The notes under the pieces are model-generated. The model was given only the letters and a program-made list of their open reading frames with translations. It was not told where the DNA came from and did not search any database. 32,000 bases of DNA, taken from NCBI GenBank assembly GCA_902623995.1, contig CACNWE010000002.1, forward strand, positions 203,282 through 235,281. The letters run 5' to 3'. This DNA is from an uncultured SAR116 cluster alpha proteobacterium (lineage in GTDB: Bacteria > Pseudomonadota > Alphaproteobacteria > Puniceispirillales > Marisalimonadaceae). This document shows, piece by piece, positions 1 to 32,000 of the stretch; position 1 is the stretch's first letter, and each line of letters begins with the position of its first letter. The position numbers were made by a program, and so were the translations under genes.

Positions 1-536
1 AAGACTTATTAAAAAGTGATTATTTAATATTTCCAGGGGTAGGTGCTTTCGCCGAAGGAATGAAGGCTTTGGAAAATAACGATCTAAATTATTCAATAAA
101 AGAATGGGCTAATAAAGAAAGACCCTTTTTAGGAATATGTCTTGGGATGCAATTACTTTTTGAATGCAGTGAAGAATTTGGTTTTAATAAAGGCTTAGGA
201 TTAATAAAAGGTAAAGTTAATAAGTTACCTGAAAGTTTAAAACTTAAAGTTCCAAATATAACGTGGGAACGCTTGTACCATGGATCACCAGAATCTACTT
301 GCCATGATAATAAAGATAAAGTTTTTAAAAATCATGATTTTGAAAAAGATCTTTATTTTGTTCATTCTTATGCTTGCTATCCTCAAAATAATAAATCTTG
401 GTTAGCAACTACTAAATATGGTGATCATAACTTTTGTTCAGTTGTAAAAGAAAATAACATCTATGGTTTTCAGTTTCATCCTGAAAAAAGTGGAAACGCA
501 GGATTGAAGTTATTAGAAGAATTTTTAAAGTTGTGA
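1..536 (+). CDS. Class I glutamine amidotransferase, HisH-like (imidazole glycerol phosphate synthase subunit H family). The 5' end lies outside the window. Probably a glycan-cluster paralog rather than housekeeping hisH.
   Basis: The frame is open from base 3 (DLLKSDYLIFPGVGAFAEGMK...) into the listed ORF. Catalytic Cys motif FLGICLGMQLL and C-terminal GFQFHPEKS (His/Glu of the triad) are present. Stop at 534-536. The location next to glycan genes suggests a WbuY-type role. Confidence 0.8.
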   Translation, partial: DLLKSDYLIFPGVGAFAEGMKALENNDLNYSIKEWANKERPFLGICLGMQLLFECSEEFGFNKGLGLIKGKVNKLPESLKLKVPNITWERLYHGSPESTCHDNKDKVFKNHDFEKDLYFVHSYACYPQNNKSWLATTKYGDHNFCSVVKENNIYGFQFHPEKSGNAGLKLLEEFLKL

Positions 537-564
537 GAGTTTCATTTTAAATTATTATTAAACA

Positions 565-583
565 ATCCCAAATATAGTGGGAT
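565..583. terminator. Candidate bidirectional hairpin between the convergent hisH-like and cysNC genes
   Basis: ATCCCA (565-570), loop AATATAG, TGGGAT (578-583). This is a 6-bp stem in a 67-bp convergent spacer and the only G/C-containing stem there. It is weak. Confidence 0.25.
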
Positions 584-603
584 AACAATAATGTTTGCAA
601 TAA

Positions 604-2484
604 TTAAACGTTAATAATTTTTAATAAACGATTTACCGCTTCGTCAACTGTTTCTGTTTTAGTTTTAATATGTACATCCGGATTAGTTGGTATTTGGTAA
701 GAACTTCCAATACCAGTAAAATTTGGAATTTCACCTTTCCTTGCTTTTTTGTATAACCCTTTAGGATCTCTTTCTTCAGCTAATTCAAGTGGAGTGTCAA
801 TAAATATTTCAATATATTCTTTTTCTTCAAATAATTCACGTACCATTTCCCGCTCAGCTCTGAAAGGAGAAATAAAAGCAGAAATTACAACGATTCCAGC
901 ATCTACCATTAGTTTTGCAACTTCACCAATTCGTCTTATATTTTCAACTCTATCTGCGTTTGTGAAACCAAGGTCACTATTGAGGCCATGACGGATATTG
1001 TCACCATCTAAAATATAAGTGTGAATACCTTTTGCATATAATTTTTTCTCGAGTGCGTTAGCAATAGTAGATTTTCCTGAGCCAGAAATTCCTGTAAACC
1101 ACAGAACTTTGCTTATATGGCCCTTAAGTTGATTCCGTGCTTTCTTGTCAATATCAAGTTTTTGTTGATGTAAGTTATTAGCACGACGGAGTTCAAATTC
1201 TATCATGCCTGCCGCTACAGTTTGGTTGCTTATTCTATCGATTAATATAAAAGCACCTAGTGGTGGGCAGACATGATATTTTTCAAAAGCTATAAGGCGA
1301 TCAGTTTTGATTGTTACAACTAAAAGGTCATTGAGCTCTAATTGTGTTGCTGAAAGATTCTCAAAATTATTAATATTTATCTTGTGCTTTATTGATGTGA
1401 TATTAGCGTTAACTAATGTAGTACCTAATTTCAACCAAAAATTACGACCAAGATAACCGGGGTTTTGATCCATCCATACTAATGCAACTTGAAATTGGTC
1501 TGAAACTTGACATGGGTCGTCAGCCGCTACTATGACGTCTCCTCTGGATGCATCAATTTCTTTGTTAAGAGTAAGAGTTATGGATTTTCCTTGCTCTGCA
1601 CTTTGGAGTTTATCTTTAAACAATATAATATCCTTAATTGTTGCTATTTCACCTGATGGTAAAACTTTAATTGATTGACCAATATTAACTCTACCAGCCT
1701 CAATCATACCTGAAAAACCTCGAAAATTTGAATCATAGCGGTTAACCAATTGAACAGGAAATCTTAGTGGCTGATCAACAGCGGTTGATCTAGTTTCAAT
1801 AGTTTCTAAATAATTTAAGAGCGTTGGTCCTTCATACCAATTCATGTTATCAGATGAATGAGTAATATTATCTCCTTTTAATGCTGAAATTGGAATTGTG
1901 ATTACGTTTTGAAATTTAAGTGAACTAGAGAATTCTTTATATTGTTCAGATATTTGATCATAAGTAATTTGCTGATAATCCACTAAATCCATTTTATTTA
2001 TTGCCACAACAATATTTTTTATACCTAAAACTGAACAAATAATTGAATGACGACGCGTTTGCTCAAGTATACCTTGTTGTGAGTCGATTAAAATTATTGC
2101 TAACTTAGCTGTTGAAGCACCAGTTATCATATTTCTTGTGTATTGTTCATGTCCAGGAGTATCTGCAACTATAAATTTACGATTCTCTGTAGAAAAATAC
2201 CTGTATGCAACATCGATTGTTATACCCTGCTCTCTCTCGGAAGCTAATCCGTCGACTAAAAGAGCAAAATCAATATTATTTCCTTGGGTACCAATTTTTC
2301 GTGAATCAGATTGAAGTGATTTTATTTGGTCTTCAAAGATCACTTGAGCCTCAAAAAGCATTCTTCCTATAAGAGTACTTTTGCCATCATCAACACTACC
2401 ACAAGTTATAAATCTCAAAGTATCAAGTTTGGCTTGTTTGCTGAGATACTGATTAACCTCACTAACATAGGTTAATTTAGTCAT
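604..2484 (-). CDS. cysNC: Bifunctional sulfate adenylyltransferase subunit 1 / adenylylsulfate (APS) kinase (CysN-CysC fusion, NodQ-like)
   Basis: GTPase motifs [21 protein letters not shown] and NKMD in the N-terminal two thirds. The C-terminal APS kinase has P-loop [11 protein letters not shown]. The ORF track starts at TTG 2490; the ATG at 2484 (MTKLTYV...) is the likelier start, 2 nt after the cysD stop. Confidence 0.9.
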
Positions 2485-2486
2485 CT

Positions 2487-3986
2487 TCAAAAATATCCTT
2501 CTTGTTTTTTTATTTCCATTGAAGCAGCATTATCTACATCTATGGCTCTTCCCTGACGTTCACTAATATTTGTACTTAAAATTTCCAAAATAATGGCTTC
2601 AAGATTATTAGCTGAAGATTCAATTGCTCCGGTCAAGGGGTAACAACCAAGTGTTCTAAAACGAATTCTTTTTATTTTAATATTCTCATTAGGCTTTAAA
2701 GGAAAACGATCATCATCTACCATTATTAACATATTATCACGATTTACAACCGGCTGTTCATGTGCAAAATAAAGTGGTACAATTGGAATATTTTCACGAT
2801 AAATATATAGCCATACGTCAAGTTCTGTCCAATTTGAGATAGGAAAAACACGAAGGCTTTCATTTTGGTTTTTCTTTCCATTATATAAAGACCAAAGTTC
2901 AGGACGTTGATTTTTGGGATCCCAGCGATGAGAGGAAGTTCTAAATGAAAAAACACGCTCTTTTGCACGACTTTTTTCCTCATCTCGTCTTGCTCCTCCA
3001 AAAGCAACATCAAAATGGTAATGTTCTAAAGCTAATTTTAAAGATTGTGTTTTCATTATGTCTGTATGTATGGAAGATCCATGATCAAAGGGATTGATAT
3101 TTTTATCAACACCCTCTTGATTAACATATACTAACATATCCATTCCTACTTCTTTTGAGATATAATCACGAAAGTCATACATTGCTTTAAATTTCCAGCG
3201 TGTGTCTATGTGCAGAAGTGGAAATGGTGGTGGATTTGGATAAAATGCTTTACGTGCTAAGTGTAACATAACAGACGAATCTTTTCCAATTGAGTATAAC
3301 ATAACAGGATTGTCTGCTTCTGCCATAACTTCTCTTATGATATGAATAGATTCAGATTCAAGTCGGTCTAAATGGGTCATTTTAGTATTGGATGAGTTTA
3401 TAAAATTATGATTGGTTGTTTCTAAGATATCTGAGTAGCCATGTGAATACATTGCAAGCTCAACACAAATAGAAGATTCAGGTAAATTAATTAATTTTTT
3501 TGCATGATTTTTTTTTAAAAACTTACGTAAAAATTCAACAAGCTTACCGGATGGCAAAATCTGAATATCTCTTTTCTCAAATTGTGCAATTGCTACAAAT
3601 GCTTGTTTAAGCGTTTCATATTTTACACTATTAGTATTTAACTTTATCCAGAAACGATTTTTATCATAATCGTTTAATCCAAGGATAAACTCTTTTGATT
3701 TATGATTAACTATTTGAGCAAATAAGATTAATTTTTCTGATTTTCTTGCACATTTGATTTGTTGTTCAAGTACTAACTGTTTAGCTTTTCTACCATGTTC
3801 ATCCACTATTGACAGATTATCGAGTGGATTAAAATTTAGTTCACTTTTATTTATAGCTTTTTCAATCCTTTTGAGTAAAATTTTAGGATTATCTTTAAAT
3901 ATTTCTTGAGAAATTTCTTTAGTTGTAAATAGAGAAAAGTTGGGATAACTTTTTAGCCACTTTGATATGATTTGAGTATTTTCCAT
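2487..3986 (-). CDS. cysD: Sulfate adenylyltransferase subunit 2 (CysD/NodP) with an uninterrupted ~202-aa N-terminal extension of unknown function
   Basis: Canonical CysD begins at internal Met203 (ATG at 3378-3380 on the minus strand): [18 protein letters not shown]...[15 protein letters not shown] (PAPS-reductase-like SxGxDS loop). That leaves ~297 aa to the stop, the normal CysD size. The upstream 606 nt have no stop codon despite the extreme AT content. Confidence 0.9.
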
Positions 3987-4286
3987 GTTAAAACCAAAAT
4001 AAATATTTTCTTAAGATAATTCCGATTAAGTTAAAATACACACAAAGCTTTATTTTTCAATAGCCAAAAAGAAAGGATAAATAATTTCTATTATTTTAAA
4101 GATTATTACTTGATTAGAATTTGAAAATTATAAGGGATTTTTGGAAAGTTTATTGAGTTAATACTTAAATTTATATTAACATGTTGAAATTTTTTTAGCT
4201 TTAAAATTTCAAAAAACTTTGTTACTGATTATTTGTTAAATTAGTCTTATTCATAAATCATTTAAAATAAATTAATTGTAAATAAA

Positions 4287-5306
4287 ATGACGAAAAATAG
4301 TTTCAATGTATTTGTAATAACTCGTTTTGGTATTGGGCAAAATTCAAAAACTTTTTATGATCGTGAAATTCCTTATTTGGAAAACCTATTAATAAGATCA
4401 ATATTAAAACAAAAAGAATTTATAACTAAGTGGATTATATTAATTGATGTAAAAACTCCAAAATTTGTAACAGAAAAATTAAAAAAATTAATCCCCAAAG
4501 ATATCCTATTCATTTATGCACATGATGTTTTTTTATCAGGCTCTACTATGCCTAATATCACATCAATTTTGAAAAATTTGGGTATTAGAAATAAGGATAA
4601 AGTTGTTACAATTAGAGTGGATGCAGACGACATACTTTCTAACGATTATATTTCATCAGTTTTAGACGTTATAAATATTCAAAAACAAAGAAATAAATAT
4701 GATTTGATCTCTGTTGACGCAACTATAGGGATATATTTTTATCCAATACGAAATAAATTAGTAAAGGTTTTTAGAAAAAATTACAGCATTCAAGCACTAT
4801 ATTCAATTTTTGGCAGTAGTTTCAAATCTGTTCATGATGGAGGAGGTCATGGCGGGTTAGAAAAAATGGTGTTAAAGAAGGGTGGTATTTACTATCAGTT
4901 AAATAATAAAGAATTTTGGATTAGGTCTATGAGGCAACATTCGGTCTCACAATTAGGCATAAAGTTTAATGTTTTATTTGGTAGATACGAAATTATAAAA
5001 AATATTATGAAAATTTTATTAAAAAAAATTTACAATAGTAATACCTTTTACAAAGGAAGAGTGAGTGTAAAGGAATTATCCAATCGTTTCGAAATATCAG
5101 AAAAAATTGTATCTTTATTAAATTTACAGGAACAAAGTTTAGAAATAAAACAGACAGTCTTTTCACCTTTAATAAAAAAAGTTATGAAAGATAACAAAAA
5201 TAGAAATAGAACAAAAATTCAACAAGTTTTATTGAAAATGTATAAAAAAGAAAAAAGCAAAACTGCAAGAGCTAAAATAAAAAAAGAATTTTATAATTTT
5301 TATTAA
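4287..5306 (+). CDS. GT-A-like glycosyltransferase (resembles the 'putative rhamnosyl transferase' family) with a Lys-rich C-terminal tail
   Basis: N-terminal VFVITRFGIG, then SILKQKEFITKWIILIDVKTP, and a DxD-like TIRVDADDILSNDY. This pattern recalls the TRF...RLDxDD layout of that family. Recognition is from memory only. Confidence 0.5.
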   Translation: MTKNSFNVFVITRFGIGQNSKTFYDREIPYLENLLIRSILKQKEFITKWIILIDVKTPKFVTEKLKKLIPKDILFIYAHDVFLSGSTMPNITSILKNLGIRNKDKVVTIRVDADDILSNDYISSVLDVINIQKQRNKYDLISVDATIGIYFYPIRNKLVKVFRKNYSIQALYSIFGSSFKSVHDGGGHGGLEKMVLKKGGIYYQLNNKEFWIRSMRQHSVSQLGIKFNVLFGRYEIIKNIMKILLKKIYNSNTFYKGRVSVKELSNRFEISEKIVSLLNLQEQSLEIKQTVFSPLIKKVMKDNKNRNRTKIQQVLLKMYKKEKSKTARAKIKKEFYNFY

Positions 5307-5431
5307 AGATGTCACTAATTATATATATTTATAAATATACTTGTGTATTATTATGTCAGCAATTAAACCTAAACATTTCAACAAAAAGTAATATTTTTTT
5401 ATCTCTCTAACAAATATATAGTGCAAAAAAC

Positions 5432-6562
5432 ATGAGAATTGTTCATATAATTACTGGCTTAGGGGATGGAGGTGCTGAACATACACTATACAAAATTTGT
5501 AAATACGATAATTCAAATGAACATATTGTTGTCTCGCTAAACGGACTTGATAAATATGGACCTTTATTAGAAAAATTAGGTATCAAAGTTTATTGTTTGA
5601 ATTTAACTATTATTTCTATTTATAAATTTATTTTTCTGATCAAATTAATCCGTTTGTCTAAACCGCATATAGTACAAACTTGGCTCGTCCATGCTGATTT
5701 ATTAGGAGGTGTTGCTGCTAAGTTGTGTGGTGTGGAAAATATTATTTGGAATATTCGTTACTCAAATTTAGAAATTGGCAAAGCAAAGTTTTTTACAATT
5801 ATAATAATTAATTTATTGGCAAAATTATCTTTTTTAATACCTAAATTCATTGTCGTAGTCTCTAAAAAAGCTATAAAAGTTTATGAAAAACAAGGATATG
5901 ACAAAAAAAAATTTATATTTATACCAAATGGCTATGATCTTGCAATTTTAAAACCTAATAATTTTCAAAAATCAGATTTTAGAAAAAAATATAGTATAAA
6001 AAAAGAAATACCTTTGATTGGTAATGTTGCTAGGTATGATCCAAAAAAGGGTCATTTGAACTTAATGCATGCATTGTCATTACTAAAATTAAAAAATATT
6101 AATTTTTTTTGTGTCTTTATTGGTTCTAATATAACCAAGGATAATTTAGAATTAACTTCAGAAATTGAACGACTTAGTCTAGAAAATCATGTGAAATTAT
6201 TAGGACAAAATAATAATATTATAGAAGTAATGAATGGATTAGATGTTTATGTTCATAGCAGTATTTATGGAGAAGGATTTCCAAATGTAGTTGCTGAATC
6301 TATGGCTTGTGGTACACCGTGTGTTGTAACAGATGTTGGAGATGCCTCGCTGATTGTAGGTAAAACTGGATGGGTGATTCCACCTAATAATTCAAAAAAA
6401 CTTGCTTATACAATTGAAAAAGCACTTAATGAAATTGGAAAAGAAGAATGGAATAAAAGAGTTAATAATACAAGATTAAGAGTTAAAACTAATTTTGATA
6501 TTAGTATAATGATCAAATCCTACAACACTCTATGGAGCTCTATTCATAAGAAAATGACATAA
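5432..6562 (+). CDS. Glycosyltransferase family 4 (GT-B fold)
   Basis: N-terminal MRIVHIITGLGDGGAEH and C-terminal EGFPNVVAESMACGTPCVVTDVGD (E-x7-E region) are typical of GT4 retaining transferases. Confidence 0.85.
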   Translation: MRIVHIITGLGDGGAEHTLYKICKYDNSNEHIVVSLNGLDKYGPLLEKLGIKVYCLNLTIISIYKFIFLIKLIRLSKPHIVQTWLVHADLLGGVAAKLCGVENIIWNIRYSNLEIGKAKFFTIIIINLLAKLSFLIPKFIVVVSKKAIKVYEKQGYDKKKFIFIPNGYDLAILKPNNFQKSDFRKKYSIKKEIPLIGNVARYDPKKGHLNLMHALSLLKLKNINFFCVFIGSNITKDNLELTSEIERLSLENHVKLLGQNNNIIEVMNGLDVYVHSSIYGEGFPNVVAESMACGTPCVVTDVGDASLIVGKTGWVIPPNNSKKLAYTIEKALNEIGKEEWNKRVNNTRLRVKTNFDISIMIKSYNTLWSSIHKKMT

Positions 6563-6644
6563 TAATGTAACTTATAAAATATAATTGAATTATTTATATA
6601 AATCGTTATCTTATTCACAATTCTAACTAATCAAACTTATTTTT

Positions 6645-6848
6645 ATGCCACTCATATATACATTCACTACTATAATATTAATAATTACTAGCAAAAACGC
6701 TTATGCATATTTAGATCCTGGAATGGGTAGTATGATTATTCAAGGCATCATAGCTACAATTGCCGCTACAGGTTTAACAATTAAAATTTACTGGCAAAAA
6801 ATTAAGGATTTCTTTATCAAAAAGAAAAAAAAAGATAAAAAAGAATAA
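6645..6848 (+). CDS. Small (67 aa) membrane protein of unknown function
   Basis: Signal-like hydrophobic N-terminus ending AYA, then YLDPGMGSMIIQGIIATIAATGLTI (a transmembrane helix preceded by a DPGxGS motif) and a KKKKKDKKE tail. It fills the gap between two same-strand genes. No homolog recognised. Confidence 0.35.
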   Translation: MPLIYTFTTIILIITSKNAYAYLDPGMGSMIIQGIIATIAATGLTIKIYWQKIKDFFIKKKKKDKKE

Positions 6849-6911
6849 GTCTTTATTTAGTATAGTAATTAATTTATTTGATATTTATAAATCAATCTGA
6901 CAGTTAATATC

Positions 6912-8045
6912 ATGTTTAAATTTATAAAAAATATTATAAATGAGTTTAGAGATTTATTATCTTCTTTAAACATATTAGTTGATACAAAAAATACAAAACC
7001 AAAAATCATCTTTTTTTCAGAAAACAAAGTTTATCAAAAATTTTCTAAACCATTGATTGAAATAATTCTTTCTGTCAGCTCTAACAAAATATATTATTTA
7101 AGTATTGATAAAGAAGACAAAATTCACCACAAAAAAGTAAAAAATTATTATATCAGCCCTTTTTTAATAAATTTTACATTCAATAATTTGAGAGCTGAAA
7201 ATATTTTTTTAACAATTACGGATTTAGGAAATAATTTATTAAAAAAAACAAAAAATATTGATCAATATATTTACTATTTTCATTCACCTGTAAGCACTAT
7301 TAAGAATTATACTTCTAGGGCATTTGACAATTATGATACCATATTGTGCGTTGGTCAATTTCAAATAGATGAGATAAGATCAAGGGAAAAGTCAAAAAAT
7401 CTAAAGAAAAAAAAATTAATCTCTGCTGGCTACTTATATTTTGATTACCTACTAAATAATATTAATTATAACATTAATAACAAAGAAATTTTAATAGCAC
7501 CATCTTGGAATAAAGATTTAAAAAATTTTATAAATGAAAATTTTATAGAATTGATAGAAATTTTAATTGTAAAAGGATTTAAGGTTATCTTTAGGCCACA
7601 TCCTGAACATTTTAAAAGATCAAATAAAATATTACTAGGTATGAGAAATAAATTTTCAAATAAAAATTTTAAATTAGATGCTGATGACAACAATTTAAAA
7701 TCTATGGAAAAAGCAAGATGTTTAATAACGGATAGCTCTGGCATAGCAATTGAGTATATGATTGTTATGAAAAGACCAGTTTTATATCTTGACGAGTATG
7801 ATAAAATTCATAATTCTGAGTTTAGAGAACACTTAGGAAAAAAAGTGTTAGATCATGATATTAAGAAAAACTTTGGTTACATGTTTAAAAAGCATGATTT
7901 TAATAAAATTGATTTTATTATTAATGACTCAGAAAAAAAATTAGTAAAAAAAATGTCAGCACTAAATAATTTTATTAAAAAGAATTATTTTTATTTTGGA
8001 AATACAAAAACTTATTTATTTTCATATTTTAAAAAAAACATATAG
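6912..8045 (+). CDS. TagF/TagB-like CDP-alcohol phosphotransferase (CDP-glycerol glycerophosphotransferase family)
   Basis: Family-typical motifs EILIAPSWNKD (cf. LYAPTxR), VIFRPHPEH and LITDSSGIAIEYMIVMKRPVLYLDEYD (cf. LITDYSS...P.I.F..D). It lies directly upstream of the phosphonate operon. Confidence 0.65.
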   Translation: MFKFIKNIINEFRDLLSSLNILVDTKNTKPKIIFFSENKVYQKFSKPLIEIILSVSSNKIYYLSIDKEDKIHHKKVKNYYISPFLINFTFNNLRAENIFLTITDLGNNLLKKTKNIDQYIYYFHSPVSTIKNYTSRAFDNYDTILCVGQFQIDEIRSREKSKNLKKKKLISAGYLYFDYLLNNINYNINNKEILIAPSWNKDLKNFINENFIELIEILIVKGFKVIFRPHPEHFKRSNKILLGMRNKFSNKNFKLDADDNNLKSMEKARCLITDSSGIAIEYMIVMKRPVLYLDEYDKIHNSEFREHLGKKVLDHDIKKNFGYMFKKHDFNKIDFIINDSEKKLVKKMSALNNFIKKNYFYFGNTKTYLFSYFKKNI

Positions 8046-8100
8046 ATATTTAGTCAATTTAAGTTTAAAAGTAATTGGTTTAATAACAATTATTAGAATA

Positions 8101-9402
8101 ATGAAAAAAAAAATTGCATATGTTGGTATGTCTGCCGACATTCTTCACAAAGGTCACATTAATATCTTAAAAACTGCCAGTAGATATGGTGAGGTATATG
8201 TAGGATTGTTAACAGATCAAGCAATTGCAAGTTATAAAAATATCCCATATTTAGACTATGAAAAAAGAAAAATAATCCTTGAAAATATAAAATATGTTAA
8301 GAAAGTTGTTCCACAGTTAACCCTAGATTATGTCGAAAATCTTAATCTAATTAAACCTGATTATGTAGTTCATGGTGATGACTGGAAAATTGGTATTCAA
8401 AAGGAAACACGAAAAAGGGTGATTAACACTATAAAAAAGTGGTCCGGTAAGCTTATAGAGCCAAAATATACAGAAAAAATATCATCTACGTTAATAAAAA
8501 AAGAAATGTCAAATTTAATTACTTCGCCTGAAAATAGAATTTCAAGATTAAAACGATTAATGAGCTCTAAAGATATTGTTAAAATATTAGAGTCTCATAA
8601 TCCTCTTACTGGTCTAATAATAGAAAAAATTAATGTTAAAAAAAACAAAAAAACAATAGAGTTTGATGGAATGTGGTCATCTAGTCTAACTGACTCTGCT
8701 ACAAGAGGTCTTCCAGATAATTCTTCTTTATCTTTCTCTGCCCGTATCTCTTCATTAAATGATATGATGGATGTGACAAGTAAGCCAGTTGTTTTTGATG
8801 CAGATAACGGTGGTCAAATTGAACACTTACCTTTTTTAATTAGATCTTTAGAAAGATCTGGTGCATCAGCTATAATAATGGAAGACAAAGTAGGTTTGAA
8901 GAAAAACTCACTATTTAAAAATCAAAAAGACACTAAACAAGATAAACCTGAATTATTTGCAAAAAAAATAAAAAAAATATGTGATTTGCGTCAATCTAAA
9001 GATTTTATGGTTATAGCTAGAATTGAAAGTTTCATAATTGGTAAAGGTTTAACTGATGCCATAAAAAGAGCAGACATATATTCCAAAGCTGGAGCTGATG
9101 CTATTTTAATTCATAGTAAAGAGAAAACACCGGCAGAAATATTCTCTTTCGCTAAAGAATTTAAAAAAAGTAAAAATTTTATTCCGTTAGTTTGTGTTCC
9201 TTCTACTTATTCTAAAGTAAAGGAAGATGATTTGATAAAACATGGATTTAAATTAGTCATATATGCTAACCAACTTCTAAGAGCTGCTTACCCAGCAATG
9301 CAAGAGACTGCAAGAACGATTTTGAAAAATCAAAGAGCATTTGAAGCTGATAAAAAAATAATACCAATCAATGAAATAATAAACTTAATTAAAAATGATT
9401 AA
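8101..9402 (+). CDS. pepM: Bifunctional cytidylyltransferase / phosphoenolpyruvate mutase (Fom1-like, PntC-Ppm type fusion)
   Basis: The N-terminal ~135 aa carry HxGH (ADILHKGHINIL) and YTEKISSTLI, as in TagD-type cytidylyltransferases. The C-terminal domain has FDGMWSSSLTDS, FDADNGG, the PepM-diagnostic EDKVGLKKNS (EDKxxxxxNS), ARIES and GADAILIHS. The ORF track extends to 7996, but that part overlaps the upstream gene; ATG 8101 (MKKKIAYVG) is the sensible start. Confidence 0.9.
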   Translation: MKKKIAYVGMSADILHKGHINILKTASRYGEVYVGLLTDQAIASYKNIPYLDYEKRKIILENIKYVKKVVPQLTLDYVENLNLIKPDYVVHGDDWKIGIQKETRKRVINTIKKWSGKLIEPKYTEKISSTLIKKEMSNLITSPENRISRLKRLMSSKDIVKILESHNPLTGLIIEKINVKKNKKTIEFDGMWSSSLTDSATRGLPDNSSLSFSARISSLNDMMDVTSKPVVFDADNGGQIEHLPFLIRSLERSGASAIIMEDKVGLKKNSLFKNQKDTKQDKPELFAKKIKKICDLRQSKDFMVIARIESFIIGKGLTDAIKRADIYSKAGADAILIHSKEKTPAEIFSFAKEFKKSKNFIPLVCVPSTYSKVKEDDLIKHGFKLVIYANQLLRAAYPAMQETARTILKNQRAFEADKKIIPINEIINLIKND

Positions 9403-10492
9403 AGTTGAAGAACTAATAAACATTTTTAAAAAAAATAATAGTAATTTTTTTACAGGTGTTCCAGACAGTGTTTTAAAAGAATTGTCATCGTTTCTTCAAA
9501 GTAAAAATAAAAAAAACCATATTATTGCTACCAGCGAAGGCTCAGCTGTGTCAATTGGTATAGGTCATTACCTGTCTAAAAAAGAGATACCAATAATTTA
9601 TATGCAAAATTCTGGGCTTTCAAATGCATTAAATCCTTTAATATCAATGGCACATGATAAAGTTTATTCGATACCATTAATTTTAGTGATTGGGTGGAGA
9701 GGTTCACCAATGCTTAAAGATGAACCCCAGCATAATGTAAAAGGTATGATTACTGAACAACTTTTAAAACTATTAAAAATTAAATACACTATTATAAGAT
9801 CGCCTGCTGACTTAAATAAATTTGATAAACAAATTAAACTTGCAAATAAAAATAAAACTATTGTTGCCTGTTTGATTGAGCAAGGCACCTTCCAAAAAAC
9901 TAAAATAATTAACAAAAAAGATTTTTATGCACTAGAAAAAGAATTTTTTTTTAAAACCTTGCTCGAAAACATTAATATAAAGACAAAAATAATCTCAAGT
10001 ACTGGCTATAATTCTAGAGAACTAATGTACTTTAGAAAAAAATATAAGCTATTTCATGGTAGAGATTTCTACATGGTTGGTGGTATGGGTCATACTGCAT
10101 CCACAGCACTTGGTTATTCTTTGTTTTCACAAAACACAACATTATGTATAGATGGTGATGGGTCATGTTTGATGCATCTTGGATCAATTAAAACTGTAGG
10201 TATGTTTGCAAGTACAAATTTTAAATATATTCTTTTAAATAATAACTCACATGACTCTGTAGGCGGTCAACTTACTTACGCGAGCGAAATTGATTTTGAA
10301 AAATTAAGTATCAGTCTTGGCTTTGAAAAGTATTATTGTATCGACAATCAATATAAGTTGGAAGATAAAATTAAGGAATTTTTATCAGAAAAAAATCTTA
10401 GTTTCCTTGAAGTAAAAATAGCAAATTGTAAAATTAAAGAATTACCCCGACCATTAAATTTTATTAAAATTAAAAACGATTTTATGGAATAA
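9395..10492 (+). CDS. ppd: Phosphonopyruvate decarboxylase (thiamine-diphosphate dependent)
   Basis: ThDP-binding motif GDGSCLMHLGS...LNNNSHDSVGGQ. The ~365 aa size is typical of Ppd. The start overlaps the pepM stop (ATGATTAA), implying translational coupling. Confidence 0.85.
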   Translation: MIKVEELINIFKKNNSNFFTGVPDSVLKELSSFLQSKNKKNHIIATSEGSAVSIGIGHYLSKKEIPIIYMQNSGLSNALNPLISMAHDKVYSIPLILVIGWRGSPMLKDEPQHNVKGMITEQLLKLLKIKYTIIRSPADLNKFDKQIKLANKNKTIVACLIEQGTFQKTKIINKKDFYALEKEFFFKTLLENINIKTKIISSTGYNSRELMYFRKKYKLFHGRDFYMVGGMGHTASTALGYSLFSQNTTLCIDGDGSCLMHLGSIKTVGMFASTNFKYILLNNNSHDSVGGQLTYASEIDFEKLSISLGFEKYYCIDNQYKLEDKIKEFLSEKNLSFLEVKIANCKIKELPRPLNFIKIKNDFME

Positions 10493-11596
10493 ATGATAAA
10501 TACAACAAGTGAAATTACTAATTACTTAGATAATGATTCCTATAAAAAAATATTCATTTTATGTGGAAAAAAATCTTTTACATTTTCTGGTGCAGAAGTA
10601 TTTTTTAAAAATATATTAAGAAAAAAAAAGATTAAAATTTTTTATAAAAGATCAGAAATACCTGACTTTAATGAATTAGTTTCAATAATAAAAATTATTA
10701 GAAATTTCAAACCAAATTTAATTTTAGCCGTAGGTGGGGGTGCAGTATTAGATTATGCAAAAATTGCTAATGTTGTTGATATAAAGTCTAATTTAGTAGA
10801 CTTAATTTCTAATTATTCATACCCTTTTGAAAATAAATATACAAAATTAGTTGTTATTCCCACTACAGCAGGATCTGGGGCCGAAATCACTTCCAATGCT
10901 GTTATTTATGTTGATGGTATAAAACATTCATTGGAAAGTGATCTATTAATACCTGATAAATTCTTTTTAATTCCAAATTTTTTGATTTCTGCACCATTTA
11001 AAGTCAAAGCATCAGCGGGCTTTGATGCTATTGCACAAGCTTTAGAGTCCTTGATTTCAAAAAAATCTACGTTGGAAAGCATAGAGTACGCATCAAATTC
11101 ACTCAAAATTTCAATTGATTACTATTTTCATTATTTAAATAATACAAATCTTAAAAATGCATCAGAAATGAGTTTAGCTGCAAATTTAGCTGGAAAGGCA
11201 ATCAGTATTTCAAAAACAACAGCACCACATGCAATATCATACCCTTTTACCTTTTTATTTAATATAAGTCACGGACATGCAGTAAGTTTATTTTTTGAAA
11301 AAATTTTTAAGTATAATTATTATAATTTAAGTGAATCGGATACTCAATTTGATCTAGAGAAAAGATTTGAGCTTATTTTTGATTTGCTAGAAGTTAAAAA
11401 TATAAAAGATTTTATTTCAAAAATTATTTCAATAAAAAAATATGCTAGGCTAGAAGATAATTTGACTAAGTTAAATATAGATATTGAAAAAAGCTCAGAA
11501 AAAATTATTGGAGGAATAAATTTTTTAAGGCTTGGAAATAATCCTATTAAATTAGATGATCAAAAAATTTATAAAATTATTACAGATCGAATGTAA
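10493..11596 (+). CDS. Iron-containing (group III) alcohol dehydrogenase; predicted phosphonoacetaldehyde reductase giving 2-hydroxyethylphosphonate
   Basis: AVGGGAVLDYAKI, PTTAGSGAEITSNAV and conserved His residues (APHAISYP, SHGHAV). The ATG directly abuts the ppd stop (TAAATG). The Fe-ADH family call is firm; the substrate is inferred from the pepM-ppd context (FomC/PhpC/Pdh precedent). Confidence 0.75.
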   Translation: MINTTSEITNYLDNDSYKKIFILCGKKSFTFSGAEVFFKNILRKKKIKIFYKRSEIPDFNELVSIIKIIRNFKPNLILAVGGGAVLDYAKIANVVDIKSNLVDLISNYSYPFENKYTKLVVIPTTAGSGAEITSNAVIYVDGIKHSLESDLLIPDKFFLIPNFLISAPFKVKASAGFDAIAQALESLISKKSTLESIEYASNSLKISIDYYFHYLNNTNLKNASEMSLAANLAGKAISISKTTAPHAISYPFTFLFNISHGHAVSLFFEKIFKYNYYNLSESDTQFDLEKRFELIFDLLEVKNIKDFISKIISIKKYARLEDNLTKLNIDIEKSSEKIIGGINFLRLGNNPIKLDDQKIYKIITDRM

Positions 11597-11678
11597 TCGA
11601 AAGTCTAAAAAAGTAATTTAAAAAATTATAAAGATCTAACGTGGTTAATTGTTTCTATTAAATAATTATTAAAGAGAG

Positions 11679-13412
11679 CTAATCTGACAAATCATATGAT
11701 CTTATATCAAACAGTGCTTTTCCTTTATCCTTACCACTTACTATAATACCGTCATAAACGTTTGCACCGCCTACAACAGATTTATATCGATCAAAGAATT
11801 TTCTTTCTACTTTTAACTTGTCAAATAAATTTTTATTATTCGTTATTTTAGCTAAAATGGCAGGAATAATATCTTGTGTGATCATGATATTGACGTCACT
11901 ATTTGAAATATCTTCAGGCCAGTAAATACTTAAAAAGGTACCATATCTGTCTTGTATATCGTACTTATTTATTTCATTGATATCATAATTTTCAAGAGTA
12001 TGACAATTTTTGGTCAGATAAGGGCCATGATCACTTAAAAGAACAATTATAGAATTTTTATCATTTTTTTTAATATTTAGAACATCATTTCTCATTTCTG
12101 TATTAGCTATTTTCATTCTTTCGAAATATGAATTCTTTTCATTTATGTTACATTTTCCGCTGTTTTGTGAATGGCCAGGAAATTTATTATGAGTAAAAAA
12201 TAGTGACTTTTTTTTCTCTGATCTTAAATAATCTTTTTTTAAATTAAGATAATTATTATAATTAAAGTCATCATCAAATATGTCAAATCTGAATTGACCT
12301 TCAAAAATAGCTTTTGTAAGAGTTTTACCTCCAATTTTAGTGACATCCTCTTTAGGATGATAATTATCCCATTTTATAGGTGATGAACTAAAGAAATAAG
12401 GAGATGTAAATATCGCTGATGTTTTATACCCGTTTGCTTTAAATATATCTAATCCTAGGGCATTACCAGATGTATAATGTCTTCCATCACGATTGATTTC
12501 ACCTTGCATTTCAAGAATTCTAGAGATAGCACCTATTGATAACGCGCTATTAGAATATGTTCCATGATAAATTTTGAAACCATTATTTTCTAAAAATTTA
12601 ATATGTTCTTTATTATCGAATCCATAATGATCCAGTGTTTCCAAGTTTGCATATGATTCATATCCCAATATATAAATATTCTTATCTTTAATAATTTTGT
12701 TATTTTTATTTTTCAAGAATTCTAAAAGTTTAGGGTTTTTTTCAAGATATTTTGATTTATGTAAAGAAATGTTATTAAAATTAATTATTATACCACTCAC
12801 AGTAAATAATATTGCGCTTACGTAAGCTATTTTTTTATTAAATAAAAAAAATCCATACATTATTAAAAACAAAATAACTATATATAATCCCTCCATTACA
12901 ATTTGAATGGTAAATATATCATCACCTGGGTTATGTTTATTAGATATTTGAGCCATATTTAATACAGTAAAAGTCAGAGTAAGTCCTGAAAACATCAACA
13001 TTTTCAATGATGCAAAGTAGCTAAAAATTATAGGTAAAATAAAACTAAAAATTAAAATAAAAAATAAAGTAGTACCGAATAGATGAATCAAACCGTTTAT
13101 ATTAAGGTATTCGCTATTAATTATAGAATAATCAAAGACTGGTGACATGGGTAAGATTATTAGGATTAAATCCTTAGTTTCTGGTAAATCTATTTTATTT
13201 TTAAATTTAAAATCTTTATTAAACAGTAAATAAATTATGTAAATAATCATTAAAAATATTAAAGCTAATATAATAATTTTTGAGCCCAATAATAAAAATT
13301 TAGTATTAAATCCCTCTGGAAATAAAAATCTCATTGCAGTCATGCTAAATAGAACAAAAATTGAACTGACGATTAAATCTAAGATAAAATTTGTTTGAGT
13401 TTTTATTTGCAT
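11679..13412 (-). CDS. Polytopic membrane protein with a C-terminal alkaline-phosphatase-superfamily domain (LtaS/EptA/OpgB-like phospho-headgroup transferase or hydrolase)
   Basis: About 6-7 hydrophobic helices in the first ~240 aa, then a soluble domain with NIYILGYESY (metal ligand region), GTYSNSALS and LLSDHGPYL (DH metal ligands). No C/S-x-P-x-R formylglycine motif is present. The ORF track starts at TTG 13481; ATG 13412 (MQIKTQT...) is likelier. Confidence 0.65.
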   Translation of the reverse strand: MQIKTQTNFILDLIVSSIFVLFSMTAMRFLFPEGFNTKFLLLGSKIIILALIFLMIIYIIYLLFNKDFKFKNKIDLPETKDLILIILPMSPVFDYSIINSEYLNINGLIHLFGTTLFFILIFSFILPIIFSYFASLKMLMFSGLTLTFTVLNMAQISNKHNPGDDIFTIQIVMEGLYIVILFLIMYGFFLFNKKIAYVSAILFTVSGIIINFNNISLHKSKYLEKNPKLLEFLKNKNNKIIKDKNIYILGYESYANLETLDHYGFDNKEHIKFLENNGFKIYHGTYSNSALSIGAISRILEMQGEINRDGRHYTSGNALGLDIFKANGYKTSAIFTSPYFFSSSPIKWDNYHPKEDVTKIGGKTLTKAIFEGQFRFDIFDDDFNYNNYLNLKKDYLRSEKKKSLFFTHNKFPGHSQNSGKCNINEKNSYFERMKIANTEMRNDVLNIKKNDKNSIIVLLSDHGPYLTKNCHTLENYDINEINKYDIQDRYGTFLSIYWPEDISNSDVNIMITQDIIPAILAKITNNKNLFDKLKVERKFFDRYKSVVGGANVYDGIIVSGKDKGKALFDIRSYDLSD

Positions 13413-13566
13413 AAATTTCAATATGTAGTTATTTGTTTTGAATATATGATATGTATTATTTATTCCATATAACAACAACAACAGATTAATAACATAAAGT
13501 TAAAATATTTTACTTACAATTTAAAAATTGTGAAACATTACTTACACATTTGATTGAAATTAAACA

Positions 13567-14691
13567 ATGAAACATATTTTATTTATTGCTGCTGATGCTG
13601 ATTCTTTAATTAATTTCAGACTTCCTTTGATAAAAAAAATATTGTCTAGAGGTCACTTGGTAAGTGTTGCATCGCCAATAAATAAATCATCAAAATTTTT
13701 ACAAAAAGAACTTCAAGATATTGGAGTTAGTTTTCATATATTTAAAGTTTCACGAACAGGTTTGAATCTTTTTAAGAATTTTAAATCTTTATTAGAGATA
13801 TACAAAATTATTAAAATTACAAATCCAAATATAATAATTTCTTATATGGCTAAACCTGTAATTTACACAGGCTTAGTATTAAAAATTTTTAAAAAAATCT
13901 CGTATTATCCTATGATTACCGGTATAGGCTATGGTCTCTACGAAAAAAAATCATTCAAACATATGATACTAAAATTATTAATCAAAAATTTATATTATTT
14001 TTCTTTGAAAAGTGCAAAAAAAATAATATTTCAAAATGCTGATGACCAAACATTATTTAGAAAATTTAAGATAATAGATAAATATAAAATATCAGAAATT
14101 GTAAATGGTTCTGGTATTGATTTGAAAGCTTACCCGTTTTCAAAATTACCTAAAAAACCAATATTTTTAATGGTGGCAAGATTACTCATAGATAAAGGAG
14201 TTAGAGAATATGTAGAAGCTGCAAAGATTGTACGTCTTCAATATCCTAATGTGATTTTTCAATTAGCTGGTAACTTAGACGAAAATCCTGCAAGTATTCA
14301 CTTAAAAGAATTAGAGAAATGGATTCATCAAGGAGATATTTTGTATTTAGGAAAATGTAAATCAGTTCATTTAATCCTACAAAATTGTAAATTTTTTGTA
14401 CTTCCTTCTTATCGCGAAGGGACTCCTAGATCCACTCTGGAAGCGCTCTCAACTGGAAGACCAGTAATTACGACTAATGTTCCAGGTTGTAGGGAAACTG
14501 TAACGCATGGGAAAAATGGATTAATAATACCAGTTAAAGATACATTAGCTTTATCGAAGGCAATGATAAAATTGATAAACACAAAGGATGAACAAATTAA
14601 AAAAATGGCTAGAGAAAGTTTTAATATTGCAAAAGATAAATATGAGGTAAGTAAAGTCAACCAAAAAATGATACAAATAATGAACTTATAA
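13567..14691 (+). CDS. Glycosyltransferase family 4, PglA/WbuB-like
   Basis: N-terminal ILFIAADADSLINFRLPLIKKIL resembles the PglA-type N-terminus. REGTPRSTLEALSTGRPVITTNVPGCRETV is the GT4 nucleotide-sugar binding region. Confidence 0.8.
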   Translation: MKHILFIAADADSLINFRLPLIKKILSRGHLVSVASPINKSSKFLQKELQDIGVSFHIFKVSRTGLNLFKNFKSLLEIYKIIKITNPNIIISYMAKPVIYTGLVLKIFKKISYYPMITGIGYGLYEKKSFKHMILKLLIKNLYYFSLKSAKKIIFQNADDQTLFRKFKIIDKYKISEIVNGSGIDLKAYPFSKLPKKPIFLMVARLLIDKGVREYVEAAKIVRLQYPNVIFQLAGNLDENPASIHLKELEKWIHQGDILYLGKCKSVHLILQNCKFFVLPSYREGTPRSTLEALSTGRPVITTNVPGCRETVTHGKNGLIIPVKDTLALSKAMIKLINTKDEQIKKMARESFNIAKDKYEVSKVNQKMIQIMNL

Positions 14692-14814
14692 GTACATAAA
14701 CTCAAGGTTTACAAGAAATATATCAACAAAATTATTTATATTATTTACTTTATAAAAATGTTAAATAATGGATTATAATTTAAACAAAATTTTCTAAATA
14801 AGGTGCTTTTTTAA

Positions 14815-15855
14815 GTGAGTTTAATTGATATTATTTTTGGAACAGTTCCAAATAGTCTAATTTTTTTTATATTTGTGTTTGCCCTAAATATTATATGTGT
14901 TTTTTTATATAAAAAGCTAGCCTTCAGGTTTGGTATTCTTGCTTATCCAAATTTTAGAACTTTACACGAATTATCTATTCCAAGAGGTGGTGGAATAGTT
15001 TTCTCATTTAGTTTTATAGTTGGTGTATTTGTTCTTTGGTATCTAAATTTATTATCGGAAAAATTATTTTTTATATTAGGTTTGGGAGGAACAATAGCAG
15101 TATTATTTGGGTTTATTGATGATATTTATAATATAAGAGCAATTCGTAAACTTTTAATTCAAATTTGTTTAAGTGCTTGGATTTTATTTTGGTTAGAGGA
15201 TGAAATTTTTTTAAATGAACTTGGTTTGTTAGAATTTATTATGTTACCAACGCTTATGTTTTTTATAGTTTGGATAATCAATGCCTATAATTTTATGGAT
15301 GGAATAGATGGAATGGCAGCCACGGGTGCTTTTTATTTTTCAGGAGCCCTAACTTTAATTATGATTATGACTAATAATTTCTCAGAACTAACATTTTTAT
15401 TTTTCCTTTTGATGGCAAGTGTAGGTGCATTTATACTTTTCAATTGGCCTCCAGCAAATATATTTATGGGTGATGCAGGTAGTATTTTTCTAGGTTATGT
15501 TTTTGGTGCATTTATTATTATAACTGTTTTTAGAGGTGAGCTAAGTATTTGGACCTGGCTTGTAATGTTTGGATATTTTTTCGCTGATACAACGGTTACT
15601 CAAATTACAAGAATAATTTTAGTAAAGCAATATTACAAAGCTCATCGAAGTCATGCTTATCAAAATCTTGCAAGAATAACTGGCAGTCATTTTAAAATTA
15701 CCTTTTGTGTGACTGTTTTCCACGTACTTTGGTTGCTGCCTCTTACATTGTGGACTGTCAAACAACCTGAAATGGAAATATTAGCTGTTTTTTTAGCCAT
15801 CACACCAGGCTTGATAGTAGCCTATAAATATGGGCCTATATTATCATCATCGTAG
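14815..15855 (+). CDS. Polyprenyl-phosphate N-acetylhexosamine-1-phosphate transferase (MraY/WecA/WbpL family), the initiating transferase
   Basis: INAYNFMDGIDGMA and NIFMGDAGSIFLGY motifs, ~10 predicted transmembrane helices and ~346 aa. GTG start; there is no in-frame ATG near the N-terminus. Confidence 0.9.
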   Translation: MSLIDIIFGTVPNSLIFFIFVFALNIICVFLYKKLAFRFGILAYPNFRTLHELSIPRGGGIVFSFSFIVGVFVLWYLNLLSEKLFFILGLGGTIAVLFGFIDDIYNIRAIRKLLIQICLSAWILFWLEDEIFLNELGLLEFIMLPTLMFFIVWIINAYNFMDGIDGMAATGAFYFSGALTLIMIMTNNFSELTFLFFLLMASVGAFILFNWPPANIFMGDAGSIFLGYVFGAFIIITVFRGELSIWTWLVMFGYFFADTTVTQITRIILVKQYYKAHRSHAYQNLARITGSHFKITFCVTVFHVLWLLPLTLWTVKQPEMEILAVFLAITPGLIVAYKYGPILSSS

Positions 15856-15981
15856 TTGTATAAAATTTTTATATAAAAAATTATATTTAATTTCAAAAGA
15901 GTCATAGAATATCTAAAAAAATTTATAATACTATAAAATGCAAATCTTATACTTCATTTCATTAAAGGAAAAAATTTTTTA

Positions 15982-16950
15982 ATGTTACGTTCAAAAAAAA
16001 TAGCAGTTTGGGGATTGGGTAAACATGCAATCAATCGTATTTTACCTGCAATAAAAAAGGTTAATGGTTTAACATTAGTAGGAGTTTGTTCTCGAAAAAA
16101 AAATATTGTAAAAGAGTATTCAAAGATTATGGGGTGTTATGGATGGACTGATTATAATGAAATGTTAGAGAACAAAGAACTTGATATTATATATTTAGCC
16201 ACCCCAATTGGATTGCACGCAGAACATGGTAAGTGTGTGTTGTTGGCTGGCAAAAACTTATGGTCTGAAAAACCTTTAACTTGTAATCTTTCAGATACTG
16301 AAGACCTTGTGTTACTTTCACAACGAAAGAAATTGGTAATTGCTGAGGGCTTTATGTATTTATATCATAAACAATTTAAAGAAATTTGTAGTAGAGTAAA
16401 AGAAAAAAAATTTGGATTAATTAAGGAGGTTAATATTAAATTTGGTTTTCCTGAGTTAGAAAATCCAGGTTTCCGGAACAACAGAGATCTCTGTGGTGGT
16501 ACTTTGTGGGATGTTGGGAGTTACTCAATTTCAGCAGCTTTAAAATTATTTAAAAATGAAAAGGTTATAATAAAATATGTAAATAGGAAATTTTCTGAAA
16601 AATATGATGTTGATCTTGATGGTACAGTAATATTAGAATTTTCAGGAGGTGCTAAAGTAATATCAACTTGGCGTGTTGGTTCTAGCTATAAAAATGAGAT
16701 AGATATATGGGGAGATAAAGGATCACTTTACTCAAATAAAATATTTTCTAAGGTTGATGGTGACACTCCAGTTTTAAAATACAGCGACGCATATGGTGTT
16801 GAAAATACATATAAAATAGAATCGATGAATCAATTTGTAGAAATGTTTAAAAGTTTTTTAAAGTTATTTGAATGTGAAAAAAATGCTGAGCAAGAACGTA
16901 AAGATATTATGAAAAGAGCGGGTGTTATGCAGAAAATAGCTGATTATTAA
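15982..16950 (+). CDS. Gfo/Idh/MocA family NAD(P)-dependent oxidoreductase (nucleotide-sugar dehydrogenase or ketoreductase)
   Basis: Rossmann start KIAVWGLGKHAINRILPA and WSEKPL (EKP motif), followed by a C-terminal alpha/beta domain. Confidence 0.8.
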   Translation: MLRSKKIAVWGLGKHAINRILPAIKKVNGLTLVGVCSRKKNIVKEYSKIMGCYGWTDYNEMLENKELDIIYLATPIGLHAEHGKCVLLAGKNLWSEKPLTCNLSDTEDLVLLSQRKKLVIAEGFMYLYHKQFKEICSRVKEKKFGLIKEVNIKFGFPELENPGFRNNRDLCGGTLWDVGSYSISAALKLFKNEKVIIKYVNRKFSEKYDVDLDGTVILEFSGGAKVISTWRVGSSYKNEIDIWGDKGSLYSNKIFSKVDGDTPVLKYSDAYGVENTYKIESMNQFVEMFKSFLKLFECEKNAEQERKDIMKRAGVMQKIADY

Positions 16951-16960
16951 TTAATATTTA

Positions 16961-17000
16961 AGATTTAAAAAGATATAAAAAAATATAAAAAAATATAAAA
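16961..17000. repeat. Four tandem 10-bp A-tract units (AGATTTAAAA AGATATAAAA AAATATAAAA AAATATAAAA) in helical phase; likely intrinsically curved DNA upstream of the cupin gene
   Basis: Read directly. The last two units are identical and the first two differ by 1-2 nt. The array lies between the stop at 16950 and the ATG at 17026, followed by a strong GAGGGAG Shine-Dalgarno at 17012-17018. Confidence 0.7.
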
Positions 17001-17025
17001 TCTTGTATTTTGAGGGAGATATTAA

Positions 17026-17466
17026 ATGAAAAAATGGCAAGATATTAAATTAGATGACGAGACTATGTGGCCAAAGGAAGGTCTTGTAAAACTTGATCGT
17101 CCACATGTTGACGATCGTGGTTTTATACAAAATCTTGTGAATTTCCCTATGAAAAATATTTCATTAATTTCTTCAAAAAAGGGATCTATACGCTCTAATC
17201 ATTATCATCTTACTGATTGGCATTATATGTATGTATTGTTTGGATCTTTTGATTATTATTACAAACCAACAAACAGTGATGTTGATTTAAAATGTATACG
17301 AGTAAAAAAAGGTGAAATGATATTTACTCCACCTATGGAAGATCATGCTACATTTTTTTTAGAAGATTGTAATCTATTAGCTATGAGTCGTAATCCGAGA
17401 GATCAGAAAACATACGAATCAGATACACGAAGAATAATTTTGATTTCTCCAGAAGATTTAAAATAA
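17026..17466 (+). CDS. RmlC-like cupin; NDP-4-keto-6-deoxy-sugar epimerase or 3,4-ketoisomerase-like
   Basis: 146 aa, with VDDRGFIQNL and SIRSNHYH as in small sugar-nucleotide cupins (FdtA/QdtA/RmlC-like). The stop overlaps the next start (TAATG). Confidence 0.6.
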   Translation: MKKWQDIKLDDETMWPKEGLVKLDRPHVDDRGFIQNLVNFPMKNISLISSKKGSIRSNHYHLTDWHYMYVLFGSFDYYYKPTNSDVDLKCIRVKKGEMIFTPPMEDHATFFLEDCNLLAMSRNPRDQKTYESDTRRIILISPEDLK

Positions 17467-18716
17467 TGTCTAATTATACTTATTATTTTAAAAAAAGTTG
17501 TAGAATGTGTGGTGATACGTCTTTGAAAAAAGGGATGGCTCTTACTCCCACACCACCTGGAAACGATTTCCTAAAACAAAGTGAACTTCATTTTGATGAA
17601 AAAAAATACCCATTAGATTTGTATTTTTGTGAAAACTGCTGTCATATACAATTAGGTCATGTAGTAAATCCAAAAATTCTTTATCAAAAAAATTATACTT
17701 ATGTATCTGCTACTTCATCAGAATTTGTTAACCATCTTAAAAATTATGCAAATAATATGATAGAACGTTTTAATTTAAAGTCTGGTTCACTGATAATAGA
17801 TATCGGTTCTAATGATGGAACAACACTCAGTTTTTTTAAAGATTTAGGTTTAAAGGTTTTAGGTATAGATCCTGCCAAAGAAATCGCTAAGAAAGCTACA
17901 AATACAGGTATAGAAACAATAGGAGATTTTTTTAATTTTGAGTTAGCTTGCAAAATAAAAAATAAATATGGAAGTTCTAAATTTATTACATCTCACAATG
18001 CTTGCGCTCATATTGATGATTTATTAGATGTTATTAAGGGGGTTGAATATTGCTTAGATGATGATGGTGTATTTGTAATTGAAGTTGGATACTTTTTAGA
18101 TGTCTATGAAAATATTTGGTTTGACACTATTTATCATGAGCATCTTGATTATCATACTGTAGCTCCATTTGAAAAATTATTTGCGCGGGTTGGTATGGAG
18201 ATTATAGATGTTGAAAGAATTAATCCACAAGGTGGTTCAATCCGTATTATTGCTCAAAAAAAAGATGGACAACATTCAAGATCACCTAATGTAGACAAGT
18301 TGATTGAATTTGAAAAAAAACAGGGTCTTGATCAAATTTTGATATTGCAAGAATTTGAAAAAAAAATAAGTGAAGTAAAGAAAAAATTATATAAATTAGT
18401 CAGCACACTTAAGGAGGGCGGCAAAATTATTGCAGGCTTTGGTGCACCGACTAAGGCTACTACACTTATGGCTCATTTTGGTTTAGATAAAAACATGATT
18501 GATTTTATAGTTGATGATAACCCATTAAAACAAGGACTGTTTACCCCAATGGCACATATTCCAGTACTGTCACCTAAAGCTCTATATTCACGTAAGCCAG
18601 ATTATGTTATCATTTTAGCTTGGAACTTTGCAGAACCAATAATGAAAATGCAAGAGAAATACTCTCGAGAAATAGGCCAATTTATTATACCTATGCCAAC
18701 TCCTCTTGTTAGGTAA
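17466..18716 (+). CDS. SAM-dependent NDP-hexose C-methyltransferase (TylCIII/EvaC-like) with an N-terminal zinc ribbon
   Basis: CRMCGDTSL...CENCCHIQL (CxxC...CxxC), class I SAM motif LIIDIGSNDGT, and a C-terminal domain with GFGAPTKATTLM typical of this three-domain family. Confidence 0.8.
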   Translation: MSNYTYYFKKSCRMCGDTSLKKGMALTPTPPGNDFLKQSELHFDEKKYPLDLYFCENCCHIQLGHVVNPKILYQKNYTYVSATSSEFVNHLKNYANNMIERFNLKSGSLIIDIGSNDGTTLSFFKDLGLKVLGIDPAKEIAKKATNTGIETIGDFFNFELACKIKNKYGSSKFITSHNACAHIDDLLDVIKGVEYCLDDDGVFVIEVGYFLDVYENIWFDTIYHEHLDYHTVAPFEKLFARVGMEIIDVERINPQGGSIRIIAQKKDGQHSRSPNVDKLIEFEKKQGLDQILILQEFEKKISEVKKKLYKLVSTLKEGGKIIAGFGAPTKATTLMAHFGLDKNMIDFIVDDNPLKQGLFTPMAHIPVLSPKALYSRKPDYVIILAWNFAEPIMKMQEKYSREIGQFIIPMPTPLVR

Positions 18717-18746
18717 ATACAAATAAGCTTGAAGTGGAAACCTGAA

Positions 18747-19418
18747 ATGCAAAAAAAAAGAATCCTTGTTGTGTCTCCTCATCCAGATGATGAAACTTTA
18801 GGAGTAGGAGGAACAATTGCTAAATATGCAAATGAAGGTCATACAGTAAATGTTCTAACCATATCTGGGCACCTTCCTCCTATATATAGACGTGTAGATT
18901 ATGAAACAACTTTACAAGAAGCAAATAGGGCTTTTAAAATTTTGGGTGTTAGTAATTCAGAATTTTTAGAATTGCCTGCAACCATGATTAATAAAACACC
19001 AATTCATGAACTTAATAGCAAAATAATGAAAACAATTAGTAATTTCAATCCACATTTTGTTTTTTGTCCTTATCCTGATAGACATATAGACCACCGTCTA
19101 ATATTTGAAAGTGTTATGGTAGCAACACGGCCAGTAGGTTTGGGTCAAAATATTGAAATTGTTGCAGCTTACGAGACACTTTCAGAAACACATTGGAATG
19201 CTCCACATATTGAGCCAAATTTTACACCAAATTGGGTAATAGATATTTCAAATTATATAGAAAAAAAAATTGAAGCCTTAAATTGTTATGAATCTCAAAT
19301 TACTAGTTTCCCAGGGCCAAGGTCATTAGAAGCATTAGAAGCATTAGCTAAATTTAGAGGCACTCAAGCAGGATTCGCATACGGAGAAGGTATGCATATT
19401 ATAAGAATGGTTAGTTAA
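18747..19418 (+). CDS. LmbE/PIG-L family N-acetyl-sugar deacetylase
   Basis: ILVVSPHPDDETLGVGGT and PDRHIDH zinc-ligand motifs. The ORF track begins at TTG 18729; ATG 18747 (MQKKRILVV) is likelier. Confidence 0.85.
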   Translation: MQKKRILVVSPHPDDETLGVGGTIAKYANEGHTVNVLTISGHLPPIYRRVDYETTLQEANRAFKILGVSNSEFLELPATMINKTPIHELNSKIMKTISNFNPHFVFCPYPDRHIDHRLIFESVMVATRPVGLGQNIEIVAAYETLSETHWNAPHIEPNFTPNWVIDISNYIEKKIEALNCYESQITSFPGPRSLEALEALAKFRGTQAGFAYGEGMHIIRMVS

Positions 19419-19543
19419 ATCAAATCATAATTTGTAGATTTTAAAATAATTATTTTTAAAATATTTATGTTGAAAAATTCTCTGTTGTTAATGATGATAT
19501 TGATTTTTATAATTTCTTTTACTTATAATTTTAGAGTAACAAT

Positions 19544-21454
19544 ATGAATGAATTTGCAAAAATTTTACTTTATCTGCCCAGGTCATCAAGGCGAAACATT
19601 GCAATTATAACTGACATCTGTTTGTGTTTAATATGTACTTGGATCGCTTTTATTATTAGATTAGAAGAGTTAATCTTATTAAAAGACTTTAATATACTTT
19701 CTGCATTAATTTCAGTTATTGTTGCTATACCATTATTCTGGTTATTTGGATTATATAGAACTATTATTCGCTTTGCTGGATTATCTATTATTTATACAGT
19801 TTTAATGTCTATACTTCTTTATGGGCTGATTTATTTTTTAGTTATCGGTGTTTACGGTATTGAAGGTGTGCCAAGAATGATTGGTATTATTCAACCAATG
19901 ATACTTTTTTTTGCAATTAGTAGCTCAAGGTTATTAATTAGGTATTCATTAATTAGCAATTTAAATATAAATAAAACAATTAATAAAAAAAATGTATTAA
20001 TTTATGGAGCCGGAGAAGCTGGCAGACAGTTAGTTACTTCCTTAGAAGGTAGCCCTGAGTTTCAAGTGATTGGATTTTTGGATGATAATTCTCAACTGCA
20101 TAAACAAGTTGTATCTGGGTATACTGTTTTTTCTCAATTTCACTTAGAAAAATTAATACAAACCAAAAATATTGTTTTAATATTTATGGCAATGCCAGCG
20201 ATTGGAAGAAGTAAAAGAAATCAAATAATAGAAAGTTTAAATAAATATAAATTAATTGTTAAAACTCTTCCAAGCATATCTGAAATAGTAGATGGTAGAA
20301 TTACAATATCTGATATAAGGGATTTGAATGTTGAGGATTTATTAAATCGAGATGAAGTAAAGCCATCGACTACTCTCTTAAATAAAAATATTAACTTAAA
20401 AACAATTCTAGTCACAGGTGCTGGGGGATCCATTGGTTCAGAATTATGTCGTCAAATTATCCGATTAAAGCCAAAAAAATTAGTTCTCGTAGAGATAAAT
20501 GAATTTGCACTCTACAAAATTTATGAGGAACTTTCATCTATCAGTAAAAAAATAAAAATTATCCCGTTGCTTACTAATGTGCAAGATCAAAAAAAAATAG
20601 AGAAAATTTTGGAAATCTTCAAAGTTGAAACTGTTTATCATGCAGCTGCTTACAAACATGTTCCTTTAGTTGAAGAAAATATTTGTGAGGGAGTTAAAAA
20701 TAATATTTTTAGTACATTAGCAATCACAAAAGCTTCTGTTAGTAAAAATGTATCTAATTTAGTTCTTATATCAAGTGATAAAGCTGTTAGGCCAACTAAT
20801 GTTATGGGTGCTTCTAAAAGAATATCTGAGCTTTGTTTGCAGAGTATTTACAATAATACTAAAAATATTAGCACAAATTTTTCAATTGTTAGATTTGGTA
20901 ATGTTTTAGAATCATCTGGATCAGTTATACCAAAATTCAAAAAGCAAATTAGAGAAGGAGGTCCTGTTACATTAACGCATCCAGATGTAACAAGATATTT
21001 TATGACTGTCGGGGAGGCTGCGCAATTAGTCATCCAAGCTGGAGCAATGGGAAAAAAATCTGAAGTTTTTGTTCTTGATATGGGAGAAAATATTAAAATT
21101 AAAGATTTGATCCACAAAATGATTAGACTGTCAGGATTTACTGTTAAAGATTCGAAATATCCATCAGGTGATATAGAAATAAAGATAACAGGACTCAGGC
21201 CAGGTGAAAAATTATTTGAAGAATTATTGATTGGAAAAAACCCTAAAAAAACTCGCCACGAAAAAATTTATAAAGCGCAAGATCCTTTTATTCCTTATGA
21301 ACAGCTTATCATAAATTTAGATAAGTTATATTTTTTATTAGAAAACAATAAAGTTTTAGAAGTAATAAACTTAATATCTAACTTAGTGCCTTCTTATCAA
21401 TCTAATTCTGAAATTGTTGATCATATTTATAAAGAAAAATTGTATCATAAATAA
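19544..21454 (+). CDS. Membrane-anchored UDP-GlcNAc 4,6-dehydratase (PglF/CapD/WbpM family)
   Basis: Four N-terminal transmembrane helices, a first Rossmann VLIYGAGEAGRQL, and an SDR domain VTGAGGSIGSEL...YHAAAYKHVP...SSDKAV. The 636 aa size is typical. Confidence 0.9.
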   Translation: MNEFAKILLYLPRSSRRNIAIITDICLCLICTWIAFIIRLEELILLKDFNILSALISVIVAIPLFWLFGLYRTIIRFAGLSIIYTVLMSILLYGLIYFLVIGVYGIEGVPRMIGIIQPMILFFAISSSRLLIRYSLISNLNINKTINKKNVLIYGAGEAGRQLVTSLEGSPEFQVIGFLDDNSQLHKQVVSGYTVFSQFHLEKLIQTKNIVLIFMAMPAIGRSKRNQIIESLNKYKLIVKTLPSISEIVDGRITISDIRDLNVEDLLNRDEVKPSTTLLNKNINLKTILVTGAGGSIGSELCRQIIRLKPKKLVLVEINEFALYKIYEELSSISKKIKIIPLLTNVQDQKKIEKILEIFKVETVYHAAAYKHVPLVEENICEGVKNNIFSTLAITKASVSKNVSNLVLISSDKAVRPTNVMGASKRISELCLQSIYNNTKNISTNFSIVRFGNVLESSGSVIPKFKKQIREGGPVTLTHPDVTRYFMTVGEAAQLVIQAGAMGKKSEVFVLDMGENIKIKDLIHKMIRLSGFTVKDSKYPSGDIEIKITGLRPGEKLFEELLIGKNPKKTRHEKIYKAQDPFIPYEQLIINLDKLYFLLENNKVLEVINLISNLVPSYQSNSEIVDHIYKEKLYHK

Positions 21455-21577
21455 GATAAGTGGGCTTTTTTAAAAACAAATTGTTATATGTTTAGCCGTA
21501 TAAATTATTAAAAAAGCTTTTAATGTCATTATGTAAAATATATGTTGGGTAGTATGTAATCTATTTAAAATTTTTTA

Positions 21578-22621
21578 TCAATAGTTGTCCACTCTCCAAT
21601 AAATTGGAAAATCAGGTTCAAAAATCTTTATTTTATCGTTGCCAACATTTACGTATCTTCTAAATACCACTTTTTCTTGTATTTTTCGTAATTTAATTTT
21701 TTCTTTATTTAAACCTAAATTATAGTGAAATGCTCCATTTTTACTTACAAAATTTTCTAATTTATCTATTGATTTTTCATTATCAAAAATTTGAGCTAAA
21801 ATTGCTAAGCAGTACGTTGCATTAAAAATACCAGCACATCCACATGCATTCTCTTTATCAATTTTTAAGTGAGGAGCCGTATCTGTACCTAAAAAAAATT
21901 TTTTATTGCCACTAATGGCTGCTTTTAAAAGAGATTTTCTATGTATTTCTCTTTTTAATATTGGCAAACAATAATTATGAGGTCTTATACCTCCAACGAA
22001 AAGAGCGTTTCTGTTTAATGCCAAATGATGAGGTGTAATTGATGCTGCTAAATTTTTATTGCCATCATTTACATAATCTACTGCATCCTTCGTTGTTATA
22101 TGCTCTAGGGTTATTTTTAGTTCGGGAAACTTCTTGCAAATATTATCGAGCTTTTCATCTATAAACACCCTCTCTCTGTCAAAAACATCTATTTTTTTAT
22201 CAGTGACTTCTCCATGAATTAAGAGGGGCATGCCAATTTTTGCCATTGTCTCGAGCGTTGTCATGATTTTGCTTATATCTTTCACACCTGAGTCAGAATT
22301 AGTTGTAGCTCCTGCAGGATAAAGTTTTGCTGCAAAAACAGCTTTTTCATCAAATGCAAATTTTAATTCATCTTTATTAATATTTTCTGTTAAATAAATA
22401 GTCATAAATGGTTCAAAATTATCACTTTGTGGGATAGCATTTTCTATCTCTTTTTTGTAATTAAGTGCTTGCTCAGCATTTATTATAGGTGGCAATAAAT
22501 TTGGCATAACTATAGATCTTCTAAAGTGTCTTGTTGTTTCTGGTACTACTGCTTTTAAAATCTCATTATCTCTAAAATGGACATGCCAGTCGTCAGGTTT
22601 AATAATATCTATTTCTTCCAT
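21578..22621 (-). CDS. pyrC: Dihydroorotase, class II (E. coli type)
   Basis: PDDWHVHFRD metal site, AKLYPAGATTNS, FLGTDTAPH, 347 aa. Confidence 0.9.
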   Translation of the reverse strand: MEEIDIIKPDDWHVHFRDNEILKAVVPETTRHFRRSIVMPNLLPPIINAEQALNYKKEIENAIPQSDNFEPFMTIYLTENINKDELKFAFDEKAVFAAKLYPAGATTNSDSGVKDISKIMTTLETMAKIGMPLLIHGEVTDKKIDVFDRERVFIDEKLDNICKKFPELKITLEHITTKDAVDYVNDGNKNLAASITPHHLALNRNALFVGGIRPHNYCLPILKREIHRKSLLKAAISGNKKFFLGTDTAPHLKIDKENACGCAGIFNATYCLAILAQIFDNEKSIDKLENFVSKNGAFHYNLGLNKEKIKLRKIQEKVVFRRYVNVGNDKIKIFEPDFPIYWRVDNY

Positions 22622-22707
22622 ATGTATGATCTAACCTTTAAAAGTTTTGCTTAATGTGTTAATTATTAACATTAATTTCAAAATAATAAAATTTTGGGAA
22701 ATTTACT

Positions 22708-23307
22708 ATGAAAATCTCAATTATCTCTGCTAGTCACAGATTAAATTCTCAATCAAAAAGAATTTCTGTTTTTTTGCAAAATAATCTTTCTAAAATAGAT
22801 TCTGAACTAGATATTTTTATTTTGGATTTAGCAAACGAAAGATTACCACTTTGGTCACCTGAAAAAAAAGAAGGTAAGGGAGTTTGGGGAGAAACTTGGA
22901 ATTCAATATCAGACAATCTTAATAAATCAGATGCTTTTATTTTAGTAGTTCCCGAATATGGTGGAATGGCAACTCCTGCGGCAAAAAACATTTTTTTATT
23001 ATGTGGAAATGGAGAGTTTGCTCATAAACCTGGACTTATCGTATCAATAAGTAGTGGGAATGGTGGTGCATATCCTGTATCTGAACTAAGAACTTCTTCT
23101 TACAAGAACACGCATTTAATGTGGATACCAGAAAACATCATTATTAGAAATGTTGAAGAATTTAATCCTGGTTCTCATGGCAAGAATATTCCTAATTGGT
23201 TAGAAGGTAGAATTGATTATGTTTTGAATTTACTTGTAGTTTATGCATTTAATATGAAACCGCTAAGAAAGATTATTAATAGAAAGGATTTTGGTAATGG
23301 AATGTAA
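22708..23307 (+). CDS. NAD(P)H-dependent FMN reductase-like flavoprotein
   Basis: Flavodoxin-like [11 protein letters not shown] and [18 protein letters not shown] (cf. the tPEYNgs..g.lKN motif). Confidence 0.7.
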
Positions 23308-23587
23308 GGATTTAATCAAAGAGTTTGAAAATATGGATGGTTGGACAAAAACAGATGATGGTCGGGAGGCATACACCAAATTTTTCAAGTTTACTGATTT
23401 TAAACAAGCATTTTCTTTTATGACTTCGATAGCAATGAAAGCTGAACAAATAAACCATCATCCTGAATGGGAAAATGTTTATAATAAAGTCACAATAACT
23501 TTAACCACCCATGACAAAGGTGGAATTACAGAATTAGATTATGATATGGCACTTTTTGCTGAAAGCTGTTGTAAAAATTATATTTAG
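23297..23587 (+). CDS. phhB: Pterin-4-alpha-carbinolamine dehydratase (PCD/DCoH)
   Basis: [25 protein letters not shown] is the family signature. ATG 23297 overlaps the upstream gene end by 11 nt. Confidence 0.9.
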
Positions 23588-23605
23588 TTTTTTAATGAAT
23601 TGGTT

Positions 23606-25573
23606 ATGAACAAAAAGAAAGTGTTAAATCCCGTTTTATGGTCCCCATCTGATGAAAGAATTAAGTCTTCACAGATGTATAATTTTATTAAAATTATTAA
23701 TAAAAAAAATAACATAAATATTCAAAGTTTTGCTGATTTACATACTTGGTCAATTGAGAACAAGTCTAACTTTTGGTCACTAGTTTGGGATTTTTTTGAT
23801 GTGATTGGATCTAAAGGGATGGAACCTTATATTGATCCAATAAATCAAATGCCAGGTAGTAAATTTTTTCCATATGGCAAAGTTAATTATGCTGAAAATA
23901 TGCTTTCAGGAGATTCTTTAGTTCCTGCTATTGTGTTTAAATCTGAAGATAAAATTAGAAGAGAGGTATCTTGGAAAGAGTTGAAAGTTCAAGTTGCAGC
24001 ATTAGCAAACTTTTTGAAAAAACAAGGAATTTCAAAAGGTGATAGGATTGCTGCTTACATGCCTAATATGCCTGAGACTGTGATAATGATGTTAGCAACT
24101 TCATCGATAGGAGCAATTTTTTCCTCTGCGTCACCAGATTTTGGTGTAGAAGGAGTTTTAGATAGATTTGGGCAAATAGAGCCAAAAATTTTACTTACTA
24201 CTGATGGTTATTGGTACAATGGTAAAGAAATTAATATTTCAAATAAAGTAATTGATGTAGTTAAAGCTTTGCCTTCTCTACAAAAAATTATATTAGCCCC
24301 TCTTTTGGGAATTAAAGTTAAATATAATGATGATAGATTTATAAATTATAATTTTATTCAAAATCAATACTCAACAAATAAAATTTCTTTTGAACCACTT
24401 AGTCTGAGTGATCCTTTATATATAATGTTTTCTAGTGGCACTACGGGAAAACCAAAATGCATAGTTCATTCTAATGGTGGAATACTTTTAAAACATCTAG
24501 TTGAAATGGGTTTGCACTCTAATGCAAAAAAGGAAAGTAGAGTGTTCTATTTTACAACATGTGGATGGATGATGTGGAATTGGCTTGTTTCAGGTCTGTT
24601 GTTAAAGTCTACAATCTATTTGTATGATGGCTCACCCTTTTATCCAAATTCGGAAGTTTTGTGGCATTTTGTAGAGAACGAAAAAATAAATTTCATGGGA
24701 GTGTCAGCAAAATATATTGATGCATTAAATAAGGAAAATATCAATATAATTAACAAATATAAACTTAAAAATTTAGAAACTATAGGCTCAACTGGCTCCC
24801 CACTAATACATGAGAGTTTTGATTATATTTATACTAATGTTAAAAAAGATGTTTTGGTTGCAAGCTTATCCGGCGGAACAGATATAGTAGGATGTTTTAT
24901 AGGTGGTAATCCATTATCCGTGGTAAGAAGAGGGGAAATTCAAGGTCCAATTTTAGGAATGGATGTACATGTATATGATGAAAAAGCAAACTCCTTAAAA
25001 AATGAGAAAGGAGAGTTAGTTTGCGTTAAAAGTTTCCCCAGTATGCCATTATTCTTCTGGAATGACAAAAAGAATGAAAAATATCACGACGCTTACTTTA
25101 ATAAATATGAGAATGTGTGGTGTCATGGTGATTATATCTTAAAGACTGAAAATGATGGGTTTATTATTTTTGGTAGATCAGATGCTACTCTAAATCCAGG
25201 AGGAGTTCGTATTGGTACAGCTGAAATTTATAGGCAAGTTGAACAAATTGAAGTAGTTCTGGAGGGTTTGGTTGTAGGTCAAATTTGGAAAGGTGACACA
25301 AGGGTTGTACTTTTTGTTAGGCTTAATGAAAATTCTAATTTGACAGAAGAATTAATGGATAAAATCAAGACTAAAATTAGAACAGGCGCTTCTCCAAGAC
25401 ATGTTCCAGCAAAGATCATCTCTGTTAAGGACATTCCAAGAACAAAGTCAGGTAAGATAGCAGAACTTGCAGTAAGAGATTTAATTCATAATAAACCAAT
25501 AAATAATATTACTGCATTGGCTAATCCAGAATGTTTAGAAGAATATAAAAATATAAAAGAGCTAAATACTTAA
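23606..25573 (+). CDS. Acetoacetyl-CoA synthetase (acetoacetate-CoA ligase, AMP-forming)
   Basis: N-terminal LWSPSDERIKSSQMYNF, the AMP-binding motif FSSGTTGKPKCIVHSNGG and C-terminal PRTKSGKI. The ~655 aa size is typical of AACS. Confidence 0.85.
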   Translation: MNKKKVLNPVLWSPSDERIKSSQMYNFIKIINKKNNINIQSFADLHTWSIENKSNFWSLVWDFFDVIGSKGMEPYIDPINQMPGSKFFPYGKVNYAENMLSGDSLVPAIVFKSEDKIRREVSWKELKVQVAALANFLKKQGISKGDRIAAYMPNMPETVIMMLATSSIGAIFSSASPDFGVEGVLDRFGQIEPKILLTTDGYWYNGKEINISNKVIDVVKALPSLQKIILAPLLGIKVKYNDDRFINYNFIQNQYSTNKISFEPLSLSDPLYIMFSSGTTGKPKCIVHSNGGILLKHLVEMGLHSNAKKESRVFYFTTCGWMMWNWLVSGLLLKSTIYLYDGSPFYPNSEVLWHFVENEKINFMGVSAKYIDALNKENINIINKYKLKNLETIGSTGSPLIHESFDYIYTNVKKDVLVASLSGGTDIVGCFIGGNPLSVVRRGEIQGPILGMDVHVYDEKANSLKNEKGELVCVKSFPSMPLFFWNDKKNEKYHDAYFNKYENVWCHGDYILKTENDGFIIFGRSDATLNPGGVRIGTAEIYRQVEQIEVVLEGLVVGQIWKGDTRVVLFVRLNENSNLTEELMDKIKTKIRTGASPRHVPAKIISVKDIPRTKSGKIAELAVRDLIHNKPINNITALANPECLEEYKNIKELNT

Positions 25574-26784
25574 CTAGTTTGTTTAACTTCTGAATTAACA
25601 AAAAATGGTTCTTCTTTTACAGTAATCGTTAATAAAAAAGCAATTATACCAAGAGCAACACTTAGCCACCACATATTTTCATAACTTCCATATAAATCAA
25701 AGAATCTGCCACCAAGCCAAGCCCCTAAGACTGCACCTAATTGATGGCAAATAAAACAAATACCAGATAATGTTGCCAAATATTTTGGTCCTATAAATGA
25801 TAATATTATAGCATTTGTCATAGGCACTGTTGCTAGCCATAAAATACCTATTACAGCACCAAATAAAATAGCTAATGTTGCGGATGGTGGAGATAAAACA
25901 AATATAGTTATAGTAACTGACCTCATTAAATATATAAAAGCTAATGGCATGGGTTTTTTTACTTTTGTTCCTAACCATCCAAATCCAAGAGTGCCGAGAA
26001 TGTTAGTAACACCAATTATTGCAAGAGACCATCCAGCAACTTCTGCTGAAATACCTTTAGTCATTAAGTCGGTTGGTAAGTGTAAACCAATAAAAGTTAC
26101 ATGAAAACCACATACAAAAAATCCCATTATTAATAAAATATAATTACGCTCTTTCAATGAGAAAAACAGAGTGTTTTGTAATTCATTTCCAAAGCTGTCC
26201 TTTTGACTAACTTTTTCATTTGTATTGTTCAACAAAGGTAACAATATCAACATTGAAATTGTTATTATAGATAAAACAATTAAGCTAGCTTCCCATCCAA
26301 ATGTTTTGTTCATCCACATCGTAGGCAAAACAACTGCAAATTGACCAAAAGACGCAGCAGCTGCAATCAAACCCATTGCAAATGACCTTTTCTCTGGTGG
26401 CGCAACCTTACCTGCAATACTTACCATTGTGGCCATTCCAGCACCGCCTAGTCCAAATCCCATTAATGAAGTGGCTGAAAATAATGTTATTGGATTGTTG
26501 GGATTGCTCATTAAAAAAATTCCAGAAGCAAAGCAAATGATACCAAAAGCTAAAACTTTTTGTGGTCCAAATCTATCAATTAAAATTCCTAAGCCAAACG
26601 TTACAACACCCCAAATGATTGCTTGAAAACCTATTGCAAAAGAAAAAAATTCTTTCCCGTCTTTCATGAACTGGCTAATAGGTTCTAAAAAGAGGCCCAA
26701 AGACTGGCGAACTCCCATAATCATAATAATTATCAATGAACAAACCAAAACGATTAATTGCCAATCAATTTTTTTTGATAACAT
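25570..26784 (-). CDS. Major facilitator superfamily transporter
   Basis: 404 aa with ~12 hydrophobic helices and the loop 2-3 motif GILIDRFGPQK. Confidence 0.8.
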   Translation of the reverse strand: MLSKKIDWQLIVLVCSLIIIMIMGVRQSLGLFLEPISQFMKDGKEFFSFAIGFQAIIWGVVTFGLGILIDRFGPQKVLAFGIICFASGIFLMSNPNNPITLFSATSLMGFGLGGAGMATMVSIAGKVAPPEKRSFAMGLIAAAASFGQFAVVLPTMWMNKTFGWEASLIVLSIITISMLILLPLLNNTNEKVSQKDSFGNELQNTLFFSLKERNYILLIMGFFVCGFHVTFIGLHLPTDLMTKGISAEVAGWSLAIIGVTNILGTLGFGWLGTKVKKPMPLAFIYLMRSVTITIFVLSPPSATLAILFGAVIGILWLATVPMTNAIILSFIGPKYLATLSGICFICHQLGAVLGAWLGGRFFDLYGSYENMWWLSVALGIIAFLLTITVKEEPFFVNSEVKQTS

Positions 26785-26839
26785 TTTATATCCTCATAAA
26801 TTTATTGATATGACTTTATCAATGATTAAAATAATTATA

Positions 26840-27298
26840 TTATCCCCTGCCCCTATAATTTGGAACATCATGATCAGGTAAAAATAGGTGTTGTGGTTTA
26901 TCACCAGTTTGCCAAAAAATGTCTATTGGAATACCGCCACGTGGATACCAGTAACCTGCTATTCTTAACCACTTAGGTGATAAAAGATCAATTATATCTT
27001 GTGCAAGTGATATGGTGCAATCTTCATGAAATGCGCCGTGATTTCTGTAACCTAAGAGATATAGTTTAAATGACTTGCTTTCTACTATATATTTATTTGG
27101 CATATAATCTAGAATTATATAGGCAAAATCTGGCTGAGAGGTTACTGGACATATAGAGGTAAACTCTGGACAGGTTAATCTAATGGAATAATCTATATCC
27201 TTTTTGGGATTATTTACTTTTTCAAGAATATTTTTGTCAGGATAATTTGGAATATTACTTTTATTACCTAGTGCATTAAGCTGATTTTGTTTTGTCAT
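26840..27298 (-). CDS. queF: NADPH-dependent 7-cyano-7-deazaguanine (preQ0) reductase, single-domain type
   Basis: CPEFTSICPVTSQPDFA (catalytic Cys) and GAFHEDC (QueF motif), 152 aa. Confidence 0.9.
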   Translation of the reverse strand: MTKQNQLNALGNKSNIPNYPDKNILEKVNNPKKDIDYSIRLTCPEFTSICPVTSQPDFAYIILDYMPNKYIVESKSFKLYLLGYRNHGAFHEDCTISLAQDIIDLLSPKWLRIAGYWYPRGGIPIDIFWQTGDKPQHLFLPDHDVPNYRGRG

Positions 27299-27311
27299 TA
27301 ATTAAACTTTC

Positions 27312-28220
27312 TTACGTTTGTGTATTAATAAGTATATTATTAGTTTTTTCTAATTTTGATAATATTATATCTTGCCATTCTTCAATACTTTCAACGGAAT
27401 AAGAATTTTTTGGGAATAACACACTTCTTGAAGCGTTTATCAATCCAAAATTTTTGAGACCAGTATAACTCTGGTCTGTAATTAGTGGAGCGCAGGCTTC
27501 AAGAGCGGAGGCTCCTTGGGCTCCATATCCTGGAACTAAAAATGGTGCACTTGGTAATTTTTTCCTTAAAGATATGGCTTGTTCCTTATATGTAGCTCCA
27601 GAGACAATGCCAATAGAAGATAATCCTGATTGACCATTATTTTTTTCAATAATTGGTTTTAGTATATTGGCTAAGTGTTCATAACATTTTAAATCTTGAT
27701 TAATTAAAATCTCTTGAATATCTTGTGAACCTTTATTACTGGTATGAACTAAAATAAATAAACCTGATCCAGTCTGATTTGCCTTACTAAAAAAAGGATC
27801 TAGGCTATCAAGCCCCAACCAAGGGTTTACAGTTAGTGCATCACTAGGGAATGGGGCATTTTTACCAAGATAAGCATTTGCATATGCTTTGCTTGTGCTG
27901 CCTATATCACCTCTTTTTGCATCCATTATTATCAGAAAGTCTTTAGAGTGTGCATATTTACACAAAGATGATAATAACATCATACCTTCTGGTCCTAATT
28001 GTTCAAACAATGCAATCTGTGGTTTTATAGCTGGAACTTTCCCAATAACAGCTTCTAGCAAAGAGAAACAAAATGTTTCAACTATTTTAATATTATTAAA
28101 TGTTCCATTTTCATTGAATATTTTTGGAATTAAATCTAAGTGAGGATCAATACCAAGACATAAAAAAGATTTAAACTTTCTTATTTGTTCTACAAGCCTG
28201 TCACCAAAATGATTGACCAT
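27312..28220 (-). CDS. pyrF: Orotidine 5'-phosphate decarboxylase (long, type 2)
   Basis: LCLGIDPH and MDAKRGDIGSTS signatures, 302 aa. Confidence 0.9.
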   Translation of the reverse strand: MVNHFGDRLVEQIRKFKSFLCLGIDPHLDLIPKIFNENGTFNNIKIVETFCFSLLEAVIGKVPAIKPQIALFEQLGPEGMMLLSSLCKYAHSKDFLIIMDAKRGDIGSTSKAYANAYLGKNAPFPSDALTVNPWLGLDSLDPFFSKANQTGSGLFILVHTSNKGSQDIQEILINQDLKCYEHLANILKPIIEKNNGQSGLSSIGIVSGATYKEQAISLRKKLPSAPFLVPGYGAQGASALEACAPLITDQSYTGLKNFGLINASRSVLFPKNSYSVESIEEWQDIILSKLEKTNNILINTQT

Positions 28221-28223
28221 CTA

Positions 28224-28490
28224 TTAATAAATACCTAGCGCATTTTTATAAGTTTTTAACAATGTTTCTTGTTCAAGTCTTTTGTCAACATCCATTTTCC
28301 GCAAGGCTAATATTTTTCTCATTATTGTTGGATCATACCCAATTGATTTTGCCTCAGAAAAAACTTCTTTAATGTCAAAATTTATATTATTCTTTTCTTC
28401 TGATAGCCTTTCAAGTCTTTCTATAAAACTCTTAAGTTTATCATCCCCTTTTTGAATTATTTCTTGGTTATTTTTTGAGTTTTCGTCCAT
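28224..28490 (-). CDS. gapR: GapR-like nucleoid-associated protein (DUF2312/UPF0335)
   Basis: LKSFIERLERLSEEKNNINFDIKEVFSEAKSIGYDPTIMRKILALRKMD closely follows the alphaproteobacterial GapR consensus. Confidence 0.8.
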   Translation of the reverse strand: MDENSKNNQEIIQKGDDKLKSFIERLERLSEEKNNINFDIKEVFSEAKSIGYDPTIMRKILALRKMDVDKRLEQETLLKTYKNALGIY

Positions 28491-28491
28491 G

Positions 28492-28791
28492 TTAATGATC
28501 TTTTATAATAGAATTTTCAAATTTATTTTTTTGATCTTCATTTGCATCAGTTTGGTATTTTTCTTTCCACACTGAGTGTGGCATGCCATAAACTATTTCT
28601 CTAGCGTGGTCTTTGTCTACTTTTAAACCAGTTTCTTCAGCTGCCTCTGAATACCACCTTGATAAGCAATTTCTACAAAAACCACTTAAATTCATAAGAT
28701 CAATATTCTGTACATCAGTTCTATTCTGAAGATGCTCTATAAGTTTTTTAAAAACAATAGATTCCACTTTTGTTTTTTGTTCATTATTCAT
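28492..28791 (-). CDS. DUF1244 family protein
   Basis: GFCRNCLSRWY motif and ~100 aa size. One-nt spacer to the gapR-like gene. Confidence 0.75.
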   Translation of the reverse strand: MNNEQKTKVESIVFKKLIEHLQNRTDVQNIDLMNLSGFCRNCLSRWYSEAAEETGLKVDKDHAREIVYGMPHSVWKEKYQTDANEDQKNKFENSIIKDH

Positions 28792-28887
28792 AATATTACC
28801 TTATTTTGAAATTTCTAAATAAGTTTTTTAATCTAAATTTAACACAAAGACAAATGAATTAAAAATTTGTAAACTTCTAAAAATTAT

Positions 28888-28903
28888 ATTAGCTTAGGCT
28901 AAT
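28888..28903. promoter_or_regulatory. Candidate MntR/DtxR-type operator (ATTAGC-TTAG-GCTAAT) overlapping the mntR-like promoter/leader
   Basis: Perfect 6-bp arms with a 4-bp spacer, 17 nt upstream of ATG 28920 and just before the AGGAG Shine-Dalgarno (28907-28911). It shares the TAGC-N4-GCTA core that I recall for the E. coli MntR box. Confidence 0.35.
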
Positions 28904-28919
28904 TTTAGGAGTTTTGTTT

Positions 28920-29333
28920 ATGATAAATGAAATTGAAATTAACTCTGACAGGTTTGCTCAAGTTAGAAATGCTAGAAATACAGAAATAGCTGAAGATTAT
29001 ACTGAAATGATAGCAGATTTGATTAGAGAGACAGGGGAAGCAAGAGCTGTCGATTTAGCAAAGCACTTTGGGGTAACTGGTCCAACAGTTAATAGTATTC
29101 TTAGGCGTTTGGTTAGAGAAGGTTTAGTAGAAAGCAGGCCTTATAGATCTATTTTTTTAACTGAAAAAGGTAAATTATTAGCAGATTATTGTAAAAAAAG
29201 ACATGATATTGTTTTCAATTTTTTAATAAAGATAGGTGTTAATGAAGAAGTTGCTAAAAATGATGCTGAAGGTTTAGAGCATCATGTCAGTACTGAGACT
29301 TTAAGTGTTTTTGAAAAATTTAATAAAACTTAA
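28920..29333 (+). CDS. mntR: DtxR/MntR family metal-dependent transcriptional repressor (no SH3 domain, MntR-sized)
   Basis: EDYTEMIADLIRETGEARAVDLAKHFGVTGPTVNSILRRLVREGLV (winged HTH) and the metal-site region AEGLEHHVS. ATG 28920 has an AGGAG 8 nt upstream; the TTG at 28914 in the ORF track is too close to it. Confidence 0.8.
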   Translation: MINEIEINSDRFAQVRNARNTEIAEDYTEMIADLIRETGEARAVDLAKHFGVTGPTVNSILRRLVREGLVESRPYRSIFLTEKGKLLADYCKKRHDIVFNFLIKIGVNEEVAKNDAEGLEHHVSTETLSVFEKFNKT

Positions 29334-29337
29334 AAGT

Positions 29338-30825
29338 TTATATTATTTCTCCTACATACAGATAATAAATTCGTTCTAAATTATTAACTGTTTTTGTGGA
29401 AATACTTTTGATTAATTTAATTTCATTAAGATTATAGTTTTTCTCTTTTAAATCAGGAAAATTTTTTATGATTAATATTTTTTCCCCTTTTGTTTTATTT
29501 ATTAAGTCGTAATTAAAATTCGATTCATAGAAATTACCAGGAACCAAGCTATTAGTTTTTATAAAAATTTTATTTTCAAATTCGTTTTTGTGACGATTAA
29601 GGTAATAATTAAATCTTGAAATATCTCCTCTTTTTTCAAAAATTATTTTTGATGCTTTTTCCGCTTTAAATGTTTCATGTATTTTTGAAGCAAGGTTTTC
29701 AAATCCTAAATTTTTTCTTAGTGGATTAGATTTTAAATTTAATGGGTAAAAACTTCCATTGATTGTAATAGTTAATATATATGCTGAAATAGCAATATTT
29801 AAAAAAAGTCCCAAATAAAAAGATATTTTAAAGACAGCACTTCGTGTTTTGGTTACATAGTAACTTATGATAAGAGTTGCACCTACATAAGCTGTAATTG
29901 CCCAATTAGCATTTGCAATTTTTAAAAAACTTTGAACTGTAATCAAAAAAATTATAGGAAAAGAAATCATAGCTAATAGAGTAATGTCTCGGTCTTTAAA
30001 AAAACTATCTATTATTACAAAAAGGTATAATAAAAATAATAAAGGCCCAAAGACCAAAAATTGAGATGATAAAAAATCAAGCACATTATTATAGTTCAGG
30101 CTTATTACTGAAAGATTTGCGTTTGAAATAGTATGATTTACCGTTGAAAAGTCATTTAAATAATTCCAATATAAGTTTGGGCTTGCTATCAAAAAGCTTG
30201 TAAACAATATAATAAAAATTTTTTTTACACTTAAAAATGTACTTCGGTCGTAAACTAGCCACCATATAATAAAGAAAATCAAAAAATATAAAGCGGCATA
30301 TTTGGATAAAAATGCGAAGCCTAGAAACATGCCAACAAATAAAGATGAAAGGCTAGAATTATGTCTCAAAGAAATTAATAACAAAAACAAAGATAAAGAC
30401 CAAAATAACAATAGTGGAGTGTCAGTTGAAATTATAAATCCGCCTAAAGAAGCTCCTGGTGTGAATATCCAGATTAAAGCTGCAACTTTTCCAGAGTTTA
30501 ACCCAAATGCAAATTTCGCAGCACCCCACAAAACTAAGGAAATCAATAAATGTGTAATTGGTGAAAAAAGTCTCACAGCCCATTCGTCATTTCCAAAAAT
30601 AAAAGTCGAGATTGAAATCATCCATGCTATGAATGGTGGTTTAGTAAAGTATCCAAAGTCTATATTTCTTGACCAATGCCAATATTGTGCTTCGTCAACA
30701 GACAATTCTATTGGGGAAACGTACAAAGAGTATATTCTTAAAGTAGTTATAATTATTAAGATGAATAGAGTTATAGGAGTGTTAAGTAAGGTAAATCGTC
30801 CCCTCTTGTTTCGGAGTGATAACAT
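29338..30825 (-). CDS. GT-C fold glycosyltransferase, family 39/83 (ArnT/PMT-like, polyprenyl-phosphate-sugar dependent)
   Basis: SVDEAQYWHWSRNIDFGYFTKPPFIAWMI (DE...KPP loop-1 signature), ~11 transmembrane helices and a ~130-aa soluble C-terminus. Confidence 0.8.
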   Translation of the reverse strand: MLSLRNKRGRFTLLNTPITLFILIIITTLRIYSLYVSPIELSVDEAQYWHWSRNIDFGYFTKPPFIAWMISISTFIFGNDEWAVRLFSPITHLLISLVLWGAAKFAFGLNSGKVAALIWIFTPGASLGGFIISTDTPLLLFWSLSLFLLLISLRHNSSLSSLFVGMFLGFAFLSKYAALYFLIFFIIWWLVYDRSTFLSVKKIFIILFTSFLIASPNLYWNYLNDFSTVNHTISNANLSVISLNYNNVLDFLSSQFLVFGPLLFLLYLFVIIDSFFKDRDITLLAMISFPIIFLITVQSFLKIANANWAITAYVGATLIISYYVTKTRSAVFKISFYLGLFLNIAISAYILTITINGSFYPLNLKSNPLRKNLGFENLASKIHETFKAEKASKIIFEKRGDISRFNYYLNRHKNEFENKIFIKTNSLVPGNFYESNFNYDLINKTKGEKILIIKNFPDLKEKNYNLNEIKLIKSISTKTVNNLERIYYLYVGEII

Positions 30826-30980
30826 TCCAATCTCCTAATTTAAATAAATTATTCTATATTTAGTAAAAATACAATATTATTGTGCTTTAAATATTTTTGA
30901 AAGCAGAATAAGTTTACGTTCTTGATTTGTTAGACATTAAAGTTTAATTAATAACTCAAGTCATTAAATGTGTGTTTTAG

Positions 30981-31397
30981 ATGAATTTTAGTAATGAAAT
31001 AAATGAATTAATTGAGGATTTTTCTTTTTTTGATTCTTGGGAAGATAAGTATCAATATCTCATTGATATGGGAAGAAATGTTCCTCAAATGGATGAAGCA
31101 CTTAAAACTGAAGAAAATAAAATGAAAGGTTGCCAATCTGTGGTATATTTTTGCAAATATTACAATGAAGATGGAACTATTACTTTTTTAGCTAACAGTG
31201 ATGCGGCTATAGTTCAGGGGCTTATTGCTCTAATGTTAAAAGTTTTTTCAGGAAAAAAACCTCAAGAAATTCTGGATACAAATATAAATTTTCTTGAACA
31301 AATAGGATTGAATGATCATTTGTCCCCTACAAGGAAAAATGGTCTTTCTTCTCTTGTCTCTTCGATTAAAGATTCAGCTCAAGAGAAATTAAAATAG
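30981..31397 (+). CDS. sufE: Cysteine desulfuration sulfur-acceptor protein SufE
   Basis: DKYQYLIDMG, KGCQSVVYF (active Cys), GLSSLVSSIK, 138 aa. Confidence 0.85.
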   Translation: MNFSNEINELIEDFSFFDSWEDKYQYLIDMGRNVPQMDEALKTEENKMKGCQSVVYFCKYYNEDGTITFLANSDAAIVQGLIALMLKVFSGKKPQEILDTNINFLEQIGLNDHLSPTRKNGLSSLVSSIKDSAQEKLK

Positions 31398-31407
31398 GAA
31401 ATACAAT

Positions 31408-32000
31408 TTGGTCGTTTCTGGAAAGCAATATGAAATTTCTAGTTTAACTAATGATAAAGTTAAATTAATAAATAGTTTATATCATCGTAAATATAGAAGA
31501 GATTTGAATCTTTTTGTTGCAGAAGGTGTTCGAATTTGCAAAGAAGCTCTAGATAATAATTGGGAAATTAAATATTTATTATTTAGTAAAGAGAATAAAG
31601 ATAACTTGGCTATAATAGATTTAGTGAACGAAACAATCTCATTAGGTGCAGATACAATAGAGGTATCTTCTAGAATATTATCCAAATTGTCACATAAAGA
31701 TAATCCACAAAATGTATTAGGCGTTTTTATACAAAAATGGCATCGTCTTCCTAATTTAATTGATAATAAATGCATTGTTGCCCTTGAAAATGTGAGGGAT
31801 CCTGGTAATTTAGGTACAATACTAAGGACTATGGATGGTATGGGTGCTAGTGACTGTGTCTTAATTAATGAATGCACAGACCCTTTTTCATATGAGGCAG
31901 TAAGGGCTAGTATGGGAGCTGTTTTTAACATAAATATTATAGCCTCAAATCTTGAACAGTTTTTAAAATGGAAGTCTAATAAAAAAATTAGTTTGATTGG
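31408..32000 (+). CDS. SpoU/TrmH family RNA 2'-O-methyltransferase; the 3' end lies outside the window
   Basis: My own frame-1 translation, which is absent from the ORF track because no stop is reached: ...NDKVKLINSLYHRKYRRDLNLFVAEGVRICKEA...LENVRDPGNLGTILRTMDGMGASDCVLI...YEAVRASMGAVFNI. The frame opens after TAA 31390-31392. The only plausible start is TTG 31408, so the start is uncertain. Confidence 0.8.
   Translation, partial: MVVSGKQYEISSLTNDKVKLINSLYHRKYRRDLNLFVAEGVRICKEALDNNWEIKYLLFSKENKDNLAIIDLVNETISLGADTIEVSSRILSKLSHKDNPQNVLGVFIQKWHRLPNLIDNKCIVALENVRDPGNLGTILRTMDGMGASDCVLINECTDPFSYEAVRASMGAVFNINIIASNLEQFLKWKSNKKISLI

Follow-up and report, generated by a model that had tools for sequence, protein, structure and literature searches.

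Judged from its profile relationships and modelled structure, the protein encoded directly upstream of the phosphonate genes in the window (the whole 32,000-nucleotide stretch of DNA that was analysed; Table 1) is a very divergent member of the TagF/Glyphos_transf family. We are moderately confident that it is a peripheral-membrane GT-B phosphotransferase that has been re-tooled from CDP-glycerol to a CMP-activated phosphonate, and it is at present the strongest candidate for an enzyme that links phosphonates to the cell surface.

Among the phosphonate producers of the surface ocean, SAR11 bacteria are estimated to be the largest pool, with pepM in 18% of cells (PMC8931226), and the steps that follow formation of the C-P bond have been called 'enigmatic' (PMC6697681). 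The neighbours described in marine clusters are glycosyltransferases, LicD-type enzymes and sulfatases only (PMC8931226, PMC9381506), and the literature that we searched contained no link between TagF and phosphonates and assigned no transferase in the marine clusters. The protein described here offers a specific candidate, for which catalytic residues, a donor (CMP-2-hydroxyethylphosphonate, CMP-HEP) and two partner proteins can be predicted. If the assignment is right, the range of the TagF family would extend from enzymes that form phosphodiesters to enzymes that form phosphonate esters, and possibly to phosphoramidate chemistry. This significance is tempered in that function is read from sequence and genomic context, and in that a minority of SAR11 HEP cassettes is served.

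Table 1. Features of the window discussed in the text
Feature	Position	Strand	Basis or remark
Rhamno_transf-like protein (context, upstream)	4287-5306	+	PF11316 29.6 bits
GT4 glycosyltransferase (context, upstream)	5432-6562	+	PF00534 112.7 bits
67-aa small membrane protein, predicted anchor/subunit of the TagF-like enzyme	6645..6848	+	no Pfam/NCBIfam match
TagF-like protein, 377 aa, predicted phosphotransferase (Glyphos_transf, GT-B fold)	6912..8045	+	ATG-to-stop ORF
CT::PepM, bifunctional Fom1-type cytidylyltransferase (residues 1-134) fused to PEP phosphomutase	8101..9402	+	TIGR02320 371 bits (cutoff 319.55); PF01467 53 bits
Ppd, phosphonopyruvate decarboxylase	9395..10492	+	TIGR03297 341 bits (cutoff 312.5); 8-nt overlap with CT::PepM
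Fe-dependent alcohol dehydrogenase (Fe-ADH), PhpC/Pdh position	10493..11596	+	PF00465 83 bits, PF25137 60 bits
EptA/MCR-1/LtaS-like membrane protein, 576 aa, ~5-7 TM helices	11679..13409	-	periplasmic alkaline-phosphatase-superfamily domain
GT4 glycosyltransferase (context, downstream)	13567-14691	+	PF00534 103.8 bits
WecA/MraY-family initiating phosphoglycosyl transferase (context)	14815-15855	+	PF00953 114.8 bits; TIGR02380 76 bits

A very divergent member of the TagF family

The preliminary description of this DNA had recognised TagF-family motifs in the protein, and all of those it quoted are present in the ORF: ILIAPSWNKD (residues 193-202), FRPHPEH (227-233), LITDSSG (271-277) and RPVLYLDEYD (288-297). 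In profile-profile alignment their counterparts in TagF are the homologous motifs APTW, RMH, LITDYSS and KRP. Because the order is also the same, with an hhalign probability of 99.2-99.7% (E 2e-19 to 5e-25 for the clade against canonical TagF), we do not regard them as a chance resemblance. It has more than 840 close homologues, and the conserved family of which it is a member comprises 2,088 clusters at 50% identity. Modelling its structure for comparison with TagF, as had been proposed, gave an AF2 model (pLDDT 89, pTM 0.86) for which the top 11 Foldseek matches are all TagF chains (3L7I-M, E 1.8e-13 to 1.4e-11), with Cps3D and Bcs3 (8QOY, 8A0C) ranking next.

A search against the Glyphos_transf profile had also been proposed, and this held for the relatives but not for the protein itself: 48 of 66 diverse clade members match PF04464 (best E 6.8e-18) and 9 of 10 long relatives pass its gathering score, whereas the protein gives no match even at E<=10 in a Pfam scan, and no Pfam or NCBIfam model is matched over threshold. 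Searches of PDB sequences with the protein and its family profiles (phmmer/hmmsearch) returned nothing meaningful, and those with the relatives P0191 and the P0270 domain nothing useful; a weak match of full-length P0270 to TarL (E 0.004) was gone when the domain alone was searched.

The defining catalytic residues of the family are two histidines (PMC10901376, PMC11666461), represented in TarL by the base H300 (TagF H444) and by H433, which contacts the pyrophosphate (TagF H584) (PMC10901376). Across the 66 diverse sequences (24-46% identity) the invariant columns are H124, G173 and H230 only. By hhalign, H230 is equivalent to TagF H584 in both local and global alignments, and H124 is equivalent to TagF H444 in the global alignment only; D274 aligns with TagF D622 and APSW with APTW, and the KRP motif is also shared. 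Each of the two histidines stands in the AF2 model at the start of a loop after a beta-strand, matching the description of TarL (PMC10901376). The residues flanking H124 read F-H-S, versus W-H-G in the TagF family, and H230 lies within R-P-H-P. From these alignments, H124 is predicted to be the catalytic base and H230 the second histidine. We place the protein in the TagF family because four independent tests point there, namely the AF2 model with Foldseek, the PF04464 matches of its relatives, hhalign and the two invariant histidines; the TagF-likeness first proposed from motifs is thus borne out by fold, by transitive homology and by the catalytic histidines.

The name given to the protein in the preliminary description has to be changed. 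'CDP-alcohol phosphotransferase' denotes PF01066, an integral-membrane family with the motif D(x)2DG(x)2AR...G(x)3D(x)3D, whereas this protein has no match to PF01066 and the fold of a soluble GT-B enzyme of PF04464 type. It is a soluble or peripheral GT-B enzyme, with an amphipathic N-terminal helix, no TM segments and a GT-B core that begins at about residue 30 of the AF2 model, after two short helices. LicD (PF04991) is matched neither by the protein nor by any other ORF of the window. The JGI label 'YidC/Oxa1 insertase' was rejected as its function, since it derives from relatives with a fused 60KD_IMP domain, which this protein does not have.

An apparent operon with the 2-HEP pathway

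The genes downstream of the TagF-like gene make up a complete 2-HEP pathway. Consistent with the preliminary description, which had placed a cytidylyltransferase-Ppm gene 55 bp downstream on the same strand, the gap is exactly 55 nt to the next ATG at 8101, and the gene that starts there is a cytidylyltransferase::PEP-mutase fusion by both of its profile matches. Its CT domain scores 172.5 bits (E 1.4e-49) against the Fom1 CyTase domain (5X3D) versus 45 bits against TagD (1COZ), and the EDKX5NS motif is present as EDKVGLKKNS. Fom1 produces CMP-HEP (PMC6697681), and CT::PepM would, by analogy with Fom1 for the second step, make both phosphonopyruvate and CMP-2-HEP. The Fe-ADH scores 109 bits against the phosphonate Fe-ADH model TIGR03405, which is under the cutoff, and is predicted to reduce phosphonoacetaldehyde to 2-HEP. 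The pairing of an activation gene with a transfer gene, which the preliminary description took as the observation underlying its proposal, thus holds for a Fom1-type enzyme. A tagD/tarI-type synthase, named there as a better explanation if present, was looked for, and the 32 kb window contains no other nucleotidyltransferase of this or any other type, no MpnS and no AEP transaminase.

From the gene for the 67-aa protein through that for the Fe-ADH, the intergenic gaps are 63, 55, -8 and 0 nt, the last reflecting an Fe-ADH start immediately after the Ppd stop codon. Between 6645 and 11596 the + strand shows no terminator-like site, and the TagF-like gene appears to be co-transcribed with the activation gene CT::PepM. 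A promoter scan returned 64 sites against 79 expected in this AT-rich DNA. The GC content is 22-33% and all 21 genome matches are Pelagibacteraceae, which points to a SAR11-like source.

Predicted partner proteins and surrounding glycan genes

The 67-aa protein has a hydrophobic leader ending in A-x-A, a Y-L-D-P-G-x-G-S motif, one TM helix and a basic tail, and its sole hydrophobic segment spans residues 28-48. Members of its family adjoin TagF-like genes in SAR11 loci and in loci L027, L031, L034 and L035, the latter with a GC content of 36-49%, and are fused to the TagF-like N-terminus in P0191, P0205, P0206, P0229, P0256, P0263 and P0269.

The second partner, the EptA-like protein, is predicted to be a periplasmic phospho(no)-headgroup transferase. 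Its Pfam Sulfatase match is faint only; its AF2 model (pLDDT 84.5) finds MCR-1 (9NWW, 1.6e-8), EptC (3.5e-8) and EptA (4.3e-8) by Foldseek, as well as PbgA, LtaS and BcsG, and E251, S286, H413 and D460-H461 are invariant. An EptA-like gene adjoins TagF-like genes in L001, L003-5, L016, L037, L045 and L053, and genes for sulfatase-domain proteins do so in L027, L031 and L035. In P0218, a sulfatase-domain protein is fused to the TagF-like domain, together with a YidC-like domain. In L037, as in the window, a Rhamno_transf-like gene and a GT4 gene lie ahead of the small ORF and the TagF-like gene. The downstream GT4 and WecA/MraY-like enzymes of the window could supply a lipid-linked glycan acceptor.

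Recurrence with pepM and with other donor pathways

Pairing of the TagF-like clade with pepM, suggested in the preliminary description as a test across genomes, is recurrent, and neither obligatory nor exclusive. Of 18 informative SAR11 species loci, 6 have pepM within 10 kb of the clade, compared with a crudely estimated expectation of ~0.3% (binomial p ~8e-12, for loci that are not phylogenetically independent). In about 10 metagenome loci, a TagF-like gene stands immediately 5' of CT::PepM, and the gene set of the operon recurs in a Deferribacterales genome (L031). At L002 the six-gene cassette stands alone among housekeeping genes, outside any glycan island. Viewed from pepM, however, a TagF-like gene is found in only 11/52 to 6/22 pepM-centred loci, and within 10 kb in only ~20-30% of SAR11 HEP cassettes, so another transferase must serve the remaining cassettes. 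In the slot upstream of pepM, the TagF-like gene and the tailoring genes c5 and c8 are mutually exclusive; a recount of c5 by a strict definition agreed with that from single-linkage clustering. We had considered c5 and c8 as alternative LicD-like transferases, and they are instead an APS-kinase-family protein and a 2OG oxygenase.

In the window, as in most of the relatives that we examined, the TagF-like gene has a cytidylyltransferase or NTP_transf_3 gene for a neighbour, and this context supports the use of a CMP- or CDP-linked donor with release of CMP. The preliminary description had reasoned that the donor is CMP-HEP; the adjoining Fom1-type CT agrees with this, but members of the clade occur with further CMP-type donor pathways as well. 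SAR11 relatives that are 46-50% identical sit with MpnS and a Fom1-type CT, and L027 and L035 have mpnA-, mpnB- and mpnC-like (CDP-amidate, phosphoramidate) genes directly upstream of clade members. Some SAR11 members adjoin a LicC/PntC-like NTase with PhnDCE importers, although PhnD-type transporters could serve phosphorus nutrition, and the adjacency in those loci may be inherited synteny. One relative adjoins an IspD/TarI-like gene, and for the members in L003-L005, L006 and L029 a cytidylyltransferase is absent within 10 kb.

A proposed mechanism and the competing readings

From the observed family, conserved residues, operon layout, neighbours and recurrence, we infer a donor, an acceptor and single rather than repeated transfer as follows. 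PEP would be converted to phosphonopyruvate by the PepM domain, to phosphonoacetaldehyde by Ppd and to 2-HEP by the Fe-ADH, and the Fom1-type cytidylyltransferase domain would activate 2-HEP to CMP-HEP. The amphipathic N-terminal helix and the 67-aa partner would hold the TagF-like enzyme at the inner face of the membrane, where H124 would deprotonate an acceptor hydroxyl for attack on the phosphonate phosphorus of CMP-HEP, with H230 assisting the departure of CMP, to give a 2-hydroxyethylphosphonyl ester. The acceptor would be membrane-bound, either an undecaprenyl-linked glycan (made by the WecA-like and GT4 enzymes of the window) or a lipid subsequently used by the EptA/LtaS-like enzyme. 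The fosfomycin pathway has CMP-HEP as a transient intermediate and not as a transfer donor (PMC6697681), and therefore cytidylylation is by itself no proof of transfer.

The enzyme probably adds single HEP units as a decoration, because it is 377 aa long with no extra N-terminal domain and because the methylphosphonate (MPn) and phosphoramidate groups of its relatives have no extendable hydroxyl. The preliminary description had speculated that HEP units, each added to the hydroxyl of the one before, could build poly(2-hydroxyethylphosphonate), a phosphonate analogue of teichoic acid. The free hydroxyl kept in HEP makes this chemically possible, the TagF family does include processive polymerases, and Lys and Arg are abundant, at 17% of the protein. 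However, TagF-family polymerases carry an additional N-terminal domain (PMC10901376), and the protein is far shorter than TarL (583 aa) or TagF (721-729 aa). Both the MpnS pathway of the closer SAR11 relatives and the CDP-amidate pathway of distant members yield products that could not be extended. Marine high-molecular-weight phosphonates are, moreover, reportedly HEP and MPn esters of polysaccharide and not polyphosphonate. We thus set the polymer aside as quite improbable. More tenable, though still unlikely, is a conventional CDP-glycerol or CDP-ribitol phosphotransferase whose donor is made elsewhere in the genome, with pepM as co-cargo of a hypervariable glycan island. This would keep to the canonical chemistry of the family, the H-S-P-V that follows the catalytic histidine resembles the H-G-T-P-L glycerol site of TagF, many pepM cassettes have no TagF-like gene, and there is the IspD/TarI-like enzyme beside one relative. 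Against it, the sole CT in the 32 kb is of Fom1 type, TagD and TarI being absent, and the clade lies repeatedly beside phosphonate or phosphoramidate activation genes and not CDP-polyol synthases. Co-cargo also fits poorly with the compact L002 cassette outside glycan islands, with the same set in another phylum, and with the mutual exclusion of the TagF-like gene and c5/c8 at one slot. That the protein is some other GT-B enzyme, for example a nucleotide-sugar glycosyltransferase or a 2-epimerase-like protein that transfers no phosphorus group, we consider scarcely credible: its own faint Pfam matches are to Glyco_transf_9 and Epimerase_2, but UDP-GlcNAc 2-epimerases reach only ~4e-8 in Foldseek, five orders of magnitude behind TagF, the profile-profile match to TagF has E 2e-19, and both TagF catalytic histidines are invariant.

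A variant of the preferred reading, which we consider rather unlikely, would have the TagF-like enzyme load HEP onto a membrane lipid alcohol (diacylglycerol or polyprenol) on the cytoplasmic side; the HEP-lipid would then reach the outer leaflet, where the EptA-like partner would move HEP to a periplasmic acceptor (LPS, glycan or protein). The structures nearest to that partner (MCR-1, EptA, EptC, LtaS and BcsG) all belong to enzymes that take a phospho-alcohol from a lipid donor, and its metal and nucleophile positions are invariant. In many SAR11 loci, and also in L027, L031 and L035, the TagF-like gene has an EptA-like or sulfatase-domain gene beside it, and the domain order of P0218 puts the alkaline-phosphatase-superfamily domain on the outer side of the membrane and the TagF-like domain on the inner side. 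However, more than half of the TagF-like loci have no EptA-like gene within 10 kb, known TagF enzymes use lipid-linked glycans or polyols and not bare lipid alcohols, and no flippase was found, a scramblase role for the YidC-like domain being conjecture. For the whole clade, it is a possibility, if a rather speculative one, that these enzymes are the cytoplasmic half of an unrecognised but widespread three-part machine, consisting of the TagF-like enzyme, an AY[LI]DPG anchor or YidC-like domain and an EptA/LtaS-like enzyme, that installs CMP-delivered phosphorus groups on surfaces via a lipid-linked intermediate. The groups so handled would be 2-HEP, methylphosphonate, AEP or imported phosphonates, and phosphoramidate.

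Comparison with known systems

The closest parallels are the primases TagB and TarF and the 'transition transferase' Cps7A (PF04464), which share with the protein the GT-B fold, a length of ~380 aa, the lack of an extra N-terminal domain, the two catalytic histidines and the APxW, LITD(Y/S)S and KRP motifs. Peripheral association with the membrane, CMP as leaving group and one-step transfer to a membrane-linked hydroxyl (PMC11666461, PMC10901376) would also be held in common, as predicted for the protein described here. It differs from them in its ~16% identity, which is under Pfam detection, in having F-H-S in place of WHG, in the absence of a ~17-residue insertion after the catalytic histidine, and in its predicted donor, a CMP-phosphonate rather than CDP-glycerol. 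The clade's dedicated partners, the AY[LI]DPG protein or YidC-like domain and the EptA-like enzyme, are not known for TagB or TarF. The polymerases TagF, TarL, Cps3D and Bcs3 are the best structural matches and have the same catalytic core; they are, however, multidomain proteins of 580-1150 aa, whereas the protein is the GT-B core only, and its genomic partners point to non-polymerisable donors. TagF-like enzymes are already known to make teichoic-acid-like polymers in Gram-negatives (PMC5974469).

With Fom1, the operon shares the CyTase::PepM fusion, the CyTase domains matching strongly (172 bits). CMP-HEP is a transient handle for methylation in the fosfomycin pathway and is then hydrolysed, whereas here a transferase is present and Fom3/FomD-type genes are absent. 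In the Campylobacter system for modifying the capsule with O-methyl-phosphoramidate (MeOPN; Cj1415-1418, Cj1421/1422), as predicted here, a small CMP-linked phosphorus group is placed onto a surface glycan; unlike that system, L027 and L035 have no Cj1415-type 3'-kinase. The idea that the MeOPN transferases are themselves TagF-type was set aside, since the literature treats them as a family apart (PMC7901785), and the two were compared by description only. The Lic/Pnt systems (LicC/PntC with a LicD-type enzyme, for decoration with phosphocholine or AEP) follow a shared logic, in which a small phosphorus compound is made or imported, activated with CTP and transferred to a surface glycan (PMC6697681), but the transferase here has the TagF/GT-B fold and not that of LicD, and the CT is of PF01467 Fom1 type fused to PepM. 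SAR11 relatives pair a LicC/PntC-like enzyme with an importer, as LicB is paired with LicC.

Identification of a divergent TagF-family protein

The window is very AT-rich (22-34% GC). The TagF motifs quoted in the preliminary description are all present in the 377-aa ORF that follows the small ORF (see the table), and its 55-bp same-strand spacing to the cytidylyltransferase-Ppm gene was recovered as 55 nt, with the next gene starting at ATG 8101; the TTG start at 7996 proposed by the ORF lister is artefactual. Intergenic distances across the cassette are 63, 55, -8 and 0 nt, and no terminator-like site was found on the + strand between 6645 and 11596.

Features of the phosphonate cassette and of neighbouring genes in the window
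Feature	Position	Strand	Properties
Small ORF	6645-6848		67 aa; A-x-A leader, motif YLDPGxGS, one TM helix, basic tail
TagF-like gene	6912-8045	+	ATG-to-stop ORF, 377 aa
Cytidylyltransferase::PEP mutase fusion (CT::PepM)	start ATG 8101	+	PF01467; TIGR02320, 371 bits; EDKX5NS motif
Phosphonopyruvate decarboxylase (Ppd)	3' of CT::PepM		TIGR03297, 341 bits
Fe-alcohol dehydrogenase (Fe-ADH)	3' of Ppd
EptA-like gene	11679-13409	-	convergent; 576 aa; ~5-7 TM helices and alkaline-phosphatase-superfamily domain
CysN/CysC and CysD-like PAPS_reduct genes	604-3986	-	sulfate activation; border the module
146-aa ORF	17026-17466	+	weak Polysacc_synt_C match only
PMT_2/ArnT-like gene	29338-30825	-	GT-C glycosyltransferase, 99 bits; amid housekeeping genes ~8 kb past the island

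Profile searches for Glyphos_transf gave a divided answer: the target did not match this family in Pfam even at E<=10, where its matches were faint GT-B ones (Glyco_transf_9 and Epimerase_2), nor did it match anything in NCBIfam or among PDB sequences, but PF04464 was matched by 48 of 66 diverse members of its clade (best E 6.8e-18), which an exhaustive profile search had extended to 2,088 clusters at 50% identity. For a confident AlphaFold model (28 homologues as input; pLDDT 89, pTM 0.86) the best solved structures were eleven S. epidermidis TagF chains (E 1.8e-13 to 1.4e-11), followed by Cps3D and Bcs3 (both TagF-like polymerases of capsule), with UDP-GlcNAc 2-epimerases trailing TagF by five orders of magnitude. 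Comparing the clade with a canonical TagF set by hhalign, using a TagF 338-714 sequence rebuilt via alignment to an Enterococcus TagF-like protein, gave a probability of 99.2% locally (E 2e-19) and 99.7% globally (E 5e-25).

Two invariant histidines are the catalytic hallmark of the TagF family (PMC10901376, PMC11666461). Across the 66 sequences the only invariant columns are H124, G173 and H230; H230 aligns with TagF H584 and, in the global alignment only, H124 with H444, while APSW, D274, S276 and K287-R288-P289 correspond to TagF APTW, D622, S624 and K634-R635-P636. Because these four independent lines agree (model, PF04464 relatives, hhalign and invariant residues), the original reading of the motifs is correct, and the protein is, judged by sequence and model, a divergent TagF family member that would work as that family does. 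'CDP-alcohol phosphotransferase' is the name of another family, one of integral-membrane enzymes, and should not be used for this protein. As a side observation, the PDB 3L7M title reads 'TagF H548A', and the deposited sequence departs from wild type at His584 (LLRMAYL vs LLRMHYL); the title seems to have two digits transposed by mistake.

Predicted donor and mode of transfer

The CT domain of CT::PepM matched the Fom1 cytidylyltransferase domain (5X3D) with 172.5 bits (E 1.4e-49); its match to ECT scored 61 bits and that to TagD 45 bits. Fom1 converts 2-hydroxyethylphosphonate (HEP) to CMP-HEP (PMC6697681). Since the domain is Fom1-type and MpnS, AEP transaminase and a second nucleotidyltransferase of any type are all absent from the window, the pathway's activated product is expected to be CMP-HEP. 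Nor did the window contain a tagD/tarI gene, which the preliminary description had regarded as the better explanation should one occur.

Single-addition TagB and TarF are ~380-390 aa long. The 377-aa protein is a GT-B core with an amphipathic N-terminal helix and nothing more, and relatives paired with methylphosphonate or phosphoramidate pathways cannot be polymerases because neither group has a hydroxyl. TagF-family polymerases possess an extra N-terminal domain (TarL paper, PMC10901376). On these grounds we favour transfer of single units; the poly(HEP) chain raised earlier is chemically possible but not indicated.

Association with phosphonate genes

We examined the association from both sides. 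All 21 genome loci recovered with the TagF-like gene are Pelagibacteraceae, and 18 have informative flanks. A pepM cassette lies within 10 kb in 6/18, against a crude expectation of ~0.3% per locus (p ~8e-12, indicative only, as the loci are not mutually independent). In eight, an HTH-nucleotidyltransferase lies directly 3'; among solved structures its best matches are LicC and 6PD1, a PntC fusion, and in six of the eight PhnD/C/E come next. Three loci combine MpnS (6B9S, 367 bits) and a stand-alone CT of the Fom1 type, three carry no more than the small ORF and the EptA-like gene, and one lacks all of these and pepM. Two loci carry particular weight: L002, where the six-gene cassette stands alone amid housekeeping genes, and L031 (a Deferribacterales genome, GC 43%), where a YidC::TagF-like fusion lies beside the small ORF, a sulfatase-like gene, Ppd, Fe-ADH and CT::PepM.

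Starting instead from 80 SAR11-type CT::PepM metagenome loci (L036-L115), a sensitive HMM found the TagF-like gene in 14 (11/52 with at least 1.3 kb upstream; 6/22 with at least 5 kb), usually directly upstream of CT::PepM on the same strand. In the remaining loci this upstream slot is filled by an APS-kinase-family protein (c5, ~180 aa) and/or a 2OG oxygenase (c8, ~250 aa; best match methylphosphonate hydroxylase). No locus has both arrangements (TagF-like alone 12, c5/c8 alone 37, neither 31; Fisher p ~3e-4), and because they never coincide, SAR11 has at least two ways to complete the HEP pathway, of which this TagF-like enzyme is one. The c5 kinase recalls Campylobacter Cj1415 (CDP-amidate 3'-kinase), a resemblance hinting that c5/c8 cassettes may use 3'-phospho-CMP-HEP as donor and another class of transferase.

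The loci with PhnD/PhnC/PhnE (L007, L008, L010, L012, L017 and L019; about 11.0-14.8 kb in 21-kb loci) all lack pepM. By analogy with LicB/LicC, which follow the same logic for choline, the HTH-fused LicC/PntC-like enzyme and ABC transporter suggest import and CMP-activation of exogenous phosphonate, although the adjacency could be inherited synteny. In L014 (11060-12864), L015 and L022 the methylphosphonate synthase adjoins the cytidylyltransferase (c24, 147 aa) and TagF-like gene; L015 has no pepM within 10 kb.

Beyond SAR11, the TagF-like gene of L027/L028 and L035 directly follows genes for a PPDK_N/PEP-utilizer kinase (~1040 aa; PRK05849, 844 bits), a GATase (best family gamma-glutamyl-CDP-amidate hydrolase, E 6e-32) and NTP_transf_3, a set of the Cj1418/1417/1416 type that leads to CDP-amidate (PMC11800397). 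In L027 (5384-15784) and L035 (126-8863), this mpnA-, mpnB- and mpnC-like set (the CDP-amidate/phosphoramidate pathway) and the TagF-like gene are followed by genes for a small AY[LI]DPG protein and for a membrane protein with a sulfatase domain, with a methyltransferase additionally in L027; the arrangement may be a variant of the module that adds phosphoramidate decorations. In L034 an IspD-like gene adjoins. What the clade's neighbours have in common is the activation, on CMP, of a small group that contains P.

Partner proteins and a possible relay

The small ORF family recurs beside clade members across phyla and is fused N-terminally to the TagF-like enzyme in at least seven relatives. 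In others a YidC/Oxa1-like 60KD_IMP domain takes this place (P0246, P0248, P0270 and P0218, from L031, L035, L034 and L029), which accounts for the JGI name 'YidC/Oxa1 insertase' on SAR11 homologues. A model of the EptA-like protein (pLDDT 84.5) best matched full-length MCR-1, EptC, EptA, PbgA and LtaS, and the residues of its candidate site (E251, S286, H413 and D460-H461) are invariant. One relative of 1545 aa, P0218, combines an EptA/LtaS-like Sulfatase+DUF7024 region with YidC-like and TagF-like domains. A relay is thereby suggested, though not shown: the TagF-like enzyme would produce a lipid-linked HEP donor, which the periplasmic EptA-like enzyme would then use.

TagF-like enzymes in Gram-negatives (PMC5974469) and CMP-HEP and CMP-AEP (PMC6697681) are already known; we found no description of a TagF-type phosphonyl transferase in the searchable literature. 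The protein differs from the TagF family in its predicted donor, a P-C compound, in having F-H-S for W-H-G with a shorter following loop, and in its dedicated partners. It is a testable candidate for a missing step of marine phosphonate production, a role that we infer throughout and that is limited to a minority of SAR11 cassettes.

None of the island's genes was recognisable as an intact flippase, Wzy or ABC exporter; the 146-aa ORF may represent part of a Wzx-type flippase. The sulfate-activation genes may supply PAPS for a sulfated glycan or be coincidental, and an ATP-sulfurylase gene borders the module in two distant loci (L032, 8379-9365; L033, 7016-8047). The PMT_2/ArnT-like protein is possibly a periplasmic glycan or lipid-linked-sugar transferase.

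Follow-up and report, generated by a model that had tools for sequence, protein, structure and literature searches.

The window, by which we mean the whole 32-kb stretch of DNA analysed here, carries a conserved, horizontally shuffled gene cassette predicted to make cytidylylated 2-hydroxyethylphosphonate (CMP-HEP). A TagF-like enzyme encoded directly upstream would transfer the HEP unit, and an EptA/LtaS-like membrane enzyme encoded on the other side may relocate it; we put the probability of this whole scheme at about 60%. The three-gene cassette is itself common and its pathway is of a known kind. The new lead, a modest one, is that its TagF-like and membrane phosphotransferase flanks could attach the C-P compound to the cell surface.

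The predicted route from PEP to CMP-HEP

Three plus-strand ORFs occupy 8101-11596: a cytidylyltransferase-PEP mutase fusion (8101-9402), a ThDP decarboxylase (9395-10492) and an Fe-alcohol dehydrogenase (10493-11596). Pfam and NCBIfam agree with the first-pass annotation on this gene set, and both junctions that it described were read directly: the fusion-gene stop overlaps the decarboxylase start by 8 nt (ATGATTAA, 9395-9402), and the decarboxylase stop abuts the dehydrogenase start (TAAATG, 10490-10495). Its picture of a three-gene operon is correct as to content but not as to extent, as the cassette is not isolated and forms the last part of a seven-gene co-directional string (4287-11596). 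The mechanical ORF of the fusion begins at TTG 7996; an ATG start at 8101, giving 433 aa, is favoured because homologues are 431-437 aa long and because it avoids overlap with the upstream gene ending at 8045.

Pfam detects a CTP_transf_like domain (PF01467; aa 11-134, E 3.9e-14) and a PEP_mutase domain (aa 150-408, E 2.6e-50) in the fusion protein, in which we assign ~aa 1-140 to the Fom1-like cytidylyltransferase (CyTase) and ~aa 145-433 to the mutase. The motifs HKGH, ISST and EDKVGLKKNS, picked out at first reading, are all present in the translation, the last being the gating-loop motif (aa 261-270). The mutase domain scores 371.3 bits against TIGR02320 (NCBIfam), above the equivalog cut-off of 319.55, and matches Mytilus PepM (1m1b) with 38% identity (E 2.7e-48). 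All nine catalytic or Mg-binding residues of the Mytilus enzyme (D58, D85, D87, E114, K120, N122, S123, R159 and H190) are kept, as D206, D233, D235, E261, K267, N269, S270, R307 and H338, respectively; the position of Mytilus G47 is Ser in this alignment. Three other identities were rejected on NCBIfam scores: methylisocitrate lyase (PrpB; 85 against a cut-off of 354), carboxy-PEP mutase (43 against 420) and phosphonopyruvate hydrolase (157 against 374). The first-pass annotation had allowed that the domain might prove to be one of the first two and lack the Ppm catalytic residues; by score it is neither, and the residues are complete.

The CyTase domain is 57% identical over 134 aa to the CyTase of Fom1 (PDB 5x3d; E 1.4e-49), and by this homology we infer that it converts HEP and CTP to CMP-HEP. 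Its matches to TIGR01518 (E 7.7e-17) and to TagD (PDB 1coz; E 7e-11) could instead denote a TagD-like glycerol-3-phosphate cytidylyltransferase that supplies CDP-glycerol to the neighbouring TagF-like enzyme and leaves the phosphonate unactivated. We consider this extremely improbable: the TIGR01518 score is 61.6 against a cut-off of 165.4, the Fom1 match is far better than that to TagD (E 7.2e-11), and the CyTase is invariably fused to the mutase, both in loci with a nearby TagF-like gene and in loci lacking one.

The second ORF contains TPP_enzyme_N (PF02776) and TPP_enzyme_C (PF02775) domains and scores 341.1 bits against TIGR03297 (NCBIfam; equivalog cut-off 312.5), which identifies it as a phosphonopyruvate decarboxylase (Ppd). 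The third encodes a Group III (Fe/Zn) alcohol dehydrogenase (ADH; PF00465, E 2.9e-23; ADH_Fe_C, PF25137) that is a generic Fe-ADH in every library and that sources name simply 'iron-containing alcohol dehydrogenase'. At 109.4 bits it falls outside the curated PhpC-like model TIGR03405 (cut-off 423.7), and it has Gln at the position of a metal-ligand His in a structural homologue; PhpC-type enzymes are highly divergent in sequence (PMC13576164). We assign it by context as a phosphonoacetaldehyde reductase of the PhpC/FomC type, from its enzyme family and a strict gene order: among 92 SAR11-type loci defined by a 60% identity cut-off, from which our conservation counts are drawn with smaller denominators for each feature, Ppd lies at +1 of the mutase in 69/71, and Ppd then ADH follow it in 49/51. 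Moreover, linked ADH homologues (33-36% identity) accompany a genuine MpnS in the SAR86 locus L017 (E 1.7e-72 against PDB 6b9s) and an MpnS-like gene in L018. As HEP is, to our knowledge, the sole known substrate of MpnS, these linkages suggest that the ADH makes HEP.

Together, these enzymes would take PEP to phosphonopyruvate (mutase domain), then to phosphonoacetaldehyde (decarboxylase, which would pull the unfavourable mutase reaction forward), to HEP (ADH) and, with CTP, to CMP-HEP (N-terminal CyTase domain, as in Fom1). The first, second and fourth steps are predicted from strong homology. This is the order of reactions originally proposed, and with the Fom1 likeness of the CyTase and two enzymes above their equivalog cut-offs it is the best reading of the cassette.

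The reported absence from the window of an AEP transaminase, MpnS/HEPD and a radical-SAM methylase is borne out by tblastn and Pfam scans. Three MpnS/HEPD-like proteins gave a best tblastn E of 3.8 against the 32 kb; tblastn likewise found no PhyH, radical-SAM, LicD or CDP-alcohol transferase gene there, and Pfam with tblastn no HppE-like (Fom4) or Fom3 gene. Pfam scans covering the remaining ORFs of at least 130 aa and several smaller ones gave no aminotransferase, class V (PF00266) included. Because the window lacks MpnS/HEPD, AEP transaminase, PhyH hydroxylase and radical-SAM genes, HEP and CMP-HEP are the best prediction of its products, and because no HEP-modifying enzyme is encoded nearby, the unit transferred would be unmodified HEP.

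Genes beyond the window, which is 32 kb of a ~259-kb contig, could still modify HEP. HEP would then be an intermediate, turned by MpnS, HEPD or a 2OG hydroxylase from another part of the genome into methylphosphonate or a hydroxylated surface unit, as in Nitrosopumilus and SAR11 HTCC7217. Related cassettes do have such partners: MpnS in L017, MpnS-like or distant MpnS/HEPD-family genes in L018, L007, L013 and L105, and a PhyH dioxygenase at -1 in 19 SAR11-type cassettes. An MpnS/HEPD-like gene occurs in one SAR11-type locus, to which L013 (just below the 60% identity cut-off) and the partial L007 add two. However, MpnS or PhyH, where present, is no more than a few genes away from the cassette, and in the window, where neither these nor HEPD were found, housekeeping genes enclose the low-GC island on either side. 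Moreover, surface metagenomes contain mpnS far less often than phpC (PMC9381506). We thus consider it improbable that HEP is processed further.

Candidate transfer enzymes beside the cassette

The first-pass annotation had HEP passed on to a surface glycan, a proposal that we retain, but it overlooked the two neighbours that are the obvious candidates for handing HEP on. The first of these (6912-8045, +) lies 55 nt upstream of the cassette and is co-directional with it. Its protein has no match to PF04464 (Glyphos_transf) at E <= 0.01 in Pfam; 27 of 41 diverse members of its family do match, with a best E of 8.2e-18. Its AF2 model (pLDDT 89.7) retrieves TagF (3l7i/j/k/l/m) at Foldseek ranks 1-12 (E 7e-13 to 2e-11), followed by the TagF-like capsule polymerases 8qoy and 8a0c, and shares with these enzymes a GT-B core with an invariant His in each half. 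H124, R228 and H230 are invariant in the family alignment and D274 nearly so; H124 and H230, kept in 41 sequences of 24-46% identity, are candidate counterparts of TagF H444/H584. By its modelled fold and the profile matches of its family, this protein is probably a TagF-like CDP-alcohol phosphotransferase. In TagF-type chemistry, the acceptor hydroxyl attacks the beta-phosphorus of CDP-glycerol and CMP is released, and TagF/TarF enzymes thus release CMP from a CMP-phospho-alcohol donor. Unlike TagF/TarF, the protein encoded here has ~16% sequence identity to them, under Pfam detection, its host is a Gram-negative without teichoic acid, and its presumed donor is CMP-HEP.

The second neighbour (11679-13412, -) converges on the 3' end of the cassette; its mechanical ORF extends to 13481, and the protein as deposited (P0121) is 577 aa long. 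The AF2 model (pLDDT 85) has seven predicted N-terminal helices and a periplasmic domain, and its best Foldseek matches are EptC (6a82), EptA (5fgn), PbgA (6xlp), LtaS (4uor) and MCR-1 (9nww), at E 4e-7 to 6e-6. The Pfam Sulfatase score of 17.3 is under the cut-off of 25. E252, S287, D461 and H462 are invariant in the family, and the nucleophile is assigned by analogy. The model resembles a membrane-anchored enzyme of the alkaline-phosphatase (AP) superfamily, putatively an EptA/LtaS-like phosphotransferase.

Gene context, fold and domain fusions lead us to infer that CMP-HEP is most likely used by the TagF-like enzyme. At the cytoplasmic face, this enzyme would transfer HEP to a lipid or a lipid-linked glycan, giving a phosphonate ester, acceptor-O-P(O)(O-)-CH2CH2OH, whose head group the EptA/LtaS-like enzyme may then move to a final acceptor on the periplasmic side. 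One such fusion, protein P0326, couples TagF-like and sulfatase-like enzymes by joining Sulfatase, YidC-like and Glyphos_transf domains.

The co-directional string opens with a glycosyltransferase with a weak Rhamno_transf match (4287-5306, +; PF11316, E 6e-7), whose homologue (51% identity) holds the equivalent position in the syntenic locus L028. A GT4-family glycosyltransferase follows (5432-6562, +; Glycos_transf_1, PF00534, E 1.8e-32), with homologues in L025 (75%) and L028 (64%) that likewise precede the module. Next, a called ORF for a 67-aa small membrane protein (6645-6848, +) always precedes the TagF-like gene (orf377); its tblastn matches (51-83% identity) are to the small ORF preceding orf377 homologues (L021, L025, L026, L107-L110), and a Pfam scan found no family for it. 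Beyond the membrane enzyme, the remaining low-GC glycan island (13567-21454, +) encodes, by Pfam, a GT1, a WecA-like GT4 initiating transferase, a Gfo/Idh/MocA oxidoreductase, a small cupin-like ORF, a sugar C-methyltransferase, a PIG-L deacetylase and a PglF/CapD-like dehydratase. GC content is 22-29% in the island and 30-34% in its flanks.

The cassette and its neighbours across related loci

The best-matching loci come from Pelagibacteraceae single-cell genomes (60-85% identity), and we accordingly assign the window to a Pelagibacteraceae (SAR11) genome. A TagF-like gene stands at -1 of the fused pepM in 11/62 SAR11-type loci with enough upstream DNA, and directly upstream in the window and in L022, L025-L028, L036, L037, L044, L055, L059, L063 and L081; none was found with related cassettes outside SAR11. 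When loci were fetched via orf377 homologues alone, the cassette adjoined the TagF-like gene in five of eight. In L025, L028, L029, L036 and L044, a homologue of the membrane enzyme runs convergently towards the cassette, and in L026 a block made up of the TagF-like gene with its 67-aa predecessor, the cassette and a membrane AP-superfamily gene stands alone amid housekeeping genes.

These neighbours could nevertheless be an unrelated resident SAR11 envelope module at a recurrent insertion site, with CMP-HEP either consumed by another transferase, such as a glycosyltransferase-like island enzyme or the product of a gene elsewhere, or feeding a phosphonolipid. L021, L107 and L108 have the pair side by side with no cassette between, so these genomes must offer it a different donor, and the cassette's position may be just a favoured insertion site; L108 and L026 share one neighbourhood, without and with the cassette, respectively. 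In the tree of TagF-like proteins, cassette-less copies nest within cassette-bearing ones and there is no separate cassette-associated clade. Moreover, 51/62 cassettes lie in other contexts. We judge this reading rather unlikely, as adjacency to the cassette holds for TagF-like copies of 31-43% identity (L008, L011 and L081), even in L011, with Ppd and ADH displaced by 6 kb. The CMP-leaving-group chemistry of TagF is exactly what CMP-HEP transfer needs. Cassettes in other contexts come with other CMP-donor transferases, LicD (3 loci) and CDP-OH_P_transf (4), and neither of these families was found in the window as an alternative.

Relation to known phosphonate systems

The earlier suggestion that a HEP-terminating, CMP-activating version within a glycan island had not been characterised was overstated. 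PF01467-Ppm fusions make up 23.6% of known Ppm proteins (PMC6697681); Pelagibacterales pepM-aepY-phpC clusters, which rarely include mpnS and have glycan, LicD and arylsulfatase genes beside them, have been described (PMC9381506, PMC8931226); and HEP-decorated polysaccharides are known from actinomycetes and marine dissolved organic matter (PMC8942020, citing Yu 2014 and Repeta 2016). The PF01467 CyTase-PEP mutase fusion is common to the window and to the Fom1-Fom2-FomC set used for fosfomycin biosynthesis by Streptomyces wedmorensis (Cho et al. 2017, as cited in PMC6697681), as are the predicted three steps to HEP and the formation of CMP-HEP. Unlike that pathway, the window lacks the Fom3 radical-SAM methyltransferase, the Fom4 epoxidase and FomD, so CMP-HEP would not be a transient intermediate towards an antibiotic here, and the genes lie in a surface-glycan island of an oligotrophic Gram-negative. 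Pnt pathways share the logic of a Ppm-fused CyTase that activates a phosphonate for surface transfer, but those PntC enzymes that have been characterised belong to PF12804 (LicC-like) and favour AEP, with LicD-like transferases proposed (Rice et al. 2019, PMC6697681), whereas a HEP phosphonate, an HxGH-type CyTase and a TagF-like candidate transferase are predicted here.

A HEP-polysaccharide ester and Ppm-Ppd-PhpC are attributed to the exopolysaccharides of Stackebrandtia nassauensis and Glycomyces (Yu et al. 2014, as cited in PMC8942020 and PMC13576164). The window would share its product class and pathway with these bacteria, which are actinomycetes. Organismal group, ecology and core genes are shared with the pepM-aepY-phpC(-mpnS) clusters found in marine Nitrosopumilus, Prochlorococcus SB and SAR11 HTCC7217/RS40, from which the window differs in lacking mpnS; neither the Fom1-type fusion nor a TagF-like partner is discussed in the reports on them, which do not give the SAR11 product a chemical identity (PMC8931226, PMC9381506). 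Common to those clusters and the window are placement in glycan-biosynthesis regions, arylsulfatase-like neighbours and the character of a low-frequency, horizontally moved trait (PMC8931226, PMC9381506).

Identity of the cassette genes and predicted product

The cassette comprises three plus-strand genes (8101-11596), an observation of the first-pass annotation that domain, curated-model and residue matches confirm. The first gene (8101-9402, +) encodes an N-terminal cytidylyltransferase-like domain (PF01467) and, behind it, a PEP mutase domain, the second (9395-10492, +) encodes two ThDP domains, and the third (10493-11596, +) encodes an Fe-type alcohol dehydrogenase (ADH) fold. The HKGH, ISST and EDKVGLKKNS motifs previously read in these genes are present exactly in the translation, and the junctions, comprising the ATGATTAA overlap and the TAAATG abutment, are likewise exact. 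When scored against NCBI curated models, gene 1 reaches 371 bits for PEP mutase (equivalog cut-off 319.6) and gene 2 reaches 341 bits for the decarboxylase (cut-off 312.5). The mutase domain matches the Mytilus enzyme 1m1b (E 2.7e-48, 38% identity) and keeps 9/9 catalytic or metal-binding residues. Methylisocitrate lyase and carboxy-PEP mutase were rejected as identities for this domain, with scores far under the curated thresholds; phosphonopyruvate hydrolase likewise scores far under its threshold. Model scores and residues thus rule out a mutase lying outside the Ppm family, which the first-pass annotation had named first among the outcomes that would overturn its reading.

The N-terminal domain of gene 1 shares 57% identity over 134 residues with the crystallised Fom1 cytidylyltransferase domain (5x3d, E 1.4e-49), and its match to TagD is far weaker (E 7e-11). 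The substrate cytidylylated by Fom1 is 2-hydroxyethylphosphonate, HEP (Cho et al. 2017, as summarised in PMC6697681). By sequence, the cassette ADH is a generic group III enzyme only: it scores 109 bits against the PhpC-like model TIGR03405 (cut-off 423.7), and its public names are limited to the generic 'iron-containing alcohol dehydrogenase'. Homologous ADH genes (33-36% identity) are linked to a genuine methylphosphonate synthase in a SAR86 locus (L017; 6b9s, E 1.7e-72) and to an MpnS-like gene in a Woesearchaeota locus (L018). HEP is the sole known substrate of MpnS. Given this linkage, and its fixed place after the decarboxylase, the cassette ADH is read as a phosphonoacetaldehyde reductase. 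The best prediction for the cassette product is CMP-HEP, with the HEP unmodified; the enzymology proposed from sequence was judged right on the basis of Fom1-domain identity, curated-model scores and ADH context. Around residues 179-186 of the ADH (GFDAIAQA), a Gln replaces the metal-ligand His of the Thermotoga maritima Fe-ADH (1vhd); this Gln is kept in 43/50 cassette orthologues, and the remaining three ligands are intact.

No MpnS/HEPD-like sequence was found in the window by tblastn (best E 3.8), nor was a PhyH dioxygenase, radical-SAM enzyme or ManC-like gene, and a Pfam scan of the other window ORFs of at least 130 aa and several smaller ones revealed no aminotransferase. The window thus lacks a tailoring enzyme, as first proposed. 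Moreover, the low-GC island that holds the cassette is flanked, still within the window, by cysD/cysNC/hisH to its left and by pyrC to its right. This excludes a tailoring gene immediately beyond the window as part of the operon, the second outcome that had been named as damaging. HEP-tailoring genes may still exist elsewhere in the genome, beyond the 32-kb window. A fosfomycin-like antibiotic cluster was rejected, as Fom3 and Fom4 are missing.

Distribution of the cassette and its variants

When one genome was scanned per species, relatives at 60-85% identity came from 13 single-cell or metagenome genomes of Pelagibacteraceae, and more distant copies from SAR86, Paludibacteraceae, Woesearchaeota, Pacearchaeota and Marinimicrobia. 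A metagenome scan returned 204 relatives, 80 of which were kept. Among cultured SAR11 strains, candidate carriers of this type of locus are Ca. Pelagibacter sp. Uisw_092, which encodes an ADH 70% identical to that of the cassette, and HIMB1495, which encodes the EptA/LtaS-like membrane enzyme. Across 92 SAR11-type loci, 69 of the 71 with enough sequence have the decarboxylase at the next position after the fused mutase, and 49/51 have both decarboxylase and ADH after it. The flanks vary between loci. Conserved gene order within differing flanks marks the cassette as a conserved unit that moves between contexts, which accords with the horizontal-transfer picture of Acker et al. 2022 (PMC8931226). 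A search for direct or inverted repeats as insertion scars around the cassette returned AT-rich chance matches only.

Several accessory genes recur beside related cassettes. In 19 loci (L001, L006, L032, L039, L042, L106 and others), the gene directly before the fused pepM encodes a 248-aa PhyH-family 2OG dioxygenase, which is absent from the window; it is a candidate HEP hydroxylase, whose products would be of dihydroxyethylphosphonate type. MpnS/HEPD-family genes accompany a few SAR11 cassettes (L007, L013, L105): in L007 (6-287) an MpnS-like C-terminus runs right up to the pepM start, and a distant 443-aa bicupin lies two genes upstream in L013 (6475-7806) and L105. The presence of such a gene therefore varies among SAR11 cassettes. 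In 25 SAR11-type loci, including L002, L005, L046, L058, L060, L066, L067, L073, L079 and L091, an APS-kinase-like stand-alone P-loop protein (~177 aa, PF01583 E 1.4e-15) is encoded no more than two genes away from the fused pepM, often beside a ManC-like nucleotidyltransferase-cupin protein (~400 aa).

A candidate transferase beside the cassette

The gene immediately upstream of the cassette (orf377, 6912-8045, +) has no significant Pfam match, and single and profile PDB sequence searches were empty; matches came by fold search only. The top 12 PDB fold matches of its AlphaFold model (pLDDT 89.7) are all TagF (E ~1e-12), followed by TagF-like capsule polymerases. Its family is large (1611 representative clusters), and 27 of 41 diverse homologues match PF04464, the CDP-glycerol:poly(glycerophosphate) glycerophosphotransferase family. 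H124, R228 and H230 are invariant, and D274 nearly so, down to 24% identity. TagF-type enzymes use a CMP-phospho-alcohol donor and release CMP. This is the very chemistry that HEP phosphonyl transfer from CMP-HEP to a hydroxyl would require.

Convergent on the cassette from downstream is a second gene (11679-13412, -), whose product is modelled with seven helices at the N-terminus and, in the periplasm, a domain of the alkaline-phosphatase superfamily. Its best fold matches are EptC, EptA, PbgA, LtaS and MCR-1, and its invariant E252, S287, D461 and H462 would fit a metal and nucleophile site. Proteins of 549 aa (L022) and 507 aa (L026) encoded downstream of other cassettes have no Pfam match; SDHG/SDHW-type motifs were read in both, and the TMsulf family HMM gives a weak match to the 507-aa protein (E 2.5e-6) and none to the 549-aa protein. 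A 67-aa small membrane protein (6645-6848, +; …AYAYLDPGMGSMIIQGI…IKIYWQKIK…KKKK), which belongs to no Pfam family, is encoded directly upstream of the TagF-like gene in the window and in all homologue loci checked, with or without a cassette.

Of the 62 SAR11-type cassettes whose upstream DNA is long enough, 11 have the TagF-like gene at the -1 position, and further partial copies occur on shorter contigs. This adjacency is kept for TagF-like proteins only 31-43% identical to that of the window (L008, L011, L081), and in L011 it survives a 6-kb displacement of the decarboxylase and ADH. Among eight loci fetched solely through TagF-like homologues, five have the cassette next door. In L026, a five-gene unit that includes the TagF-like gene and the cassette sits alone amid purine, NAD kinase and tuf-secE-nusG genes. 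Cassettes in other contexts carry other CMP-donor transferase families, namely LicD (three loci) and CDP-alcohol phosphatidyltransferase (four loci). The related cassettes of L014-L020, which lie outside SAR11, have no TagF-like gene beside them. The two flanking enzyme types are themselves tied together by a homologue-family protein (P0326, 1545 aa) that fuses Sulfatase, DUF7024, YidC-like 60KD_IMP and Glyphos_transf domains in a single chain. Several further proteins of the family are fusions of the YidC-TagF-like kind, hence the JGI 'YidC/Oxa1 insertase' names on orf377 homologues.

The most likely single reading is that the TagF-like enzyme uses CMP-HEP. Alternatively, the site beside the TagF-like gene could be only a favoured insertion point for the cassette. 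The TagF-like and EptA/LtaS-like pair is adjacent without a cassette in L021, L107 and L108, the last of which reproduces the chromosomal neighbourhood of L026 (NAD kinase, SpoU methylase, tuf-secE-nusG) minus the cassette, a clean presence/absence polymorphism. In a neighbour-joining tree, TagF-like copies without a cassette also branch among those with one. The pair is therefore a resident SAR11 module that needs another donor when the cassette is absent. On a bolder reading, the cassette would have inserted into a resident three-gene envelope module (encoding the 67-aa, TagF-like and EptA/LtaS-like proteins) whose usual task is to install a phosphodiester-linked group, and would have redirected it to install HEP or even polymerise it in teichoic-acid fashion; chain extension is conceivable because HEP has a free hydroxyl, as glycerol phosphate does. 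We regard this full scenario as improbable, with a likelihood of about 15%.

Published context and the surrounding island

For marine SAR11 the cassette itself is nothing unusual, and earlier work has documented it in SAR11 glycan regions. Rice et al. 2019 (PMC6697681) report the Ppm-PF01467 cytidylyltransferase fusion in 23.6% of non-redundant Ppm proteins, and phosphonate pathways directed to the surface as a rule use nucleotidyl activation. HEP-branch neighbourhoods (Ppm-Ppd-PhpC) make up 8.5% of those in complete genomes, and products have been isolated from just two HEP-branch families, the Nitrosopumilus maritimus methylphosphonate and the S. nassauensis HEP-exopolysaccharide (Li and Horsman). 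In Pelagibacterales, pepM, aepY and phpC co-occur, with glycosyltransferases, LicD and arylsulfatase-like genes among the cluster neighbours; in surface waters phpC stands at 64-76% of pepM abundance, with mpnS and hepD each <1.5% (Lockwood et al., PMC9381506). A sulfatase and nucleotidyltransferase remark by Metcalf 2012 (PMC3466329) is summarised in PMC9381506. The clusters of Prochlorococcus SB and SAR11 HTCC7217/RS40 adjoin glycan-assembly genes, and protein-associated phosphonate was demonstrated in Prochlorococcus SB (Acker et al., PMC8931226). The phosphonate of Prochlorococcus SB has been identified by 31P NMR. The suggestion that a HEP-type, CMP-activating version in a glycan island was new was thus too generous given these precedents (PMC6697681, PMC9381506, PMC8931226). 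Our literature search turned up no report in which a PEP mutase cluster has a TagF-like partner, and no CMP-phosphonate-using transferase. Since the cassette and its SAR11 setting are documented, the gain is a mechanistic lead rather than a new pathway: within a compact, testable unit of ~7 kb (6645-13481), a predicted CMP-HEP donor lies beside a plausible transferase, so that the attachment of HEP to marine polymers becomes directly testable.

SAR11 is the most abundant marine heterotroph, and C-P lyase breakdown of HEP and methylphosphonate esters feeds aerobic methane production. These esters are the main phosphonates reported in marine dissolved organic matter (PMC8931226, PMC8942020). If the module has been re-programmed as proposed, SAR11 would be a major biological source of HEP esters in marine high-molecular-weight dissolved organic phosphorus, and the first transferase for a CMP-phosphonate would be defined.

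The window is AT-rich, with a GC content of 22-29% at ~4.2-21.5 kb versus 30-34% in the flanks. The cassette closes a co-directional string of seven genes (4287-11596), with successive gaps of 126, 82, 63 and 55 nt, an 8-nt overlap and a gap of 0. The genes of the three-gene operon described at first pass therefore stand, but its anatomy was incomplete, as the seven-gene string and the TagF-like and EptA/LtaS-like neighbours had been missed. A scan of 4000-14000, uninformative in DNA of 25% GC, detected no terminator after the cassette and fewer promoter-like sites than in shuffles (64 versus 79).

The same island holds a sugar-modification sub-cluster (15982-19418, +) encoding a Gfo/Idh/MocA oxidoreductase, a 146-aa cupin-like ORF, a TylC3-type sugar C-methyltransferase (Methyltransf_13/14) and a PIG-L deacetylase, suggesting that the acceptor could be a branched or methylated amino sugar. 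At the island edge, cysD and a fused cysN/cysC (604-3986, -) encode PAPS synthesis; as SAR11 to our knowledge generally lack assimilatory sulfate reduction, these genes may serve glycan sulfation. The cysD ORF carries an extra N-terminal stretch of ~200 aa ahead of its PAPS_reduct domain (aa 226-453).

Follow-up and report, generated by a model that had tools for sequence, protein, structure and literature searches.

The gene under study, here called 7TM-AP, lies on the minus strand at 11679..13412 of the window, by which we mean the whole 32,000-nt stretch of DNA that was analysed. Its ORF runs over 11679..13481 if a TTG start is used; the ATG at 13412 gives a protein of 577 aa, and this Met is the start of 33/33 aligned homologs. 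We found 312 close homologs, every one marine/SAR11-type, and by its homologs the protein falls in Pelagibacteraceae; a look-up of its exact sequence matched no record. The protein has seven N-terminal membrane helices in its AlphaFold2 model (pLDDT 80), followed by an alkaline-phosphatase-superfamily domain of about 340 aa, which agrees with the architecture proposed in an earlier, sequence-only reading of this DNA. The gene is on the strand opposite to a pepM-ppd-adh operon, with the stops facing each other; between the adh stop (11596) and the final base of the 7TM-AP stop codon (11679) are the 82 bp given by that reading. Since the two lie on opposite strands, co-transcription of 7TM-AP with the operon is excluded. 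No terminator-like site was found in this 82-bp gap, and promoter-like sites there were at shuffle expectation.

The first gene of the operon encodes a cytidylyltransferase-PEP mutase fusion (8101..9402, plus strand; PF01467 and PF13714), for which the listed ORF starts at a TTG at 7996 and the likely start is the ATG at 8101. Its PEP mutase part scores 371.3 bits against TIGR02320 (cutoff 319.55) and carries the EDKxxxxxNS motif, as EDKVGLKKNS (residue 296, counted from the TTG). Next come ppd, for the TPP enzyme phosphonopyruvate decarboxylase (9395..10492, plus strand; PF02775 and PF02776), which adjoins pepM in related loci as well, and adh, for an Fe-dependent alcohol dehydrogenase (10493..11596, plus strand; PF00465 and PF25137). 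Adh reaches 109.4 bits against Phn_Fe-ADH TIGR03405, below the 423.7-bit cutoff; its predicted reaction, a PhpC-type role (PMC8942020), is the reduction of phosphonoacetaldehyde to 2-hydroxyethylphosphonate (HEP). Fom1, the maker of CMP-HEP, is an example of the PF01467-Ppm fusion (PMC6697681).

Two more genes, missed by the first reading, lie to the left of pepM on the plus strand. The smaller (6645..6848) encodes a 67-aa membrane protein with a signal-like N-terminus ending in A-Y-A, a Y-L-D-P-G-M-G-S motif that opens a membrane helix and a lysine-rich tail. TagF-like proteins, whether fused or separate, begin with the same Y-L-D-P-G-x-G-S motif and its helix, and the two also occur as an ORF of their own of 55-105 aa in 63/163 loci, with fewer than one match estimated by chance. 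The larger, unannotated gene (6912..8045; 377 aa) encodes a candidate TagF-like CDP-alcohol/CMP-phosphonate phosphotransferase. While the window protein itself has weak GT-B profile matches only, a SAR11 homolog matches PF04464 (3e-13, 49.9 bits vs a cutoff of 22.1), and the N-terminal domain of the fusion protein P0191, which matches Pfam Glyphos_transf (PF04464), is 27% identical to it over 300 aa (E 1e-26). Corroborating its TagF-like, GT-B-like assignment, the top 12 Foldseek matches of its AlphaFold2 model (pLDDT 88) are all TagF structures (3l7i-3l7m; best E 2e-12), with epimerases next at about 1e-7.

We found a TagF-like gene beside 7TM-AP in 19/21 SAR11-type metagenome loci that have 3 kb or more of flank on each side, and in 16/79 species-level genome loci. 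The constant and tightest partner of 7TM-AP is this gene (6912-8045), not pepM.

Glycosyltransferase, WecA-like, PglF-like and PIG-L genes mark the window as a glycan-synthesis island. Pfam identifies a GT4-type glycosyltransferase (13567-14691, plus strand) and a WecA/MraY-type initiating transferase (14815-15855, plus strand) beside 7TM-AP, and this pair (13567..15855) may supply an acceptor glycan; further glycan genes extend as far as 21454. The PAPS genes, cysNC and a cysD-like gene (604-3986), lie at the window's left end. Neither a LicD gene nor a YidC-like component was found in the window.

The membrane domain of 7TM-AP comprises aa 1-219 (12756..13412, minus strand). Its long helices in the AlphaFold2 model span residues 2-30, 35-64, 79-98, 105-130, 136-157, 169-191 and 193-219, and an alpha/beta domain follows. 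As a check of topology, Lys and Arg were counted over 59 family sequences: the mean K+R was 2.6 at the N-terminus and 4.4, 1.5 and 2.2 in the TM2-3, TM4-5 and TM6-7 loops, and 0.1, 0.3 and 1.2 in the TM1-2, TM3-4 and TM5-6 loops. In fusion proteins, TM1 is immediately preceded by a cytoplasmic TagF-like domain or by a YidC-like domain, whose C-terminus is cytoplasmic. Both the charge bias and the fusions predict that the N-terminus is inside and the soluble domain is outside the cytoplasm, as a transferase of the kind first proposed would need. The outward-facing TM3-TM4 loop holds the family-invariant N99, in an N-x-E-Y-L motif.

The predicted extracytoplasmic catalytic domain spans aa 236-577 (11682..12707, minus strand), and its translation contains both motifs picked out from the letters, ILGYESY (E252) and LLSDHGP (D461-H462). 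The candidate residues are the metal ligand E252, the nucleophile S287, H408, H414 and the D461-H462 pair, and further N437, D488-R489 and Q513. Among the 59 family sequences, which have 26-49% identity, position 252 is D/E and position 287 is S/T in 59/59; D461, H408 and H414 are likewise present in 59/59, and H462 in 58/59. The roles of these residues as putative metal ligands and nucleophile are read from their positions in the alignment, and S287 is named for its position and its S/T conservation pattern rather than by residue superposition. The modelled domain appears to have the alkaline-phosphatase-superfamily layout, with an alpha/beta fold, an acidic ligand after the first strand, an S/T nucleophile some 35-45 residues further on, and an Asp-His pair.

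The Pfam Sulfatase profile (PF00884) scores 17.3 bits on 7TM-AP, over aa 424-520 only. Since this is below the 25-bit cutoff, the superfamily assignment rests on relatives that exceed it, P0124 (33.8 bits) and P0135 (30.1 bits), together with the predicted fold; several SAR11 homologs carry a precomputed PF00884 match. By Foldseek, the best matches were full-length MCR-1 (9nww), PbgA (6v8q, 6xlp), EptC, EptA (5fgn) and LtaS, with E about 1e-6 and TM-scores normalised to the target of about 0.5 for the soluble domains. There were 123 PDB matches at E <= 0.001, and sulfatases ranked further down than lipid-headgroup transferases.

A sequence search of the PDB with 7TM-AP and two family profiles (A1, A2) returned no alkaline-phosphatase-superfamily chain, EptA, MCR and LtaS included. 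The TetR matches from this search (E 0.025-2.5), over a 40-residue helix-rich stretch, were treated as chance. Aligning the family profile by hhalign gave unusable probabilities of 0.4 with E. coli EptA and 0.6 with BcsG. Pfam detected no EptA-type N-terminal domain in 7TM-AP, and NCBIfam had no model for it, for the TagF-like partner, for the fusion proteins or for a methyltransferase-like partner found in other loci. Since sequence searches do not reach the EptA/LtaS-type families, we regard the family of 7TM-AP as a separate unnamed clade. Hence, the LtaS/EptA likeness first proposed holds for the predicted fold and architecture, and does not extend to membership by sequence or to the number of helices.

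LtaS and EptA-type enzymes have five membrane helices. Like EptA, MCR-1 and EptC, 7TM-AP has a polytopic N-terminal domain followed by a predicted periplasmic alkaline-phosphatase-fold domain, whose putative catalytic set is an acidic residue, a nucleophile with a hydroxyl and a metal site of Asp and His; the three proteins are its best predicted-fold matches (9nww, 5fgn, 6a82), and it too is encoded in or near envelope-glycan loci. However, it does not belong to the EptA/MCR-1 family, as it has no detectable sequence homology to it, seven predicted helices, a Ser nucleophile (S or T family-wide) and a TagF-like partner, which EptA has not. LtaS uses a Thr nucleophile with Mn. It is among the top fold matches (4uor), and LtaS and GacH have an extracytoplasmic sulfatase-fold domain, as predicted for 7TM-AP, and move a phospho-alcohol headgroup from a membrane lipid to a surface polymer, as 7TM-AP would in the reading proposed here. 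In contrast, they use the ordinary lipid phosphatidylglycerol as donor without a dedicated cytoplasmic partner, show no sequence or profile relationship and differ in helix number, and the cargo proposed for 7TM-AP is a C-P compound; its seven predicted helices and Ser nucleophile also place it outside the LtaS family. GacH is the glycerol-phosphate transferase that decorates a streptococcal rhamnose polysaccharide, and it is encoded within the polysaccharide locus (bioRxiv 10.1101/337519).

BcsG, the cellulose phosphoethanolamine transferase, is also polytopic with a periplasmic alkaline-phosphatase-fold domain, and it decorates an exported polysaccharide. Its nucleophile is Ser. It differs in being encoded in the cellulose synthase operon and in using phosphatidylethanolamine as donor, and its alignment with 7TM-AP is not significant. 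That hhalign alignment sets SDHGP of 7TM-AP against PEHGG of BcsG.

The family as a whole comprises 341 clusters at 50% identity (E <= 1e-30), and public sources name its members 'hypothetical protein' or 'sulfatase-like hydrolase/transferase' and nothing beyond. Its domain fusions are of two kinds. TagF-like--7TM-AP fusions of about 1030 aa, with the TagF-like part N-terminal, occur in Clostridiales, Erysipelothrix and spirochaetes, and YidC-like--7TM-AP fusions of about 800 aa occur in Neptunomonas and Bdellovibrionota; the YidC-like paralogue recurs fused or adjacent in family loci of other phyla. In the tightest example, locus L016, two tandem [YidC-like][TagF--7TM-AP] units directly adjoin ppd, CT-pepM and adh. 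The Erysipelothrix locus is teichoic-acid-like, and in Chloroflexota a methyltransferase-like partner takes the place of the TagF-like enzyme.

We found the pepM cassette within 10 kb in 7/16 TagF-linked genome loci vs 0/63 TagF-less ones (Fisher p = 4e-6). The seven loci belong to SAR11, Clostridiales (two), Sphaerochaetaceae, Sumerlaeota, Neptunomonas and Bdellovibrionota, and the cassette is also present in 7/21 well-flanked SAR11-type metagenome loci, about a third. Hence, the neighbourhood of pepM, on which the first reading had built its case, recurs across phyla, at 7/79 genome loci. Neither a TagF-like nor a pepM neighbour was found at the other 63/79 species-level genome loci, about 80%. 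Since pepM is missing within 10 kb of most family members, phosphonate is an optional cargo, and the ancestral substrate of the family is something else. As a rule the third gene of the cassette is the Fe-ADH (5/7 genome loci and 13 metagenome loci). Since some SAR11 loci have a weak class-V aminotransferase-like gene in its place, the cargo is not always HEP.

This conserved gene set probably attaches HEP to cell-surface sugars. In the mechanism we propose, the cytidylyltransferase-PepM fusion, Ppd and the Fe-ADH would first make HEP and activate it as CMP-HEP; this product, unlike the gene assignments, is taken by analogy from Fom1. The TagF-like enzyme, perhaps tethered by the 6645-6848 peptide, would then use CMP-HEP as donor and load its phosphonyl group onto an acceptor bound to the membrane, presumably at the cytoplasmic face, giving a phosphonolipid or a lipid-linked intermediate. 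This intermediate would pass to the outer leaflet, a step that a dedicated YidC-like paralogue could carry out in other phyla. There Ser287 would attack the phosphorus at the metal site of E252, D461 and H462, and HEP would be handed to a hydroxyl of a surface glycan or glycoprotein made by the island; for this transfer chemistry we draw on the conserved residues and the mechanism of relatives, and the donor phosphonolipid is hypothetical. At loci without pepM, the TagF-like/7TM-AP pair would carry another CDP-activated headgroup. We give an even chance to the reading of 7TM-AP as the last step of this relay, namely an active extracytoplasmic phospho-/phosphono-headgroup transferase of LtaS/EptA/GacH-type architecture in a clade of its own.

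More tentatively, the family may be the outer end of a widespread envelope-decoration relay, so far unrecognised and of up to four parts: the Y-L-D-P-G-x-G-S anchor peptide, a cytoplasmic headgroup-loading enzyme (TagF-like, or methyltransferase-like in Chloroflexota), the YidC paralogue acting as a lipid flippase rather than an insertase, and 7TM-AP. In SAR11 this would be the missing set for HEP esters on surface glycans. We hold this wider scheme to be possible and on balance doubtful. YidC-type insertases are known to scramble lipids (PMC11047089).

In the chief alternative, which we consider rather unlikely, the TagF-like enzyme adds HEP straight to an undecaprenyl-linked glycan in the cytoplasm, and 7TM-AP has a different target outside: it might transfer a common lipid headgroup, phosphoethanolamine or phosphoglycerol, in the manner of EptA, OpgB and GacH, or take part in the attachment or release of the completed polymer. 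The TagF-family enzymes characterised so far work on glycans carried by a lipid or on polymers as they grow, not on plain lipids, and this precedent, the TagF fold match of the 6912-8045 protein and the separate transcription of 7TM-AP all favour such a division of labour. It is favoured also by the 63/79 genome loci without a TagF-like or pepM neighbour, since these need a generally available donor. However, it leaves unexplained the physical fusion of TagF-like and 7TM-AP proteins in several phyla, the travel of the pair as a unit with the pepM cassette and the YidC-like paralogue that is fused to them or lies next to them.

It is unlikely that 7TM-AP is an LtaS-type polymerase that builds a teichoic-acid-like chain from a lipid donor, which with HEP would be poly(hydroxyethylphosphonate). 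The presence of LtaS among the best fold matches of 7TM-AP, the similarity of its partner (6912-8045) above all to the teichoic acid polymerase TagF and the teichoic-acid-like Erysipelothrix locus are in agreement with a polymerase, as is the Fe-ADH as usual third gene, which gives a hydroxyl-bearing phosphonate; HEP has a free hydroxyl, like glycerol phosphate. We know of no poly(hydroxyethylphosphonate) polymer described so far, whereas marine HEP has been described as linked to polysaccharide material (PMC8931226). Moreover, loci with the aminotransferase-like gene instead of the Fe-ADH would give AEP, without a hydroxyl for chain extension, which weakens the support for such a polymer.

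The alkaline phosphatase superfamily has many hydrolases, phosphonate monoester hydrolases included. Hence, the domain could instead be an extracytoplasmic hydrolase, either of phosphodiesters or of phosphonate monoesters, by which surface esters of phosphonate or phosphate would be trimmed, remodelled or recycled; catalytic residues alone do not tell hydrolysis from transfer, and sulfatases are among the lower fold matches. We judge this improbable, as the best fold matches are polytopic transferases and PbgA rather than soluble hydrolases, the conserved seven-helix domain with its invariant outward-facing loop residue suggests lipid handling, and both the fusion to a biosynthetic TagF-like domain and the biosynthetic loci favour synthesis.

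PbgA (YejM) is seen as a regulator that binds lipids, not as an enzyme. Its structures are full-length fold matches at Foldseek ranks 2 and 3 (6v8q, 6xlp), which would suit a non-catalytic lipid or glycolipid sensor. In 7TM-AP, in contrast, the catalytic positions are strictly conserved, and since the nucleophile and metal-ligand positions are kept in 59/59 sequences down to 26% identity, which points to selection for catalysis, we rejected this very unlikely role. A true sulfatase, whose substrate would be a sulfated glycan that the PAPS genes (604-3986) help to make, would accommodate the weak Pfam Sulfatase match; this role is barely conceivable, and we rejected it: as the first reading had noted for 7TM-AP, there is no formylglycine motif ([CS]x[PA]xR is absent from 7TM-AP and [CS]xPxR from 59/59 family members), the nucleophile position holds Ser/Thr, and sulfatases rank below lipid-headgroup transferases by fold.

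HEP ranks among the major forms in which phosphorus occurs in sea water. The phosphonates of SAR11 have been proposed to sit on surface glycoconjugates, through which SAR11 and Prochlorococcus producers would sustain the large marine phosphonate pool (PMC8931226). How the phosphonate of CMP-phosphonate is then passed to the cell surface has been described as unresolved, and LicD-type enzymes are the only candidates named for this step (PMC6697681). We found no literature joining TagF-like, LtaS-like and YidC proteins, and a search joining CMP-AEP, CMP-HEP, phosphonate, teichoic and LtaS gave only the 2019 nucleotidyl-activation paper as relevant.

Read as a relay that ends in headgroup transfer by 7TM-AP, the locus offers concrete candidates for the step after CMP-phosphonate: the TagF-like enzyme, and 7TM-AP as a transferase of the alkaline-phosphatase type that faces outward. 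The two are tied together by gene fusions and by their occurrence near pepM in six bacterial lineages. The analysis further delimits a large enzyme family without a name, the 341 clusters above, and suggests that a YidC paralogue may have a role other than insertion. In the window, the TagF-like/7TM-AP pair appears to occupy the role proposed for LicD-type enzymes of the Pnt pathway, which likewise would move a CMP-activated phosphonate to a surface glycan and differ in being cytoplasmic and of unrelated fold. The module is present in cultured organisms, Neptunomonas qingdaonensis and Erysipelothrix species: N. qingdaonensis CGMCC 1.10971 carries it complete and linked to pepM, and Erysipelothrix inopinata DSM 15511 carries it in fused form, within a locus of phosphocholine type. 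LicD genes co-occur with the module in Erysipelothrix, and one spirochaete locus has a LicD-cluster homolog.

The sequence-only reading placed a gene for an LtaS/EptA-like membrane protein at 11679-13412, and the ORF and the homologs that share its start show that this minus-strand gene is real. The mechanical call is 11679..13481 (-) with a TTG start; a start at the ATG at 13412 yields a product of 577 aa, and the same Met is the start in 33 of 33 aligned homologs. The gap of 82 bp was confirmed: the gene for the Fe-dependent alcohol dehydrogenase (Fe-ADH) stops at 11596 and the target ends at 11679. A terminator-like hairpin was not found in this gap. Both quoted motifs, ILGYESY and LLSDHGP, are present. 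Pfam Sulfatase scored 17.3 bits, below the cutoff of 25, and covered aa 424-520 only; NCBIfam gave no match, and PDB sequence searches with the single protein and with family profiles returned nothing relevant. The sole PDB sequence matches, with the single protein and both family profiles, were tetracycline repressor chains (E 0.025-2.5); these cover a 40-residue stretch within aa 262-312 that takes in the proposed nucleophile, and we treated them as chance.

Close homologs numbered 312, and every one came from a marine metagenome or from Pelagibacter; one is named 'sulfatase-like hydrolase/transferase [Candidatus Pelagibacter sp. HIMB1495]'. When 1.84 billion cluster representatives were searched with a profile, the family with seven N-terminal membrane helices and a C-terminal alkaline-phosphatase-superfamily domain (7TM-AP) comprised 341 clusters at E <= 1e-30, and 1962 when the limit was E <= 0.001. 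Scanning one genome per species gave 79 7TM-AP loci, the majority in Chloroflexota and seven in Pelagibacteraceae, with the rest in Erysipelothrix, Clostridiales, Syntrophaceae, spirochaetes, Sumerlaeota, Neptunomonas, Bdellovibrionota and a Bathyarchaeia bin. Some members (7631-8380 in homolog locus L007, 129-740 in L010, 9221-9970 in L045, and homolog protein P0124) carry ~200-250 aa of extra N-terminal region, which matched no Pfam, YidC-like or TagF-like profile.

The AlphaFold2 model of the target (34 homologs as input; mean pLDDT 80, pTM 0.66) has seven long N-terminal helices followed by an alpha/beta domain. Its best Foldseek matches in the PDB (E ~1e-6) are full-length MCR-1 (9nww), PbgA/YejM (6v8q, 6xlp), EptC (6a82), EptA (5fgn) and LtaS (4uor), with a TM-score of ~0.5 relative to soluble-domain targets, and sulfatases rank below the lipid-headgroup enzymes MCR-1/EptA/EptC/LtaS and PbgA. 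The proposed LtaS/EptA likeness therefore stands for architecture and computed fold class, but not for sequence-level membership in the EptA, LtaS, GacH or BcsG families. The target resembles these four in architecture and probable chemistry and differs from them in the number of membrane helices, a dedicated cytoplasmic partner and its proposed C-P cargo.

The expected catalytic positions are kept across the family in an alignment of 59 sequences with 26-49% identity to the window protein: H408, H414, N437, D461, D488, R489 and Q513 are invariant, H462 occurs in 58 of 59, position 252 is D in 41 and E in 18, and position 287 is S in 48 and T in 11. In the alkaline-phosphatase superfamily, the nucleophile is expected to swap between Ser and Thr at one fixed position ~35 residues past the acidic ligand; by this pattern and spacing, position 287 is a candidate nucleophile. 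Mean K+R over 59 sequences was 2.6 at the N-terminus and 4.4, 1.5 and 2.2 in the TM2-3, TM4-5 and TM6-7 loops, and 0.1, 0.3 and 1.2 in the TM1-2, TM3-4 and TM5-6 loops. Hence, this clear bias predicts seven helices with the N-terminus inside and, as first suggested, the catalytic domain outside. The family-invariant N99 lies in the TM3-TM4 loop, which is predicted to face outward.

The unannotated gene at 6912-8045 (377 aa) is a TagF-like partner of the target. Its product shares 27% of residues over 300 aa with the N-terminal domain of certain proteins of 1027 aa (E 1e-26), in which this domain matches Pfam Glyphos_transf and the C-terminal part belongs to the 7TM-AP family; a SAR11 homolog matches PF04464 at 3e-13. 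The top 12 PDB fold matches of its AlphaFold2 model (pLDDT 88) are all teichoic acid polymerase TagF (best E 2e-12), followed by other GT-B enzymes at ~1e-7. TagF-like and 7TM-AP are separate genes in SAR11, where they adjoin in 19 of 21 metagenome contigs of SAR11 type that extend 3 kb or more to each side of the target homolog. Elsewhere they are fused (~1030 aa) beside a 232-aa YidC-like gene in Clostridiales, Erysipelothrix and one spirochaete; L009, the other spirochaete locus, shows the TagF-like--7TM-AP fusion and its contig ends upstream. Neptunomonas and Bdellovibrionota have a TagF-like gene with a YidC-like--7TM-AP fusion of ~800 aa.

The YidC-like protein scores above the TIGR03592 cutoff (94.4 vs 84.3 bits). 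This YidC/Oxa1-like paralogue is a separate gene neighbouring the TagF-like/7TM-AP module in homolog loci L008, L013, L014, L016, L042, L043 and L071, is fused in L073 and L077, and lies at 8670-9872 in L002; none was found in the window. Outside SAR11 it has ~230 aa; some SAR11 loci encode it as the C-terminal half of a protein of 400 aa. The conserved paralogue could be a dedicated insertase or, since lipid scrambling is reported for insertases of the YidC type (PMC11047089), a lipid flippase of the module. Several 377-aa soluble TagF-like homologs are named 'YidC/Oxa1 family membrane protein insertase' by JGI, probably a misnomer spread from multi-domain relatives, because YidC-like and TagF-like domains share one module.

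The operon in the window carries genes for a cytidylyltransferase-PEP mutase fusion (CT-pepM; TIGR02320 above cutoff, EDKVGLKKNS motif), phosphonopyruvate decarboxylase and the Fe-ADH. The listed PepM ORF has a TTG start (7996-8100 is in question) and shares 50 bp with the TagF-like gene; the true start looks like Met36 (ATG 8101, MKKKIAYVGMSADILHKGH), with which the overlap vanishes. Since Fom1 exemplifies the PF01467-Ppm fusion and its cytidylyltransferase domain makes CMP-activated 2-hydroxyethylphosphonate (CMP-HEP) (PMC6697681), and PhpC-type Fe-ADHs produce HEP (PMC8942020), the operon's likely product by analogy is CMP-HEP.

We found pepM within 10 kb of the 7TM-AP gene in 7 of the 79 species-level loci: SAR11 (L005), Clostridiales (L008, L016), Sphaerochaetaceae (L009), Sumerlaeota (L014), Neptunomonas (L073) and Bdellovibrionota (L077). 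It occurs in 7/16 TagF-linked vs 0/63 TagF-less loci (Fisher p = 4e-6), and a neighbour-joining tree of the catalytic domain puts the pepM-linked members in several deep TagF-linked lineages rather than a single clade. The cassette is also present in 7 of the 21 well-flanked SAR11-type metagenome loci. Hence, the suspected linkage to pepM recurs across lineages.

Computation gave the fold class, the kept catalytic residues, the predicted outward orientation, the TagF-like identity of the partner, the fusions and the recurring pepM linkage; the mechanism is inferred from these. Because fusion puts the TagF-like domain (inside) and the AP-type domain (outside) on one polypeptide, where they cannot work on the same molecule simultaneously, a membrane-bound intermediate, formed on the inner side and consumed on the outer, would be simplest; to our knowledge, all characterised polytopic relatives (LtaS, EptA, GacH, BcsG, OpgB) take their headgroup from an outer-leaflet lipid. 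Together these points favour a relay, to which we give an even chance: CMP-HEP would be synthesized, the TagF-like enzyme would load HEP on a lipid or lipid-linked acceptor, the loaded intermediate would be translocated, and Ser287 would attack the phosphorus and pass HEP to a surface glycan or glycoprotein. A less probable course is that the TagF-like enzyme phosphonylates directly in the cytoplasm and the target performs an unrelated step outside. We consider it improbable that the target, with LtaS among its fold matches, polymerises as LtaS does, to give a teichoic-acid-like or poly-HEP chain, and equally so that it is a trimming hydrolase. A PbgA-like non-enzyme, despite the PbgA fold matches, is very unlikely given the kept catalytic positions. 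A true sulfatase is hardly credible, since the C/S-x-P-x-R motif, already noted as lacking in the initial reading, is absent from the target and 59 diverse relatives.

Earlier genome surveys noted that some pepM neighbourhoods, in Selenomonas, include sulfatase genes (PMC8942020), and LicD-like enzymes have been named as presumed transferases (PMC6697681); our literature search found no paper describing the 7TM-AP family, its TagF/YidC fusions or the small peptide described below. On the relay reading, the target family offers candidates, open to testing, for the step that is missing in the surface phosphonylation of abundant marine bacteria.

The SAR11 loci have two layouts: the cassette between the TagF-like gene and the target, as in the window, and TagF-like and 7TM-AP genes that converge directly and lack a pepM within 10 kb. 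Locus L162, of the convergent layout, is a typical glycan locus (Wzz, PglF-like, DegT, Bac_transf, glycosyltransferases, CTP_transf_3 cytidylyltransferase). In Erysipelothrix inopinata (L042, 787-15730), the fused module is part of a teichoic-acid/capsule-type locus, together with EpsG, two LicD genes, a GT4 gene, a choline-kinase/nucleotidyltransferase fusion and a canonical LtaS-like gene of the sulfatase family (622 aa), which suggests phosphocholine or similar cargo. Given the SAR11 loci without pepM and this Erysipelothrix locus, the pair looks like a general carrier of CDP/CMP-activated headgroups, with HEP as cargo where the pepM cassette is present. In a few SAR11 loci (L163/L164, 4903-5889 and 8298-8696; L005), the place of Fe-ADH is taken by a 328-aa protein that weakly matches class-V aminotransferases, and a further cytidylyltransferase of 132 aa stands alone between the TagF-like gene and CT-pepM; this layout hints that the cargo there may be 2-aminoethylphosphonate.

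Weak extra matches revealed an unannotated 67-aa ORF at 6645-6848 (+), with no Pfam match, whose product has a signal-like N-terminus (A-Y-A), then a membrane helix that opens with Y-L-D-P-G-M-G-S, and a tail rich in lysine. The same motif and helix form the N-terminus of the fused TagF-like proteins, and a separate small ORF with Y-L-D-P-G stands beside 7TM-AP genes in 63 of 163 loci from several phyla (< 1 estimated by chance), including Chloroflexota loci without a TagF-like gene. There the typical order is small ORF, 465-aa methyltransferase-like gene, 7TM-AP gene. The 465-aa protein (N-terminal F-R-D-P-S-G region, weak SAM-methyltransferase signature DLGANTG) is directly beside the 7TM-AP gene in 19 genome loci, mainly Chloroflexota and without a TagF-like gene (e.g. 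L031, 12034-13431), and seems to stand where other loci have the TagF-like gene.

At the edge of the glycan island, a cysNC-type fusion (CysN/CysC) and a CysD-like gene (604-3986, -) encode sulfate activation to PAPS; the CysD-like protein is extended at its N-terminus by 225 aa that match no Pfam family. These genes suggest surface-glycan sulfation rather than sulfur assimilation. G+C is 23-28% over the phosphonate/glycan genes (4001-14000) vs 30-33% in most other parts (27% at 28-30 kb), which fits a variable, possibly exchanged surface-glycan island. A 146-aa ORF at 17026-17466 (+), perhaps a gene fragment, matches polysaccharide flippases only weakly and only in their C-terminal part. A PMT_2/ArnT-like GT-C glycosyltransferase, of an outward-acting lipid-donor enzyme class, is encoded at 29338-30825 (-), 16 kb from the target.
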